From Mytilus edulis (lineage: Eukaryota): 64,000 nucleotides of DNA. Below the pieces are notes generated by a model. That model searched no databases. It was given only the letters and a program-made list of their open reading frames with translations, and was not told the DNA's origin. Positions 1 to 64,000 of this stretch are shown piece by piece. The position numbers and the translations under genes were made by a program. Numbering within the stretch: position 1 is the first letter of the stretch; every line of letters begins with the position of its first letter. The DNA lies in the NCBI RefSeq assembly GCF_963676685.1, contig NC_092353.1, positions 51,956,001 through 52,020,000 on the forward strand. Direction: 5' to 3'.

Positions 1-3000
1 CTGTTTTCTTTAAAATAGGATGAATTTCACACGTAATGTAAAACCAGACTGATGTAAAACTTAAACCATTTTCCCAGATTTTTTATTTAAAAAATCAAGC
101 TGTAGTCTGAAAATTGGAATAGACATAAAGAATATAGAGTTCTGATCATTTAATTGCCAAGAAGACAACTCCACCAAAGATCAAATGACCTGGATGTCAA
201 GCAACTATAGATCACTGCAGACCTATAATGCATGGCCTTCAACAATAAGCAAAACTTAGGCATATATAGACTACACAAAAAATCTTTGAAAAAAGAGAAG
301 TGATCTTAATGTCCTTATGTAATGAAGGTCTCTGGGGAGTCCTAAGAGGGTTTAATGAAGGAACATAAACAATTTATTTGAAAACTAGTAACATATTATC
401 AGTTGATTTGAAATTTCTATACTTTTGAGGAACCACCTTTCATTTCAGGATAACTCTATTAAAGTTTGTACCAGTCAGTAAAAAATTCTTATTTGTCTTA
501 TTTCAACAAGTACTATTGGAAAAAGAATGTCATGAAGATAAGTCTTAGCTTGGCAGTGCTGAGTTGTAACACGTAGGGACTATTTCCATCTGCTAGACAT
601 CTACTTCCTGTTTTCCTGTACTTTCTACTTTGAGTGATGATATACTTAGCATGTTGTAATTTGTCACTTATCAAAATAGGGCCATGAAGCCAAAAATATT
701 TTAGTTATGTCTGTTTTACAATCTGAAAGTATAAAATTGGTTCTGAATTCTACTTGAATTTGAAAGGCTTTAGATGCTAAGAGTTCTGGTGAATTCAGAG
801 AAATGCTTTGGATTTATCAGAGCTGACCTGGCCAGTAGTCATTTTTACAAAATACTTTGTAAAATGTTATTCTTTATAAGTTTATATTTGAGAGCTGAAC
901 CTGACGCGAAACAGACCATTGAACTCCCATTTTAGAGTTGCTGATGGCTACATGATTGTTTTTCTATTCCTATTATCTATTGATATTCAACACATATTAA
1001 TTCCATAAGATAACCATGTATGTTTTCTTTGAATTATTTTAAGAGGAATATTATTTCACATCATGGTCTATTTTGGGTTGTTGCACTTGCCTGAAAGAAT
1101 GAGGATGAGGCAAACATGAAGATGGTTCAAGCACCTTAATTGACCCAAAAAATAAACTACTACACAAAATATAATTGTCTATTTCAAATGGTTTTGAAAG
1201 ACAAAATGTATATGCAATACACAGTGACCTTATTGCTATTTGCCCGCCATTACTAGACATCACAAAGGTTTCCTTAAAATTTTGACATCATAATACAAAT
1301 TATCTGATGCTGCAACAGAAAAATGATTGTTGTATGACATCAACAGTTCAAGCAGAGCAAATTCTCAGGTCAACCCAGACAGATTTCCAAATACATTTGT
1401 AGCAATAAGGTGTATATGTCTTTACTGAAGGGTTTTCGTATATTTTCATTGTTAACATTGTATGTCTTGTGTAATTGGGTTATTGTCTTATTGATCATAT
1501 ACATCTCTTTATCCTTCAAGATTTAAAAGTTGAAAGATTGCATAAATTTACTTTATTGTTTTTCAAAATTGTCAAAATTGCTCAGTTTGGTAGATATTTG
1601 TAATGGATATGTATTGATGAAGAATCATATAATTTCTTTCAAAATAAGAAGATGTGGTATGATTGGCATCAGACAACTTTCCAATAGAGACCATACACTA
1701 ACTTTACAGAACAGCCCTAAATCCCATACTGTATAGAAAGCTCTAAAGGCCTTCTTTTATGTACAAAACAAAAAAGCTAAAAACATGTATGGTATACAGA
1801 AACAATTTTACAACAACCACTAAATGACAGGCTCCTGAATTGGGATTAAGGAACATTACAGAATGTAGCAAGATTAATTATATAAGCATGTTTGTGGACA
1901 CACACCCAATTCCCTTCCCTAACTTTGAACAGTGGTTTAACCGTACAATATTAGAACAAACTATAAAATTCAGTTGAGAAATGCTTCAAGGTTAAGGAAT
2001 GATAAATTTTAAATACATATTGGTGATAGGTAACTTAAAGTGATCAATGACCTTCTATTTGTTAAGAGTAATGATAAGCTATCAAACGTTTTTGTTGATG
2101 GCTAAAGTTTTACATTGTATCACGAACTCTGTCATTTTTGTGAACTATAATTATTGAGAGTGTTTTCTTTAAATTAGTTGGTAGTATTGTAACCTTTAGT
2201 GCATTGTTTAAAAGGTTGTTGCACTGTCTGTCCCTGAAATAAATGATGCTGAATCATGAACTTTACTTTAAATACCTACATGTAAGGTTACTGCCTTATC
2301 TAGTTCTGCCTTTCTTTTATCAGGGCATGTGTGTCTGTCTTCAGATTTTTTTGGACATTGATTAAAATTTGGCTCGAGTTACTTGTACCACATTGATAGA
2401 GAATGAATATCTGGATGCCTTTCAAATACATTTGATCATTATTCTAGGAGACGTTGTTCAGAGAAGATGAACCCCTCTACAAAAAGAAGAAAAAAGCAAT
2501 TATTAGAATTAGAATTATTGACAATTTTTTCCCATTTTCTCTATAAGTTTGCACATGGAGACCTATTTCATTATTTAAAGGTAGCACTTTTAGTCTTGTA
2601 ATGATTTTTTAGTAATAAAAAACATTATTTAAGGTTATTGTATTCATCTGAACTTATTATTTGTACAGCAGTATATAAAATCATGTAACTCCCAAATCAA
2701 ACTTGGTCTCATTCTCAAAATTTGACAAATTTAAGGGATGAGTGTTTTAAACATTTGAAAACATTAAAACATTAAAACAGACTTCACAATTAGAACACTG
2801 TATGAAAGATAAGTATTTCATTGCCAAGTGAAAATATGAAATGGCAAAGTGATCACACCTGAACTACTCAAGGGCATTCAGTGTCAAGGCTAGAAGTTTA
2901 TAATAGCCTAAAGTTACAGAATATATACTTTTAAACTTCTATCAAATGAAATTTGATGATGTGTGCCCCATTAATGACCAAGATACATGACATGGTTTAC

Positions 3001-6000
3001 TTTCGGTCCAGGAGGTTATAGCTAATTAATTTTCAAGAGGGGTTCAATTTGACAAGGAAAGTTATGTATCTTTCTTTGTATCAATTTAAGCAATTGTTTG
3101 AGGCATAATTTTTCAAAACTGTTTACAGATTTGAATAAAAATTAAAAATGATGAATATTTTCTCATTACAAACGTCATACCTTAATGAATAATGTATAGA
3201 AAAAATAAAATGTTATTACTTTGAAGTACTGAAGGTCATTTAAATGAGTACTAAAAAGTCAAACATCTTGACAATATCTTTGTTCTTTAATAAGTGTTGC
3301 TTTTACACATCATATAGAAGAAGGTTAGAAATTCTTTATTGGTCTATTGTTTTTCTGCTTATCCAATTAGAATCAGATCTTTCAATTATTTTTGATGGTG
3401 CGTAAATCTTTTTCTTTGATTGCATGTAATGCAATTTTCTAAGAATTTGCACAATTTAATGGCTGTCAGATTTATTACTCTGAAGGGTATTGACTTTGGC
3501 AAAATGATCTGTATAAGATATCAGTAGAAGTACAAATGCATCTTGACATTGTTTCGTTCCAGCTCGCTGAAATAATTGCCTTTAAGCTACACTGGTAAAT
3601 GGCCATGCACACAATTATTTTGTCCACATGGCACACTAGCTTAAAGCTTTTGTATTCTTTCAGAAAAAGTAAATTAACAAAAATACTGAACTGAACGGAA
3701 AGTCCCTAATCAAATGGCAAAATCAAATGAAAAAACACATCAAACGAATGGACAACAACTTTCATATTCCTGACTTGGTACAGGCAATTTCAATTGTAGA
3801 AAATGGTGGATTGAACCTGGTTTTATAGCACTAAACCTCTCACTTGTATGACAGTTACATCAAATGCAGAACCACAGATACAAAAAAATCTTTTAACATG
3901 GTACACATTGTACAGTTGTGGACGCAGGACCAAGAAACAAAAGACTGCTTGCCATTTATTATAAAGCATGGGGACATGCAATAGTAATACCCACCTGATT
4001 GTTATTTTTATTTAAACTGCATCTACTGTAAATACTTGTACAGGTGGCACACTTTTTCTTAGCAGATTACAAACCCTGCTGGTACCATCTTAAAATCTCA
4101 TCAAAATTGAAAAACAAAAAAAAGACATTCCTCTTCAGTTTTACTGTAGACAGTTATCAGTTATGATTAATTTGATATCAATTTAAGTAGAAGTTTATTA
4201 TTTTTCCAATACTTTTTATCATCAAAATGTAAGATAAGATCTAGAGAAATGGGATGATGGCATTCTATAGTCATCACTTTCTGAAATTGTAATGAAAAGT
4301 ATTGATAATATATCAGTTGGTTATCATTCTAATGTTTTTAAAAAGAAGGAAAATTGAGTTTATCAAAGGTTACAGCTGATCTCTTATTCTTTGTAATTTG
4401 CCAGCATTGAAAATGGGGATATATAATTATAAGGTTGCAACTTTAAATTTAGAAATTTACACAATTTGATTTAAAAACATTTTTTAGGTTAACTATTCTG
4501 TTGCAAAATCACACTTTGTTTTGAAAATAGAATTTCAAAGATAAAATCACAACTGAGCAAATGTTTAAAATGAAAATTCTGTTAAGGTGTTTTACTCCAA
4601 GCAGGCTCTTGTTTTCAATGAGTATAAAAATGCTGCTGTACAATTGAACAGAAAAGTAATATTTAACTTCCCAAATAAATAAACTTAAAAGATCAGTCCT
4701 GAAGGACCTGCAACGCAGTCTTCATGATTAACCACCAGTATTAAATTATGTAATTTTCAGGCCTGCATGAGCAACATTTTGGCTTTAAAGTTGGAATGTG
4801 CAAAACTAAATTTAAAACCAGTTTAATTACTGTGGAACTAGTAAGTGCTTTTCTAAACGCACTTATTACCGATTTTACAAACAGTTAGCAATGTATGAGG
4901 TGTTAAGTTGACTAGTACTTTACAGAATGTATAAATATAAGTTTATAGTGAGTTTGACAGACAAATGGTTATTGCTTTTAAAAATCATCCTGCAGTGTAC
5001 CTGTAGTGTTTGACAGACAAATAATACAGCTTTAAGTCATCATCCCCTTACAGTACCAAGAGCATCTTTGCATTAACTCAAATTAACCAGAAGAACAACT
5101 TAATTCACTCAAGAAGGCAAATCTTGGGAAGCAATTATAAACAATTTGATATGTTGTCTGTTATAAGGAGATATATTATATAATCTATAGGCTAATACTA
5201 AAACTCTGAACAGAAAGTGGAATGTATAGCACATCAATGATAAGAAAATGGAATGGAATTCACCTAAAATTGTGCATGAAGACATACTTATTAATTTTAT
5301 AGCAAAATTTAAATAGATGCTTTCTATGAAATTATTGATATTGTGTTTTATTGATATCAATTATAAAAATATTGAGATGTTTTGTTTTATTGCCAATGAA
5401 ACAGTTATCCATCAAAGACCAAAAGATGAGGATATGAACAACTATAGGTCTGCACATTCTAAAACAAAAAGTAAAACTCCTACTGTTAAGTAAGCTTTAT
5501 ATAAAAGGCTAAGATGATTAAATGGGAAACAATTAATACCAGTAATGTAAACAATAGACTGGATTTGTTTTGAAACAATCATGGCAGACAGCAATCATCA
5601 ACTAAATTTCAGGCTTTGGCACAATGAAAATATGGCCTATGCTGTTCTAGAGTAATATTCCCCTTACTCCATTCCATTTTTTAGTAGCGACCATGAAATA
5701 GAAATTTTACAAAATTTTCCCATCATTGTAATGATGTGCTCTCATAGAGATGGCTGAGCTCCAAGCTATGCGAAATATTGTTTTTAAAGATCTATTTGAA
5801 TGATAGAAACATGTGTAAGTAGGTATTTTATTGCTTTGATGCCTCTAAAAAGCTGACTATGATTTATCTTGATCAATTTTTTTGAATTTGAACAGATGTA
5901 AATTATTCTTTCAGACTTTCTTTCTATAACATTTGGCTTCAGTGTGTTATTAGAAATGTAATAAGATGTATAGTCTAACTTTCATGTAGGAAGTACATAT

Positions 6001-6711
6001 TAGTTTAACCTAATGTGTAGAATTTACATAAACTAACAGCAAACCGGCAGATGCAGTTGAAATAGTTGAGGGGAAAAAAGGTTGATTTGGTCTGACCACA
6101 AAAATAAATAAAACTAAAATCAAAAAAGAATTTTGAATTGAATAACCCCAAGTTATATCCATATGAAGTCAGATTTCAGTTTTCATATTTACAGGTAAAT
6201 CAAGTCTTTTCCCAACATTTTGCTCTATAGACCTTCAAACTTCTTACATGTAACGAGAACTACAAAATTTAGCTTGTTTTTTGTTATGCATATATTGATA
6301 TCAATATTTAGATATATAGCAACAGCCAGTATCCCTAAAGATGTTTGCTAGGAGATTTAAGTATATAGTGCTGTGAATTTAAAAACTTTTTTATTTCAAG
6401 CTTGTGTTGTATTTCGCCAGAATCTATTTCTGAAAGGACAGTTTTAACAATATTGTCAGTCTTTTCAGATTTGTATCATCAGAGGATAGATAATTGCCCT
6501 GGTCAAATGATCTTACTTGTTAATTAAATCACATCTGGTCAACAAATCCCTTTGATACTGAATGTTATTGTCTAGGGTTCCAAATCAAAGTGGTATTTGT
6601 TGTCTAGTCCATAATTTACTGAAAAGATAATCTGTTCTATAATTAGAATGAAGAAGAGATTGATCATGAATTTTCAATTAAAGAAGTACACACAGGTTGG
6701 CCATACTTGAA

Positions 6712-6756
6712 CAAGGAGGTTATATTACTAACTATTACAGTAATATTCCCTCCTTG
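6712..6756. mobile_element. 45-bp relic made of two P-like termini
   Basis: CAAGGAGGTTATATTAC...GTAATATTCCCTCCTTG, the same terminus as the 9589 element. The left end plus flank is duplicated at 6767-6808. Confidence 0.6.
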
Positions 6757-7697
6757 CTTAGAGGTGCACACAGGTTAGCCATACTTTAGAACAAGGAGGT
6801 TATATTACAATATTGGCTCCTAATGCTTTAGAACCCATATAAGATTTTAAAGTACAATTAGCCACAGTTGATCATAAATCTTGAGAGATGATTATATATA
6901 TAGATGGGATGATGTACTGATATGAAGGGGGAATTGATCTGCTAATTAGAAATAAGTGGAATAGATGGAGGAATGATGTATGCTTGGCTTATCTGTAGAA
7001 AATTGTCATTATTGACATTAGTCAATTTGGGGCAAAGTGTTTACTGACTGAAACAGTTGTTCCTGGCATATGTTTATAAATAACAACAAATTATATATAG
7101 AGTCTGCATGTTCTACCACTGCACCAAGTATGATACACTATTCCTCATATCAGATAGATTAATTTTCAAATTTAAAACCAAGGCCCAAATATGATGTTAA
7201 CTGAGAAAAAAACTGTTTTAATTGTGATTTTTCTTCAATGTAAAATTAACTGAAAAAGAAATGTTTATGCTTTGTCTAATTTCATTGAGAATTCATGTTT
7301 TATCACAGACAGTATTAAATAAATGTCAGAAAATGTTTGCAATTTGTACCATCACCTGTGATCTATAAATATACCCAAACTCATACAGATTTGGCACCAA
7401 TGGTCATAACACCCCTAATCATGGATGGCAACTATTTTTTTCTTGCAGCTATTCGGTTTTACTTGAATTGTTCAGAGCATATTTTTGTTATTTCAAACAC
7501 TAAATATGTTAATTTTTATGTTTACATAGTTAAAAAAAAACTTTTAAGACCAGTAATGCAAATAAATATAGAAAATGTATGCCTCTAATTGTATGTGTGT
7601 GTAATCCAAATGTTTTCCATTCTCACTGAAGTATGTTCAGAGCCCAATTAAGTTTTAGTTAATTGTTTACTATATTTTTTTGTTTGTTTGTTTTCAG

Positions 7698-7870
7698 AGC
7701 CTTCCAACACCAGGAGATGCTGGGTCTGTTCCTGTTCAATGATGCCTTGGTCATCACAAGAAGAACTGATCGCCACTACCCATTCAGTCGTGCCATTGAA
7801 CATACATACAGATTTGAAGTCAGTCTGTCTCTCAATAGGATAAAGATATCTGAGATTCCAGATAGTAAAT
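7698..7870 (+). CDS. ECT2L: Penultimate coding exon of an ECT2-like RhoGEF (PH domain)
   Basis: Acceptor ttttcAG at 7696-7697 and donor GTAAGT at 7871. Encodes AFQHQEMLGLFLFNDALVITRRTDRHYPFSRAIEHTYRFEVSLSLNRIKISEIPDSK, resembling the vertebrate ECT2L C-terminal PH region as recalled (LFLFNDALLVSSR...PFER...TYQF...ENIPDSK). Ends in phase 1. Confidence 0.9.
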
Positions 7871-8435
7871 GTAAGTGCTTTAAAAAGTAAAATCACTAAA
7901 ATACTGCACTCAGATGAGAATTCAAAACAAAAAGTCCCTTATCAAATGGCAAAATCAAAAGGTCAAACACATTAAACATGTCATATTCCTGACTTGGTAC
8001 AGACATTTTCTACATAAGAAAATGGTGGCTAAAACCTGATTTATTTTTATTTCTGTTATATACTATGGATTTTTATATTATTTGTGGGATACTGTGGATT
8101 ATTTTTGGTGGGTGCTATTATTTTGGAAAATAGTAAAAAAATTGTGTTTTCATGGATATTTGGTTTTTCCAATGTCTGCAGTCTTATAAAAATTTCCTTC
8201 TTCATTGAATATTAAAATTTGTGGTTCACCTAAACCCACAAAATCAACAAAAATTGGTATCCCATGAATATTAATGAATTCATAGTACCAATTTTCATGG
8301 GTTTGTGGTAAACCACAAATTTAAATGTTAACCAAGTACTTAAATTTCCTTTATGATTGCATGTCTGGATAATGCGTTAGACACTATTCTTGTCATATGA
8401 CAACTGGATAAGAAGGGAGGGGGATTGTGGTGTAC

Positions 8436-8680
8436 TAAAAGAGGGGCGAAAAATACCAGAGGGACAGTCAAACTCATAAATCGAAAATAAACTGACAATG
8501 ATATGGCTAAAATTGAAGAAGACATACAGACAAACAATAGTACACATGACACAACATAGAAAACTAAAGAATAAGCAACACGAACCCCACCAAAAACTGG
8601 GGGTGATCTCAGGTGCTCCAGAAGGGTAAGCAGATCCTGCTCCACATGTGGCACCCGTCGTGTTGCTCATGTTATAACAA
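8436..8680 (-). mobile_element. 3'-end fragment of a Penelope-like element
   Basis: AACACGACGGGTGCCACATGTGGAGCAGGATCTGCTTACCCTT...GGGGTTCGTGTTGCT. A decayed homolog at 49150-49470 is preceded by the PLE RT end (VKLKSSLRKF). It explains the spurious ORFs at 8340 and 8377. Confidence 0.65.
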
Positions 8681-9588
8681 CTTGTGTTGATTGCAGATCT
8701 GTATTACATATTGAGATGCAACCTTGAATCTGATAAATTAAATTTGATGAAACCTTGAATCTGATAAATAAAATTTGATGACTCATGATCATTCATATAC
8801 TCAGGTGATTTTTTTAACTTGACAAAAATATTGTATAAAAAATTTCCATTGTTGAAGACTATATATTGACCTGTAAATTTCTGTGTAGATAGGATGGCCA
8901 AGGCTATCTTGTTAGATTTTTTTTGTATCTCACCTCTCCTTTTATTCATACGAAATGCACTTTTGTTACCTTGAATATTTATTTCACAATAATTTATCAT
9001 ATTTGGACATGTATGTAAACAAAGAAGTGTGAGGGTTATCCTATCTCTATATGTGGGTTATCAAGTTGAAAGTTGATATAGAATACCTCACTCATTGACT
9101 GATTAAGAGTGTCATTTTATTTCATCTAGGATGGAGGATACATGTTTATACTTGGCTATTTATTTTTCTGATGAATCTTTAATCATGATAAAGCAATTGT
9201 TTTGTGTGTAATTTATCACTATTTAGGAGATAACTGTATTGTATTTAAAGCTCTCTGGCAAATTGCATTAGGGAACCAGTAAGCAGGTATTAATGCTACC
9301 ATCAAATCATCAATTGATGCTGTCAGAGCTTTAAATATAATTTTGTTATCACTGTTCTAAATTTCTTATGAAACTGTTAGACAGAAAACAAGGTCTTATC
9401 TTTTTTACATTTTAAATTTGGCATAGTGGTCTGCCGCTTGCACATAAGATTTCATAGTATCAATTGTGAATTGATGCCATGAAAATTGTTGACATTATCT
9501 TATTCAAATGACAGTTACTAATAATGTTGCTTATTTTTATACATGTATGACCACCATTGTTGAAATTTTCAAACTCCATATGTTGACC

Positions 9589-10496
9589 CAAGGAGGTTAT
9601 ATTAGAAGGAGAGTGAACACTCTGCTTGAAACAAAATTAACATCCCCAGGATAGCAGTTCGATCAGAGAAAAATGATAAAAATATAAAGAAACCGACATG
9701 TTTATCACCCACTTGACATGGCCCTCTGATGTACCGGGCTGTTACCGCGAGCAGTTCGGGCTAATAGATAAATCTCATATGTCACGTGGTTGTTATCAGT
9801 GAGTGGGTCATTAAAGTTCAGGAGTATTTTTGGTAACAATGCAGTATATAGGTGTTTTTGATATGGAAAAAGATTGGACGCGCAATTTCAAAATCAATCG
9901 TCTGTCTACCGTGAAAAAAGATGAAGAAATGACAAAGTTATGAGGGTTTAAAGGAAAGTTGGTGTGCGATTTTTATTCAACACTACATTGCTTTTAACAA
10001 AGATTTTCGCTTCACCTGTCAATTCCTGTTGATGAGAATTGGCAGGTAATAATCATAGAAAATATACGAATATGCAAAGTACTTTAGTTACGGTGACCGG
10101 TAACGACCGGAAAGAATATTTGCAATTGAAACATAGAGAAATTTATCGGGTACAACGTAAAGGTGCTTTCTGTTGGTTTTAACATTGACGGCAATAAGAC
10201 AGATATTCGTTTCATTTCTATTGGTTAGAAGTTAACTTTTAGCATAAAACTTTAATTTTTAATTACTTAATAAAAATATCACAAAAAAATCGTATTAATA
10301 TATCAATAATTATATTTCCGGTCAGTTTATGACACCTCGGGTGTTTCCGTTCTTACTCGGGTATGTAATTAGGACAAAATCTCCCTCTGTGACAGAGTCG
10401 ATCTCAAGTAATTAACACCCACTTACAGAAAAGTCGGTAACATTTTATGTGTAATTATCGTCTTTCGTCCTCTCTCCTTCTAATATAACCTCCTTG
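9589..10496. mobile_element. Non-autonomous P-superfamily DNA transposon (908 bp)
   Basis: Perfect 25-bp TIRs CAAGGAGGTTATATTAGAAGGAGAG / CTCTCCTTCTAATATAACCTCCTTG and a 7-bp TSD GTTGACC (9582-9588, 10497-10503). CANRG termini with a 7-8 bp TSD are characteristic of P elements. No ORF. Confidence 0.85.
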
Positions 10497-10895
10497 GTTG
10501 ACCAAATATTTGCTTTCTGGTCAATTATATTATAATTTTCTTCAACAACAATATAACAAATTAGAAAAACCTTCCATGAATGATGAAGAAACTCTGCTGA
10601 CATTTTAAGATAAACCTCAATTTTAATGTTCTCTGTATCTTAGATATAACTTGTTAACTATAACTTGCTACAAAGAGGTTGTGTTTAAACCATAAATATG
10701 ATTGAGGATTACTGAAAATAGCAATACATAAATTATTTGATAACATCAAAAATTTGAAATGTTTATAGTGACAAAATTAAAATATATCTACTAAATATAA
10801 TTTATCAATTAAATAGAAATATATTTAAAATGTTTAAATAAATCTGTACATGTACCAACAAGGGAAGATATTATTCTTGAATCATAATTCCAGTT

Positions 10896-11056
10896 AAAAT
10901 TAAGAATGGTAATGGGGAATATGTCAAAGAGACAACAACCCGAACAAAAAGCAGAAAACAGCTGAAGGCCACCAATAGGTCTTCAACACAGCACGAAAAT
11001 CCCGCACCCAGAGGTGGTCTTCAGCTGGCCCCTAATCAAAAATGTGTACTAGTTAG
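10896..11056 (-). mobile_element. Third interspersed repeat family
   Basis: AATGGGGAATATGTCAAAGAGACAACAACCCGA...AAAATCCCGCACC...CTTCAGCTGGCCCCT; inverted copy at about 50800-51140. Confidence 0.6.
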
Positions 11057-11794
11057 TCTTGTCTTTAAAAGTTGTCAAACATGTTGGTTTCACCTCACCT
11101 GTTAGCTAAAGGAGGTAGTTGTTAAAAGCAGGAAATCATACCAAAAACAGAAATAATATTTCCTTTTTCAAGGTTAATTGCTTCCACTGAACTTTTGAAC
11201 TTACTTAATATGTACATTGTAACATCTGCAGGAAATGAAGGAGAAAATTAAAAACTATTTAATATAAATAACTCTGTTTTATGGTCAAGGTCATTTACAG
11301 TTTTAATCAGTTAATATCTTTGATAGTTAAGTTTGATTTCAAAGAAATATATCTTTGTATGAACATTTAATAGCTGGGACATATAAAATAGCTGACTTTA
11401 AATATAAAAAAGAAGATGTGGTTTGATTGCCAATAAAACAACTCTTCACAAGAGACCAAATGACACAGAAATTAACATCTATTAGCTCACTGTAGGGCCT
11501 TCATCAATGAGCAAAGCCCAATTAAAATATGAGGTTAAATGGAATCTTATGATAAGTCAATGAAAATGATGAAGGTATTTAGTACGAAGTTGTTTTAATT
11601 TTTGCATTTCTCATTTCCACTGAGGTTATATGGCCCTGCACCTTTCTTCATGGTTCAATGACTAAATGTTTTGGAGAGTCTACATGTTTTAAATAGTACT
11701 GCCATTTTAATTTTAGAAATTGTGTTGTTCTATAAGTTACATCAAGTCCAGAAATATTTCTGTGTCATGCAACAGTTTATATGTATCATTCACA

Positions 11795-11902
11795 AGTTTT
11801 ATATGCTTTAGTGTATATTATTTCAAAAACAGTTTTATATGCTTTAGTGTATATTATTTCAAAAACAGTTTTATATGCTTTAGTGTATATTATTTCAAAA
11901 AC
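11795..11902. repeat. 36-bp minisatellite, 3 copies
   Basis: AGTTTTATATGCTTTAGTGTATATTATTTCAAAAAC repeated three times. Confidence 0.95.
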
Positions 11903-14900
11903 ATTTATAATTCATGAATTTAAAAATTTTCTGTATTCAATGGTAGCTAGGGTTTCAGTCCATTTGTTAAAGGCCTTTCAGAAACTGAAAATCTGTCAAG
12001 ATAGACCAGCAATGATTATTTACACAATGGTGCATTGATTGGTTAGACTCATACATGTCTTCTCCACTTTTTTTCAAATTATATTGGAAATTTTTTTTTT
12101 ATATATAAATGTGACAAATAGTTAAACTCGCTAGGAGATAGTCCATGCCATGATTGTACTTAAAATAACAGAAGGCAAATTGCTACTAATGTTAAAAAGA
12201 TATATAATTTTCATTTCCAATATTGTGTGAAGGTCAAATCAATATTTTGTCCATTAGTAATAGTAGAGATTATTGAGATCACAATGTCCTGGTTTATGTT
12301 CTAGAATAGAAAAGGTATTGAAGGGAAAAATTAAAGCCATTAAATCTACTTTATGAAGTGTGCGCTGTCAATAATATAGGACTAAATATAGACACGTTAG
12401 AAGTACTGTTGTTTATTGTTCCTGCTATAAATAGATGCTCAAGTTAAGTTTCATTCACCGATTTTGTCAATAAAAAATTTCCTCATTGTTGACAGGAATT
12501 TATTCTTGCATACCTGCTAGTTTTACTAAGAAGTCGAAATTTAAGTTGTACTATATTCATTCACTGATTTTATTTGTTAGATTTCTCACTAGTGATAGGA
12601 ATCCATTTCTGCATATCATTAGCTGAATTTTTATATGCACAAGTTTCATTCAATGATTTGAAATGTAAAAATTTCCTTATTTTTTATAGTTCATTCTTGC
12701 ATGTCAGTAGCCAAATTTTTAAGGAATTCGGTCAAGTCCCATGATATTAAAACAGGCGTAATTTGTTTTTGTTATTGAAGAGTCCACTATCAAAGTACCG
12801 ATTAAACCTGCCCTAAGGTCAAAAGTTTGGATATTAGTAAACAAATTAGTACAAGTTGATATAGGACTTCCCGTTACCTGATGGGAGGTATAAGGATGTT
12901 CTTTTTGAAACATGTCAATTCGAAAAGAGTTCAACATACTTGACAGTATTAAGTTAATATATTTTGAACAGATTATTTTGCGCTTTTAGATGTGATAATT
13001 GTTCTAGTATACAATGGCATATATTTATACGACCCTCTGACCATTTTAAAATTCTTACCATTTCTAGCGCCACTCTTTCTGAAATTTCAAACACACATTG
13101 TAAATTTTCTCTGAAAAAAAAATCATCATTGTCCTAACATGTTATAGACTTTCCTGATCTTTTGCATATAAATGTAAGAGAAAGAAACAAAAAGGGGGGA
13201 TGTTAAAGAGATTGCAATCCAATGAAAAAGTGAGAGACTTGTTTCTTGTTTCTTTTCATTTAAATAAAATAATGATTTTAAGATATGAATCTTCTTCTCA
13301 AAATAGATTTCATTGTTAGTGAACCAGTTTATATATTGAAAGCTTATTTATGTTAAACATTTTAAAAATATTCGGTGACATGTAAATAATTTGATTTTAA
13401 GAGTACTTTTTGTAGAAAGTACTTGATGTAAGATTAAGTATCGTGGGTGCTTTATCAAACTTGTCACATAAATTTCAAATGGACTTCTTTGTAGCTAAAT
13501 TAGGTCTCATTATTTTCTGGACATGGCTTTTGTCCAGTATTCAAGTTACTTATAGGAATTTCTGACCAGTGACTTAGCACAATTGGTTCTTATCAAATAT
13601 CCGATTAGAGATCTTAACATGGTCTGGACAATTTATAAATGTCCAACATTTTATAATTTATGAAATACTTTAAGCCATTTGTACTGTTCAAAGTTCTTGG
13701 TGAGTTTTTATCTTTGACGTCATTCTATATACCTTTTGGTCCAAACTTCTTTATATATCCAAATATTATATATACCCATATCATTTCCAGAAGATTATGT
13801 TATCTGAAGAATTTTTACTTGATAAAGGTATACAAAATCATTTTTGAACACAAATATATGAACACAAGGTAACTGATATTAATAAGTACCACGCAAATGT
13901 ATTTTAGATATTGATGTATAGCTACACCTACTGGCCTTGACCTTTTTGTTTATTTGTTAACTAAGTTCATTGGGGTTGCCCGTATTTATTAACAATGTAA
14001 AAGTTACATTTAAATGCACTCAGTGGATATTAAAATAACTGATATGTGATTTTTTTGTATTTTTATCTTGAAATATGAGATAATGTAATGAAATATTAAT
14101 ATATATAAAAAAAGAGAAATTTAGTGATAAGATCCCTTGCAAGGGTCCCTTGAAATTACGTTATATCCAAAATAACAGTAAAAAATCATGTAGATAAACG
14201 TATAGCGTATTCTGACAAAAATTGGTTAAGTTCACCTTTTGGCTATATTAGTCCAGCTGACAGTAAATACATTTGCATTTATTGAAAAGTTTATAAGTCA
14301 TTCTTGCTTTCCAGTTGAAAGGTATCATATTTATATCGATGTTATACTAAACTAATAGTAACCTTTGTCTTATAATTATACCTATGCACATTGTTGCACC
14401 TATTGAATCACAAGATAAAAACTTTAAATCTCTCAGCTGGAGGTAGATCTTCTGTATTTGGCTTAATTCTGAACTGCTGGAAGGTCCTTTAAAATTACTT
14501 GTTGTTGACCATTTCCTAGCCATTCATCTGCAGTTAGTTACTATTAAGTATGAATAAACAAAGATATGTATCGTAATATTCATGAAACAACAACACAATA
14601 AGTTTCATCTACCAAAAATGATTCTTCACAAAGTCATACTATTGATTGATTTGGTGTTTAATGCCACTTTTAGCACTATGATTCAATTTTGTGGTGACAA
14701 GTTTTATTGGTAGAGGAAGCTGGACAGCCCAGAGGTTCAATCTTTGGTAGAAAATACTGACAATCCTAGTTAACTAAGATATGAGTCGAGCTCGCCTGCA
14801 GAATGCTGGATTTGAGCTAACAAACTCTGTGTTGACAGTGGCTAGTTATACAGTAGTTAGACTTAGCTTAGACCACTTGGCTACCAGGGCCCCTCTAAGT

Positions 14901-16788
14901 TATAATAAATTCATTGTATTTCCTTTAAGAGAGGAATAAAGCTTTCTGCATTTTCATGATTATAGATAGATGAAAAGCATGCACAAAAGATTTCTTTGAG
15001 TCAATGCCAAATTTTTATGAAAATTGACATAAGCTTTATTATTCAAAAAGCATTTGGAAATTCAGCACAAAAGTAACTTATATGTGGTTCATTCTCCTGA
15101 ATTTAACCCACCTTTATATAAATTATTCCATTAGTTATATAACTGACACCATTTTCATCAGTGCCAGCAATATTTTATTTTTTGCCAATGTTCATGTCAA
15201 TCCTTCCATCAAATGTGAAATTCTTCACTGATCAAAGAAATTGATAATTAGTGTAATCTATTTCCATCTTTGCCAAGAAACTTTCATTAAATAGATTGCA
15301 TGATATTTTAGATGGCATGGGATTTCCAGAAATAACAGCAGTTGTAAGGTGGATTGTTGTTTCTAACAAATGATTTATCTCCGATTGTTTATGAAAGCAA
15401 TGGAGATTGGAAATTGATGTGTGATATTACATGCTTCCAATTATTTTACACAAAACTGGCCTTTCTATTTAGACTTTATCTTTGTTTCTTCAGGAAACAA
15501 TGTTGGAAAGTCCTGAAGTCAATGTTAAGACTGTCAGCCTTTAAGGCCAGCAGTCATAAGTTGTCTATCAAGTCTTGTTAATAAATTGGAGATAATAATT
15601 ATGAAGAAGAAAAAATCTGTCAAGATATATTTGAAACTCAATGTTGGATTTTCATTAATCATGACCCAAGTAATGTCAAACTTCAAAATGATCTTAGGCT
15701 TATGACTTGAACATATAGTTTCACCTTTTTTGAAAAGGGGCTGAAGTCTTTGATAACCTCCCTTGGAAATTTTAATAGGGGGAGAGGTTTATAGGAATCA
15801 CACTTTGTCCATGTAAGTTTTGTCAAACTCAAGACTTTTAAATGCCTTTTAAAAAAAAGACATTAATGATAATAGATGAAAATGGACTCAAGTTTGCCCA
15901 CTATCAGAATAAGGCTGTCACAAATACATCAAGGTTCAGATTACCTCAAATCACCCACCCCCTCCTCTAAGGATGTTTAATAAGAGTCATCTCCTGATTT
16001 TACTATAAATTTAATGATAGGTGTTTATCTGACAATAGGATGTGTATCATCACGTCAATGAATAATATCTAATAGTTTATGTCATCAAACTAATCATTCA
16101 CTTTTGGGACACCACAAGAATTGAGGTTGGACATCTATGTACAGAGAACATATTAACAGGTCATATCTACTTTGTGGATAGTGAATAGTAAAAAATTTGG
16201 ATTTTCAGGACATATAAAAATTTACGTCAAGATTAAGTAATTTTAGATATTTAGGAATTCTCAAGTTTTATCCAACATTATAATGCATAGAGACTTATGT
16301 TTTGACCCAATTTCTCCTCAAAAGTAAATACAAACAACACATTTTGTGATTGATTTGAATCCTCTTAAGAATAAAATGGAGAATGTGTCCATGGAACACA
16401 GATAAATGCCCCTGCTTGCATAATGAAGTAATAAAGGGGCATAACTCTACAGTGGTAAAATTGACACATCGCAAATCAAACTTGATATGTATTTTGTTGT
16501 TATATATAAAGCACTGTGTATAAGTTTTATAGAATTTGGTTCAGGCAAATTAAAATCAGAAAAAATGAAAACCATTTTACAGTCATACGTCGGACAAGGG
16601 TAAATTGTAATGCCCTGTCCTCTACTGATGATGATGAAGAGCTAAAAAAATTTAATAATTACAGGTTGAAACAAAAATAAGCTGGTTTCATGATTTACCT
16701 TAAATATAAAACAAAATTCTACTCTTTATTGTGTAGACACCACATGATATTCTTATTTAATTAATGTAGAAATAAAACTGATATTATA

Positions 16789-17098
16789 TTTTTATGCCCC
16801 ACCTACGATAGTAGAGGGGCATTCCACCTACGATTGTAGAGGGGCATTATGTTTTCTGGTCTGTGCGTCCGTTCGTTCGTTCGTCCGTCTGTCCCGCTTC
16901 AGGTTAAAGTTTTTGGTCAAGGTAGTTTTTGATGAAGTTGAAGTCCAATTGACTTCAAACTTGGTACACATGTTCCCTATGATATGATCTTTCTAATTTT
17001 AATGCCAAATTAGAGATTTTACCTGCATTTCACGGTCCACTGAACATATAAAATGATAGTGCGAGTGGGGCATTCGTGTACTGAGGACACATTCTTGT
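16789..17098 (+). mobile_element. Short HINE-type element (family 2)
   Basis: TTTTTATGCCCC...GGGGCAT palindrome, (CGTT/CCGT)n microsatellite, and 3' end GGGCAT.CGTGTAC...GACACATTCTTG-TT. An interrupted copy lies at 33256-34622. Confidence 0.7.
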
Positions 17099-17186
17099 TT
17101 ATTTTAACTTTCAACCAATTTTTAAAAAAACATTCCTTTTATCAGTATTATTTTATGTATATCATAAAAATTACTCTTTTGAAGTA

Positions 17187-18447
17187 AATCGGCGAAACAT
17201 GTCGACAATAAAAGATGCAGTTTACTTAAGTGTTGTTGTCAATGTAGCGGTATTTGATTTTTTTATATGACAACCCTGCATACCATCTGGTATCCACTTA
17301 AGGGAATTCTACCAGCACAAAACATAAGAGGCGTTGGTTCAGCAGCTCTTTATTTATCTTTTGATATTCCATCTGAACCCCTGCATCCTCGGATCCGCCT
17401 ATACCACACAGCGCCGACCCCACGGCCATCTCTATACCGAGCAAGAACGAAGAATTCCAAGAAGCCAACAAACAACTGATACCAACAATTACTGCCAAGA
17501 AACCACCAAACAAAAGGAAACTTATATGAAGAACAAACAGAGGACTACATTCCTACAACAGGACGGCCAATATATCAAGATTTATATGTACCATCATTCT
17601 GTGCCATCAGAAAATTAAATGTAAAATTATTTTAGTGTGAAACCTTAAAAAGGATCTTTCAAAAGTAAATGGAGATGACACAAAACAGCCAAGATAGATT
17701 TCCAGTACTATTTAAAACCTGCAGGAAATTAAAGTTAAAAGAAGTAAGATACAAAGAACATAAATCCTTCCCACCACCATTTCCAGTTCAACCAACATTG
17801 CCAAGAAATTTTGCGACAGTAAACCACTTTACAGCATTCCCGACGCGATTGGAAGTAGTACCTCTGGCCAAAGGGAACCCAGTCGAAGTGGTAGGGGTGT
17901 GCCCTATAAGTGTTGTCCAAATTAGGAAGAAACTTTATAAAACTGTACACTGACATTGTACTTACATTCATGTTACACAAATTTAATTTCTATTTAAAAA
18001 CACATTTTATTTATACACTTACCATTATAATAGTTTACAACTATTTTAAAGTTAAAGACAATTCGAAAAATTATAGATTAACTCTAAATTTAGTAACTTC
18101 ATTTGCATTGTACTATGTTTGATTCATTTTCTGTTCAACATTACATAATGATATAGAGTATCCCATTGCAACGTCAACAATGGACAATTATGACATCACA
18201 TACATGATACCATTATTTTGTACTTCAGGGGTTCTAATTTTGTATACTTTGTCCTGATGAAGCCGATCTAATCGGCGAAACATGTCGACAATAAAAGATG
18301 CAGTTTACTTAAGTGTTGTTGTCAATGTAGCGGTATTTGATTTTTTTATATGACAACCCTGCATACCATCTGGTATCCACTTAAGGGAACTCTACCAGCA
18401 CAAAACATAAGAGGCGTTGGTTCAGCAGCTCTTTATTTATCTTTTGA
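17187..18447 (+). mobile_element. Non-autonomous hammerhead-ribozyme retroelement (retrozyme-like or internally deleted Penelope-like element)
   Basis: 178-bp direct repeats at 17187-17364 and 18270-18447 with one mismatch. TCTTTTGAAGTA is present at both flanks (17175-17186, 18440-18451). A hammerhead core overlaps the start of the right repeat. No RT motif is seen. Confidence 0.85.
18249..18291 (+). ncRNA. Minimal type-I hammerhead ribozyme
   Basis: UUGUC (stem I) - CUGAUGA - A - GCCGAU cua AUCGGC (stem II) - GAAAC au GUC, cleavage after C18286 - GACAA (stem I partner). All canonical core nucleotides are present. The short palindromic stem III (ACAUGU) is typical of dimer-acting Penelope/retrozyme hammerheads. 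Confidence 0.9.
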
Positions 18448-19272
18448 AGTATATATATATGTAATAAAAAAAGGAGCAAGTCATCATACAAAAAAGCAGA
18501 AAAAATATTAATTATGCATCTTTTTATGACATATCATCACATTATATTTTGAAGCTTACAAATGAGAAAGTGACTTTATTATATAAACCACATGACCATA
18601 TTAAGGTGATGTACAATAAATAGGACATCATATTCAAAGTAATAAATCGGTAACAGGGCCTGCAGCTTTTGATGGTGATAGTTTGTCATTTGTATCCCTA
18701 GAGAAATGACTGTGTCTAAATCGGGCCTAAATTACCCCTACTATTCATGTTCAACACATTTGCAATTTATTTTAAAGGGGAAAAAATATAGTGTTGTTTC
18801 ACTTTTTTTGAAAGTGACAGTTTATCATGCCAAAAAATGGTTTTGTCATAAACTGTGGGAGTCGAGTTGAAAATCTTGTATCTCTAATACAGCAAAGAAA
18901 TTGTGATGAAAGGTCTTTATGTCAGCATTACACTCAGCTTACTTCCTTCAAATTGCTAATCCTGAAAAACAAAACTTGTTTCCTAATTTTAACAATAGTT
19001 GAAATAATCAAGTGAGTTTGATGAATATGAATATGAAACTGTTGTATTGATCGGTTAATTCAACAACAGTAAAATACACCTCAACAAACGAAAAGGAAAA
19101 TTTGTATCATTTGTCATTTGGGTTTTTTTTATAGCGAACTATGGGCAATGATGGGTTTTATTCATTGTTGAAGAATGTACAGTGACCCATTTTTCTGTGT
19201 CATTTGGTATGTGCTAGAAAGTTGTCTCATTGGTAATCAAACCAGTTACATCTTCTTATTTTTATGTTTTAA

Positions 19273-20741
19273 GGTGGTACCTAACACTAAAGGGAGATAA
19301 CTCTGTAATATCAGCTAAACATTTTAAATACGTTGCGTTGTGAAGGCAATATAAAGCTTCTCAATGATCAAAATAAGTGTTTGTCAAACTGCTATATAAC
19401 CAGTGTAATTTTTGTCGAGCCTGCAACTTTTGTTGCAGAAAGCTCGACATAGGAATAGTGATCTGGTGGCGGTGTTAGCTCACTTCTTAAAAGCTATATA
19501 TTTTAGAAGGTGGAAGACCTGGATGCTTCATATTTTGTATATAGATGCCTCATGTTACGAAGTTTCTGTCAGTCACATGTCCATTGTCCCTGACCTCATT
19601 TTCATGGTTCAGTGACCACTTGAAAAAAAAGTTCAGATTTTTTGCAATGTTAAATTCTCTCTTACTGTAAGTAATAGGATAACTATATTTAGTATGTGCG
19701 TACTTTGCAAGGTCCTCATGCCCGTCAGACAGTTTTCAATTGTCCTCAACCTCATTTCATTGATCAGTGAACAAGGTTAAGTTTTGGTGGTCAAGTCCAT
19801 ATCTCGGATACTATAAGCAATAGGTCTAGTATATTCGGTGTATGGAAGGACTGTAAGGTGTACATGTCCAACTGGCAGGTGTCATCTGACCTTGACCTCA
19901 TTTTCATGGTTCAGTAGTTATAGTTAAGTTTTTGTGTTTTGGTCTGTTTTTCTCATACTTTATGCAATAGGTCTACTATATTTGTTGTATGGAATGATTG
20001 TAAGGTGTACATTTCTAGCGGGCTGGTGTCATCTGACCTTGACCTCATTTTCATGGTTCAGTGGTTATAGTTAAGTTTTTGTGTTTTGGTCTGTTTTTCT
20101 CATACTTTATGCAATAGGTTTACTATATTTGTTGTATGGAATGATTGTAAGGTGTACATGTCTAGCGGGCAGATGTCATCTGACCTTGACCTCATTTTCA
20201 TGGTTCAGTGGTCAAAGTTCAGTTTTTGAGTTTTGGCCTTTTTATCTAATACTATATGTCATAGGTCAACTATATTTTGTGTATGGAAATATTTTATGAT
20301 CTATATGTCAGTCGCTCATGTTTTATTTGACCTTGTCCTGGTTTTCAAGGTTCATTGCTCAGTGTTAAGTTTTTGTGTGTTTGTCTATTTTCTTAAACTA
20401 TAAGCAATAGGTCAACTATATTTGTTGTATGGAAGCATTGTTAGCTGTACATGTCTGCCTGGCATATGGTTCAACTGACCTTGACCTCATTTTCATGGTT
20501 CATGTTAAGTCTATGTGACAGTCGTAATAAAGCTTTAGATTTAGGAGTATCAACATAATATCAATGATTAGTAAAGAAGGCTAGACATTTCTGTATGTGC
20601 ACTCTTGTTCTGATAAAATGGTTGGTTAAAAATTTTTGAAATTTTTATATTTTTGTTAAAGGGTCAAAGTAAATACTTTGTCAAAATTTTATCAAAATTA
20701 AACAAGCCAAATTAATTTTAGTGAAAGTGTTAGGTACCACC
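19273..20741. mobile_element. Kolobok-like non-autonomous DNA transposon, interrupted by a Helentron-type insert
   Basis: 16-bp TIR GGTGGTACCTAACACT / AGTGTTAGGTACCACC with TTAA on both sides. Purine termini favour Kolobok over piggyBac. Confidence 0.75.
19410..20608 (+). mobile_element. Helentron-associated (HINE/DINE-1-like) element with internal tandem repeats of about 150 bp
   Basis: Inserted in a T run. 5' palindrome TGTCGAGC...GCTCGACA; repeated units ...CTGACCTTGACCTCATTTTCATGGTTCAGTG; ends GTGCACTCTTG-TT. A second copy lies at 33376-34452. Confidence 0.75.
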
Positions 20742-23700
20742 TTAAAATAACTGAATAAAATACCATATATAAACAGAACCAGATATAATAAGGTAGCCTT
20801 AATTTTTTGCACAGAAAACAAGGTCAATAGACAATAACTTGTTATACATCATTCATTAACAGGGCTGACCAAACAAAGGAAAAAAAAACAGCTGGTTTGT
20901 TTGTAACTGAAACTTAACATCATTACTGATTGTCAAAGTTAATGTGACACTTGTCATATTTTATATTAACTTAGTTTTGGAGACAAAGAAGAAAAAAACA
21001 TCACTATCTATTCATTTTATTTAGACATTGGAGACATAGATAGAAGAAGTACTAAATTTATTCTGATATTTTATGATTATGATGGGTAGCGTTTATAATA
21101 AAATGTCACACTGTGTGTGAAATTGAAAAGTGGCAAATTTTGTATTTTTGATTTTTATATATGTATTGTTCATAAGAATACATTAAAATATATCAGATTT
21201 CTAACCCAGTTTTCAAAAAGAAATCCTGCTATGTATTTGTGATGGTCAAGTTGTCAGCTCTACTTCTTTCTGTGCAAAAACTTGCGAACCTTTCAATCAA
21301 ATTTCCTTTTCAATTTATTGATATGTTGTTTACGGATGACAAAATTTTACATCTGTTGTGCAGGAGTTATGGTCCTTGATTGATTGGGAAAAAGCATCTA
21401 AAGTTTATCCATGCAATAATTTTGGAATTGTTTGAACATAGCTTTTTTTTTTTAAGTCAACATTCAATATTGATCATTTTCTTTTTGTCGTTCTGTGAGT
21501 GAAGAGTTATGGCACTTTGATACTTGTAATTTATAATAAAATCCCTATTTTTTGCTTTTATTTTAAGTCTTTTGTTCAATTTGAATTGAAGACAGAAATT
21601 ATTTGTCTTTTAATAAGTAAATGAAAGGAGGAAAAGTACTACAAGCTTTAAGGTAATATTGCTCAAGATGATTGCATTCTAAATATTATTTTTCAAATTT
21701 ATACTTTATTTATAATGTCTTTTACAGAAAGAATTGAGCCATAAAGTTTTGTTTTTGCTGTTAGATTGCTGTCTTATTGATTCATACTGCATGTCTCCTT
21801 TTATTTCAAATGTAAGATGTTCACATCAAAGAATAGACAACCCAATAATAAAATTAATCGAAGTTCTCTAGTGTTTCTCTTGGTCTCTGTCACCTTTAAA
21901 ATTAAAATAAATGTTTTTCAATAATAAATACTTAAGAGTACAATATTAACACAAAAATTATTAATGATATTAAATATTTGTTGACATTTTACAAGTCTAG
22001 TCGTAAGTACCTATCATATTTGTCCCAGTGACCCACAGTCTTATGATACTGTCATGTTTTGTTTGCATGCTATTTGCATGAGAAATGAGAGAGGTCACCA
22101 TGACATATTCAATAATGTATGCTCATAATAGATTCTTCTCTTGTTATTAATTGCTTGGATGGAGGTGAATATCCCCTTTATTGAAAGTAAATGGTTATAA
22201 TGATATATTAGAGGGTGGCAAAGAGGTTATAATGATATAATCGAGGGTGGAAAAGAAAGAGTTATTACTGTTATTTTAGAAATTATTGCATGCATTTATT
22301 ATTGCAATTTAGTCATTTTAGACTAAAATGCAATTTTAATTTTTTGCAATATTTTAGTTTATTTAACAAATTTCAAAATGTAAGTTTTAATTTTTGCTTT
22401 TATAAACGTGTTGCATATTTCGCAATAATTTTGAATTTACAGTAGTTTTGATATATTGGCTTTATTGATATAATTGATGGTGACAAAGAGGGTGTTTGTT
22501 TTTATAACAGTTTGGCAAGGGATTGATAAGTCTGTGACAAAGGAAGTTGACATTGTGTAGTCAGATGTGCCAATTTTGAGTTTGTGCAGAGTTTCCTTTT
22601 AGCCCTGAATATTTTGCTTCTATAGAAAATTTGGTTAATAGGATGGCACAGAAAGTGCATATCCTGATCATGCTCAATGCATGCTTGTTGCATCTCCATC
22701 AGTTTTTATAAACACGCTTTCTAAGAATGAAAACATTGGAAAACAGGTTGCTTATGTAAATAAACTTTTAGAAGAGTGTTACAAATATTATAGGGGTGTC
22801 CTCATGAAGAACTATGATGATATAAAATGTCAACTCTAATAAATGATATATTTTGTGAATGATTGGTAGACTTTCAAAGAATCTTGTATATAGAAATTGA
22901 ATTATGGCTTGCTCATAGAGAGAAGAATTAATGAAAAAGCTGTGATGATTAATTGTCATGTCATCTTTTGCATTTTTATTCTCCCTAGTCATGTTTCAGT
23001 CATTAAGCTTGTTTACACTAGTGATAATATAAACCAAAAAGAAAGAACAAGAATCTCAGCTTTATGTGTCTCGTTGATATGTTTTCATTTAGCAGCCTGT
23101 GAATGAGTGGTCAGTATACTGAGTCATCTTCATGCCAGATATGAAAAGTTGTCCATGTATGCTTTTGAAATGCTGGACTTTTCACCTGGTTTCTGTTAAT
23201 AGCGTCTGGCTTTTCTCAAAAGTTTTCTACAAAAAGGGTAAAACTTTATACGATGGGGATGGGACATAACAGTAGCAGCATGACAACAAGAATAAAAAGT
23301 TTATATGCAAATTATGCATTCTTCCTTCAAATAATCTTATATGATAGAGTTTATCTCAAACCCTACTTCCTTATTAGTTACTATTGAAAGGTAAATTAAT
23401 GTAAAAGAACACAGCCCAAGTCAATGAATGCTGCAGGTGAATTATCTTTCTACACTAACATCCAGTCCTGACCAGTGGTCATCAGAGAATGTATAGATTT
23501 TCCTCTAGGTCCTCATTATTAATGCTGGCATTATTACAGATTCCCTATATATACAACCTATTGATTTGTCCTAGAAATTGCCTATATATTTAGGTCATAG
23601 AAGCAATGAATTTTTAGATCAAAGTAGATATTTTCCAGCTGATCATTTTCTAGTTTAGGATAAAATATTCTGAACATGAATAAGTTTAGGCCTTCTAGGC

Positions 23701-26700
23701 AATAATTGGATTTTAACTTATTGCACTTGTACAGAAATGGTGTGAACTGTACTAATATTTAGAAATCTGTTTAATATAACAAAGACCTGATGATCAATAG
23801 AGAATTATTTGTTATATAAATGACATTTATTATTCATTTATGATTGAAAAGTGAATACAAAGCAATGGTTGATTTCAGATGAATTATATTTTATCAGTGC
23901 ATGAATCAAATAAGAAAAGAAAATATAAGTATTGCAAATCATCTTAAAATTATTCTTTTAAAGGTGTCATGAATATTTTTTTAACAATTTTAAAAAAATA
24001 ATATAAGTCATTTATCCAAGTATTTCACGGTTAGAGACTTAAATTTATTTGCTGTTCATTTATTTTTTAAATAAAAATTGTACAAAAGTTTTTTTTTTCT
24101 TTTTTAAAAATTGTTTAGTATTTTGAAGTCCTGTTATAGCAAGTGTTGTTCATTGTTGAAATACTGGGACCTGTTGTTGTTCTGACACTCTCTAGTTGAT
24201 AGTTGTCTCATCAACAATCATTTCAAGGCTCTGTGTTGAAGGCCGTACATTGACTTGTAATGGTTTACTTTTATAAAATGTTATTTGGATGGAGAGTTGT
24301 CTCATTGGCACTCATACCAGATCTTCTTATATCTGTTATTTAAGATTATGCTTATATTATATTAGTAAACACTCTGAAATCTAAGCTTCTTAATACATAT
24401 ACTGTGACAGGTGGCAGCACCATCTGTTAACAAAAGTCTTTGAAATGTTCAATACAAATTGTGTACCTTATCAATAGTCCATCTGGTGCTATACAGATGT
24501 CTCTTGGTATGTGGATTGTCTCAAAAAGTTTATAAAGTTTATATTTGGTTTAATGTTTTTGAGAGCCAAATTTAAATAAAATACCAAATAGTTCAGGTAA
24601 CCTTTGGAAGTTAAGGGACAGGTGTTTTTGATACATCTTCAAATCCCTGGTTCACTTTAGAATATATGAATACTGGTACATGAATATAAATAATTGCTGC
24701 TGTAAAATACAAGTATACATACATAAAAAAAAAATGTTTTAAACATGGTTTCACTAAAATAAAGGCAACAGTAGTATACCACTGTTCAAAACTCGTAAAT
24801 CTAGGGACAAAAAACAAAATCGGGGTAACAAACTAAAACTGAGGGAAACGCATTAAATATAAGAGGAGAACAACGACACAACATTAAAATGTAACACACA
24901 CAGAAATCCATAAACAAAAAAGCCAAGACATAAAATATAAGAAATTAGTTCAAGATTATTTTTTTTTTTGATAATTGAAAGAACTCAAAAGCTTAGGTCA
25001 GTAGTGTTACTAGGTAGATCACAATCATTGAATCACACACTTTATAAGACCATCAAGAAATCTTAGGGCTGAAACAATGTTGTTTTTTTACAAAAATATC
25101 AACTTGACATTTGAACCAATCAATCTTCTTTATTGTTTCACATATAGCAAACTAATGATGCAATTTGGACCCCAGATACCTATGTAAGGCATATATGAAC
25201 ACATGTCATTTAGAACCAATTATTTATAAATGTGTCATTGTTGCAAGCTCTATTCCCATGGGCCTCTATTTTCACTACTTTGAGACGGGCCATTTAGACG
25301 AATTAAAATTGTCCTTGACCAAATAGACAAGATAATATTTGTTATCATCTGACCAGTGGTCAGTATGGGTTGTGTCAATAAATAGGTGTGATAAGTATAC
25401 TAATTCAGATTGCAAGATCTGTTTATATGTATGTTTACTTACAAATAAGCCAAATCTGTTTGATACACAAGACATGACATTTAATATCTGCAAGTATGGC
25501 ATGGGGTATCTAGCGGTTCCACATACTGAACCAGACAAAGCATTGAGTTTGTTTTGTCCAAATAACGGATTAAATTGCATTTCAAGAACTGGCAAACCTG
25601 TCTTAACTGAACGACTGACCAAATTAAGCAGGTGAATCTAACTTGAAGAGAAAATATATCAAAGAATTGTATAGATGTATCTATATGCTATTTAGGGAGG
25701 TTATTGTTTATAAAAACATGATTTGGTAAGGACACTGTTTAATTGGTACAATAATGATCATACTAATATACAAACATTAAACTGCTACAAATAAATAAGG
25801 CATTGATTGTTTTCCCTGAGTACTTTTTTAGCTTGATTTTCCTAATTGGAGACTAGTCCAAAATAATTGGACAGAATTAATTGATATTCTGTCAGATTTG
25901 TCAGTTTCTATCATCAGTGAGGAGTAGTATTGATTTTCAACTTATTTTAGTGCTTACTCAGCTTATATATTTGAACCTGGGACTATATTTGTTTAAAATC
26001 AAATCCTGTTTCTCTAACATTGATGGGATGAATAAAATGTTGATCAAAATGAGGTAGTTTTAGTTGATATTCCAATCTTAAGAGTTCTGTCACAGTCACT
26101 GCGAGCACACGTCCCCCAAAATCCTCCAATCAATAAGTAAATTACTTCAGTTTTCTAAGCAAGTACAGATGACACTTCCCAGGTACAAATCCCCTTTAGA
26201 TATACATACAAACACTTTTAATGCTCTGCAAATATACTTCAGTTATATACTTAGGGGGAAATTATGACAGTTTGACGGTGTTTGTTACGACTCTGTGTAC
26301 TAGATATTCACTGGTCAGCTTGACCCATGTTTTTGAATGAATTAGTTTTCTTGGTCAGTTTGACCAGAACCTTTAATTTTGGTGTGAGCTTATCAGAAAA
26401 GTTGAATGAAAATGAATGTTTATTGAAGTCTACCCTGTGACAAACAACAGATTGTGGAAAAGTGAAGTGTACTCTTAATAAATTCTCTTAGTATTTATAG
26501 TTGTAAATAAATGAAACTCAATTTCTGGTTGTTCATCTTGTTTTAATGTAACTTTATGCAAATGCAAAGCACAATATATTGTTCTGTTATTTCAGCCATT
26601 TTTTAAGCAGTCTTTATTGGTTTTTTTTACTATAATATATCTATTTTAATGTTTTGTTTGAGGTTCCTTGATATCAGATTTGCTGTTCTACAGATGTAAC

Positions 26701-26975
26701 CAGTAAATTCTGAAAAAATAGATATAAATGTTTAAATGAGATTTATTTTTCATCTCTGAGATAATTCAATCGAGACTTGGTTCTTTTATCCTAGACTAGG
26801 GCATCAGGGTATATTTTTTTTTCAAAAAGGAGAGTTCTCTTGATGTTGTCTTTTGGGAAAACACTTATGTAAATATTACTTGCAGCAAGACTCACTGTTA
26901 CTGAAATGACACATAATTTGAAATGCCGTTCAGTTAATAGACAATGTTTAATAATCCGTTTTGTGTTATTTTCAG

Positions 26976-27097
26976 ACATACAGAATGGGTTTCTACTGGA
27001 AACTGCCAAGAGAGAATGGTACTGTTCAGCAGAGTCAGATGAGGAGAGATATAATTGGATACAGTTGGTACAACAAACAATCAGAACAGCTATTTAA
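26976..27097 (+). CDS. ECT2L: Terminal coding exon of the ECT2-like RhoGEF
   Basis: Acceptor ttttcAG at 26974-26975. The phase-1 join T|AC gives Tyr, then IQNGFLLETAKREWYCSAESDEERYNWIQLVQQTIRTAI*. This is the typical PH C-terminal helix and is colinear with the recalled ECT2L YVKNAFIL...WICATE.EDDK..WL..L..AI. Implied intron is 7871-26975. Confidence 0.9.
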
Positions 27098-27193
27098 TAG
27101 GACCGCAGTAACTAACCACAGAATATATAATTTAGAAAGTTTGTGAGAGAACAGCTATTTAATAGGACCGCAGTAACTAAGTACAGAATATAT
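27083..27193 (+). repeat. 65-bp-period duplication spanning the ECT2L stop codon
   Basis: AGAACAGCTATTTAATAGGACCGCAGTAACTAA..ACAGAATATAT at 27083 and 27148. Confidence 0.9.
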
Positions 27194-28747
27194 CAATAGA
27201 GAAAAATCATTTAGACAGTGTGCTATTGGAACTTAATTAAATTTGGAATTTTTAATTGATATTGGTATTTGTTTGTATAAGATATGGTAATTGATTTCAT
27301 TGTATGGTAAATCCAATGGTGTAACTTTGATTCAAAGAGTTGGATGAGTGCACTGTCCTCAGACACTGCCTTAAATTTTGAAGGGGTATTTCAAGATGAA
27401 CAAGAAAAAAACAATGTAAATTAGCTTTGTTAATGTAAATTTGACCACAAATTAAATATTATATTAAGAAAAGGACATTTTAAGTTACGAAAGCTTCCAA
27501 AAAATAATGCAGACAGATTTATTTAAAAACCGAGTTTGAATTAGTTATAATTAAATGCAGTTGAAACAAACTAATGATTTATGAGGTTATGTATTAATTC
27601 AAAGCTATTTTTGCTAAAAATTAAAAAATTTTGTGCTACAATAATTATTGCCATCAAATTTGTTATTGGCTACTAAGCTAATTTCAGAAGTTGATGATAG
27701 AGAAGTTTCAATAGATAAAGTGTCCACCAACGCACAGTTTCTAGAGTAACCATTATTGAATAACAGAAAGGAATTGTTTTTGATAGAAAGGCATATAGAT
27801 TTTATAATCAAATTTTTCACATACGGTAGATATGTATAGCTAGTATTAATTGATAAATAGAAAGAGAGAGTTTGGCTATATTTCTATACAATTTTTATAT
27901 AATTAGATTTTGATATGATATTTATGAAAGCTTTTTTTTTGATAAATAAATGCGGAAAATCATTTGTTACGTCAATAGAGGTCAAGGTTATGATTATATT
28001 CAAGGTCTTTGATAAAGCTTTTGAAGTAGTCACTGGATATGCTTTCCAGTTTTTATTATTTTTTGTTAAGTATGCCAAGGGTTTGAATGAAAGAAGATAG
28101 ATATAATATGTCAAACCTTTGAACAGAATTTAAATTTCAAAGTTGTAATGAATGGTACCATTAGTACATATTGTTATAATTGGTTTTTAAAAGATTAATT
28201 GAAAGATGTAATTTAAATTTCAATGACTCATGTAACTTGGTGTTATAACAACTGCAGCATACAAACATTCTCTTCAATTTTTCCAGACAGGGCTTTTAAA
28301 GAGTAGAATCAAAGCCATTGACGTCATTAAGTATGTAGTAAGGTTTTGAATTTAACTCCCCTTAAATTAATGAGTTTAAATAGCATTGGATGTGTTTTTG
28401 AGCCTCCTTTTCCCTTCATACAAGCCTCGTTAATGTCAGAATTTGAATAATGTAAATTTTACAATTTGAAGTCGTACATGTATTGTTGATTTGTGTCAAG
28501 TCATTTCTTAAGATATGGCGGCAAATTATAAAAGAAAAGAAAAGACCTTATCTTGATTTCATTAAAAACCTTTTAGTTTGAAATGTAAATTTGTAAATCA
28601 AAGATTCAAGTGATAAACTTTTAAAAAACATTTTGATGATAATGAGTATGACTATCTATTATGCTAGGAGTCAAAATATGTTTTTCAAGTTTTAAACTAG
28701 GTTAATAGAAAAATGTTCTTAAAATGTTTATGCCTCTCCTTCAATAG

Positions 28748-29510
28748 TATACACCTATTGACTGGGTGTGAGGGTAATAGCAAGTTTGTTGTCCCTGAGG
28801 TACCAACTATTGCTCGAGGCAAAGCCGAGAGCAATAGTTGGTATGCGAAGGGACAACAAACTTGCTATTACCTGCACAACCAGTCATTAGGTGTTTTATT
28901 ATACTGAACAACACAGCCATTAAGTGTTTTTATATACCAAATAACTAATTTTCTAAAAGTGTATATACCTTATCTGAAAGAAAGAAAAAATGTGACATAA
29001 CTTTACATGCACATGATGAACTTTACTTTTTTTATAATTCGTCTTGTATTTATAAATATTTCATTAATTTCAATCAAGACTACAAATATTTGTGTTAAAC
29101 TTTCCGTGCTTATTATAAATCCTAGTTAAAGTACACCAAACGCAAATTCACTTTTAATATACGGAGAGCGAACCCATATTATGAATAAGGTACTATATTT
29201 TAGATCTTTTAAAAAATTTCCATGAAGATTTTCTTTCTCTTTTATAATTGCTTCTTGTAAGTGAAATTACAATCAAAACAAACAGATTCCACCGTTTACA
29301 ATATAAGAGTGAGTTTGACGTTGCAAAGCATACGTAACCAAGCAGAGTAGTCAATGACATCATTATCGTCCAATGAAAAATAAGCATGGAAAAGTACGGG
29401 AAAGATGATTATGAAACTATTAACCGGGGCAATAGTCTTTGAAACTATTAACTGGCAAATTGTCTTTAGAATGAAATAGCACAACTATTTCATTTATTTT
29501 ATATAGGAAA
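28748..29510. mobile_element. Palindrome-headed non-autonomous element (possibly Crypton-like)
   Basis: A near-perfect hairpin of about 145 nt at 28751-28894, followed by CpG-containing sequence unlike its flanks. No TIR or TSD was found and the boundaries are approximate. Confidence 0.4.
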
Positions 29511-30468
29511 AAAACTCTTGAAGTATAATAATAGGGGATATTATTTGTTTTGGTCTGTGGGTTTGTTTATTTTTTATCTAACTTTATGAGGTTAAAATTT
29601 TGGTTTTAGACCATAAAGTTTTGGTTATGTCAAACTGAAACTTACTCCACATGTTCATAAAGATGTGAACTTAAAATATATGATTAAAGCAGGGTTTTAA
29701 CCTAAATTTTACAGTTCATTAAACATTGAAATATGATAGTGTGAACAGGGCTTGTTTTGCCATTGACATGTATTTTTGTAGAGAAAATTAATTGAACTTG
29801 TGATAAGTTGGTGTGCTGAAAGAAAGCATAATGAAAATAAGTTGTGTAATTATTTTAAGATTGTATATTTTTTGTTAAGATTTATTTGTTGAGATATATA
29901 AACAGTGATTTCTGTGATAATCATTTTAAGAAAATCTTGTTGAGGGCTTTTTATATAATTTTATAGTTTAAATCAGTAAATTATTTGTTAAGTTTTTCTT
30001 TTTTCCCTTGTCAGTGCTTTCATCCTGTTTTCTGTCATAATACAATAATTGTTGTTTCTTGTTTATAATGCTAGCATAATCATTTGTAATGTTCTGTTTA
30101 CATGTTAGCATAATTTGGACATGCTTGAATGATCTTAGCAATCAATGTGTATTGTATCATATTTTGTTGGATATTTATTTTCTTGTTTGATTTTGTATCT
30201 TTTATCTTAACTCTTTCTTTTGTTATTATACAAATTTTTAGATAAAAAGAATGAATCATTTTTAGGTTCAAAACTGATATTCATTTGTACTAAGGCCCTG
30301 TATCAAAACAAATTATGTGTGAAGGATTTCCTGAAAATAGAGCAGGTATGAAGGATTTTTTGTTATTTTTAGAACTTTTGCTATATTTAAGGATGTGTAC
30401 TTCTAGTAAAAGGAGAAAGACATAACAAAATTTGTTTAAGATTACACTTAAATGAATTAATATATGTC

Positions 30469-30667
30469 CAGGGGCGCATCCAGCCATTTTATAAAAAAGG
30501 GGGGGTCCCAACCCAGAGTAAAGGGGGGTTCCAACTATATGCTCTCATTCAAATGCATTGATCGTCCACAAAGAGGGGGGTTTCAACTATATGCTCTCAT
30601 TCAAATGCATTGATCGTCCAAAAAGAAGGTGTTCCAACCCCCAGAAACTCCACTGGATCCACCACTG
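30469..30667. mobile_element. hAT-like GC-rich MITE
   Basis: CAGGGGCGCATCCAG...CTGGATCCACCACTG with TATGTC on both flanks and an internal duplication of about 52 bp. Related to 57636-57760. Confidence 0.75.
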
Positions 30668-33255
30668 TATGTCACTCTTTCCAATCATTCGTCATGGATT
30701 AGCTAGGACCCTTCATCTTACCATCATCCCAAATATGCATGAAATATTTGCCACTGACTTCATGCAAAGATATAAATGGCTATTATATCTATCCTTAAAA
30801 AAAAAATCAATTGAATCATATAATTGATATTTTTCTCTATCCTTTCTTTTTTATCAATTTTGGCAGCTAAAACAGAAAATAAATTTTGAAGAAGAAAAAA
30901 ATTAAAAAAAATTCAAGGTATGTTTTTACCATAACTGGTTCTTTTAACTTTTTTGTGAACTTGTGCCATAAAATAAGTAAACTAATTAAATTTTATCTCC
31001 TTATCAATTAAGGAAAGGCATTACCAGAAAAATAATGTCCACATTTTCTACAAAATCTAGATATTTATTGATACTTCCTGCTTTTCTTTCAATCATTAAA
31101 TGTTTCAGCTCACATTACAATCGGCCATGGATAATCAATTCTCTTATTGTTTATTTACTGTATTTGGAAGTAAATGTTACCATAATTAAATCGTACTTGG
31201 CAATCAGTGGCTGGAGATTGTGGCCTACATGGGTTTTAGTTGGTTCTATATGGTTTATTGATTTGCTAGATTCTGATCCCTTGTCAAATCTGATTAAGCT
31301 AGATCTTGCATGTAATTGAAAATTCAGAATTTTATATGGAAACGTTGGAAGGCAGACATTTTTATTGGCAGGAGTGAATTGGAGTGACTTTTTTATGTTG
31401 GTATTTTGTATCTAGTTAGATTACCCAGTATTATAACTGTGTAATGTTAGTATCCACTGTAATTTTAATTCAATTATTTATTTTTTGTTTGTTTCCACGT
31501 GTTTTATATTTTGCTTTCTTGACCTTCCGTTTGAAATGTTGTAAACCCAGTTAAAGTTATTGTTATTGGTTTTTTTTTCAATACTGTACAATTTAGTGTA
31601 TGTAAGTATGTAAGAAAATGTCTGCTAAGTCTTTGACTTAGGTTAGGTATAATTACATTCCAAGTTTGGATTAAGTCTGTGTCTTTTACCAAATTGTCTG
31701 ATTGTTGTTTGTTAGTTCCAGCAAGCCGTACCCATTGATTCCGGTGTTATAAATCATTACTTGTTAAATTATTTATTTGAATGTTATTTTGGTACTGGTT
31801 TGTAAAATTCCTATGTGTAAAATTAGTTTAAATAATAGAAAGTTTGGATATGTTTCTTTGCGCTATCTTGTATTGTTTAATTTCTTTCTCACTTTGAATC
31901 AATATTTCTGTCAGAAGGTAAATGTCAAGAACTGTTGCAAATAATAAATTAAACTAGAGTATCTTGCTTGGTAGTAGTTCTCTAATATGGGATCTACTTT
32001 TTCCTAGTCAAATCCTATCTTTTTTATTCAATCATGCTACTAAAGACTGCCTTATTTACAATTAAAACCAAGGTTTTTCTATTGGTTGTTAGTCCAAACC
32101 AATTTCTTTGACATAATTCATCTTGGTACTTTTTAAATGGATTTTCGTAACTTTTATGCAGGCATTTTTACTGTTCAGGGGAGTATCTTAGCTTATCTGT
32201 TCTTTTTTAATTTGGGATTTTTTTTTTATCTTTTATATTTTGGGTATTTAAGTACAATATTTCAGTTAGGATTGGTGTCTGTAGCATGCTGTTAAAGCTT
32301 CATATGAAAGTGGTTTAATGAATAGGTATTTCCATTTTGTCTTTTTTTTTGTTGCAGCAAGCTTGCAAATCCCTGTTGCCTAAATCTGTATTAGGTCAAC
32401 ACTTTAAAATAGATTTGAATGTTTTGCGAGGTAAATTAAATGTAAATCTTTCCTTGGTCCTTGATATGTCAAAAAGAAGGTTCAATTCAGTACATATAGA
32501 TTTTCTCTCCACTTAGAATTTGGCTACTGTGTTATATTTTCGGAAGCATATACTTAACAATTTAAACAGTGCAAATACATTTATTTATTTAACTGAATTA
32601 GATAAATATTCTTTGACAAAGACATCTGTAAAAATGAAAGATTTGGATGCCCCCAGCAGGTTAAACTTTGATAAATTAATGTAATTTACTATTCAGCTTT
32701 CTGAAGTTGAAGTATTTACTTTCAATGAACTTTTATTTATTCCCTTCAGTTTGCATTTTCAGATTTAGTTTACCGATAGATAGATTATATTTAGGTAGAT
32801 CTACACAAAATACTTGTATTTTATTTTTCTGATATTTACCTAAGCAGTAGTTTTAATAAGAATTTTTATACATGTATAATGCACTAAACTGTGATAATTT
32901 TAACAATTTTATTTAATTATGGAGAATTTTTTTATTATATTTTGTTTAGAATCAGTATTTTATACACCATATATATTGTTAGTGAATAAAAATGTGCTAT
33001 CACCTATTGGTACTTGTTTTGAACTTAGACAACAGTATACCATAATATGAAGGAAAAAAAAAGGCGTTTAAAATAAGAAGATGAGATATGATTGTCAATG
33101 AGACAACACTTCACCAACTGTAGGTCACCATATGGCCTTCAATAATGAGCAAAAGACATACTCCATGGAAATGAACAGATATTTTCCCCAACAAGCAAAA
33201 GAAACAAAAGGCATTCAGGAATCAGCATATGACTGTATTCAATGATAGAAAAGTG

Positions 33256-34622
33256 TTTTTATGCCCCATTTATTGGCATTATGTTTTCTGTTCTGTGTGT
33301 CCATTCGTCCATTTGTCCCGCTTCAGGTTAAAGTTTTTGGTTTGAGGTCAGGTTAAATTTTTTGGTCAAGGTACTTTTTGTCGAGCCTGCAACTTTTGTT
33401 GCAGAAAGCTCGACATAGGCATAGTGATCTGGCGGTGGCAGCGTTAGCTAACTTCTTAAAAGGTTTATATTTTAGAAGGTGAAGACCTGGATGCTTCATA
33501 CTTTGAATATAGATGCCTCATGTTACGAAGTTTCCGTCAGTCACATGTCCAATGTCCTTGACCTCATTTTCATGGTTCAGTGACCACTTGAAAAAAAAGT
33601 TCAGAATTTTTGTAATGTTGAATTCTCTCTTATTATAAGTTAGGATAGCTATATTTGGTATGTGCGTACCTTGCAAGGTCCTCATGCCCGTCAGACAGTT
33701 TTCACTTGACCTCAACCTCATTTCATGGATCAGTGAACAAGGTTAAGTTTTGGTGGTCAAGTCCATATCTCAGATACTATAAGCAATAGGGCTAGTATAT
33801 TTGGTTTATGGAAGGACTGGAAGGTGTACATGTCCAACTGGCAGGTGTCATCTGACCTTGACCTCATTTTCATGGTTCAGTGGTTATAGTTAAGTTTTTT
33901 GTGTTTTGGTCTGTTTTTCTCATACTTTATGCAATAGGTCTACTATATTTGTTGTATGGAATGATAGTAAGGTGTACATGTCTAGCGGGCAGATGTCATC
34001 TGACTTTGACCTCATTTTCATGGTTCAGTGGTCAAAGTTAAGTTTTTAAGTTTTGGTCTTTTTATCTAATATTATATGCCAAAGGTCAACTATATTTGGT
34101 GTATGAAAATATATTATAATCTTTATGTCAGTCCCGCAGGTTTTATTTGACCATGACCTCAATTGCATGGTTCATTCAGGGTTAAGTTTATGTGTTTTGG
34201 TCTATTTTTCTTAAACTAGAAGTAATAGGTCAACTATATTTGTTGTATGGAAGCTTTGTTAGCTGTACATGTCTGCCTGGCATGGTTCATCTGACCTTGA
34301 CCTCATTTTCATTGTTCATTGTTCTTTGTTTAGCTATCTTGGTTAATGTTAAGTTTATGTGACAGTTGTAATAAAGCTATATACTTAGGACTATCAACAT
34401 AATATCAATGATTAGTAAAGAAAGTGAGACATTTCAGTGTGTGCACTCTTGTTGATGAAGTTGAAGTCCAATCTACTTGAAACTTAGTACACATGTTCCC
34501 TATCACATGATCTTTCTAATTTTAATGCTAAATTAGAGTTTTTACCCCATTTTCACGGTTCACTGAACATAGAAAATGATAGTGCGGATGGGGCATCCGT
34601 GTACATGGGACACATTCTTGTT
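33256..34622 (+). mobile_element. HINE family 2 copy interrupted by HINE family 1
   Basis: The two halves (33256-33375 and 34453-34622) rejoin to match 16789-17098. Confidence 0.7.
33376..34452 (+). mobile_element. Second copy of the same HINE family, nested in another HINE
   Basis: Colinear with 19410-20608 with one fewer internal repeat unit. Splits its host at GGTACTTTT|TTGATGAAG. Confidence 0.75.
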
Positions 34623-35227
34623 TTATATGTAGCAAGACACTATCTTGATAAAAGACTACCAAATAATTAAAGATCATAAACTTGAATATCAACTATTAAG
34701 ACAATGGCAAATTTTCTTAACTTTGGTAGGCACACAAACATGCAGCAGGCATAAGCAAGACATTTGTGCAATCAAAACATCATGTTTCAAATTTTATATT
34801 GAAAAAAAACAGTCACTTAAGAAGGTACAGTAGACAGGAAATCGCTGGTTTTGGTAAAACAACATTGAAATAGTCCTCTGGAGCCCTATATAGCTTGCTG
34901 TTTGGTGTAAACCAAGGCTGTGTGCTGAAGGTTGTACTTTGACCTGTTATGGTTTACCTTTTACACATTGTGATTTGGATGGAGTGTTATCTCATTGGCA
35001 CTCATATCCATCACATCTTATTTCTCGTTGAAACCCACATTGCTCTCAGTTGCTTAAAAGCTGACAGCAAGCCCAAACATGCAGATATAAAAGCCATACA
35101 TAATACCTACCCTATAATACCTACAGCTGTACTTCTGAATAGATTGATCAAGGATTTGTATAGTATATAAATCCTTGAATTGATAACAGGATTTTTGAGG
35201 TATGTCCAAAGTATTTTAAGAGAATTA

Positions 35228-36485
35228 TAAAACAGAATATTTATAATAAAAAAAACATTTCAAATATAAAAAAGAAGATGTGGTATGATTGCCAATGAGA
35301 CAACTGTCCACAAGAGACCAAAATGACACAGACATTAACAACCATAGGTCACTGTACGGCCTTCAACAATGAGCAACGTCTGTACCGCATAGTCAGCTAT
35401 AAAAAGTCCTGTTTGAAACACAACGAAATATGATTACTAATCTCCGAACTGAACTTGAATATACTAGGTTCAATAATATAACTATGTTCATGATAAAAAT
35501 TGTTATGATTTGAAAGAAAATTCATCACGTTAATAATTTTGCTTTAACAAATAAACCCATAAAATTAATGTTTTAAACTCAGCACTCAGTCCTGTAACCT
35601 GGGAACAGTATATCGTTAATATATATGTTCCTGGTGAAACCGACTCCTGGACAAGGATAGTTTTGAATGTCATGATGATATGTCTTTCGGGAAACTAAAT
35701 TGAACAATCGACTTTCAAAGGGTTCAAATAAACACAGGCTGGTAAATTCACAATAAAATTCTATTTTTATTTTGATTATCTCAATCTTGCAAAAAATAGC
35801 CGGCAAATGATGAATGATCATTTCCAATAACTGCCTCTGTATGGCCGCTGTGTCTATGCTTAATATAAACACGATCTCCTTTCTTTAATTCAACCAATAC
35901 ACTAATACTACTTTCTTCGTATGGTCCGTTGTTTGAATATCCCTTTACATACAATGAGTCGTTCTTGTTGAGTTGATAACCGACGACTTTTCCATTGTCC
36001 CCATAAATCACACAACTGAAATTATACAATCCATCTCTTTTAGCAGTGAAAATCCCTGTTGATGGGTCGTAGCCTCCACCTCTATTGACCTTTACTCCTT
36101 CAAATATCAACACTTTGTTAGAGTTAGATAAAACAAATCTTTTCGACAATGTTGAGAAGAATGCAGGTCTGATCTGTTTATCTGCAATGAAAATGTAATT
36201 TTAACAATAAGATTTTGTTGTCAAAATGAGTTGGAACAAGAGCATAGCATATACAGTGTTATTTAAGACTATTGAGTATATATCAAAAGAAAATGTGGTG
36301 TCAATGCCTAATGAGACAACTCCCCACAGTCACTAGAGACCAAAATGACGCAGAAATTAACATCTATATGTCACTGTTCGGCCTTCAACAATGAGCAAAA
36401 GCCTATACCGCATATAGTCAGCTATAACATGTCTCGAAAGGACAAATGTAAAGTGAGAAAACTAACACCCTAATTTATGTACAAA
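35228..36485. repeat. Segmental duplication of about 1.3 kb (paralog at about 38787-40093) holding the C1q exon, its 3' region and SINE copies at both ends
   Basis: Colinear from AAAACAGAATATTTATAATAAAA through the exon to CCCTAA.TTATGTACAAA. Confidence 0.9.
35781..36181 (-). CDS. C1qDC gene A exon 3 (globular C1q domain); spliced protein 186 aa
   Basis: ttgcAG acceptor; 401 nt. Carries the C1q signature: PAFF...VLIF..V.VNRGGGYDPSTGIFTA..DGLY.FS...VELKKGDRVYI...SSFAGYFL*. Confidence 0.95.
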
Positions 36486-36691
36486 ATAATGAACGAAAAA
36501 CAAATATCACGGTAACAAATCAACAAACGACATCCTACAAGCTCCTGACGTGGGACATATGTAGATATAAGATGTAGCGGGATTAAAAAAATTCTGAAGC
36601 TTATAATATGCTGCAGTGTTTCAATATTGTGTTGTCATAGAGGAATAGTACCAGACAGTATCACGTGATATTAAATATAAGTTTAACTCAC

Positions 36692-36766
36692 CCCAATCTC
36701 TACCTCTATTGCTATTAATTCTCATGAGCATTTCCAGAAGATCCTCCGTAACGCATGTTGTTTTTC
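36692..36766 (-). CDS. C1qDC gene A exon 2 (short linker/helix)
   Basis: ttttAG acceptor and GTGAGT donor; 75 nt, phase 1-1; GKTTCVTEDLLEMLMRINSNRGRDW. Near-identical to gene C exon 2. Confidence 0.88.
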
Positions 36767-37176
36767 CTAAAACATACGACAATTTAGTACCAATAATAGA
36801 TAAGGGCTCGATAAATTTGCCTCTTTATATAGTAATAGTGGGTTTTTTTTCGATTTTTAAAATTTTTTTTGGATGAATTTACAGGAAAATATTCATGTAT
36901 AAAGCTGAGTATTGGGAACTAGTAACGTCATCTCAATAGTGGTTTTGGACTGGCACATATGTAAGCGATTCAACAATAACTGTGAGGGTTCCAATCATTG
37001 CATTTAACGTAATATCTTGATATTGTACTGTTTTAAATAAGACTGCTAATTTTTAAATGCATGTAGAGCAAGACTTTGGTTAACTTGCTTGCTATGTTTG
37101 TATATTGTGCAATTCTGTACTTGGGATTACGTCCAATCAAATTCAAATATATTCAGGTTTAACTATGCCTAAATGT

Positions 37177-37320
37177 CAGTGACGGATCCAGAAATTTTCA
37201 CAAGTGGGGGCCCACTGACTGACCTAAGAGGGGGCCCGCTCCAGTCACGCTTCAATGATTCCCTATATAAGCAAACAAATTTTTTCCCAAAAAGCCCCCC
37301 CCCCCCTAAATCCGCCTCTG
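37177..37320. mobile_element. hAT-like GC-rich MITE in intron 1 of C1qDC gene A
   Basis: CAGTGACGGATCCAG...AAATCCGCCTCTG with 5-bp TSD AATGT. Same family at about 53351-53530, 57350-57504, 61142-61301 and 62546-62612. Confidence 0.75.
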
Positions 37321-37463
37321 AATGTAATGTTTAAATATGTCAATCTTAATAACAAAGCTTGAGTAAACATTTACATAAACAAAACAAGCAAGCCAATCAA
37401 AGTTTTACTCCACTAGCATTAGGAAATTAGCTTTAACGGTATTTCAAGAATGATTTTCGTTAC

Positions 37464-37548
37464 CTCTTCGTGCATCACAGGTAGCTGTAACTCTTACGGA
37501 AACACCAATAAGAGCAAACAAAACACAAATGAAGCGTAACCATGCCAT
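37464..37548 (-). CDS. C1qDC gene A exon 1 (signal peptide)
   Basis: ATG at 37548-37546; MAWLRFICVLFALIGVSVRVTATCDARR then G|GTAAC donor; 85 nt, phase 1. TATATAA lies about 55 nt upstream. Homologous to gene C exon 1. Confidence 0.88.
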
Positions 37549-37594
37549 TTCAGTACGATGTTTTTCGTTTGGCGTGATAAATTGTTTTCAACAG

Positions 37595-37670
37595 TTGTTT
37601 ATATATTTTAATAACAATCATTATGATGAGGACCTGATACTTTAATTACACCTTCGCGTGTCTACTTTTA
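37595..37670 (-). promoter_or_regulatory. TATA box and conserved promoter block of C1qDC gene A
   Basis: Plus-strand gtttatatattt and actttaattacaccttcgcgtgtctact recur upstream of gene C at 49741-49815 (gtttatatattt; ttttaattacaacttgacgtgcgtact). Confidence 0.55.
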
Positions 37671-38821
37671 TTGGTTTTTGTTCCTCAACTGCACGGCATG
37701 TAAAGTGTATGTAGTGTGGTTCCTGACACCAAAACTGTGTGCATGCATAAGTGTACTAAAAGATTAGCTTGTTGAATCATAACTAGTTTATGTAATGGCT
37801 TTTTATTTGGGTTTGGCGTGACTTGATTTTCAAAGATACGCTTTCAAACTGACAATCCTGCTTATGGCAAATCATGTATTGAAAGAAAAAAAGTTTTTAC
37901 TTACAGAGATACGGTATTATTTTGATCGTTTATACATTAATATTGGGGAGGGGTAGCTCCTTTTTAAGATGAACATTCAAGCTTTTTAACTATCGAAACA
38001 TTATAATAGTGTCTTTTCCTATCAGGCATTATGTGATGCATGGTTGTATGGTTGCATGGCATGCAACAACGAATACATGGGTGTTTTACAATTACAACAT
38101 GTTGTTAATGATGAATCTTGACAAGAGACAATACGCCAAAGACACCCATAGTCTTCAGCAAAAGACAACTGTTTATATCCTGATTAAAAAGTGGCGCATA
38201 GAGGTAACATGCTATACCAATGGTAAGCCTTCTAAATTCAGAAACAAATCCGCAAAACAACAAAAGACCAATACCGACGACACTAGTGGCATGGGATAAA
38301 TTCACGTTGAAAAGGAAATGGTTTGATTCTTTTCCCAAATACTCAGGTGTACATATATAAGCAACAGCTACACTGAATTATCTATACAAAGACCAATTTA
38401 CCACACTGTTTAACAGCAACTGTAAACAGTTAACGTTTATTACAGTATAGATGTGTTGAACGGCTCTCTTTAGTGTGATAGTGTCGTTTAAAAAATACAA
38501 TATGCAGTCAATGGCTATATATTAACAAATTTATGTTCAAAAGAACACTGCTAGTCAGTCTATAAATCAACAACTCCTAAAATTAAGAATGTTATTGTAT
38601 ACAAGTGATGTGTTCCTCAATGGTCAATAAACTGAGCTCGGCTTTTTCAAGTAGAATTTTTTTTTATTTAGTTAGTGTGTAATTTGTATTGGTATAAATC
38701 AAAAACGTGTATAACCTGTAGGATTTATTGTACCGGAAGTCAATAAATATTTGGCCGCGCTATATACAGTAGCAGTTTTAGTTTAAAAACAGAATATTTA
38801 TAATAAAAAAAAAACATTTTC

Positions 38822-38969
38822 AATATAAAAAAGAAGATGTGGTATGATTGCCAATGAGACAACTGTCCACAAGAGACCAAAATGACACAGACATTAACAA
38901 CTATAGGTCACCGTACGGCCTTCAACAATGAGCAAAGCCCATACCGCATAGTCAGCTATAAAAGGCCCC
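38822..38969 (-). mobile_element. Abundant SINE-like repeat (best-preserved copy)
   Basis: AAGAAGATGTGGTATGATTGCCAATGAGACAACT...GGTCACCGTACGGCCTTCAACAATGAGCAAAGCCCATACCGCATAGTCAGCTATAAAAGGCCCC. More than 15 copies or fragments in both orientations, for example near 155, 1645, 5375, 11405, 19130, 24230, 33075, 34880, 35268, 36288, 39875, 43488, 44995, 46115, 53875 and 61110. The family name could not be verified. Confidence 0.75.
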
Positions 38970-39363
38970 AAGTCCTATTTGAAACACAACGAAATATGAT
39001 TACTAATCTCCCGACTTAAATATACTAGGTTCAGTAATATAACTATGTTCATGATAACAATTGTTATGATTTGAAAGAAAATTCATCACGTTAATAATTT
39101 TGCTTTAAAAAATAAACCCATAAAATTAATGTTTTAAACTTTGCAGACTCAGTCCTGTAACCTGGGAACAGTATATCGTTAATATATATGTTCCTGGTGA
39201 AACCGACTCCTGATCAAGGATATTTTTGAATGTCATGATATGTCTTTCGGGAAACTGAATTTAAACTCTAAATTGAACATTCGACATTCAAAGGGTTCAA
39301 ATAAACACAGGCTGGTGTTCACTAGAATGACACAACTAAAATTCTATTTTTATTTTGATTATC

Positions 39364-39764
39364 TCAATCTTGCAAAAAATAGCCGGCAAATGATGAATGA
39401 TCATTTCCAATAACTGCCTCTGTCTGGCCGCTGTGTCTACGCTTAATATAAACACGATCTCCTTTCTTTAAATCAAGCAATACACTAATACTACTTGCTT
39501 CGTATGGTCCGTTGTTCGAATATCCGCTTACATACAATGAGTCGTTCTTGTTGAGTTGATACCCAACGTCTTTACCACTGTCCCCGTAAATCACACAACT
39601 GAAATGATACAATCCATCTCTTTTAGCAGTGAATATCCCGGATGATGGGTCGTAGCCTCCACCTCTATTGACCTTTACTCCATCAAATATCAACACTTTG
39701 TTAGAGTTGGATAAAACAACACTTTTCGACAATGTTGAGAAGAATGCAGGTCTAATCTGTTTAT
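39364..39764 (-). CDS. C1qDC gene B terminal exon (globular C1q domain)
   Basis: ttgcAG acceptor; 401 nt, intact frame and full C1q signature. By hand count it differs from the gene A exon at 23 of 401 nt and 13 of 133 aa. Confidence 0.93.
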
Positions 39765-40258
39765 CTGCAATGAAAATGTCATGTTTTAACAATAAGATTT
39801 AGTTGTCAAGATGAGTTAGAACAAGAGCATAGAGACAGATTTATTAACACCATTGAGTATACTAGTATATTAAAAACAGATGTAGTATGATTGCCAATGA
39901 GACAACTCTCCACAATACGGTAGACCAAATGACACAGAAATTAACAACTATAGGTCACAGTACAGCCTTCAACAATGAGCAAAGCCTATATATCGCATAT
40001 CTATATATTATTAATAGTCAGCTATAAAAGACCCCGAAGTGACAAATGTAAAACGATTCAAACGAGGCAACTAACGCCCTAAATTATGTACAAATGAAAA
40101 AAAAGCACAAATTTAACAAACAATGCTACTCGTGCTACTAGTAATATGATGCTAGGTGGTTTTGTTACACTTTTTTTTATACATCTGTACTGCTTACTGA
40201 CGACTCAGTCCTGGGATTAAATGGCCATTCAGTATGTCAACAAGAAAAAAGAACTAAA

Positions 40259-40679
40259 TTCATTAATATACCCACCAGAACTAGAAATTAAAGAGACCAC
40301 ATACACGGCTTCCTCTGCCTCATTTTTAGACTTATACCTCGAATTTGACATACACAGTCATCTCAGTACCAGAATCTATGACAAACGAGACGATTTTAAT
40401 TTTGAAATTATCAATTTCCCCCACCTTAGTAGTAATATACCAACTTCACCTGCATATGGAATATACATTTCCCAACTTATTAGGTATTCAAGAGCTTGCA
40501 GCTCCTATTCAGACTTTGTAAAACGTCACCAATGTCTGAGCAGAAAATTGATGAACCAGGGGTATGTCAAAGAACGTCTCGTCCTTTTTCTAAAAAAGTT
40601 CATCAGAAGATACCCAGAACTTGTTGATAAATATTCCGTATCAACTTCACAAATAATACAAGATGGTCTTGAAGTATAG
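40259..40679 (+). pseudogene. 5'-truncated Penelope-like retroelement reverse transcriptase (C-terminal/thumb region, Naiad-like)
   Basis: YPPELEIKETT...ASFLDL...TRIYDKRDDFNFEIINFPHLSSNIP.SPAYGIYISQLIRYSRACS...KLMNQGY is typical of the PLE RT thumb. The ORF stops right afterwards with no C-terminal GIY-YIG. Lies antisense within the gene B intron. Confidence 0.85.
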
Positions 40680-40918
40680 ATTTTGCGTACTGACGTTTGT
40701 TATCATCTTAATTACGTATTATAGTATTCTTTTATATGTATTTTTTAGATATTCATTTGAAGTGACTCTGTGGTTACGTAAAACCACATACTTTGAACGG
40801 CAAAATTATTTCATTTATTGATATTACTTTTACTTAAGGATCTTGACATACTATGAATGACTAAACTATTTTATTCAATAAGACTACTTTTTCTGTTTAG
40901 TCTGTTTTTTATGATATA

Positions 40919-41381
40919 CATTTGACGTGAAACTGTACTTATTATTATTACTTTTACTGTTAAATCTGGTTTTTGTTATATCTACTTTACGCGAGTCTGC
41001 ATTTATGTATGCCGTCATACGATAAAATTATTTTTATGTCTACCTGTGCGAATTTCAAACGCGAAATTTTACACCAGTAATGAAAACCTTCTATCATTTA
41101 TGGGTAGACTTTACATAGATAAATTCAGCCGTATTTGACGTGAAACTGTACTTATGTGTCCCGTCATACTTTGAACCACACCATTATTTTATTTATTATT
41201 TTTACTGTAAGTCTGTTTTTTTGTTATATCTACTTTACGTGAGTCTGCATTTATGTATGCCGTCATACGACAAAATTATTTTTATGTCTACCTGTGCGAA
41301 TTTCAAACGCGCAATTTTACACCATTAATGAAAACCTTCTTTCATTTATGGGTAGACTTTACATAGATAAATTCAGCCGTA
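40919..41381 (+). repeat. Tandem duplication (about 213 and 250 bp units) downstream of the PLE RT fragment
   Basis: TTTGACGTGAAACTGTACTTAT...ATAAATTCAGCCGTA occurs twice (40921 and 41134). Confidence 0.8.
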
Positions 41382-41399
41382 TAAGAAAAGCAAAATGAG

Positions 41400-41782
41400 A
41401 ATGTTAAATTTGATGTATGCCTTTTTGTGCTACTTTGTTACATTTGTTGTTTATGTAGTGATATTAAGATGATAACACAATATTGACTGTTGTACCCCTA
41501 TTTTTGACATTTTTACTCTTTGAGTATGTTTGTTTTGTTCATGCATCGTTGACAATGTAATGGAATTTGATGCGACTGTCATACAAGTGAGAGGTTTAGC
41601 TAGCTATAAAACCAGGTTCAATCCACCATTTTCTACATTAGAAAATGCCTGTACCAAGTCAGGAATATGACAGTTGTTATCCATTCGTTTAATGTGTTTG
41701 GACTTTTGATTTTGCCTTTTGATTTTTGATTTTCCTTTTTGAATTTTCCTCGGAGTTCAGTATTTTTGTGTTTTTACTTTTT
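41400..41782 (+). mobile_element. Second interspersed SINE-like family
   Basis: ...AAAACCAGGTTCAATCCACCATTTTCTAC...GTACCAAGTCAGGAATATGACAG...; reverse copies at 3663-3865 and 7885-8040. Confidence 0.65.
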
Positions 41783-42637
41783 TCATAAGGCCTATCTGGC
41801 CTAATTGATTTCTAAAATTATATTTCATTGTTCAACATTTATCATTCATTCGTTTATTGCTTAATTTGTGTGAATTAACAGTAAACGTTTTTCTGCACTT
41901 TCATACCACAACAATACTGCCTTACTGTAGTAATATCACTTATATTTATATCCATATATATATAAAATGACTGAATAAATAGTCAACGATTAATCTTACA
42001 GGGCGATGGATCATGTAATATGATTCTGTACACTACAAAATATAATATATAACAAGTCAAAAAGGGTACAACATCACCATTATATAACTATAAAATGAAC
42101 AAATATTAGATATTTCGGATAACAGACGTATATAACAACAAAAATGAAAACGGGAATATTTTTGAAATACCTTTTTCATTTTGAATGCTATAACTGTTTA
42201 GATGTTTAGACATATTAAGTAGATGTTCATTTATCTTACCTCCTATACATTTATAGGAATATGATTGGTTAATAGCGACCTCGTGGAGACCGTGTATATT
42301 CAATATTAGGTTAATAGGGAGGCGGGGCTTATTTCAATACACGGTTAGTAGTGGATTTACAACTTAGGCATTGTTTGATTATTAAAAAGTATTGAAAGAT
42401 CTGTTTAATATTGTTATATCAAGGTTGTTGATAATAGATATTTGTCGTTTACATTAGTTTTTTAGTGCAGACCAATTGAAGAAGGTTATTAAAATTGAAC
42501 ACTTGAACACTTTTTATACAGAAATAAGAAGATGTGTTATGATAGCAAATAAGACAAATTTAGTCTAAATTCCACAACTAAAGATAGTCGGTAAGATAAA
42601 TTCGTTACATAGTGCGCTAGTGACCTAATATGATATA

Positions 42638-42842
42638 CTGTAAATTCAGAAATTATTACGTGCATTTGTTTTTGCGATTTTGTCATTTGAGACTGAAATG
42701 CGATTTTATTTTTACGATTTTGAGAAAAATCCTGTTTAATTCATATAAAATGTTTCAAAATGCGAGTTCAAATTATTGCGTTTACAACTCTGTCGCATTT
42801 TTCGCAATAATAAAAACCTCGCAATAATTTATGAATTCACAG
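42638..42842. mobile_element. Tc1/mariner-like MITE
   Basis: CTGTAAATTCAGAAATTATT / AATAATTTATGAATTCACAG termini with TA flanks. A decayed copy lies at about 22266-22444. Confidence 0.7.
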
Positions 42843-43587
42843 TATACTGGGTAAGTAAATTTAGACTAAAGATGTCTTATTTGCTATCATATGGAATTTA
42901 CTGACCCTGTATATATCATATTAGGTCACGAACACACTATGTAACTAATAATCCACTAGAAATTTTTATCAGATGACTTCTGTAGCAGTTATGAGTCTTT
43001 GAAGCATGCTCACAAAGGTTCTTTTGTTGATATCATTTTCATACTGGTCAAAACTTTGTTGTGCTTTCACCAGGCTTTGGAGAAGTTATTTTAGAAAAAT
43101 CAATAAAAAAAATAACACAGAAGTTTACTTTCTAGCTCATCTACTCCAAAGCATCATGTCAGGCATTGTCATTACTTAAAATCATTAAATGTCTACTAAT
43201 CTGAGAAACAATTTCGACATTAAAACGAACTTTTTTTACTTATGATACTGAGAAGATCCACCACAAAGTAACATTGTCATATATACTAAGAACCATACAA
43301 ATAGTACGCAAATACATGTTCTCAGATACCATCTCTCGTATAAATAAAATCAATCATGAACAATGGAACCTAATATGTGGGTCTCTCCTACATACAAAAT
43401 ATTTCCAAAATCAAAGATGTGAAACATATTCTATCATAATCATTTGGTTGGCTGTCATTGTGCAACACAGTTAATAGTATATAAAAAAAAAAGAAGATGT
43501 GGTATGATTGCCAATGAGACAACTATCCACAAAAGACCAAAATTACACAGACATTAACAACTATATGTCACCGTACAACCCTATGGG

Positions 43588-44795
43588 AACTAGAGGATCT
43601 CGAGAGCCTGTGTCGCTCACCTTGGTATATGGGCAAATCAAACAAAGGACACTCTCCAACACTAGAAGAGAATAGACCTTGACAAAAATCTCTATTTTGT
43701 TGATCTTGTTTTACTGATCTTTAAGTCTGTTTAGTTTCATTGACTTGGCCAAGTTTGGTTAAATTTGTCTCAGTAGTTTCAGGAGAACATTTTTGTAAAA
43801 GATTACAAAAATTGTCAAAAAATTTACTATGAAGGACAATAATTCCTAAAGGGATTTTTTTGTAGATCTTACTTAGTTAAACAATTTTGCTGTTTACAGT
43901 TTATCTCTATCTATTACGATATTCAAGATAATAATCAAAAATTAAAATTTCTATAAAATTACGAATTCTGAGACAACAACCCATCAACAAGGTTGACTGG
44001 TGCGTCTATTTGCTTGAAATGCTTTAGTTTCAGAGATAAAAGCCAAAAACTGCTGCATTTTATCCCTATATTCTATTTTTAGTCGTGGCAGCCATCTTTG
44101 TTGATGGGCTTTAATCGGATAGATTTTTTTAACTAGATACCCTTAGTTGATTTGGACCAAGTTTGGTTTCATTTGGCCCAGTAGTTTTAGAGAAGATTTT
44201 TGTAAAAACTTACAAAAAATTAAGAAAAGGTGTGAAAAGTTGATTTTAAAGAGCAGTAACTCTTGGTGGGGTCAATTGGCCATTTTGGTCATGTTTGACT
44301 TATTTGTAGATCTTACTTTGCTGATCAATCTTGCTGTGTACAGTTTATCTCTATCTATCATAATATTTAAGACAATAACCAAAAACTGCAAAATTTCCTT
44401 AAGATTAGCAATTTAGGGGCAGCAACCCAACAACAGGTTGTCTGCGTCTGACAATTTTAAGGCAGTTAGATCTTGTTCTGATGAACATTTTACCCTCATG
44501 GCAGATTTGCGCCAAATGCTTCAGTTTAAGAGCTATAAGCCCAAAACTGTAATTTACCCCCATGTTCTACTTTAAGCATTGGCGGCCATCTTGTCTGGTT
44601 GATGGGCGGGGTCATCGGATACATTTTTTAAAACTAGATACCCTATAAAGGATGATTTAGGCCAAGTTTGGTTTCATTTGACCCGGTAGTTTCGGAGGAG
44701 AAGATTTTTCTAAAAGTTAATGGGCGACGACGACGACAGACAACGACGGACGACTGACGCCGAGTGATGAGAAAAGCTTACTTGGCCCTTTGGGA
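43588..44795 (-). mobile_element. Degenerate HINE-type element with internal repeats
   Basis: AACTAGAGG...GTCGCTCACC terminus, repeated blocks (GGCCAAGTTTGGTT three times; CAGTTTATCTCTATCTAT twice) and a (GAC)n/(GACG)n microsatellite near the other end. Confidence 0.6.
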
Positions 44796-45282
44796 AATCC
44801 TTTTGTCAGAAACACTGTAAAACATCCAAACATACTATCCACACTGATCTGTGTCCACACTTGAATCACTATAACGGTGAGGTTGAATTCCATGCAATTT
44901 ATTCATCATCCACACAGGAACTTGTCTCAGAAAAAAAATCTACGTGACAATTAAAACAATTTATGAAGCCTACAACTTTTCATAGATATACAAATAAATA
45001 GATGTAGTATGATTGCCAACTATTCACCAGAAACTAGAGTGACATAAAAGTTAACAACTGTAGGTAACAGTACGGCCTTCAACAATGAGCAAAACTCATA
45101 CCACATACGGTCAGCTATAGCCTGGAAATGACAAATGTGAAACAATTCAAATTATAAATAGAGATGCTTAGTGTTTGGGCTTACGGCTTAAGAAAACTAA
45201 GCTGTAAGTGTAAAAAAAAATAGCAAATTAGCATGTAAGTAAGTGTAAAATTTATGAAATTTACTGTAACAAAGAACCCTAC

Positions 45283-45898
45283 CTTTCTTCTCTTTTAAAG
45301 CAATTTCTTGCAAAGAGGTATTGAAACGATTTGAAAGTTCCACAATTTTATCAAACGACGCATTAAATCTGTTCTGTTCTTGGTGAAGAGATGCCTGCAT
45401 TGTATTCTCTATTTTACGTTCAGCTTCACTTAATTCTTGTATTTTAGAAGAAAACGAATCCAACAGCGTGTTAATTTTTTTTTCGTACATCTCAGTTTTA
45501 TTTTCAGACTGCAGTTTAAAATTGTCTATTGTTTCAAGGAAAGACTCTTTAAACCGCGTTTGGTCCTGAAGATGTGATTCAACAAATGTTTCTGTTTTTT
45601 TCTTCTGCTCGACCACTTTATCCAGACTGGAAGAAATAGATTCTTCCCATAGCTTCATCTTTTCCGCATACACTTTCATTTTATTTTCAATGCTAGAAGA
45701 AAATGATTCTTCCCATAGGTTCATCTTTTCAGTGTATACTTCCATTTTATGTTCCAAGCGCACAAGTTTTTCTAGCACCTTTTCTTCAAAATCAAACTTT
45801 GAACAGGCCGATAATAAGGAACCGGACTCTGAACCAATCGAGCTGGCTAAAGTCACAAATATTGATAAAATTAAGCATACGAATTGAAAGAAAATCAT
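45283..45898 (-). CDS. C1qDC gene B exon 1: signal peptide plus long coiled-coil stalk (predicted to splice to 39764; 338-aa protein)
   Basis: Hydrophobic N-terminus MIFFQFVCLILSIFVTLASS, then CSKFDFEEKVLEKLVRLE and about 170 aa of E/K/L-rich heptad-like sequence. Donor AAAG|GTAGG at 45282; 616 nt gives phase 1, compatible with the C1q exon. The pairing with that exon is inferred. Confidence 0.8.
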
Positions 45899-47565
45899 TT
45901 TGGATGTTCTTGCGATCTACACTTTACAGAAAATAAAATGTGCACTTAAACCATAAGATAACTTTGTTCTTCATATAAAGACGTAAGTCGATTTCCGAGG
46001 TGTCAAAGTTTTCAAATAAGTGTTTTATATAAGGAGGGTTACGTATCTAGTTCGATTCGAAACTGCACTTGACCTTATAACAGATGTATTATGAGACATT
46101 AAAATTAAATACGTAGATATAGGAAGATTTGGTATGAGTGCCAATGAGACAACTCTCCATGCAAGTCACAATTTACAAAAGTAACTACCATAGGTCAAAG
46201 TACAGTCTTCAACACGGAGCCTTGGCTTACACCGAACAGCAAGCTATATAGGTCCCCAATAATGACTAGTGTAAAACCATTTAAACGGGAAAACCAATGG
46301 TCTAATCTAAATAAAAAACGAGAAACGAGAAACAATTATGAACCACATCAACAAACGACAACTACTGAACATAAGGTTCCTGACTTAGAACAGGTGCAAA
46401 CTAATGCGGCGGGTTTAAACGTTTTAATAGGTACCAACCTTCACCCTAGCCTGAAACAATAGTGTAACATCACAACATAGAGAGACACCATAAAATAGCA
46501 ATTGAAATGAATTAACTCAAACAAAAAATATATTAACACAAGTGAACATACACTGAACGAATAAATTTAATTTATGACACAATGAAAATACAAAATCAAT
46601 CAAATAAGGGGTGTGATGTAAAACAATTTCAGAAAGACAATCATAACCTTGAACAAAATGCCGCCAAATAGAATAATGTACACAGGTAAATGAAAATAAT
46701 CAATTTGACAATTTATCCATTTCCCACCATTTAGCGTCCGTCCATTTATGTAAGAAAAAAAACATAACTAGTGATGCAAGCTGTTTAGTCTACTATCGAA
46801 CCAATCCTTGTACAAATCATACTGTTATATATATATAAGTCTACTATCGGACGAAATGATGCTGTTAAATCGAATGTTGGACCAATGTTTTATACAATGT
46901 GGTTTTTAATCTACTATAGGAACAATGCTTGAAAAAAAAATCATGCGGTTAAATCTTCAATCGGACAATTGTTTGTACAAATGATGTGATTAAATCAACT
47001 TATTAGTGGAAGTTGTGGTGCAGGCTGTCTCCTCTTTACGATTTCTGGAACAGGACTGGCTTGCTCAAAACTATGGCTAAATTTAGCTATTGGTTAGCTT
47101 ATCCAATGGATAATTATATATACAGTGGTCTACTATCCTTTAGCTATTTTTCAATTTTATAAACACATGAAACCATAACGCAAATACAAATACAGGTTTA
47201 TCAGACTTTGACGTAAATGTCTAAAAAAAACTTAATTAAATCATACATTGCTTTACATTTATACAAGAATACTTTGTTTTGTTGCAGCATTAATCAATCA
47301 AAGATTTCCTTTTTTGATACAAAATTATAAAAGTGAAAATCTACTTTCATGTACTAGAGTATCATACAACTTTATTTTCAAATCATGACATTTTTCAATA
47401 TTACTTATAATAGGCTACAAAATACATGAAACTGATTACGACTGGAACTGGAAATATTTAGGATCGGGCCATCATCATCCAAAGCGATTGAACCAAATAT
47501 AAGGAGGTTGCGTTCAAAAGAAACACAATACTTCTAACTATATTTGATTACTTTATTTTAGGATT

Positions 47566-47966
47566 TTATTCTTGCAAAAAATACCCGCCAAATGATGAAT
47601 GATCACTACCAATTACTTTATCGGTGTTGCCGCTGTGTCTATGTTGGATATAAACCCGATCTCCTTTCTTTAATTCCATCAATACACTGAGAGTACTGGC
47701 TTCGTATGCTCCGTTATTTGAGTACCCCTTCACGCATAAAGATTCGTTCTTGTTGAGCTGGTAACCAACATCATCTCCCCTGTCCCCATAAATCACACAA
47801 CTAAAATGATACAATCCGTCCCTCGTAGCAGTGAAGATACCAGTTGATAGATCATATCCTCTACCTCTATTCACCCGTACATCTTCAAATTTTAGCACCT
47901 TGTTTGAATCGGACAAAGAGACACTGCCTTTTAATGAAGCGAAGAAAGCAGGTTTTATCTTTTCAT
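47566..47966 (-). CDS. C1qDC gene C exon 3 (globular C1q domain); spliced protein 185 aa
   Basis: ttgcAG acceptor; 401 nt; DEKIKPAFFASL...GYDLSTGIFTATRDGLYHFS...ELKKGDRVYI...SSFGGYFLQE*. Confidence 0.95.
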
Positions 47967-48184
47967 CTGCAATAGAATTAATTAATTTTTCATGCTTAAA
48001 GTTAGCGTATGTAATGTAAAATAAGTTAAAGCATTGGTAAGAAAGTAAATCGAAACTTTGCTAAAATTAATATTAATTGTTTATTTTATTCCGCTTGTCA
48101 ATTCTTATCAGAGTTATCAATATATCTGTCCTTTCAATGCAAGAGAGCAAACATAATCAGAAGAATGGACAGTCAGACGTTTTA

Positions 48185-48439
48185 GGCAGCAACCATTTGA
48201 TTTTCTGGGGGGGGGGGGGGGGGGGGGGGGGGGCTATGGTTTTTTTTGGAAAAAAAAGTTTGTTTCCAGTTTTTGGAGAAAAAAATAATTTGTTTTTGAT
48301 TCTGAGAAAAAAAAATTGTTTGTTTCACCCTCAGCTGCCACTTTATGTAATGCTAAAATTGAAAAAAAAAAATTGTCCAGAAAAAAAAACCATAGCACCC
48401 CCCCCCCCCCCCCCCCCAGAAAATCAAATGGTTGCTGCC
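48185..48439. mobile_element. PIF/Harbinger (Tourist-like) MITE in intron 2 of C1qDC gene C
   Basis: TIR GGCAGCAACCATTTGATTTTCT-(G)n / (C)n-AGAAAATCAAATGGTTGCTGCC and a 3-bp TSD TTA (48182-48184, 48440-48442). Confidence 0.85.
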
Positions 48440-49018
48440 TTACATCAAGCGGGAAAACGGGTTAGTCACGAAAATTTCATATCGAAAACCAGATCAATTA
48501 AGGTTATTTTGAAACCTCAATGGTATTTTTTTTTCACATTTTAAGAGTAGCCGTGTAATTTGAAATACAAATGGAAATGCCTTCTTGTTAGGATACCCGA
48601 AACTTCAGCAACAACGAGTTATCATTATATTGTGCATGGCTTCTGCAAAGTCATAAGGTGAAACGCGAATGGTTTTTGGCTTTGCATTTTCGCATTCGCA
48701 ATTACCTCGACTGAGATGGACGCAATACCGCGTATAGGCGACAATTTCCGCCATGCTTAAGAAGTATGGTAGGTTTTAGTTTGTAACCCGGATTTGTTTT
48801 CTATTAATCAATTTATGACATTTGAAATAGTGTTGCCTTTATTTATAAGCTAACATGCGTTTTGAATTGATCTGATCTTCAAGAAATTCATCTATGTCTA
48901 AATTTCAACCTTTCCAAAATATCAGTTTATATGATGATCCTGTTTATATGTGTCAAATGTTTTAATAGAAATAATATAGTCACTGACAATATCATATGAC
49001 TGTAAACAATTAACTTAC

Positions 49019-49090
49019 CACTCCCACTATTCCGACTATTAATTCTGATTAGCATTTCCAGAAGATCTTCCGTAACGCATGTTGTTTTTC
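49019..49090 (-). CDS. C1qDC gene C exon 2
   Basis: ttttAG acceptor and GTAAGT donor; 72 nt, phase 1-1; GKTTCVTEDLLEMLIRINSRNSGS. Confidence 0.88.
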
Positions 49091-49149
49091 CTAAAAAAAA
49101 AAGAGTTCTTTTCGTGATTTATCCTGATTTCCTTGATCATGAAGGCTGC

Positions 49150-49470
49150 TTTTAAAAGGAAGTGATTAAACCTAGGGTTACATGTGGTTAAGTTGAAGTC
49201 ATCCCTTCGAAAGTTTTGCAGATGTCTTTGCGAGTGTGTTACAGATTACCACGACAAAAATCTTTCCTACGTATTGACGATGAGATTTATCTACGACATT
49301 GTGCTTACCATGATAAACACAACGGACGCCATTAGTAAAGCAGGATCTACTACCTTTGCTCAAGCATCTGAGAACACTCTAATCTTTTTGAGGGGTTCCT
49401 GTTGCTTAGTCCTTATATTCTATGGAGTGTTTTGTCGACTTGTTTGTCTTTTGGTCGTCTTTCGTTCTTA
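49150..49470 (+). mobile_element. Decayed Penelope-like 3' fragment in intron 1 of C1qDC gene C
   Basis: VKLKSSLRKF-like codons, then AACACAACGGACGCC...AGCAGGATCTACTACC...GGGGTTCCTGTTGCTTAG, similar to 8436-8680. Confidence 0.55.
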
Positions 49471-49606
49471 TCGAATTTTCAATTGCGTATTATTCACTTT
49501 TTCTCTAATTTTCAATTAAACAAAGTAAGAAACAAATTGTGTCATTAAGATTTAACATTTAACAATGGATGAGACAAAAATTTATCGAAAGCAATATTCA
49601 CGTGAC

Positions 49607-49691
49607 CTCTTTGTGTATTACAAGAAGCTCCAACTCCTAAGGAAACACCAGTAAGAGCAAACAAAACAAAGATGAAGCTTGAACATGCCAT
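49607..49691 (-). CDS. C1qDC gene C exon 1 (signal peptide)
   Basis: MACSSFIFVLFALTGVSLGVGASCNTQR then G|GTCAC; 85 nt, the same length and phase as gene A exon 1. TATATAAA lies about 55 nt upstream. Confidence 0.86.
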
Positions 49692-52069
49692 TCCAATTGA
49701 TAGTCTACAATGCCGTCATTCTTTTCCTAAACTTTATAAATGTTTATATATTTGAATTTGAAATATTGATCATGGTATCATAAAACTTTAATTACAACTT
49801 GACGTGCGTACTTCTCGCAACTTTGGTGTGCTTTTCAATACCAACTTACTACGTGTGCGAGAGTCAGGCGAAAGGAATAATTAAACTCATAACTTCATAT
49901 AAATAAAGTTGTTCTTTTCAATAATAAGAAATTGAAAAAAAAAAGACAATAAGTATCGATCAAAGATAAATCAGTTATTGAAAGCTAGTCCAAAGCTCAA
50001 TTTCAACTAAAGTTAAAGACAAACAATGTTTTTTCTAGACTAAAATGTCAATTTTTGCATCCTTAACAGATTTAGTGTAAAGACGTATCAACAGTCGGAT
50101 AAATGCATGACTTCTGTCAATGGCGCAATTCCAAAATACACAATAAATAATAGGTTTCAAACGGATGTTTGGGATCATAATTTCGTATAAGGGAAAACAG
50201 CAAAAATATAATGTTGTGTTTTTTTAAAAAATAATGCAGAAAAAATTTCCAATGGAAGTACCCTACTGATCAAGATCTAATAACAATGTTAAAGGCGAAT
50301 GTTAAATGTATACCCTGTTTAAAGTAAACGTTTTTTTCTTCAAAGGACCGATACAGAAGCGACTACATGGATCGCATCTTAAATTACAAGCTTTACAAAC
50401 AGCATCATCATATATTTTGTTATGTAAACATGTAAGGTGGAATCTTAAACAAAAACGGACTGTCAATAACTAGCACTATTAGACTGCTTTGTTTTACTTC
50501 GCTTTTTGTTTTCTGAAAGACTCCCCCCGTTTTACTTTGAATCCACCCTACGTCACGCCACTGTTTGCCTGGTATAAATGTATTACTTCCATAGAAATCT
50601 AAAAAATGGGTATAGTGTAAACTTAGGCTAGACTACTATCAAGAATTTCCAAAAAGTCCGGCCAGGCAGTAAAAAACAGAAAAATCAATTACCGGTAAAA
50701 ATGGTTCGGTGCATAATATAAAGAACTGAATTGGAACCCTCTCTGTCCATTTAATCCGCCCCTGGTCTCAGACATAGGTCGACTTTTTCTTTATTCTACT
50801 TTGTCTAGATGTAAAGCGGGAGGGTAGAGATCTCAAACAACGTCACAAACTCCGCCGTATTTTGGGGCCTATCCCAAGTCAGTGGCATCTTGCCTTTATT
50901 AATCTTGTATGTTTTTTTTTAAATTTTAGTTCATTGTTTAGGCCGGTTTATGAAGACGTCTTTTTTCACTGAACTAGTACACATTTTTATTAATTAAGCA
51001 AGAGGCAAGCTGAAGCCCGCCTCCAGGTGCGGGATTTTCTGACTGCTTTGAAGACCCATTTGTGGACTTCGGCTATGTTCAGCTCATTGGTCGGGTTATT
51101 GTCTCTTTCACACATACCCTAATTCCATTCCCAGTTTTATTCATACAAACTGTTTCCGTCATTTGTGACAATTTTGTCCGTGGACATATTATATTTAAAG
51201 ATTCCAAAAGTTTGAGTCCAGACAATCATCTTATATAAACTGCCGCAAGTTGATATTCAGTCATCGTCAAACTCTAAAATTATTTTCTTGTTTTTGTTTT
51301 TATTGATCTAAAGTAATCATTAGAGATATACCGGGCGTGGTGTTTTCTAGTATATAATTAACAATATTGATATGATAACTGCTATACCTTCTCACATAAG
51401 AATTTATCAATATAAATTTATCAAAGTTATGTAAACATTACCACTTGATAATAAACACACGTGTTGAATTGCATATAACAGATTAGCTTAGTTAAATTAC
51501 GTTTTTTTTGTTTTTTTTTAATTTTTTTTTATAGTTTATCAGTAGGAGCTGACCATGATATTTGTGATAAATTTCAAATATTTGTTCTATAGTTTTGGCG
51601 AATGCATGTAGGTTTTTGAGATATTGTCTTTCGCCAGTTCAGCAAAGTTTCCCCATCATCTCAGGCCCAAAGGCGGACTTAGAGGGGACCACGTCGCCCC
51701 CTTCTGTGGAACAAATTTAGTATATTTTATAAGGAATCTCTAAATCATGAATGAAGCGCCCCTCTAGTCCGCAGTGTGCCCCTGAGCATTTCTGGATTCC
51801 GCCACTGTCTCCACCCTACAAATGTATGTTTCTTATGTAATTGAATTATATCAAGGATTTGTATAGAAATTAGTTATGACTTTAGAATGTTTATTCAAAA
51901 TGAATGTCACATTTCGGTATTATTTGTATTTGCATGCATAACGAAAATTGTTCTATTCAGGTTTGATTTTTTTAGTCAAAAAGTCATTTTGAAAATTATC
52001 ATGATTATTCAGATAAATTGCATGTGAAAATATAACAAACGCTTAAAAATTAACAAAACATATTTGTTC

Positions 52070-52422
52070 CTCATTGGCTGGGACTATTATTCTGATTTTA
52101 TAGTACTGGGTCCTCCAATTATTAAGTTAAATCGTCTGTCGGATTGTGTATTTGTATTATTCCCCCCCCCCCTAAATATTTTTTTTGCCGATAACCATTC
52201 TGATTCCGTCTTGCTGAATAAGCATAACACTTTCATTGGTTGCTTTATAGGTGAACCCCGCCCACTTTAAAGTCAAGGACGTAGATCTCGGATTCTTTCT
52301 AGATTTTTCCGTCGCATCATCATGAATTTCATCATGGACGTTTTGGTAGCAACTTATCATTTATAGACAAAATTTCCGTGTAAATCATTAAAATTAGACA
52401 TTTTTTTCAACAAATGACAAAG
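52070..52422 (+). promoter_or_regulatory. Putative sestrin promoter and non-coding first exon
   Basis: CCAAT/ATTGG boxes at 52073, 52115 and 52235; GC box CCCCGCCC at 52256-52263; locally more CpG; consensus donor AAG|GTAAGT at 52422/52423, upstream of an exon that needs a 5' partner. Confidence 0.6.
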
Positions 52423-55337
52423 GTAAGTGTCACAAAACACAATTTAACACATATAACCCTCAGATATCGTCTCCAACGGGTGAAATAAACGGAAAACCCC
52501 CTTGCAGAAGATGTCATGACATCCGGCACAAGGACTTCGGATCAGCTGATTTATAAAGATTGTGAAAAAAGTATACGTATTGCACTTTTTTGCGGAAATT
52601 ACCTTAAGGAAAGATAGTATAAAGTATAACTGTAACTAATGTATCCAAAGTATTATTATTTTCACAGGTGCGTACAATACTTCTCTTCTTCATTAAATTC
52701 AAGTTACCCCCTGGCCCTATCATCAACCTCTCCTCATATGAGGGGGCGAGGGGTATCGGGACCGTTTGCCCTAGGTCCGTTCGCTTTGTTGGTTGTATGA
52801 AAGTAAGTGACACATCTCCATAAATAATGCTGATTAGGATGTACAGGGATACCACTGCACCCTGGCAGATCTCAAAGAGTGCTCCGATTAACAGAGGTAC
52901 TACCGGTCGGACATCCATACATGTATACCAGTACATTGTACAAGCATCTCTTCTGTAAAGATGATTCAGTGTGTATACAAATCATAGGTGTGACAGTGAA
53001 GTACACAAAATTAATACACTATAGTTATTTTCCTGCCATTACTGTTAAATATTCCATAAAATTTTGATGTCATTCAAGAAATTTTCTGACTCAACAAAAG
53101 TGAATGTTGTATGATGTCAATTATTTAAATGTCCCAAAATCTCAATCAAATTTTGCTGATTGTAAAAGAGCAATAAGGTCTTTTAAGATGGTGCATGATG
53201 ATATTATATCTTTGTATACCACATACTAGGCACATACTTATTACTAGGCAGGATATTTATTACTATAATTTCCATGAAGATTCAGTTTTCTATTTGTTAA
53301 AACAGCTTTATATTTCAAAGATAGAATACTTTAATACTTCATACCTTGTACAGTGGAGGATCCAGAAATTTTCATAAGAAGGGGCCCACTGACTGCCTAA
53401 GAGGGGGTGGGGGGCCTGCTTCAGTTATGCTTCAGAGATTCCTTATATACATTTTGTAATGAACCAAATTTTTCCCACAAAAGGGGAGGGGCTCAGGCCC
53501 CTTGAAAAATCCTCTAAATTTGCCTATATATGGAGATGACTTATGTTACAATGTTTCACATGCATTCAGCTGTTGTCCTTGTCATCATTTTTGTTATTCA
53601 GAGCACATGACTGCTTGGAAAAAATGTAAAAGGTACTAGTTTTTATAATATCATTTGAATTTTATGTCATTATGAGTAACCATAAAAAATGATTCTGTAG
53701 AGTTTGTAGTTAATGGTCAGTTAGTTGTTGTGGTAAGGTCAGATTCTCAATTACTTTGAGCAAAAAATGAGCTGCAAATGAAAGGCAGCGTTGTGAAGGG
53801 TGCATACATAAATTAGAATTTGACCTCATTTTCATAGATCATTGATGATGTTAATAGATAATAAGAAGCTTATTAAGATGTGGTATGAGTACCAATGAGA
53901 CAACTCTCCATCCAAATCACAATTTGTTAAAGAAAAAAACATTATTTTAAGGTCAAAGAATGGTTTTCATCACAGAGCCTTAAAGTTGGCTAACATTAAA
54001 TAGCAAGTTAATTTGGTACCTGTAGTAAACAATTATTTTAAAGACTTTCAACAGAAAATTAAACCTGATCAGTATTAAGATAGATAGGACATTTGTCTTG
54101 TAAGCAGACAAGACATTTTAGCATGTTCAATTTTGTTATATATTGACTCATCAATTGGTTATTTGTAAGTAACAAATCATCAGCTCCACTAAGCTGGGAG
54201 ATCTGTGAGGATGTCTTTTTAATGAAAATTTGTAATGCAGATAAACAAGCAGAAGGGGGTGAAATCAGAGTGATTTTTTTGTCAAAAAGGGATATTTTGA
54301 CTTGCAGGAGACATATATCCAAAGGGGTATTTTAAAAATTTATAAAAAAAAAAGAGGTATTCTCCGTTCTAGAACTAATGCGTAGGCAGGTATGCAATAT
54401 TGATAAAAAAAACCATTTACACCGTGTACACACAAATATATGTATTATATAACATACAATATATTACACATAACAATTTTTACGTCACAATTAAAACTTA
54501 CCAAATACAGCATCATAACAATGGTTCTATATTCGGATAGAATCGTGACGTAAAGTTTACAATGTTGTGAATTGTTCATTGTGATTTTAGCTCTGTTTCA
54601 AATTATTTACATAAACATGAGGTCAGAATTTTCAATAAAAATGCAATTCGATGGTATTTCATAACATACTACACAGTATTTGTGCACACAAGGTAATTTT
54701 GTTTATAAAACCTTTTTTGGTGCTGGATGTCCACAATGAATGATGGTTATTTTTCGTAATTCACTCTGAAATTAATATCTCGCTGTTTATCAATATCCAA
54801 GTTGATATGACATTAACAAAGATCTGAGTGTATCCTCTTATTACCATGTTTCACAGTGAGTCACTAAATGCCAGTTAACTGAATTATCTTGTGTGTACAT
54901 TGCCTCATCATATAAACATATTTTTTATCATTCAAATTTATTGTTATAAACAGGCCAACAAATTTTGTATGAAACTGTTATTTCATTTTTCACAGAATGT
55001 AGTTTTTGTCAATTTTCAAATTACAAAATTAAAACCAAGATTTTTTTTCTCTTCTTTGATGTTTTGAAAAATCGCTGCTGATGTCTTATTATGAACAAGT
55101 GTATGACTATAGTATATTAGACTATATAGTATAGAACCAAGGCCTAGTAAGTAAGTAATTTTTATTGGTTTGAAATCCAAAATTACAGGATTGATACCAA
55201 GACAATACACATTGGTTATACACAAACATACAAACATATATATCATACCAAATTCATAAACATTGTATATGTGCCTAGTTGATAGTTATGTATTGAGCAT
55301 TTATTGGTATGTTTTGTTTCTATTTATAGATACATCC

Positions 55338-55652
55338 ATGGCAAGTGGAGTTAGAGATGAGGATTCTCTTCGTCTCGTTCATTGTTTATCTACGCGAAAT
55401 GAGTCTATTAGAAAACAGGGTCTGAACATGATATCCAAACTAACAGACTCCTGGATTGAAGGTTATGGAAGCCCTGTAAATAGCATATATATGAGCAATG
55501 GACAGAAAAACGGTACATCTATGAGCAATGGAAAGAAAAATGGTTCTCATCCTCTTCTGAAGGAACATTTACCAGACTTTGTTAGATTGGCATATGAGTG
55601 TCCTTTTGAAGATGTACGGGAGTTTTTCTGTGAATTGATAGCAGATATTCAG
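55338..55652 (+). CDS. SESN1: Sestrin, first coding exon (SESN1 long-isoform-like N-terminus); the gene continues beyond the window
   Basis: Acceptor AG at 55328-55329, ATG at 55338 and donor CAG|GTTAGT at 55653. LSTRNESIRKQGL...HLPDFVRLAYECPFEDVREFFCELIADIQ resembles the recalled human SESN1 N-terminal extension (LCSRDSTTRETAL...HLLMLSKRCPFKDVREKSEFILKSIQ). Invertebrate genes are co-orthologous to SESN1-3. Confidence 0.82.
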
Positions 55653-57635
55653 GTTAGTACATTAACAGTATATATGTGTATTGCAGAGTTGAATCATCAG
55701 GCACTGATATTTTTTCCTTAAATACTCTGTGAATAAAAGGGTGAGTCCCTGGACCCTTCCAAAAAGTGTAAGTGGAAACCCTGTCAAATTTCTAATGTGA
55801 CGAACCAGTCTTTGTCATTTTGTAAGGCTGAATCTTATAGAAGGTAACTTTCTTAGAGCATTAGTTTAACAAGTTTATTGTACCTAATTAATTTTAGGGG
55901 AATCTAAAACTTAATGAAGGGACAATTGTTTAAAAAAGTCCTTGCCACAGCAGACATTTGGATATTAAATGTTTTGTACGCCATTAGTGTGTATTGACTA
56001 CAAGTTTTATTCATGGTGATGGTAAGTTTCTGCATTAAGGCATACAGACAAAAATGTATAGCATTTCATTTTGTTTGTGAATGATTAACATGATTAAGTT
56101 TGGTTAGTCATTGACTTCCATAGTCACTGCTTCTTAGCAAGTTTGACACAGCATTTTTATTTCACCTCTTTTTCAATTCTGATACTCATTCAGAATAAGG
56201 AATGTATATTTTTCATACATTTTAGGGCCTAGCCTTGTACTGAAGAAAATATAAATTCAGTAATGAAGAGAAAGCTGTCTTAAAACATAAAGGGGTCTTC
56301 AAACACATCACCTGTGGTAGAGTCAAGTGTCAGATACGTTTTGTAATTTTGTTTCCTCCCATAAATTTTTATGTATATGGCTCTCAAAATAGTCTGTCAA
56401 GATCAAACTGTAGTTCGGAGAGTTCACTGACATCTTGTTTTCTAACCTTGCCAATCTTGATCAACATGTACTTCCACTTAAAAAATGAAGTGGTAAAAAT
56501 ATTCAAAAGTACATGTATTTACACAGAACCTAGGCTACTGTACTAGTTCTATGGTTTATCTGATCTACTACATGTATCTTATATAGAAAAGTTGCATTTC
56601 ACTTTGTCCTTGATAAATCAGGTTCCACTCGACAGATAATCTTTTTACTAGAGTTATGGCAGCATAACATTTACATGTATTGAAGGTTAAATACTAGAGC
56701 AATGACTCTTCCAAACATTTTTTTGAATAAATTCAACAGTCTGACAATGACCTATAGTTAAGTTTTAGGAAATTTACTTTCAACAGCCATGTATCTAGAT
56801 AAGGAAATAGTGAAATTGAATTAAAATAAAAATCATTAATTTTTTACACAGAGTTTAAGAATACTGTTGAAAGTTTACCCTCTGATCATGAGTTAAGAAT
56901 AAAATGAAAAAAATGCTCTGATGCCTGTCTGCCTTATTTTGGGACTGAATAAGACAAATTTATACTACTGGCTTATTGCTTTCCTCTTTAATATGATTGA
57001 ATTTTCCCCCCGTGGTTTCATTGGCATGATGAAAACAAATTCAGTAAAACAAAGTAAAAGATCCATACAATCATAACTGCAGAAATTTGTTCAGTTGAAT
57101 CTGGAACATAGGAACAAAGGTAAGACATGTATTGGGGTTTCGATCCAATTCCTTTCATTTAACTGACTCAATCAGTGATTTCTATGATAGCCTAGTATTG
57201 GATATTGGGGGTTTGGTTCCGCAGCTATATCAAATCCAAAACCTTAACATTTGTATTTACTGCTTCTAGGCAAAGCACACAAAATTTTTAAGAACAGCAA
57301 AGTAAGCTCAAAGACAGAATACATGTAATGTTTCCTGGTTACAGGGTGACATGCGATCCAGGGGGCCCTGGGGTGCCTGAGCCGCCCCTTTTTGTGGGAA
57401 AAATTGGGTTGATTATATAGGGAATCACTGAAGTATGACTGGAGCAGGCCCCTCCTTAGGTCAGTGAGCGGACCCCCCTTATGAAAAGTTCTGAATCCCC
57501 ACTGAACCTTATGAACTACAAATACATTTGTAAATTGTAGCACCTTAAAAGTCTTTCAATTACAAACCTGAGGGTTCATATTCATATCAACATGTTCATG
57601 ATGTTATGTACATGTCCTGATGTGCAGGACTGAGG

Positions 57636-57760
57636 CAGGGGCGGATCCAGCCATTTAAAAAAAGGGGGGGTGGTCCCAACTACATGTCCCCATTTAAATG
57701 CATTGATCGTCCAAAAAAGAGGGGGGTTCAAACCCCCAGAACCCCCTGGATCTGCCACTG
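57636..57760. mobile_element. hAT-like GC-rich MITE
   Basis: CAGGGGCGGATCCAG...CTGGATCTGCCACTG with 5-bp TSD TGAGG. Confidence 0.8.
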
Positions 57761-59139
57761 TGAGGAAATATTTGCCACTGGTTGCTAAAATTATTTTTCA
57801 TGCCAATTTTTATCATCAAGTCCTTAGAGGTAATTTTGTAAGTTTGTTTGATCTCAAAAATAATATTGGCAGTATTGCAACACCTGCAAGTCATTGCCTT
57901 CACTTGAGATTGGCTGCTCTTCTGCCAGAGCAATTATAGTTTCATCACCTTTCGATTTATCAGATAAAAATTATCACTTGAAAGAAATGCATGCTTTTGT
58001 ATCATATGAATGATGTTTTTTATAACAGTCAAATAATGCATTGTATAGTTACATATACTTCAAGAACTGAAACAATTTCATATGAATATGATTTATGTTC
58101 TTTCATTGAAGCTAATTATCTATTTACTAGGACTGAGTAATTAAACTTAAATAGTTGAAGGCAAATTTTCCACTATAGTATCATTATTGTACTACTACTA
58201 ATTTTGAAAAGTGAAAGTTCCTTCAAATGAAACATTTTTTCTCGTCCTGAACATGCATGAAATACTTGCCACTGGACGTTGATCAACCAAATATTTATAA
58301 ATCAATCAAACCTGACATTGACTAAAGAATACTAATTTATGTCATTTTCAGTCTAAAATACCAGTTTCTGTGGTTAATAGTCTATAGCTAAAATCTTACT
58401 GTCAGAGCTTTAGTCAAACACCTTGTCTTTTTAGTTCTGTTTAATGTTTTTGAACAATTTCAGAAAGAAATTGTTGATGACATTGAATTACCAAAATAAT
58501 AAAAAGTTTATCATCTTTGCACATAGTGAACAGTCAATGAATGTGAACGAAATCGAAAAGCAATTTGCACGTACTAGGTACACTTACACTTGTGATGCTA
58601 ACAAACATGTAAACAATAGAGAAGGAAGATGCTAGATTGATAAACATGTTGTCTTTATTAATGAGCTGTTAATATTATTTACATAATACAGGATTTACAT
58701 GTAATTCCTTCCTGACATGATTTATCATATTGTGTGTAAGCAAGGATAAAGCTATGACCTATGACAGCACGTCATAGTAGCTTCTGCTTTTGATGATAGT
58801 AACTTGATTTAGCTATTTAGTTGAAAAAATAACTAGCTATTATTGGCCAAGCAGTGACTAATGAAAGGATTCTATCCTTTCAAAGTTTGTTTACTGTGGA
58901 TTCATTAATATTCACTGGAAACCAATTTTTGTGAATTTCATGGTTACCATGGTTACCTGAGAACCATAAATTCTAATGAACAGCGAATTTCAAATTTTCT
59001 ATAAGAATGTATGCAGACTTTTGCAAAACCACGAAATAAAATATCCAAGAAAATGCAAATTTTCCTCCCCCCTCCTTCAGATCCGCATATTCTCAAAGAC
59101 ACATGAACTGTTCTAATTTTTATACTACTGCAATTTTTT

Positions 59140-59995
59140 TTTTGCATCGTATATTATGCTATCATGTCTATGTCGTTCTCCGAAGACGCTTTTAGTTTCC
59201 GGACAATAACTTTAGTTTTAGTGAATGAATCTCTATAAATATTTACCAGAAGGTTCAATACCACTAAAGGAAGGTAAAGATTGATTTTTGGGGTGATTGT
59301 CCCAATAGTTAAGTAATTAGGGGCCAAAAAGGGGGTCCAAAATGAGTATTTTTGCAGTTTTCAAACAATAACTAGTGTTTAAGTGTATGAATCTCTCTGA
59401 AATTATTCCACAAGTTTCCATACCACAAAGGGATGGTCAGAATTGATTTGGGGGGGGGGGGGGGGGGGTTTATGGCTCAAAATATTTAGGAATTAGGAGC
59501 AAAAAAGGGGAAAACTAGGTTTTTCTGGTCAATGGACAATTAAGACAATATAAAAGCAGTATTACCTTTAGAGTTATTCAAATACATTTAACATAAATTG
59601 GGTATATTCATGCAGATACAATGTATTCCTCCGTTACAGTTCTTGTAATTATGTATGAAGGAATGTCAGGTTTTGGACTAATTGCAAAAAAGGGTGGTGG
59701 TACATGTAGTACAAATGTATTTTTCATTTTTTTTTTCCAAATTTCTTAAATTCCAAATTTTTGAAAAGTTTGAAGCAGAAATCGTTAATTGCACAATATT
59801 GCGCAATAGATTTGTAAGATATTGACATTTTTTTGTGTCAGAAACTCATATAATGTCAAAACTTTATCACAATCCAAATTCAGAGCTGTATCAAGCTTGA
59901 ATGTTGTGTCCATACTTGACCTAATTTTTCAGGGTTTGATATCTGCGCCATTCTGCAGTCGTATAAAGCTGTGCCCTGCGGAGCACCTGGTTTGT
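59140..59995 (+). mobile_element. Degenerate HINE-type element
   Basis: Repeated ACAATAACT...TTAAGTG.ATGAATCTCT..AA.T..ACCA.AAG.TTC.ATACCAC units and a 3' end GCTGTGCCCTGCGGAGCACCTGG-TT. Confidence 0.5.
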
Positions 59996-60517
59996 ACATG
60001 TATTAAATAATTAAAAATGTCTTTAACCTGAACGAAATGAATTATATAAAAATATATAAATTTAAATAACACCATTGCTTTTTAATCAGATTATAATTGC
60101 GACTTTAAAATTAAAAAAAGAATCGTCTATTCGCATTGTTGGGACCTTAATCCCTAATTTTTTTTGTACGCAGTGGATATGTAATTATAATCACGTTTGT
60201 ACTTAATCACTCATTATAAGCACTTGATCTTTTTCACCTCACATGTATACTTTATGCAGTACAGTGAGGTTTGTAAACAAATGTAACTTGTCACCTGTCC
60301 AGGCCAATCGTCATTTTTGGGTCGCAAGTTCAGTAATCCCTGGTTTACAAAATGTATTGATGTAATCTGAGCTATAAACGATTAATTTTGAACATGAATA
60401 TTGAGTACTGTAAGTTTCAAATTATATGCCTTTGAGAGTGTATGTTTCATTTAGATACCCTGTGACCGGGTACTGATCCCAGTAGTAATTAACTTTGATG
60501 TAAAATACTTGACTTTA

Positions 60518-60798
60518 AGGCCAATTAAAAATGTATTTATGGTTCCAGTTATCCTACCTACATTTTAGTGGAAATAATAGCCTCACCCCTGGGAACAGTA
60601 TATCTGACAGTATATATATGTGCCTACCTACTCCAAATATTTTTTTGGTCATTTTTCATTAAGCACTATTGAAGTCAGAATGTTGCTTCCATAGACTTAA
60701 TGTAAAAAAAACTCATAAAATAAAAAAAATTCCTACCTAACCTACACTTACGTTTTTTTTTTATGTAACTAGAATCACACATACAATTTATTTGGCCT
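60518..60798. mobile_element. MITE with imperfect TIRs
   Basis: AGGCCAATTAAAAATGTAT...GGTTCCAGTTA / TAACTAGAATC...ATACAATTTATTTGGCCT with TA flanks. Confidence 0.6.
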
Positions 60799-61141
60799 TA
60801 GAAGGTACATTGTCTCTAATAAAGATGTATGTGACAGCCAGCATATTTTGCTGAGCTGTCATTATTTGTCAAGGTCTGGACTCAGTGTAGCGTGTACTTT
60901 TCTTTTAACTACCTACCTTTTTACAATTTGTAATCCTAGCTACAAGTACATAACACACAAAGGGTTTGAAAAAAATCTATCAGACATGAAAAGCAAATAT
61001 GTATCTCTGAGGAGCGGAATGGGAAGTTAAAGTGATTTGTCACTTTCTGTATGGTGTATTCATATATTTTCAAGGGAACAAATTGCGTGGATTGAGGACA
61101 AATAGAAATAAGAAGAGGTGGTATTTGTGCCAATTAGACTA

Positions 61142-61301
61142 AAGTGGCGGATCCAGAACTTTTCCTAAGGGGGGGCCCGCTGACTGACCTAAGAGGGGGC
61201 CCCCTCCAGTCATGTTTCAATGATTCCCTATATAATCAACCAAATTTTTCCAACGAAAGAAGGGGCCCGGGCCCCCCAGGGCCCCCCTGGATCCGCCTAT
61301 G
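61142..61301. mobile_element. hAT-like MITE nested in a SINE-like repeat
   Basis: AGTGGCGGATCCAG...CTGGATCCGCCTATG with 5-bp TSD GACTA. Interrupts the SINE-like copy at 61110-61440. Confidence 0.75.
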
Positions 61302-62678
61302 GACTACTCACACAATCCAAATCACAATGTGTAAAAAAGTAAACCATTTTGGGTCAAAGTACAGCTTCAACATAGAGCCTAAGCTCACATCTAACAGCAA
61401 TCTATAAAGGGCCTAGAATTAAATAGTGTTAAACAATTCAAAAATATTTTTGTAGATAATTGATTTAATGGATTTGTCAAAGTCTATATAAAAGCCTATC
61501 GATTGAAAATTTCTTTTTTCGTTGAACATTTAAGTTTGTGCTTGACATCAATCCCTATATGAAATCCAGGAAAATTGATATACCACAAGATATAAACACA
61601 GCTTCTGAACAACTACACTGATATTTATTAATCCTTCCCTTGTTAGAACAATTCTGTATCTTTTGTGATACTTAAAGATGGCTTTTAATTAAGGGAAATC
61701 TTAAAAATTAATTATTTCAAGAGTCTTGTATGTGAGCATTGATGATGCAAGTATGATCTTGTTAGGACCTTTTTCAGGTTTTATCATTGAATTTATAAAG
61801 ATTAGATAAGCTGTAATGGGGTATTTCAACCATTCATCTTTAAACACATACTATAAGACTCCTACTTGCTTTAAGATAGACTAGGTTTTGACCATGGTAT
61901 AACTATTTTGTCATGGCCTTTGTCCTGTTTGTTGTGACAAACTCATCTAGAATTGTTTTTTTTTGCAAAGTTGATTTTCTGCACTTTTAAAAGCTATCCC
62001 TATTTGATAAAAGTCTAATGAGAGAGTATATTTTTTCCTGATTTTATCTAGTAATCAAAGCTAGCAAAATCCCTCCATCAAATTTCGTAATTTAGCAGAT
62101 TTTCAACCCAACAACTAAATCTTTAACTTGCTAAACTGATTTACAAGTTTCTGTATGAATTAGATTTTGTCACCTTAACAGTTCAAGATACAGATTTATG
62201 ATTAAAAGTAAACTATAAATTTTGTTGTATTTGTTAAGAGTAGCAGATCAAAGGCTTGGATAAGCAAATAAAACTTGAAAAAATTAAACAGTATCAAAAC
62301 TCCGCATGAGACCTCAAATGATTAACTTAAAAACAAGTTTAGTGCATTGTCATGAACACTATGTATGATCTACATTTTATTCTAACAATTTAGTTGTTTA
62401 CTAGCCTCCAATAAAATAAGACAAACTTAAAAAAAAGAATGCATCAAAATTAGTATAGATAGGTTTAGCTAATTTATTATCAAAATTGTCTTTTTTAGAG
62501 GCCATAGCCACGAAGACTAAATTGATAACGAGTCGATTCTACTTTCAGTGGCAGATCCAGAAATTTTCATAAGAGGGGGCCCGCTCCAGTCATGCTTCAA
62601 TGATTCCCTATGGCAGATTTTACAGTATTGTGTTCTGTCTCCTACTTTCATGTTGCTAATGTGACGGAGACAAAAATG

Positions 62679-63085
62679 AGTAACATTAGCGACATTTGGA
62701 CATGTCACATGAGCAACAACATCTTTAAAAGTTAAAATGTATGCACACAGTGATGTTTAATATATGCCTGGAGTAATAAAATTGTACAGTCTGGTTTAGA
62801 ATTTCTAAATATACAGAATGTCATTTGCAGGTGTACTTTATATCAAATGAATACACAAGAAACCAAAAAATTAGTAACGTTAGCGACATTTGGACATGTC
62901 ACATGAGCAACAACATCTTTAAAAGTTAAAATGTATGCACACAGTGATGTTTAAAATATGCCTGGAGTAATAAAATTGTACAGTCTGGTTTAGAATTTCT
63001 AAATATACAGAATGTCATTTGCAGGTGTACTTTATATCAAATGAATACACAAGAAACCAATTCGTAATAGTAACATTAGCAACAT
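62679..63085. repeat. Tandem duplication of about 195 bp (2 copies plus the start of a third)
   Basis: AGTAACATTAGCGACATTTGGACATGTC...CAAGAAACCAA at 62679 and 62873, nearly identical. Confidence 0.9.
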
Positions 63086-64000
63086 CTACTATCATGACAT
63101 TATGTTTTGTTGCGAACGTCTTTTTGATGGACGGAATACATTTAAGGTCCTCTTGTAACGATATTACATACAACTTACCTTCTTTGCTTCCCCATCATGT
63201 GAAGGAACTGACTCCGAATCTATTTCTGCAAAGGGCAATATCGTAACTCCTATACAGGAGAGTTACAGATATAAATATATGTTGCTCACGTGACACTGAT
63301 TTGGACGGAAACCTCGAACAGTAACGTTCGCAAAAAATAAAACAGCCAATGATATTGATTCCTCAAGTCCTTTGACCCCCTTACGTCATCCAAATTTAAT
63401 ATGATTGCTATTTTCAATTATTTATAAAACCCGGGATAAAAATAACTACAATGGGCTGTCTGAGAACTAACAAGAAAATTGCGATCGTGACATACCATAA
63501 TGGACGGAAAAGACGTGACGTTAGCAACAATATTATTAAATTACCTTTTTTAGCCTTTACCAATAAAAATCTGCCTTAAAGTTATGATTAAAACACAAAA
63601 GAAGACTTTGTATTAAAATATAAGTCCATGTTATTAGGCTCCACTTATAAATAATACTTCAAAATTCCACTCCAAATAAGCTGGATGTCAGTAAAGTAGG
63701 TCATGATGTCTATTCCATGTCCAATATTTTGAAATTGAAAACCCTCTAATTCTAACATAAAACACAAACACAGGGTAATTTTTATTTTTATTTACTCAGA
63801 AAGACACATTTTATTCAATAACATAATGCATTACTCCATTACACAGTCTGTTTCACAGTTTCAGCAATTGCTTTTTTGATGGATACAAAAAACAATAATT
63901 CCTTCTTATTGTAAAATCTGCCCTATATAGTCAACCAAATTTTTCACCCCCTCTGAAAGTATCAATTTATATGGAAAAAAGACGAAGCTATATATAGCTT

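Follow-up and report, generated by a model that had tools for sequence, protein, structure and literature searches.

The window, a 64,000-nt stretch of Mytilus edulis DNA (NC_092353.1, positions 51,956,001 to 52,020,000), carries an insertion of 1261 nt at 17187–18447, which consists of a 1083-nt unit and a further 178 nt of the same sequence (Table 1). The two copies of this 178-nt direct repeat are spaced 1083 nt apart, are 99% identical and differ at a single site, unit position 121 (T at 17307, C at 18390); other, diverged copies of the family have C at this position. The insertion is flanked on both sides by the 12-nt sequence TCTTTTGAAGTA, the first 8 nt of which are identical to unit positions 172–179 of the element itself (as seen at 17358–17365). 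It is a solo direct insertion without an inverted arm. No ORF in the element exceeds 94 aa, and none of the six ORFs of 70–94 aa gave a Pfam match above threshold. Since it has neither a longer ORF nor a recognizable domain, the element is non-autonomous. The preliminary description had proposed a very recent, ORF-less, hammerhead-bearing retroelement related to Penelope, with a 1083-nt monomer, 178 nt of terminal redundancy containing one mismatch, no encoded reverse transcriptase (RT) and a duplicated flanking 12-mer whose first 8 nt match the element. All of this was borne out.

A second haplotype was not found in the assembly, where the right flank is unique and the search with the left flank was swamped by an unrelated high-copy repeat. 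Two further repeats lie nearby. Just upstream of the insertion, a repeat of ∼280 bp (16824–17103) gave 2524 first-look candidates genome-wide, the listed matches being 90–97% identical; it looks SINE- or MITE-sized, and its start adjoins a twofold tandem of 25 nt at 16799–16848. A tandem array of 147-bp units (19578–20502, at least ∼4.7 copies, ∼82% identity) is located ∼1.1 kb downstream of the element.

Table 1. Features of the insertion, in window coordinates. Unit positions refer to the 1083-nt unit; 'partner' is the autonomous 4146-bp element.
Feature	Position	Strand	Basis
Target-site duplication, left copy (TCTTTTGAAGTA)	17175..17186	.	Repeat comparison and reading of letters
Upstream pseudo-LTR, unit 1–178, 5'-truncated inside the hammerhead helix II loop	17187..17364	+	Direct repeat
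Body segment, unit 179–451, homologous to the autonomous PLE region downstream of the hammerhead	17365..17637	+	Unit 1–451 vs partner 1–457, 74%
Central segment, unit 452–822, without counterpart in the autonomous PLE	17638..18008	+	No significant match, no Pfam domain
Body segment, unit 823–1083, homologous to the autonomous PLE 3' non-coding region, including the hammerhead 5' half	18009..18269	+	Partner 3892–4146, 64%
Complete minimal type-I hammerhead, PLE kind, predicted cleavage C18286/G18287	18249..18291	+	Inspection and genome motif matches
Downstream pseudo-LTR, unit 1–178	18270..18447	+	Direct repeat
3'-end site A, unit 66–68; 25 other copies stop here, the window copy reads through	18335..18337	+	Copy mapping
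3'-end site B, unit ∼168–180; end of the window copy and 24 others	18437..18449	+	Copy mapping
Target-site duplication, right copy; first 8 nt equally assignable to unit 172–179	18440..18451	.	Reading of letters

Judged by its sequence, the motif at the right-hand junction is a complete minimal type-I hammerhead ribozyme of the PLE kind, with cleavage predicted after C18286. By inspection, helix I pairs TTGTC (18249–18253) with GACAA (18287–18291), and the first strand is followed by the core CTGATGA (18254–18260) and an unpaired A (18261). Helix II comprises six base pairs between GCCGAT (18262–18267) and ATCGGC (18271–18276) and is closed by a CTA loop. GAAA (18277–18280) leads into the palindrome ACATGT (18280–18285), which replaces a stable helix III, and C17 is at 18286. 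The traits by which PLE-type hammerheads are recognized, CUGANGA...GAAA, a GUC triplet, helices I and II and a palindromic helix III, are all found here. The left repeat, whose start lies in the helix II loop, retains only the 3' half of the ribozyme (17187–17208) and lacks the catalytic core, so that the right-hand ribozyme is the only complete one in the window copy. The preliminary description was correct in both respects, an intact minimal hammerhead and a single full copy of it.

A genome search with the 36-nt ribozyme sequence found it unchanged in 22 places and with up to three mismatches in 60, while a reversed control gave none. Rfam reported no hammerhead at the gathering score or at E ≤ 10, its single match being a chance snoRNA (E = 2.9); we put this down to the lack of helix III in the minimal variants. 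The 26 distinct versions of the motif have 91% of cells paired. Covariation is weak in a family too young for it: three pairs show one double change each, and the same values were reached by 20–37 of 500 shuffles. The identification therefore draws on the motif itself and on its 94% conservation between two element families whose neighbouring sequence is 64–86% identical. When co-folded, two 55-nt ribozyme segments formed an extended duplex, which was uninformative on an active dimer. An alternative partner for GACAA, the 3' strand of helix I, is a TTGTC ∼35 nt downstream (window 18287–18325, unit 18–56); a consensus fold of nine copies favours the resulting hairpin, which could compete with the ribozyme fold.

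The minimal hammerheads of PLEs have a long helix II, a short helix I, an unpaired base at 9/10.1, a G10.1–C11.1 pair and a palindromic 15.2–16.2 segment with loop 3, which implies action as a dimer (Cervera and de la Peña, 2014; PMC4209133). All these traits are common to the window ribozyme and we see no structural difference. Motifs of such kind cleave poorly in vitro, and PLE hammerheads can be assisted by protein.

In the 1.37-Gb genome the unit has at least 109 matches of 83–100% identity, on contigs C1 to C14 and a few small contigs. The preliminary description had suggested looking for further copies with differing start points, and such copies abound, with 5' ends that vary freely. 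Copies from 50 loci were mapped against three units in tandem; once duplicate loci had been discarded, 50 copies with canonical 3' ends remained. Half of them end at unit 60–80 (mostly 66–68) and half at unit 160–185; ends of the first kind are sharp at 66–68, those of the second scatter over 168–183. The 5' ends, in contrast, are spread over the whole unit. Since these vary while the 3' ends are fixed at two sites, the pseudo-LTRs differ in length from copy to copy, with a terminal redundancy of ∼100 to 1040 nt. Five independent insertions exceed one unit (1185, 1220, 1261, 1514 and 2124 nt, the third being the window copy); all are collinear and ORF-less. The longest run is 1.96 units, and the family contains no arrays of more than two units, its copies being dispersed. 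Target duplications of ∼5–12 nt flank several of the other copies.

Twenty-two head-to-head inverted pairs were found, with arms that overlap by 1–14 nt and usually one 3' end of each kind. This pattern suggests that, at a given target, each strand was primed from a different start site of a single RNP. Pairs whose arms end differently (∼67 and ∼172) include L002/L003, L020, L045, L047, L049 and others. A group of 5' ends, at unit 1080, 1083, 1, 5 and 8, the window copy included, clusters in the helix II hairpin; of the five copies that exceed one unit, three begin no more than ∼60 nt away (1027, 1048 and 1). Starts between unit 9 and the 3'-end site of the same copy are almost absent, and hence the shortest copies always reach from the hairpin to the start site. 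We read the cluster as a reverse-transcription stop or a strand switch at the hairpin, in a sample that is small: just five 5' ends lie within 12 nt, and the distribution is already skewed to short copies. In L047 (2542–2794) the inverted junction itself falls in the palindromic helix II hairpin; L049 (2509–2798) is a further example of the clustering.

Conserved sequence blocks lie just 5' of each 3'-end site. A structure recognized by the RT is unsupported: when unit 1–178 was folded as a consensus of nine diverged copies plus the autonomous element, 36 pairs were predicted, none of them with a compensatory change. Searching the genome with the central segment (unit 452–822) recovered the family copies and a few partial matches of 75–89%. 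In a run from a related mussel, the depth of DNA contigs, which does not equal copy number, rises from ∼108 in the 5' part of the stretch compared (17365–18620) to ∼4094 near the 3' end, against 4–15 in the flank; the rise towards the 3' end fits massive 5' truncation. Fourteen runs (X1–X14; three organism codes, 12 studies) contain 66–70% of the sampled unit words, and the family is therefore common to several closely related mussel taxa.

Eleven of the 60 hammerhead places carry a variant with two changes: the unpaired base is different, and C11.1 is U, which preserves a G–U pair. In contigs C139, C180 and C13 these variants are spaced 4146 nt apart and delimit the 4146-bp unit of an autonomous EN+ PLE, whose intact ORF of ∼755 aa encodes an RT (FIDD motif), a GIY-YIG domain and, in the RT–EN linker, a C-x4-C-x2-C motif that may point to a Neptune-like element. 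Its full copy measures 4476 nt including an inverted 5'-truncated arm (L032:3092–7567, C180). The three occurrences are 100% identical, one being interrupted by an insertion of ∼320 bp, and may go back to a single event, on contigs that are duplicates or haplotypes of each other; besides these we found one fragment of 92% identity and more distant PLEs. The autonomous element is thus rare, essentially one insertion, compared with dozens of insertions for the 1083-nt family.

The two elements have the hammerhead in common (34 of 36 positions) together with ∼710 nt of flanking non-coding sequence, with 74% identity between unit 1–451 and positions 1–457 of the autonomous PLE and 64% between unit 823–1083 and positions 3892–4146. 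A tblastx comparison revealed non-coding homology alone. Unit 452–822 has no counterpart in the autonomous element and occupies the place of ∼3.4 kb that holds the RT/EN ORF. Copies of the autonomous PLE end at the equivalents of unit 68 and 171, have the same inverted-arm layout and also show a structure of more than one unit. Because the hammerhead, its flanks and both 3'-end positions are common to the two, the 1083-nt element is an ORF-less PLE derivative, and by sequence comparison the family arose within the lineage of the 4146-bp PLE through internal deletion or replacement. Of the suggestion that it could be an intermediate between Penelope elements and retrozymes, the relation to Penelope stands; now that an autonomous relative has been found, the element is better described as an internal-deletion derivative of a PLE.

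We interpret the stretch in the window as one insertion of such a non-autonomous derivative by PLE-type target-primed reverse transcription, with the enzyme acting in trans, and give this reading a probability of about 0.8. The derivative retains the non-coding ends of an EN+ PLE, namely the hammerhead with ∼450 nt after and ∼260 nt before it, and has ∼370 nt of unrelated sequence where the RT/GIY-YIG gene would be. An AT-rich target would be nicked and cDNA synthesis would begin inside the RNA, at the second of the two fixed start sites (unit ∼172). It would then cross the whole unit and may halt at the next hammerhead upstream, inside its GC-rich helix II hairpin, the outcome being 1083 + 178 nt, pseudo-LTRs and a target duplication of 12 nt. 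In line with proposals for PLEs, the most likely template would be RNA transcribed from a master copy arranged as a partial tandem, although a circular RNA is possible. The enzyme may be supplied in trans by an autonomous PLE, of which the 4146-bp-unit element is the closest found, and the copying was probably done by a PLE in the same genome. However, the identity to this element is only 64–86%, so there may be, or may once have been, a closer partner.

The template held more than one unit, as the preliminary description had supposed, because the five independent copies run collinearly past 1083 nt. Template jumping from the 5' end of the RNA to the start sites was considered as another source of such copies; it would yield site-dependent junctions, and none were seen. 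The earlier proposal of a microhomology-primed insertion holds in part. In the window copy, a fortuitous 8-nt complementarity between target and element may have assisted the start: unit 172–179 could base-pair with the final 8 nt of the nicked bottom-strand primer. As an 8-nt match is unlikely to fall at a set place by chance, microhomology probably aided this event. In the other copies that we examined, target and element are not homologous past the 3' end. Since, in addition, the ends at site B scatter while those at site A are sharp, microhomology is not a general feature.

The same collinear copies could arise if the element were a large retrozyme, in which dimeric transcripts self-cleave at two hammerheads, the 1083-nt monomer is circularized and a PLE RT rolls round it. 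All copies that exceed one unit cross the junction collinearly, some copies carry two perfect hammerheads 1083 nt apart (C2:10590292 and 10591374, in the copy at C2:10590272–10591456; C4:3451778 and 3452861), the copy at C5:85972450–85973669 likewise has two hammerheads, and mussels contain abundant hammerhead circRNAs, which derive from retrozymes of 350–390 bp (Cervera and de la Peña, 2020; PMC7229834). We nevertheless consider a circular template of this kind unlikely. The window copy, with one whole ribozyme, cannot release a monomer alone. No copy starts at unit 18, the 5' end of the predicted cleavage product; the starts near the ribozyme are those in the helix II hairpin. The autonomous 4.1-kb PLE has its structure of more than one unit without need of a circle, and PLE insertion in vitro is unaffected by hammerhead mutants (Frangieh et al., 2024; PMC11167929).

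The RNA data point in the same direction. Three raw RNA runs, mapped on 17365–18620 with the left repeat excluded, gave 17, 35 and 39 reads per 8–13 million, from both strands, which is a weak indication because the library types may under-sample circles. Between 62 and 71% of the RNA reads run into unlike sequence, and none lies in the window's own flank. Starts or ends of reads do not pile up at 18286|18287, where the depth is at most 5. A joint that goes back by 1083 nt, present in four reads and one DNA contig, was rejected as evidence for a circle, as it is merely the collinear unit sequence of other genomic copies. The predicted circular fold (−189.5 kcal/mol) is no more stable than those of dinucleotide shuffles (−192.6 ± 7.5 kcal/mol; z = +0.4), whereas retrozyme circles are described as highly self-paired. 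If the retrozyme reading were true, the element would exceed all other animal retrozymes in size and would connect autonomous PLEs with small retrozymes as a living link, its autonomous parent still being present in the same genome. The suggestion in the preliminary description of an unusually large size is weak, however: published retrozyme consensuses reach 972 bp (Li, Clavereau and Pollet, 2026; bioRxiv 10.64898/2026.07.22.740005), so 1083 nt is not exceptional. The 'permuted monomer' of that description is ordinary PLE anatomy, with a free 5' end and a fixed internal 3' end.

It is highly improbable that the window copy is a plain 5'-truncated 3' fragment of an autonomous PLE and the 1083-nt unit illusory: most copies are indeed 5'-truncated with fixed 3' ends, and these ends resemble those of the autonomous PLE, but the five independent ORF-less copies go from hammerhead to hammerhead in exactly 1083 nt, which refutes this explanation, and the autonomous relative has a spacing of 4146 nt and 64–86% identity in the common parts. 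There is just as little to be said for a TRIM-like miniature LTR retrotransposon whose LTRs measure 178 bp, or for tandem duplication of the local DNA. Either would account for two near-identical direct terminal repeats between target duplications but is refuted by the copy-to-copy variation in redundancy from varying 5' ends, and is further contradicted by the frequent head-to-head arms and the dispersal of copies with differing target duplications over at least 12 chromosomes.

PLE-type insertion agrees with what is known of these elements elsewhere. According to Craig et al. (2021; PMC8557442), they form pseudo-LTRs through partial tandem repetition, have a 'tail' at one end and lie next to an inverted copy that is truncated at its 5' end. 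For a PLE of Anolis, reverse transcription starts from two internal RNA sites without target homology, the enzyme extends both DNA strands and the template is probably a multi-copy transcript (PMC11167929). The mussel family has the same anatomy of variable pseudo-LTRs, head-to-head inverted copies and two alternative 3' ends. The ORF for RT and GIY-YIG that marks an autonomous PLE is absent from the 1083-nt element and present in its 4146-bp relative. With the canonical EN+ PLEs (Penelope/Poseidon, Neptune) the family has in common pseudo-LTRs, inverted arms, two 3' ends and a hammerhead in the pLTR, and likewise AT-rich targets and variable target duplications. It differs in that canonical units are 3–4 kb long and carry an ORF, as against an ORF-less 1083 nt here, and in that their tail is 30–40 nt whereas the two 3' ends of the mussel family lie ∼105 nt apart.

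Non-LTR retrozymes of metazoans (PMC7229834; bioRxiv 10.64898/2026.07.22.740005) are likewise non-autonomous elements with a hammerhead and a low GC content (35%); they occur alongside PLEs, have a proposed origin from PLE pLTRs and are present in mussels. The 1083-nt element is, as they are, a non-autonomous unit with a type-I hammerhead, but it does not form the head-to-tail arrays of short units (∼150–450 bp, up to 972 bp) that are typical of them. Mussel retrozymes consist of 350–390-bp tandem units with abundant circRNA and hammerheads that lack most loop–loop contacts, while mussel PLEs carry atypical minimal hammerhead variants (PMC7229834). Retrozymes occur in long arrays (up to 62–300 units) and yield abundant circRNA, whereas in the 1083-nt family the copies are dispersed, 5'-truncated and at most two units long, RNA is scarce, the ribozyme is of the minimal PLE type whose helix III is palindromic, and folding brings no gain in stability over shuffles. 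Across retrozymes, consensus lengths span 51–972 bp, and the origin from PLE pLTRs has been argued from Xenopus, with invertebrates left unexamined (bioRxiv 10.64898/2026.07.22.740005). A closer parallel is offered by the non-autonomous derivatives of Chlamys PLEs in Chlamydomonas, e.g. MRC1 (PMC8557442), which are also ORF-less, carry pLTRs, form multi-copy head-to-tail insertions and have 3' ends that resemble those of the autonomous family, as here; the PLE clade and the host differ.

The 1083-nt family is thus a dispersed, ORF-less PLE derivative with a PLE-type ribozyme, and this kind of element, its layout and the proposed parent–parasite relation have already been published. What the mussel contributes is a clean invertebrate example of ORF-less hammerhead elements that come from the non-coding ends of PLEs, an idea argued mainly for vertebrates. 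Both partners are present in one genome and have the ribozyme and both reverse-transcription start positions in common. The genomic copies mirror the behaviour of the Anolis PLE in vitro, with two internal start sites and extension of both strands, and the pair of elements would be a convenient substrate with which to define the RNA features recognized by the PLE enzyme.

What the first reader, a model, noticed from the sequence alone, without database searches (positions are those of the whole stretch)
35228..49800. Mosaic C1qDC cluster: lectin heads and stalks have different histories (exon shuffling caught in the act)
Seen: genes A and C share the promoter block, an 85-nt signal exon and a 75/72-nt linker exon. 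A's C1q exon, however, is about 94% identical to B's (23/401 differences, hand count) and clearly further from C's. No A/C-type N-terminal exons were found between 39764 and 45283. The only upstream partner for B's head is an unrelated 616-nt signal plus coiled-coil exon with a matching phase-1 donor. Known: bivalve C1qDC families are hugely expanded pattern-recognition lectins in short and coiled-coil forms. Inference: an A-type head was copied behind a different stalk, or the reverse, giving nearly the same binding domain two oligomerisation architectures. This would be a modular route to immune-receptor diversity.
Basis: partly seen in the sequence, partly recalled or inferred. Interest (0 to 1): 0.8.

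Follow-up and report, generated by a model that had tools for sequence, protein, structure and literature searches.

The report
Mussel C1q lectin head swapped between stalks
In this mussel (Mytilus) genome one almost identical C1q lectin "head" exon sits behind three unrelated leader or stalk exons, and RNA reads show the predicted coiled-coil-to-head splice is real. This is a well-supported but not brand-new case of exon shuffling in an immune lectin family.

Summary
Three minus-strand C1q head exons lie in the window: A 35781-36181, B 39364-39764 and C 47566-47966. A and B differ at 23 of 401 bases, A and C at 91. A and C share 85-nt signal and 75/72-nt linker exons. B's only upstream partner is the 616-nt exon 45283-45898, which has a phase-1 donor.

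The predicted junction is real. 57 RNA-seq reads and two transcript contigs join 45283 to 39764 with GT..AG ends. Gene models in another M. edulis assembly and in M. trossulus have the same junction.

The stalk is nested among coiled-coil stalks that carry a quite different C1q head (about 25% identical). The head belongs to a five-copy clade otherwise borne by short signal-linker genes. An AU test rejects a common history (p = 0.0007).

"Caught in the act" is not supported, because M. trossulus shares the chimera. A is not B's special partner either. The block [B head + gene A] was also copied to chromosome C6, where the head is spliced to a third, short coiled-coil leader. The four heads are equidistant (18-25 differences).

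The 5' edge of the A/B duplicate lies at a SINE-like repeat. This is a solid new example of a known mechanism, of moderate interest.

The parts
45283..45898 (-). Gene B exon 1. It encodes a signal peptide plus a 171-residue helical (coiled-coil type) stalk in 616 nt, with a phase-1 donor GTAGGG.
   Evidence: ORF and splice site were defined. AlphaFold gives helix 2-20 and one continuous helix 34-204 at mean pLDDT 84. Homologues are stalks of coiled-coil C1q proteins. RNA contigs cover the part laid (45283-45519), and their record lengths imply they run on over the whole exon to about 56 nt upstream of the ATG (table 8).
39765..45282 (-). Gene B intron, 5518 nt, full of repeats. It holds no A/C-type leader exons and no relic of the stalk family's usual head.
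   Evidence: The joint 39764|45283 skips 5518 nt, with CT..AC on the + strand, which is GT..AG on the minus strand. No leader exons were found. No V-type head was found.
39364..39764 (-). Gene B terminal exon: an A-type gC1q head, 401 nt including the stop codon, with a phase-1 acceptor.
   Evidence: Pfam C1q E = 9.6e-22. It differs from A's head at 23/401 bases. RNA-seq depth is about 56 over 39520-39719, and 57 reads span the junction.
38786..40094 (-). B copy of the 1.3-kb A/B duplicate block. In order it holds a SINE-like repeat R2b (39868-40110), about 100 nt of intron, the head exon, the 3' flank and a SINE-like repeat R1b (38827-38969).
   Evidence: Self-BLAST gives 87% over 1325 columns. 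Identity by segment is R2 81.5%, R2-to-acceptor 89%, exon 94.3%, 3' flank 95.3% and R1 94.5%.
35229..36485 (-). A copy of the same block, holding R2a (36286-36500), A's head exon and R1a (35268-35409).
37464..37548 (-). Gene A exon 1 (signal peptide, 85 nt).
   Evidence: The spliced product is identical to database protein P0040, named 'complement C1q-like protein 3 [M. edulis]'.
36692..36766 (-). Gene A exon 2 (Cys-containing linker, 75 nt, phase-1 donor).
35781..36181 (-). Gene A exon 3 (gC1q head, 401 nt).
49607..49691 (-). Gene C exon 1 (signal peptide, 85 nt; 15 differences from A's exon 1).
49019..49090 (-). Gene C exon 2 (linker, 72 nt).
47566..47966 (-). Gene C exon 3, an older A-type gC1q head. 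It differs from A at 91/401 bases, with dS about 1.
34449..39821 (-). Block [B head + 3' flank + intergenic DNA + whole gene A + downstream DNA]. It has a paralogous copy on chromosome C6 at 49895314-49905880.
   Evidence: Collinear BLAST segments show 87-95% identity. The 3' ends pair A with A' and B with B'.

Best explanation
Gene B is a real, expressed two-exon C1q-domain lectin gene assembled from pieces of two different C1qDC lineages.

Exon 1 (45898-45283) comes from a family of long coiled-coil stalks spread along chromosome C10. Every stalk in B's sister and enclosing clade whose head could be assigned carries a quite different C1q head, here called the V type (it begins VALTAC). Exon 2 (39764-39364) is a copy of the head of the short signal-linker genes A and C. 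All these leader exons end in phase 1 and all the heads begin in phase 1, so any leader can be spliced to any head.

The most likely route has two steps. First, the A unit (38786-35229) was duplicated in tandem, or its 1.3-kb head segment alone was copied. Second, the upstream copy lost its own leader exons and came to lie behind a stalk exon whose original head is gone. The 5' edge of the A/B homology falls in a SINE-like repeat, which points to repeat-mediated recombination or deletion.

The chimera arose before M. edulis and M. trossulus separated. Afterwards the block [B head + gene A] was copied between chromosomes C10 and C6. On C6 the head is spliced to a third leader, a signal peptide plus a short coiled coil (the MgC1q76 type).

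The result is one recognition head presented on three predicted architectures: a Cys-containing linker, a helix of about 170 residues, and a helix of about 30 residues.

Shown: the anatomy, the splice junction, and the incongruence of stalk and head. Inferred: the order of events, the role of the SINE, gene conversion among the heads, and any functional consequence for oligomerisation or avidity.

The confidence of 0.8 applies to the core claim of an expressed chimera made by exon shuffling before the species split. The specific two-step route deserves about 0.4.
For: - Junction: 57 RNA-seq reads from 25 start positions (run X24) join 39764 to 45283 with GT..AG ends. One contig each in runs X1 and X6 does the same.
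- Independent gene models P0001 (M. edulis) and P0002 (M. trossulus) read ...ALKEKK|DKxIRPAFF at that junction.
- Stalk tree: the B stalk with P0001 and P0002 (100/98) is sister (99/98) to V-headed stalks from M. trossulus, M. galloprovincialis and C10:37.28 Mb. That pair is nested in a 13-row clade (100/99) whose other members have V heads wherever the head could be assigned.
- Head tree: B's head lies in a 13-row A-type clade (100/99) together with the signal-linker and short-coiled-coil proteins. The V heads form a separate 100/100 clade.
- Forcing the heads of that stalk clade together costs 97.8 lnL, p-AU 0.0007.
- Only five A-type heads exist in this genome.
- Phase-1 donors and acceptors were read directly from the sequence.
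- The window holds no relic V head and no A-type leader exons in the B intron.
- C6 block duplicate.
- A loose end in run X1 equals the last 30 nt of the C6 leader exon.
- SINE at the edge: R2a and R2b are 81.5-86% identical, no more alike than unrelated copies, against 94-95% in the exon and 3' flank.
- Helical stalk.
Against: - The physical order of events is not resolved. A partial copy of the stalk with its promoter may instead have landed upstream of an orphan head copy. Homology to the nearest stalk paralogue covers the exon, 62 nt of 5' UTR, 21 nt of intron and a patch about 1 kb upstream, which fits either order.
- The graded fall in A/B identity (95% to 89% to 81%) could also reflect an older duplicate whose exon and 3' flank were later homogenised by gene conversion.
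- The M. trossulus evidence is a RefSeq gene model.
- The group tested by AU was defined from the stalk tree, but after the head tree had been seen.
- Runs X1, X2 and X6 are only guessed to be RNA. Only X24 is on record as RNA-seq.
- No protein-level or oligomerisation data exist.
Confidence: 0.8

Rival explanations
1. A very recent swap, still 'in the act'. A's head was copied behind the stalk within the M. edulis lineage, and the 94% identity dates the event.
For: A and B heads and their 3' flanks are 94-95% identical. Among the four young heads dS is only 0.05-0.13 and dN/dS is 0.34-0.94.
Against: M. trossulus P0002 has the orthologous stalk (90% identical, placed as in the species tree, 100/98) already joined to an A-type head. 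The M. trossulus A-like and B-like heads group together (99/91), as expected if gene conversion keeps resetting the apparent age. The four heads form a star, not an A-B pair.
Confidence: 0.1
2. The stalk moved, not the head. An orphan head copy left by a partial tandem duplication of gene A lay upstream of A. A partial duplicate of a coiled-coil gene (promoter plus exon 1) then landed upstream and captured it.
For: No relic of a V-type head exists anywhere in the window. Homology to the nearest stalk paralogue is limited to the promoter region and exon 1. On C6 the same head was captured by a different leader, with only 57 nt of shared intron. Other first-stage notes report orphan C1q head exons elsewhere in this genome (untested).
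Against: The edge of the A/B block at a SINE fits a deletion that fused two neighbouring genes equally well. Stalk-family genes are dispersed along C10 as whole genes with heads. This is still exon shuffling, so it differs from the best explanation only in the order of events.
Confidence: 0.35
3. Assembly or annotation artefact. B's head would be a collapsed or misplaced haplotype copy of A, or an untranscribed orphan exon.
For: The near-identical copies lie 3.6 kb apart in a highly heterozygous genome.
Against: B has its own 12 unique substitutions, its own distinct flanks and an intact ORF. Junction reads tie it to the stalk exon. The same chimera is present in an independent M. edulis assembly (P0001), and M. 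trossulus gene models include both the chimera (P0002) and a separate A-type gene (P0041). A paralogous copy of the [head + gene A] block lies on chromosome C6.
Confidence: 0.02
4. One stalk, several alternative terminal heads. The stalk exon would be spliced alternatively to B's head and to other heads downstream (A's, or others), so that diversity arises by alternative splicing and not by fixed chimeras.
For: A's head, with an identical acceptor context, lies 3.6 kb further downstream on the same strand. Database models with the same short leader and different heads are labelled as isoforms in M. trossulus. First-stage notes elsewhere in this genome propose alternative terminal C1q exons (untested).
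Against: Within the laid stretch the only joint listed for the 45283 donor goes to 39764. A has its own promoter and leader exons and an exact database product (P0040).
Confidence: 0.1

Closest known systems
Bivalve C1qDC proteins, classes sghC1q and sC1q-like type II (Gerdol, Greco and Pallavicini 2019, PMC6835236)
   Same: A and C fit the short secreted form. B fits the type II form of signal peptide, coiled-coil tail and gC1q domain. The family is hugely expanded in bivalves, clustered in tandem and fast-evolving.
   Different: That paper attributes the expansion to tandem duplication followed by diversification. A term search of its main text found no occurrence of 'shuffling', 'gene conversion' or 'recombination'. 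Here a head of the short class has been transplanted onto a type II stalk and onto a second, shorter leader, so the classes are not separate lineages.
MgC1q76 and MgC1q49 of Mytilus galloprovincialis (database names of P0039 and P0042)
   Same: MgC1q76 is the short-coiled-coil form of the same head, 90% identical to the head of P0001, the M. edulis model of gene B. MgC1q49 is a signal-linker form at 80% on the same measure.
   Different: They were catalogued as separate family members. Their shared head and different leaders were not linked in any paper I could find, and the held library has no paper naming MgC1q76.
Classical exon shuffling through phase-compatible introns (phase-1 modules of extracellular proteins)
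   Same: The modules are secreted-protein modules bounded by phase-1 introns, moved by DNA-level duplication, with repeats at the breakpoints.
   Different: The shuffled unit here is a terminal exon with its 3' UTR, not an internal symmetric exon. The donor and recipient belong to the same superfamily, so one C1q head replaced another.

Membership tests
C1q domain-containing (C1qDC) proteins | A globular C1q domain (Pfam PF00386) above the gathering score | tested here: met
   Heads A, B and C score 75-78 bits against a cutoff of 23.7, covering profile positions 1-127 of 127.
sC1q-like type II (signal peptide + coiled coil + gC1q) | An N-terminal signal peptide | tested here: inconclusive
   The hydrophobic start MIFFQFVCLILSIFVTLASS is predicted as helix 2-20, followed by a low-confidence linker. 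No signal-peptide predictor was available.
sC1q-like type II (signal peptide + coiled coil + gC1q) | A coiled-coil region between the signal peptide and the C1q domain | tested here: inconclusive
   AlphaFold predicts one uninterrupted helix over residues 34-204 at pLDDT 85-95. Homologues are coiled-coil C1q proteins. No coiled-coil predictor or oligomer model was run, and Pfam finds nothing in the stalk.
sC1q-like type II (signal peptide + coiled coil + gC1q) | Stalk and head are joined in one mRNA | tested here: met
   57 junction reads and two contigs, plus the P0001 and P0002 gene models.
Exon shuffling (chimeric gene made from parts of two genes) | Compatible intron phases at the new junction | tested here: met
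   The 616-nt stalk exon, the 75/72-nt linker exons and the 163-nt C6 leader all end in phase 1. All head exons start in phase 1.
Exon shuffling (chimeric gene made from parts of two genes) | The two parts have significantly different phylogenies or parents | tested here: met
   Stalk tree, head tree, AU test p = 0.0007. Head identity between B and the nearest stalk relative's head is about 25%.
Exon shuffling (chimeric gene made from parts of two genes) | The chimera is transcribed with an intact reading frame | tested here: met
Exon shuffling (chimeric gene made from parts of two genes) | DNA breakpoints and mechanism are identified | tested here: inconclusive
   The 3' edge is at 35229/38786, just past a SINE-like copy. 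The 5' edge is within or next to another copy, whose A/B identity is only at background level. The order of events is unresolved.

The most novel reading that the evidence does not exclude
C1q head exons with their 3' flanks, and short leader exons with their promoters, may behave in Mytilus as freely recombining cassettes. In this genome one head sits behind three leaders. One leader (96% identical copies on C6 and C9) sits in front of a C1q head and an H-type lectin head. Other assemblies pair that same leader with further heads. If this is general and varies between haplotypes, mussels would generate lectin diversity combinatorially, as stalk by head and across lectin families. This would act on top of tandem duplication and might contribute to the well-known presence/absence variation of their immune genes.
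Probability: 0.3. Interest if true: 0.75.

Novelty: new member of a known kind. Interest (0 to 1): 0.5.

Why it matters
Bivalves have hundreds of C1q lectins, and the accepted account of that expansion is tandem duplication followed by point-mutation divergence. This locus gives a concrete, transcript-verified case in which diversity was instead produced by recombining modules.

The same recognition head, over 90% identical, is mounted on a Cys-containing linker, on a helix of about 170 residues and on a helix of about 30 residues. That makes a natural experiment on how stalk architecture changes avidity and oligomer state with binding specificity held nearly constant.

It also shows that the structural classes used to sort these proteins (sghC1q versus type II) are not evolutionary lineages. 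Apparent youth of paralogues may also reflect gene conversion. The mechanism itself, phase-1 exon shuffling at repeat-rich breakpoints, is textbook, so the value lies in the example and in the hint that it may be common in this genome.

Tried and rejected
- Relic of the stalk family's original V-type head in the window: none found. tblastn with P0004 finds only weak matches (25-29% identity) to heads A, B and C.
- A/C-type leader exons in B's intron: only chance matches of 8-13 nt.
- Head of the nearest stalk paralogues within 7-8 kb downstream: not there. A genome search then placed it 10 kb downstream, at C10:37295192, with an in-frame TGA.
I fetched the head exons alone instead.
Synteny and nucleotide-level orthology could not be examined.
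- Site patterns among A, B, A' and B' to order the duplications: almost uninformative, 2 against 1 shared sites, giving a star tree. The 3' flank ends were more informative.
- Homology of B's intron to the intron of the nearest stalk paralogue, to decide which module moved: only 21 nt plus a repeat.
- C1q head downstream of the C9 leader copy: none within 6 kb. The database model there has an H-lectin head.
- Literature on MgC1q76: no paper in the held library names it.
Exons were searched separately, and database proteins P0001 and P0002 stood in for the joined form.

Full report
**What is there.** The window is G000:C10:51956001-52020000 of a Mytilus genome. Gene A's product is identical to the database protein 'complement C1q-like protein 3 [Mytilus edulis]', P0040.

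tblastn with B's head finds exactly three C1q heads in the window, all on the minus strand. Reading the minus strand and checking splice sites by script gives these models:
- Gene A is 37548-37464 (85 nt), 36766-36692 (75 nt) and 36181-35781 (401 nt).
- Gene C is 49691-49607 (85 nt), 49090-49019 (72 nt) and 47966-47566 (401 nt).
- B's head is 39764-39364 (401 nt).
- The stalk exon is 45898-45283 (616 nt, donor GTAGGG).

All leader exons end in phase 1 and all heads start in phase 1. Heads A and B differ at 23/401 bases, A and C at 91 and B and C at 93. All three match Pfam C1q. No A/C-type leader exons lie in 39765-45282.

**The junction is real.** RNA-type runs hold about a quarter of the words of 39364-45898, roughly the exonic share. 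I laid four runs on 39520-45519.
- The joint 39764|45283 skips 5518 nt. Its ends are CT..AC on the + strand, which is GT..AG on the gene's strand.
- 57 raw RNA-seq reads in X24 carry it. They start at 25 places, and the longest short side is 68 nt.
- One contig in X1 and one in X6 also carry it. By their record lengths, these contigs should run on over the whole stalk exon to about 56 nt upstream of the ATG.
- It is the only joint listed for that donor.

Two database gene models read the same junction...ALKEKK|DKxIRPAFF. They are P0001 (M. edulis, another assembly, 98% identical over the stalk) and P0002 (M. trossulus RefSeq model, 90%).

AlphaFold, given a 20-sequence alignment, models the stalk exon as a signal helix plus one helix over residues 34-204, at pLDDT 84.

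**Different histories.** The stalk exon belongs to a family with about 50 matches in this genome, mostly on C10 at 36-55 Mb.
- Its nearest relatives are P0003 (M. galloprovincialis), P0004 (M. trossulus) and C10:37284425. They are 71-72% identical (P0003, P0004) and 76-92% identical (the C10:37.28 Mb copy), with almost the same signal peptide.
- These relatives carry a C1q head beginning VALTAC that is only about 25% identical to B's.
- In the stalk tree, (B, P0001, P0002) has support 100/98. It is sister (99/98) to that V-headed trio and nested in a 13-row clade (100/99) whose other members carry V heads wherever a head could be assigned.
- In the head tree, B lies in a 13-row A-type clade (100/99) with signal-linker proteins (A, C, MgC1q49, M. 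trossulus P0041 and P0043) and short-coiled-coil proteins. The V heads sit across the deepest branch, at 100/100.
- Forcing the heads of the stalk's clade to be one group costs 97.8 log-likelihood units, p-AU 0.0007. I chose this group from the stalk tree, but after seeing the head tree.

So the chimera is real. By parsimony the stalk lineage originally had a V head, and the A-type head originally had a signal-linker leader.

**Not 'in the act', and not just A and B.** Both the B-stalk clade and its V-headed sister contain M. trossulus as well as M. edulis or M. galloprovincialis members. M. trossulus P0002 already has the A-type head. The swap therefore most likely predates that split.

The genome holds only five A-type heads: A, B and C here, and two on chromosome C6. 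C6:49895314-49905880 is a collinear duplicate, 87-95% identical, of window 39821-34449. That stretch is [B head + 3' flank + intergenic DNA + all of gene A + downstream DNA]. The 3' ends pair A with A' and B with B'. The A/B duplication therefore came first, and the block was copied afterwards.

On C6 the homology starts only 57 nt before the acceptor. The head (B') is the terminal exon of P0038, named 'cerebellin-1-like'. Its leader exon (49891264-49891426, 163 nt, phase 1) encodes a signal peptide and a short coiled coil, as in MgC1q76. A loose end in run X1 equals the last 30 nt of that leader exon, so this junction also occurs in transcript-type contigs.

The four young heads are equidistant at 18-25 differences. 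They have almost no shared derived sites, dS of 0.05-0.13 and dN/dS of 0.34-0.94. Against C, dS is about 1 and dN/dS is 0.15. The M. trossulus A-like and B-like heads group by species (99/91). I take this as a sign of gene conversion between the tandem heads. It is an inference that needs M. trossulus DNA.

**Mechanism.** The A/B block runs from a SINE-like repeat upstream of the acceptor (R2) to just past another copy downstream (R1).
- Identity is 94-95% in the exon, the 3' flank and R1.
- It is 89% in the 100 nt between R2 and the acceptor.
- It is 81.5-86% within R2, which is no better than between unrelated copies of the repeat.
- The 3' edge (35229/38786) is where a tandem unit 38786-35229 would abut its twin.

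The simplest reading is a tandem duplication of the A unit, followed by a repeat-mediated deletion or recombination. That second step removed the upstream copy's leader exons and the stalk gene's own head.

The alternative is that a partial duplicate of the stalk and its promoter landed upstream of an orphan head. It cannot be excluded. Homology to the nearest stalk paralogue covers only the exon, short flanks and a patch about 1 kb upstream, and no V-head relic remains.

**Comparison with what is known.** B fits the bivalve 'sC1q-like type II' class, and A and C fit the short secreted class (PMC6835236). That paper explains the family's expansion by tandem duplication and positive selection. 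A term search of its main text found no occurrence of 'shuffling', 'gene conversion' or 'recombination'. Two further searches found no paper on C1qDC exon shuffling in bivalves and no paper naming MgC1q76. Exon shuffling through phase-1 introns is textbook, so this is a new, well-documented member of a known kind.

**Limits.**
There is therefore no synteny from other species and no complete pairing of stalks with heads.
- Only X24 is on record as RNA.
- Signal peptide and coiled coil were not tested with dedicated predictors.
Exons were searched apart.
- Other first-stage notes on this genome mention orphan C1q head exons and a promoter-capture chimera. I did not test them.

Noticed in passing
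G000:C9:7730314-7730475 (locus L068), compared with C6:49891264-49891425 (locus L030): The short coiled-coil leader exon of the C6 C1q gene has a 96% identical copy on chromosome C9, with 85-88% nucleotide identity over at least 1.6 kb of flank. There it is the leader of P0047, whose head is an H-type lectin domain (PF09458, E = 1e-15). The same leader therefore serves two unrelated lectin folds in one genome.
   Followed up: partly
Database proteins P0045 (MgC1q35), P0046, P0049 and P0051, against G000 C5, C6 and C7: Proteins from other Mytilus assemblies, ESTs and species carry the identical short leader on three further heads: two other C1q types and a Cys-rich domain. In this genome the best matches to those heads lie on other chromosomes, or 4 Mb from the leader. 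They may reflect presence/absence variation, alternative terminal exons or chimeric models.
   Followed up: partly
window 45627-45754 (-): The B stalk contains an internal tandem duplication of a 66-nt (22-aa) unit, KMEVYTEKMNLWEESFSSSIEN / KMKVYAEKMKLWEESISSSLDK, 84% identical. The nearest stalk paralogue lacks it. Other family members have up to about 8 copies of another repeat, so stalk length is itself variable.
   Followed up: no
window 35268-35409, 36286-36500, 38827-38969, 39868-40110, 43487-43580, 44988-45125, 46123-46270, 11397-11520: A SINE-like element of about 140-260 nt ending ...GGCAATCATACCACATCTTCTTTTTTATA is scattered through the locus and flanks the head exons of both A and B. 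Contig depth over one copy (bin 43320-43519) is very high, in the thousands.
   Followed up: partly
G000:C10:37295192-37295569 (locus L055): The V-type head that pairs with the stalk most similar to B's has an in-frame TGA in this assembly. The sister gene may be a pseudogene or a null allele here.
   Followed up: no
window 39581 and 39634: All four runs read G where the reference has T (+ strand) inside B's head exon. The assembled allele differs from the common one at these two sites (table 3).
   Followed up: no
window 40221-40679 (+): A 152-aa ORF with no Pfam match lies inside B's intron on the opposite strand. The region shows modest RNA-type coverage with many variant letters, so it is probably part of a repeated element.
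   Followed up: no
window 48230-48430 and 37176-37300: Long G runs and C runs flank short inverted sequences in intron 2 of gene C. A related G-rich element in intron 1 of gene A has copies at 53351-53449, 57388-57505 and 61143-61249. It looks like a fold-back or MITE-type repeat.
   Followed up: no
C6:49895960-49896590 (loci L002 and L032): The 3' flank of the C6 head copy B' carries an insertion of about 630 nt, made of two tandem units of about 300 nt. The insertion is absent from A, B and A'.
   Followed up: no
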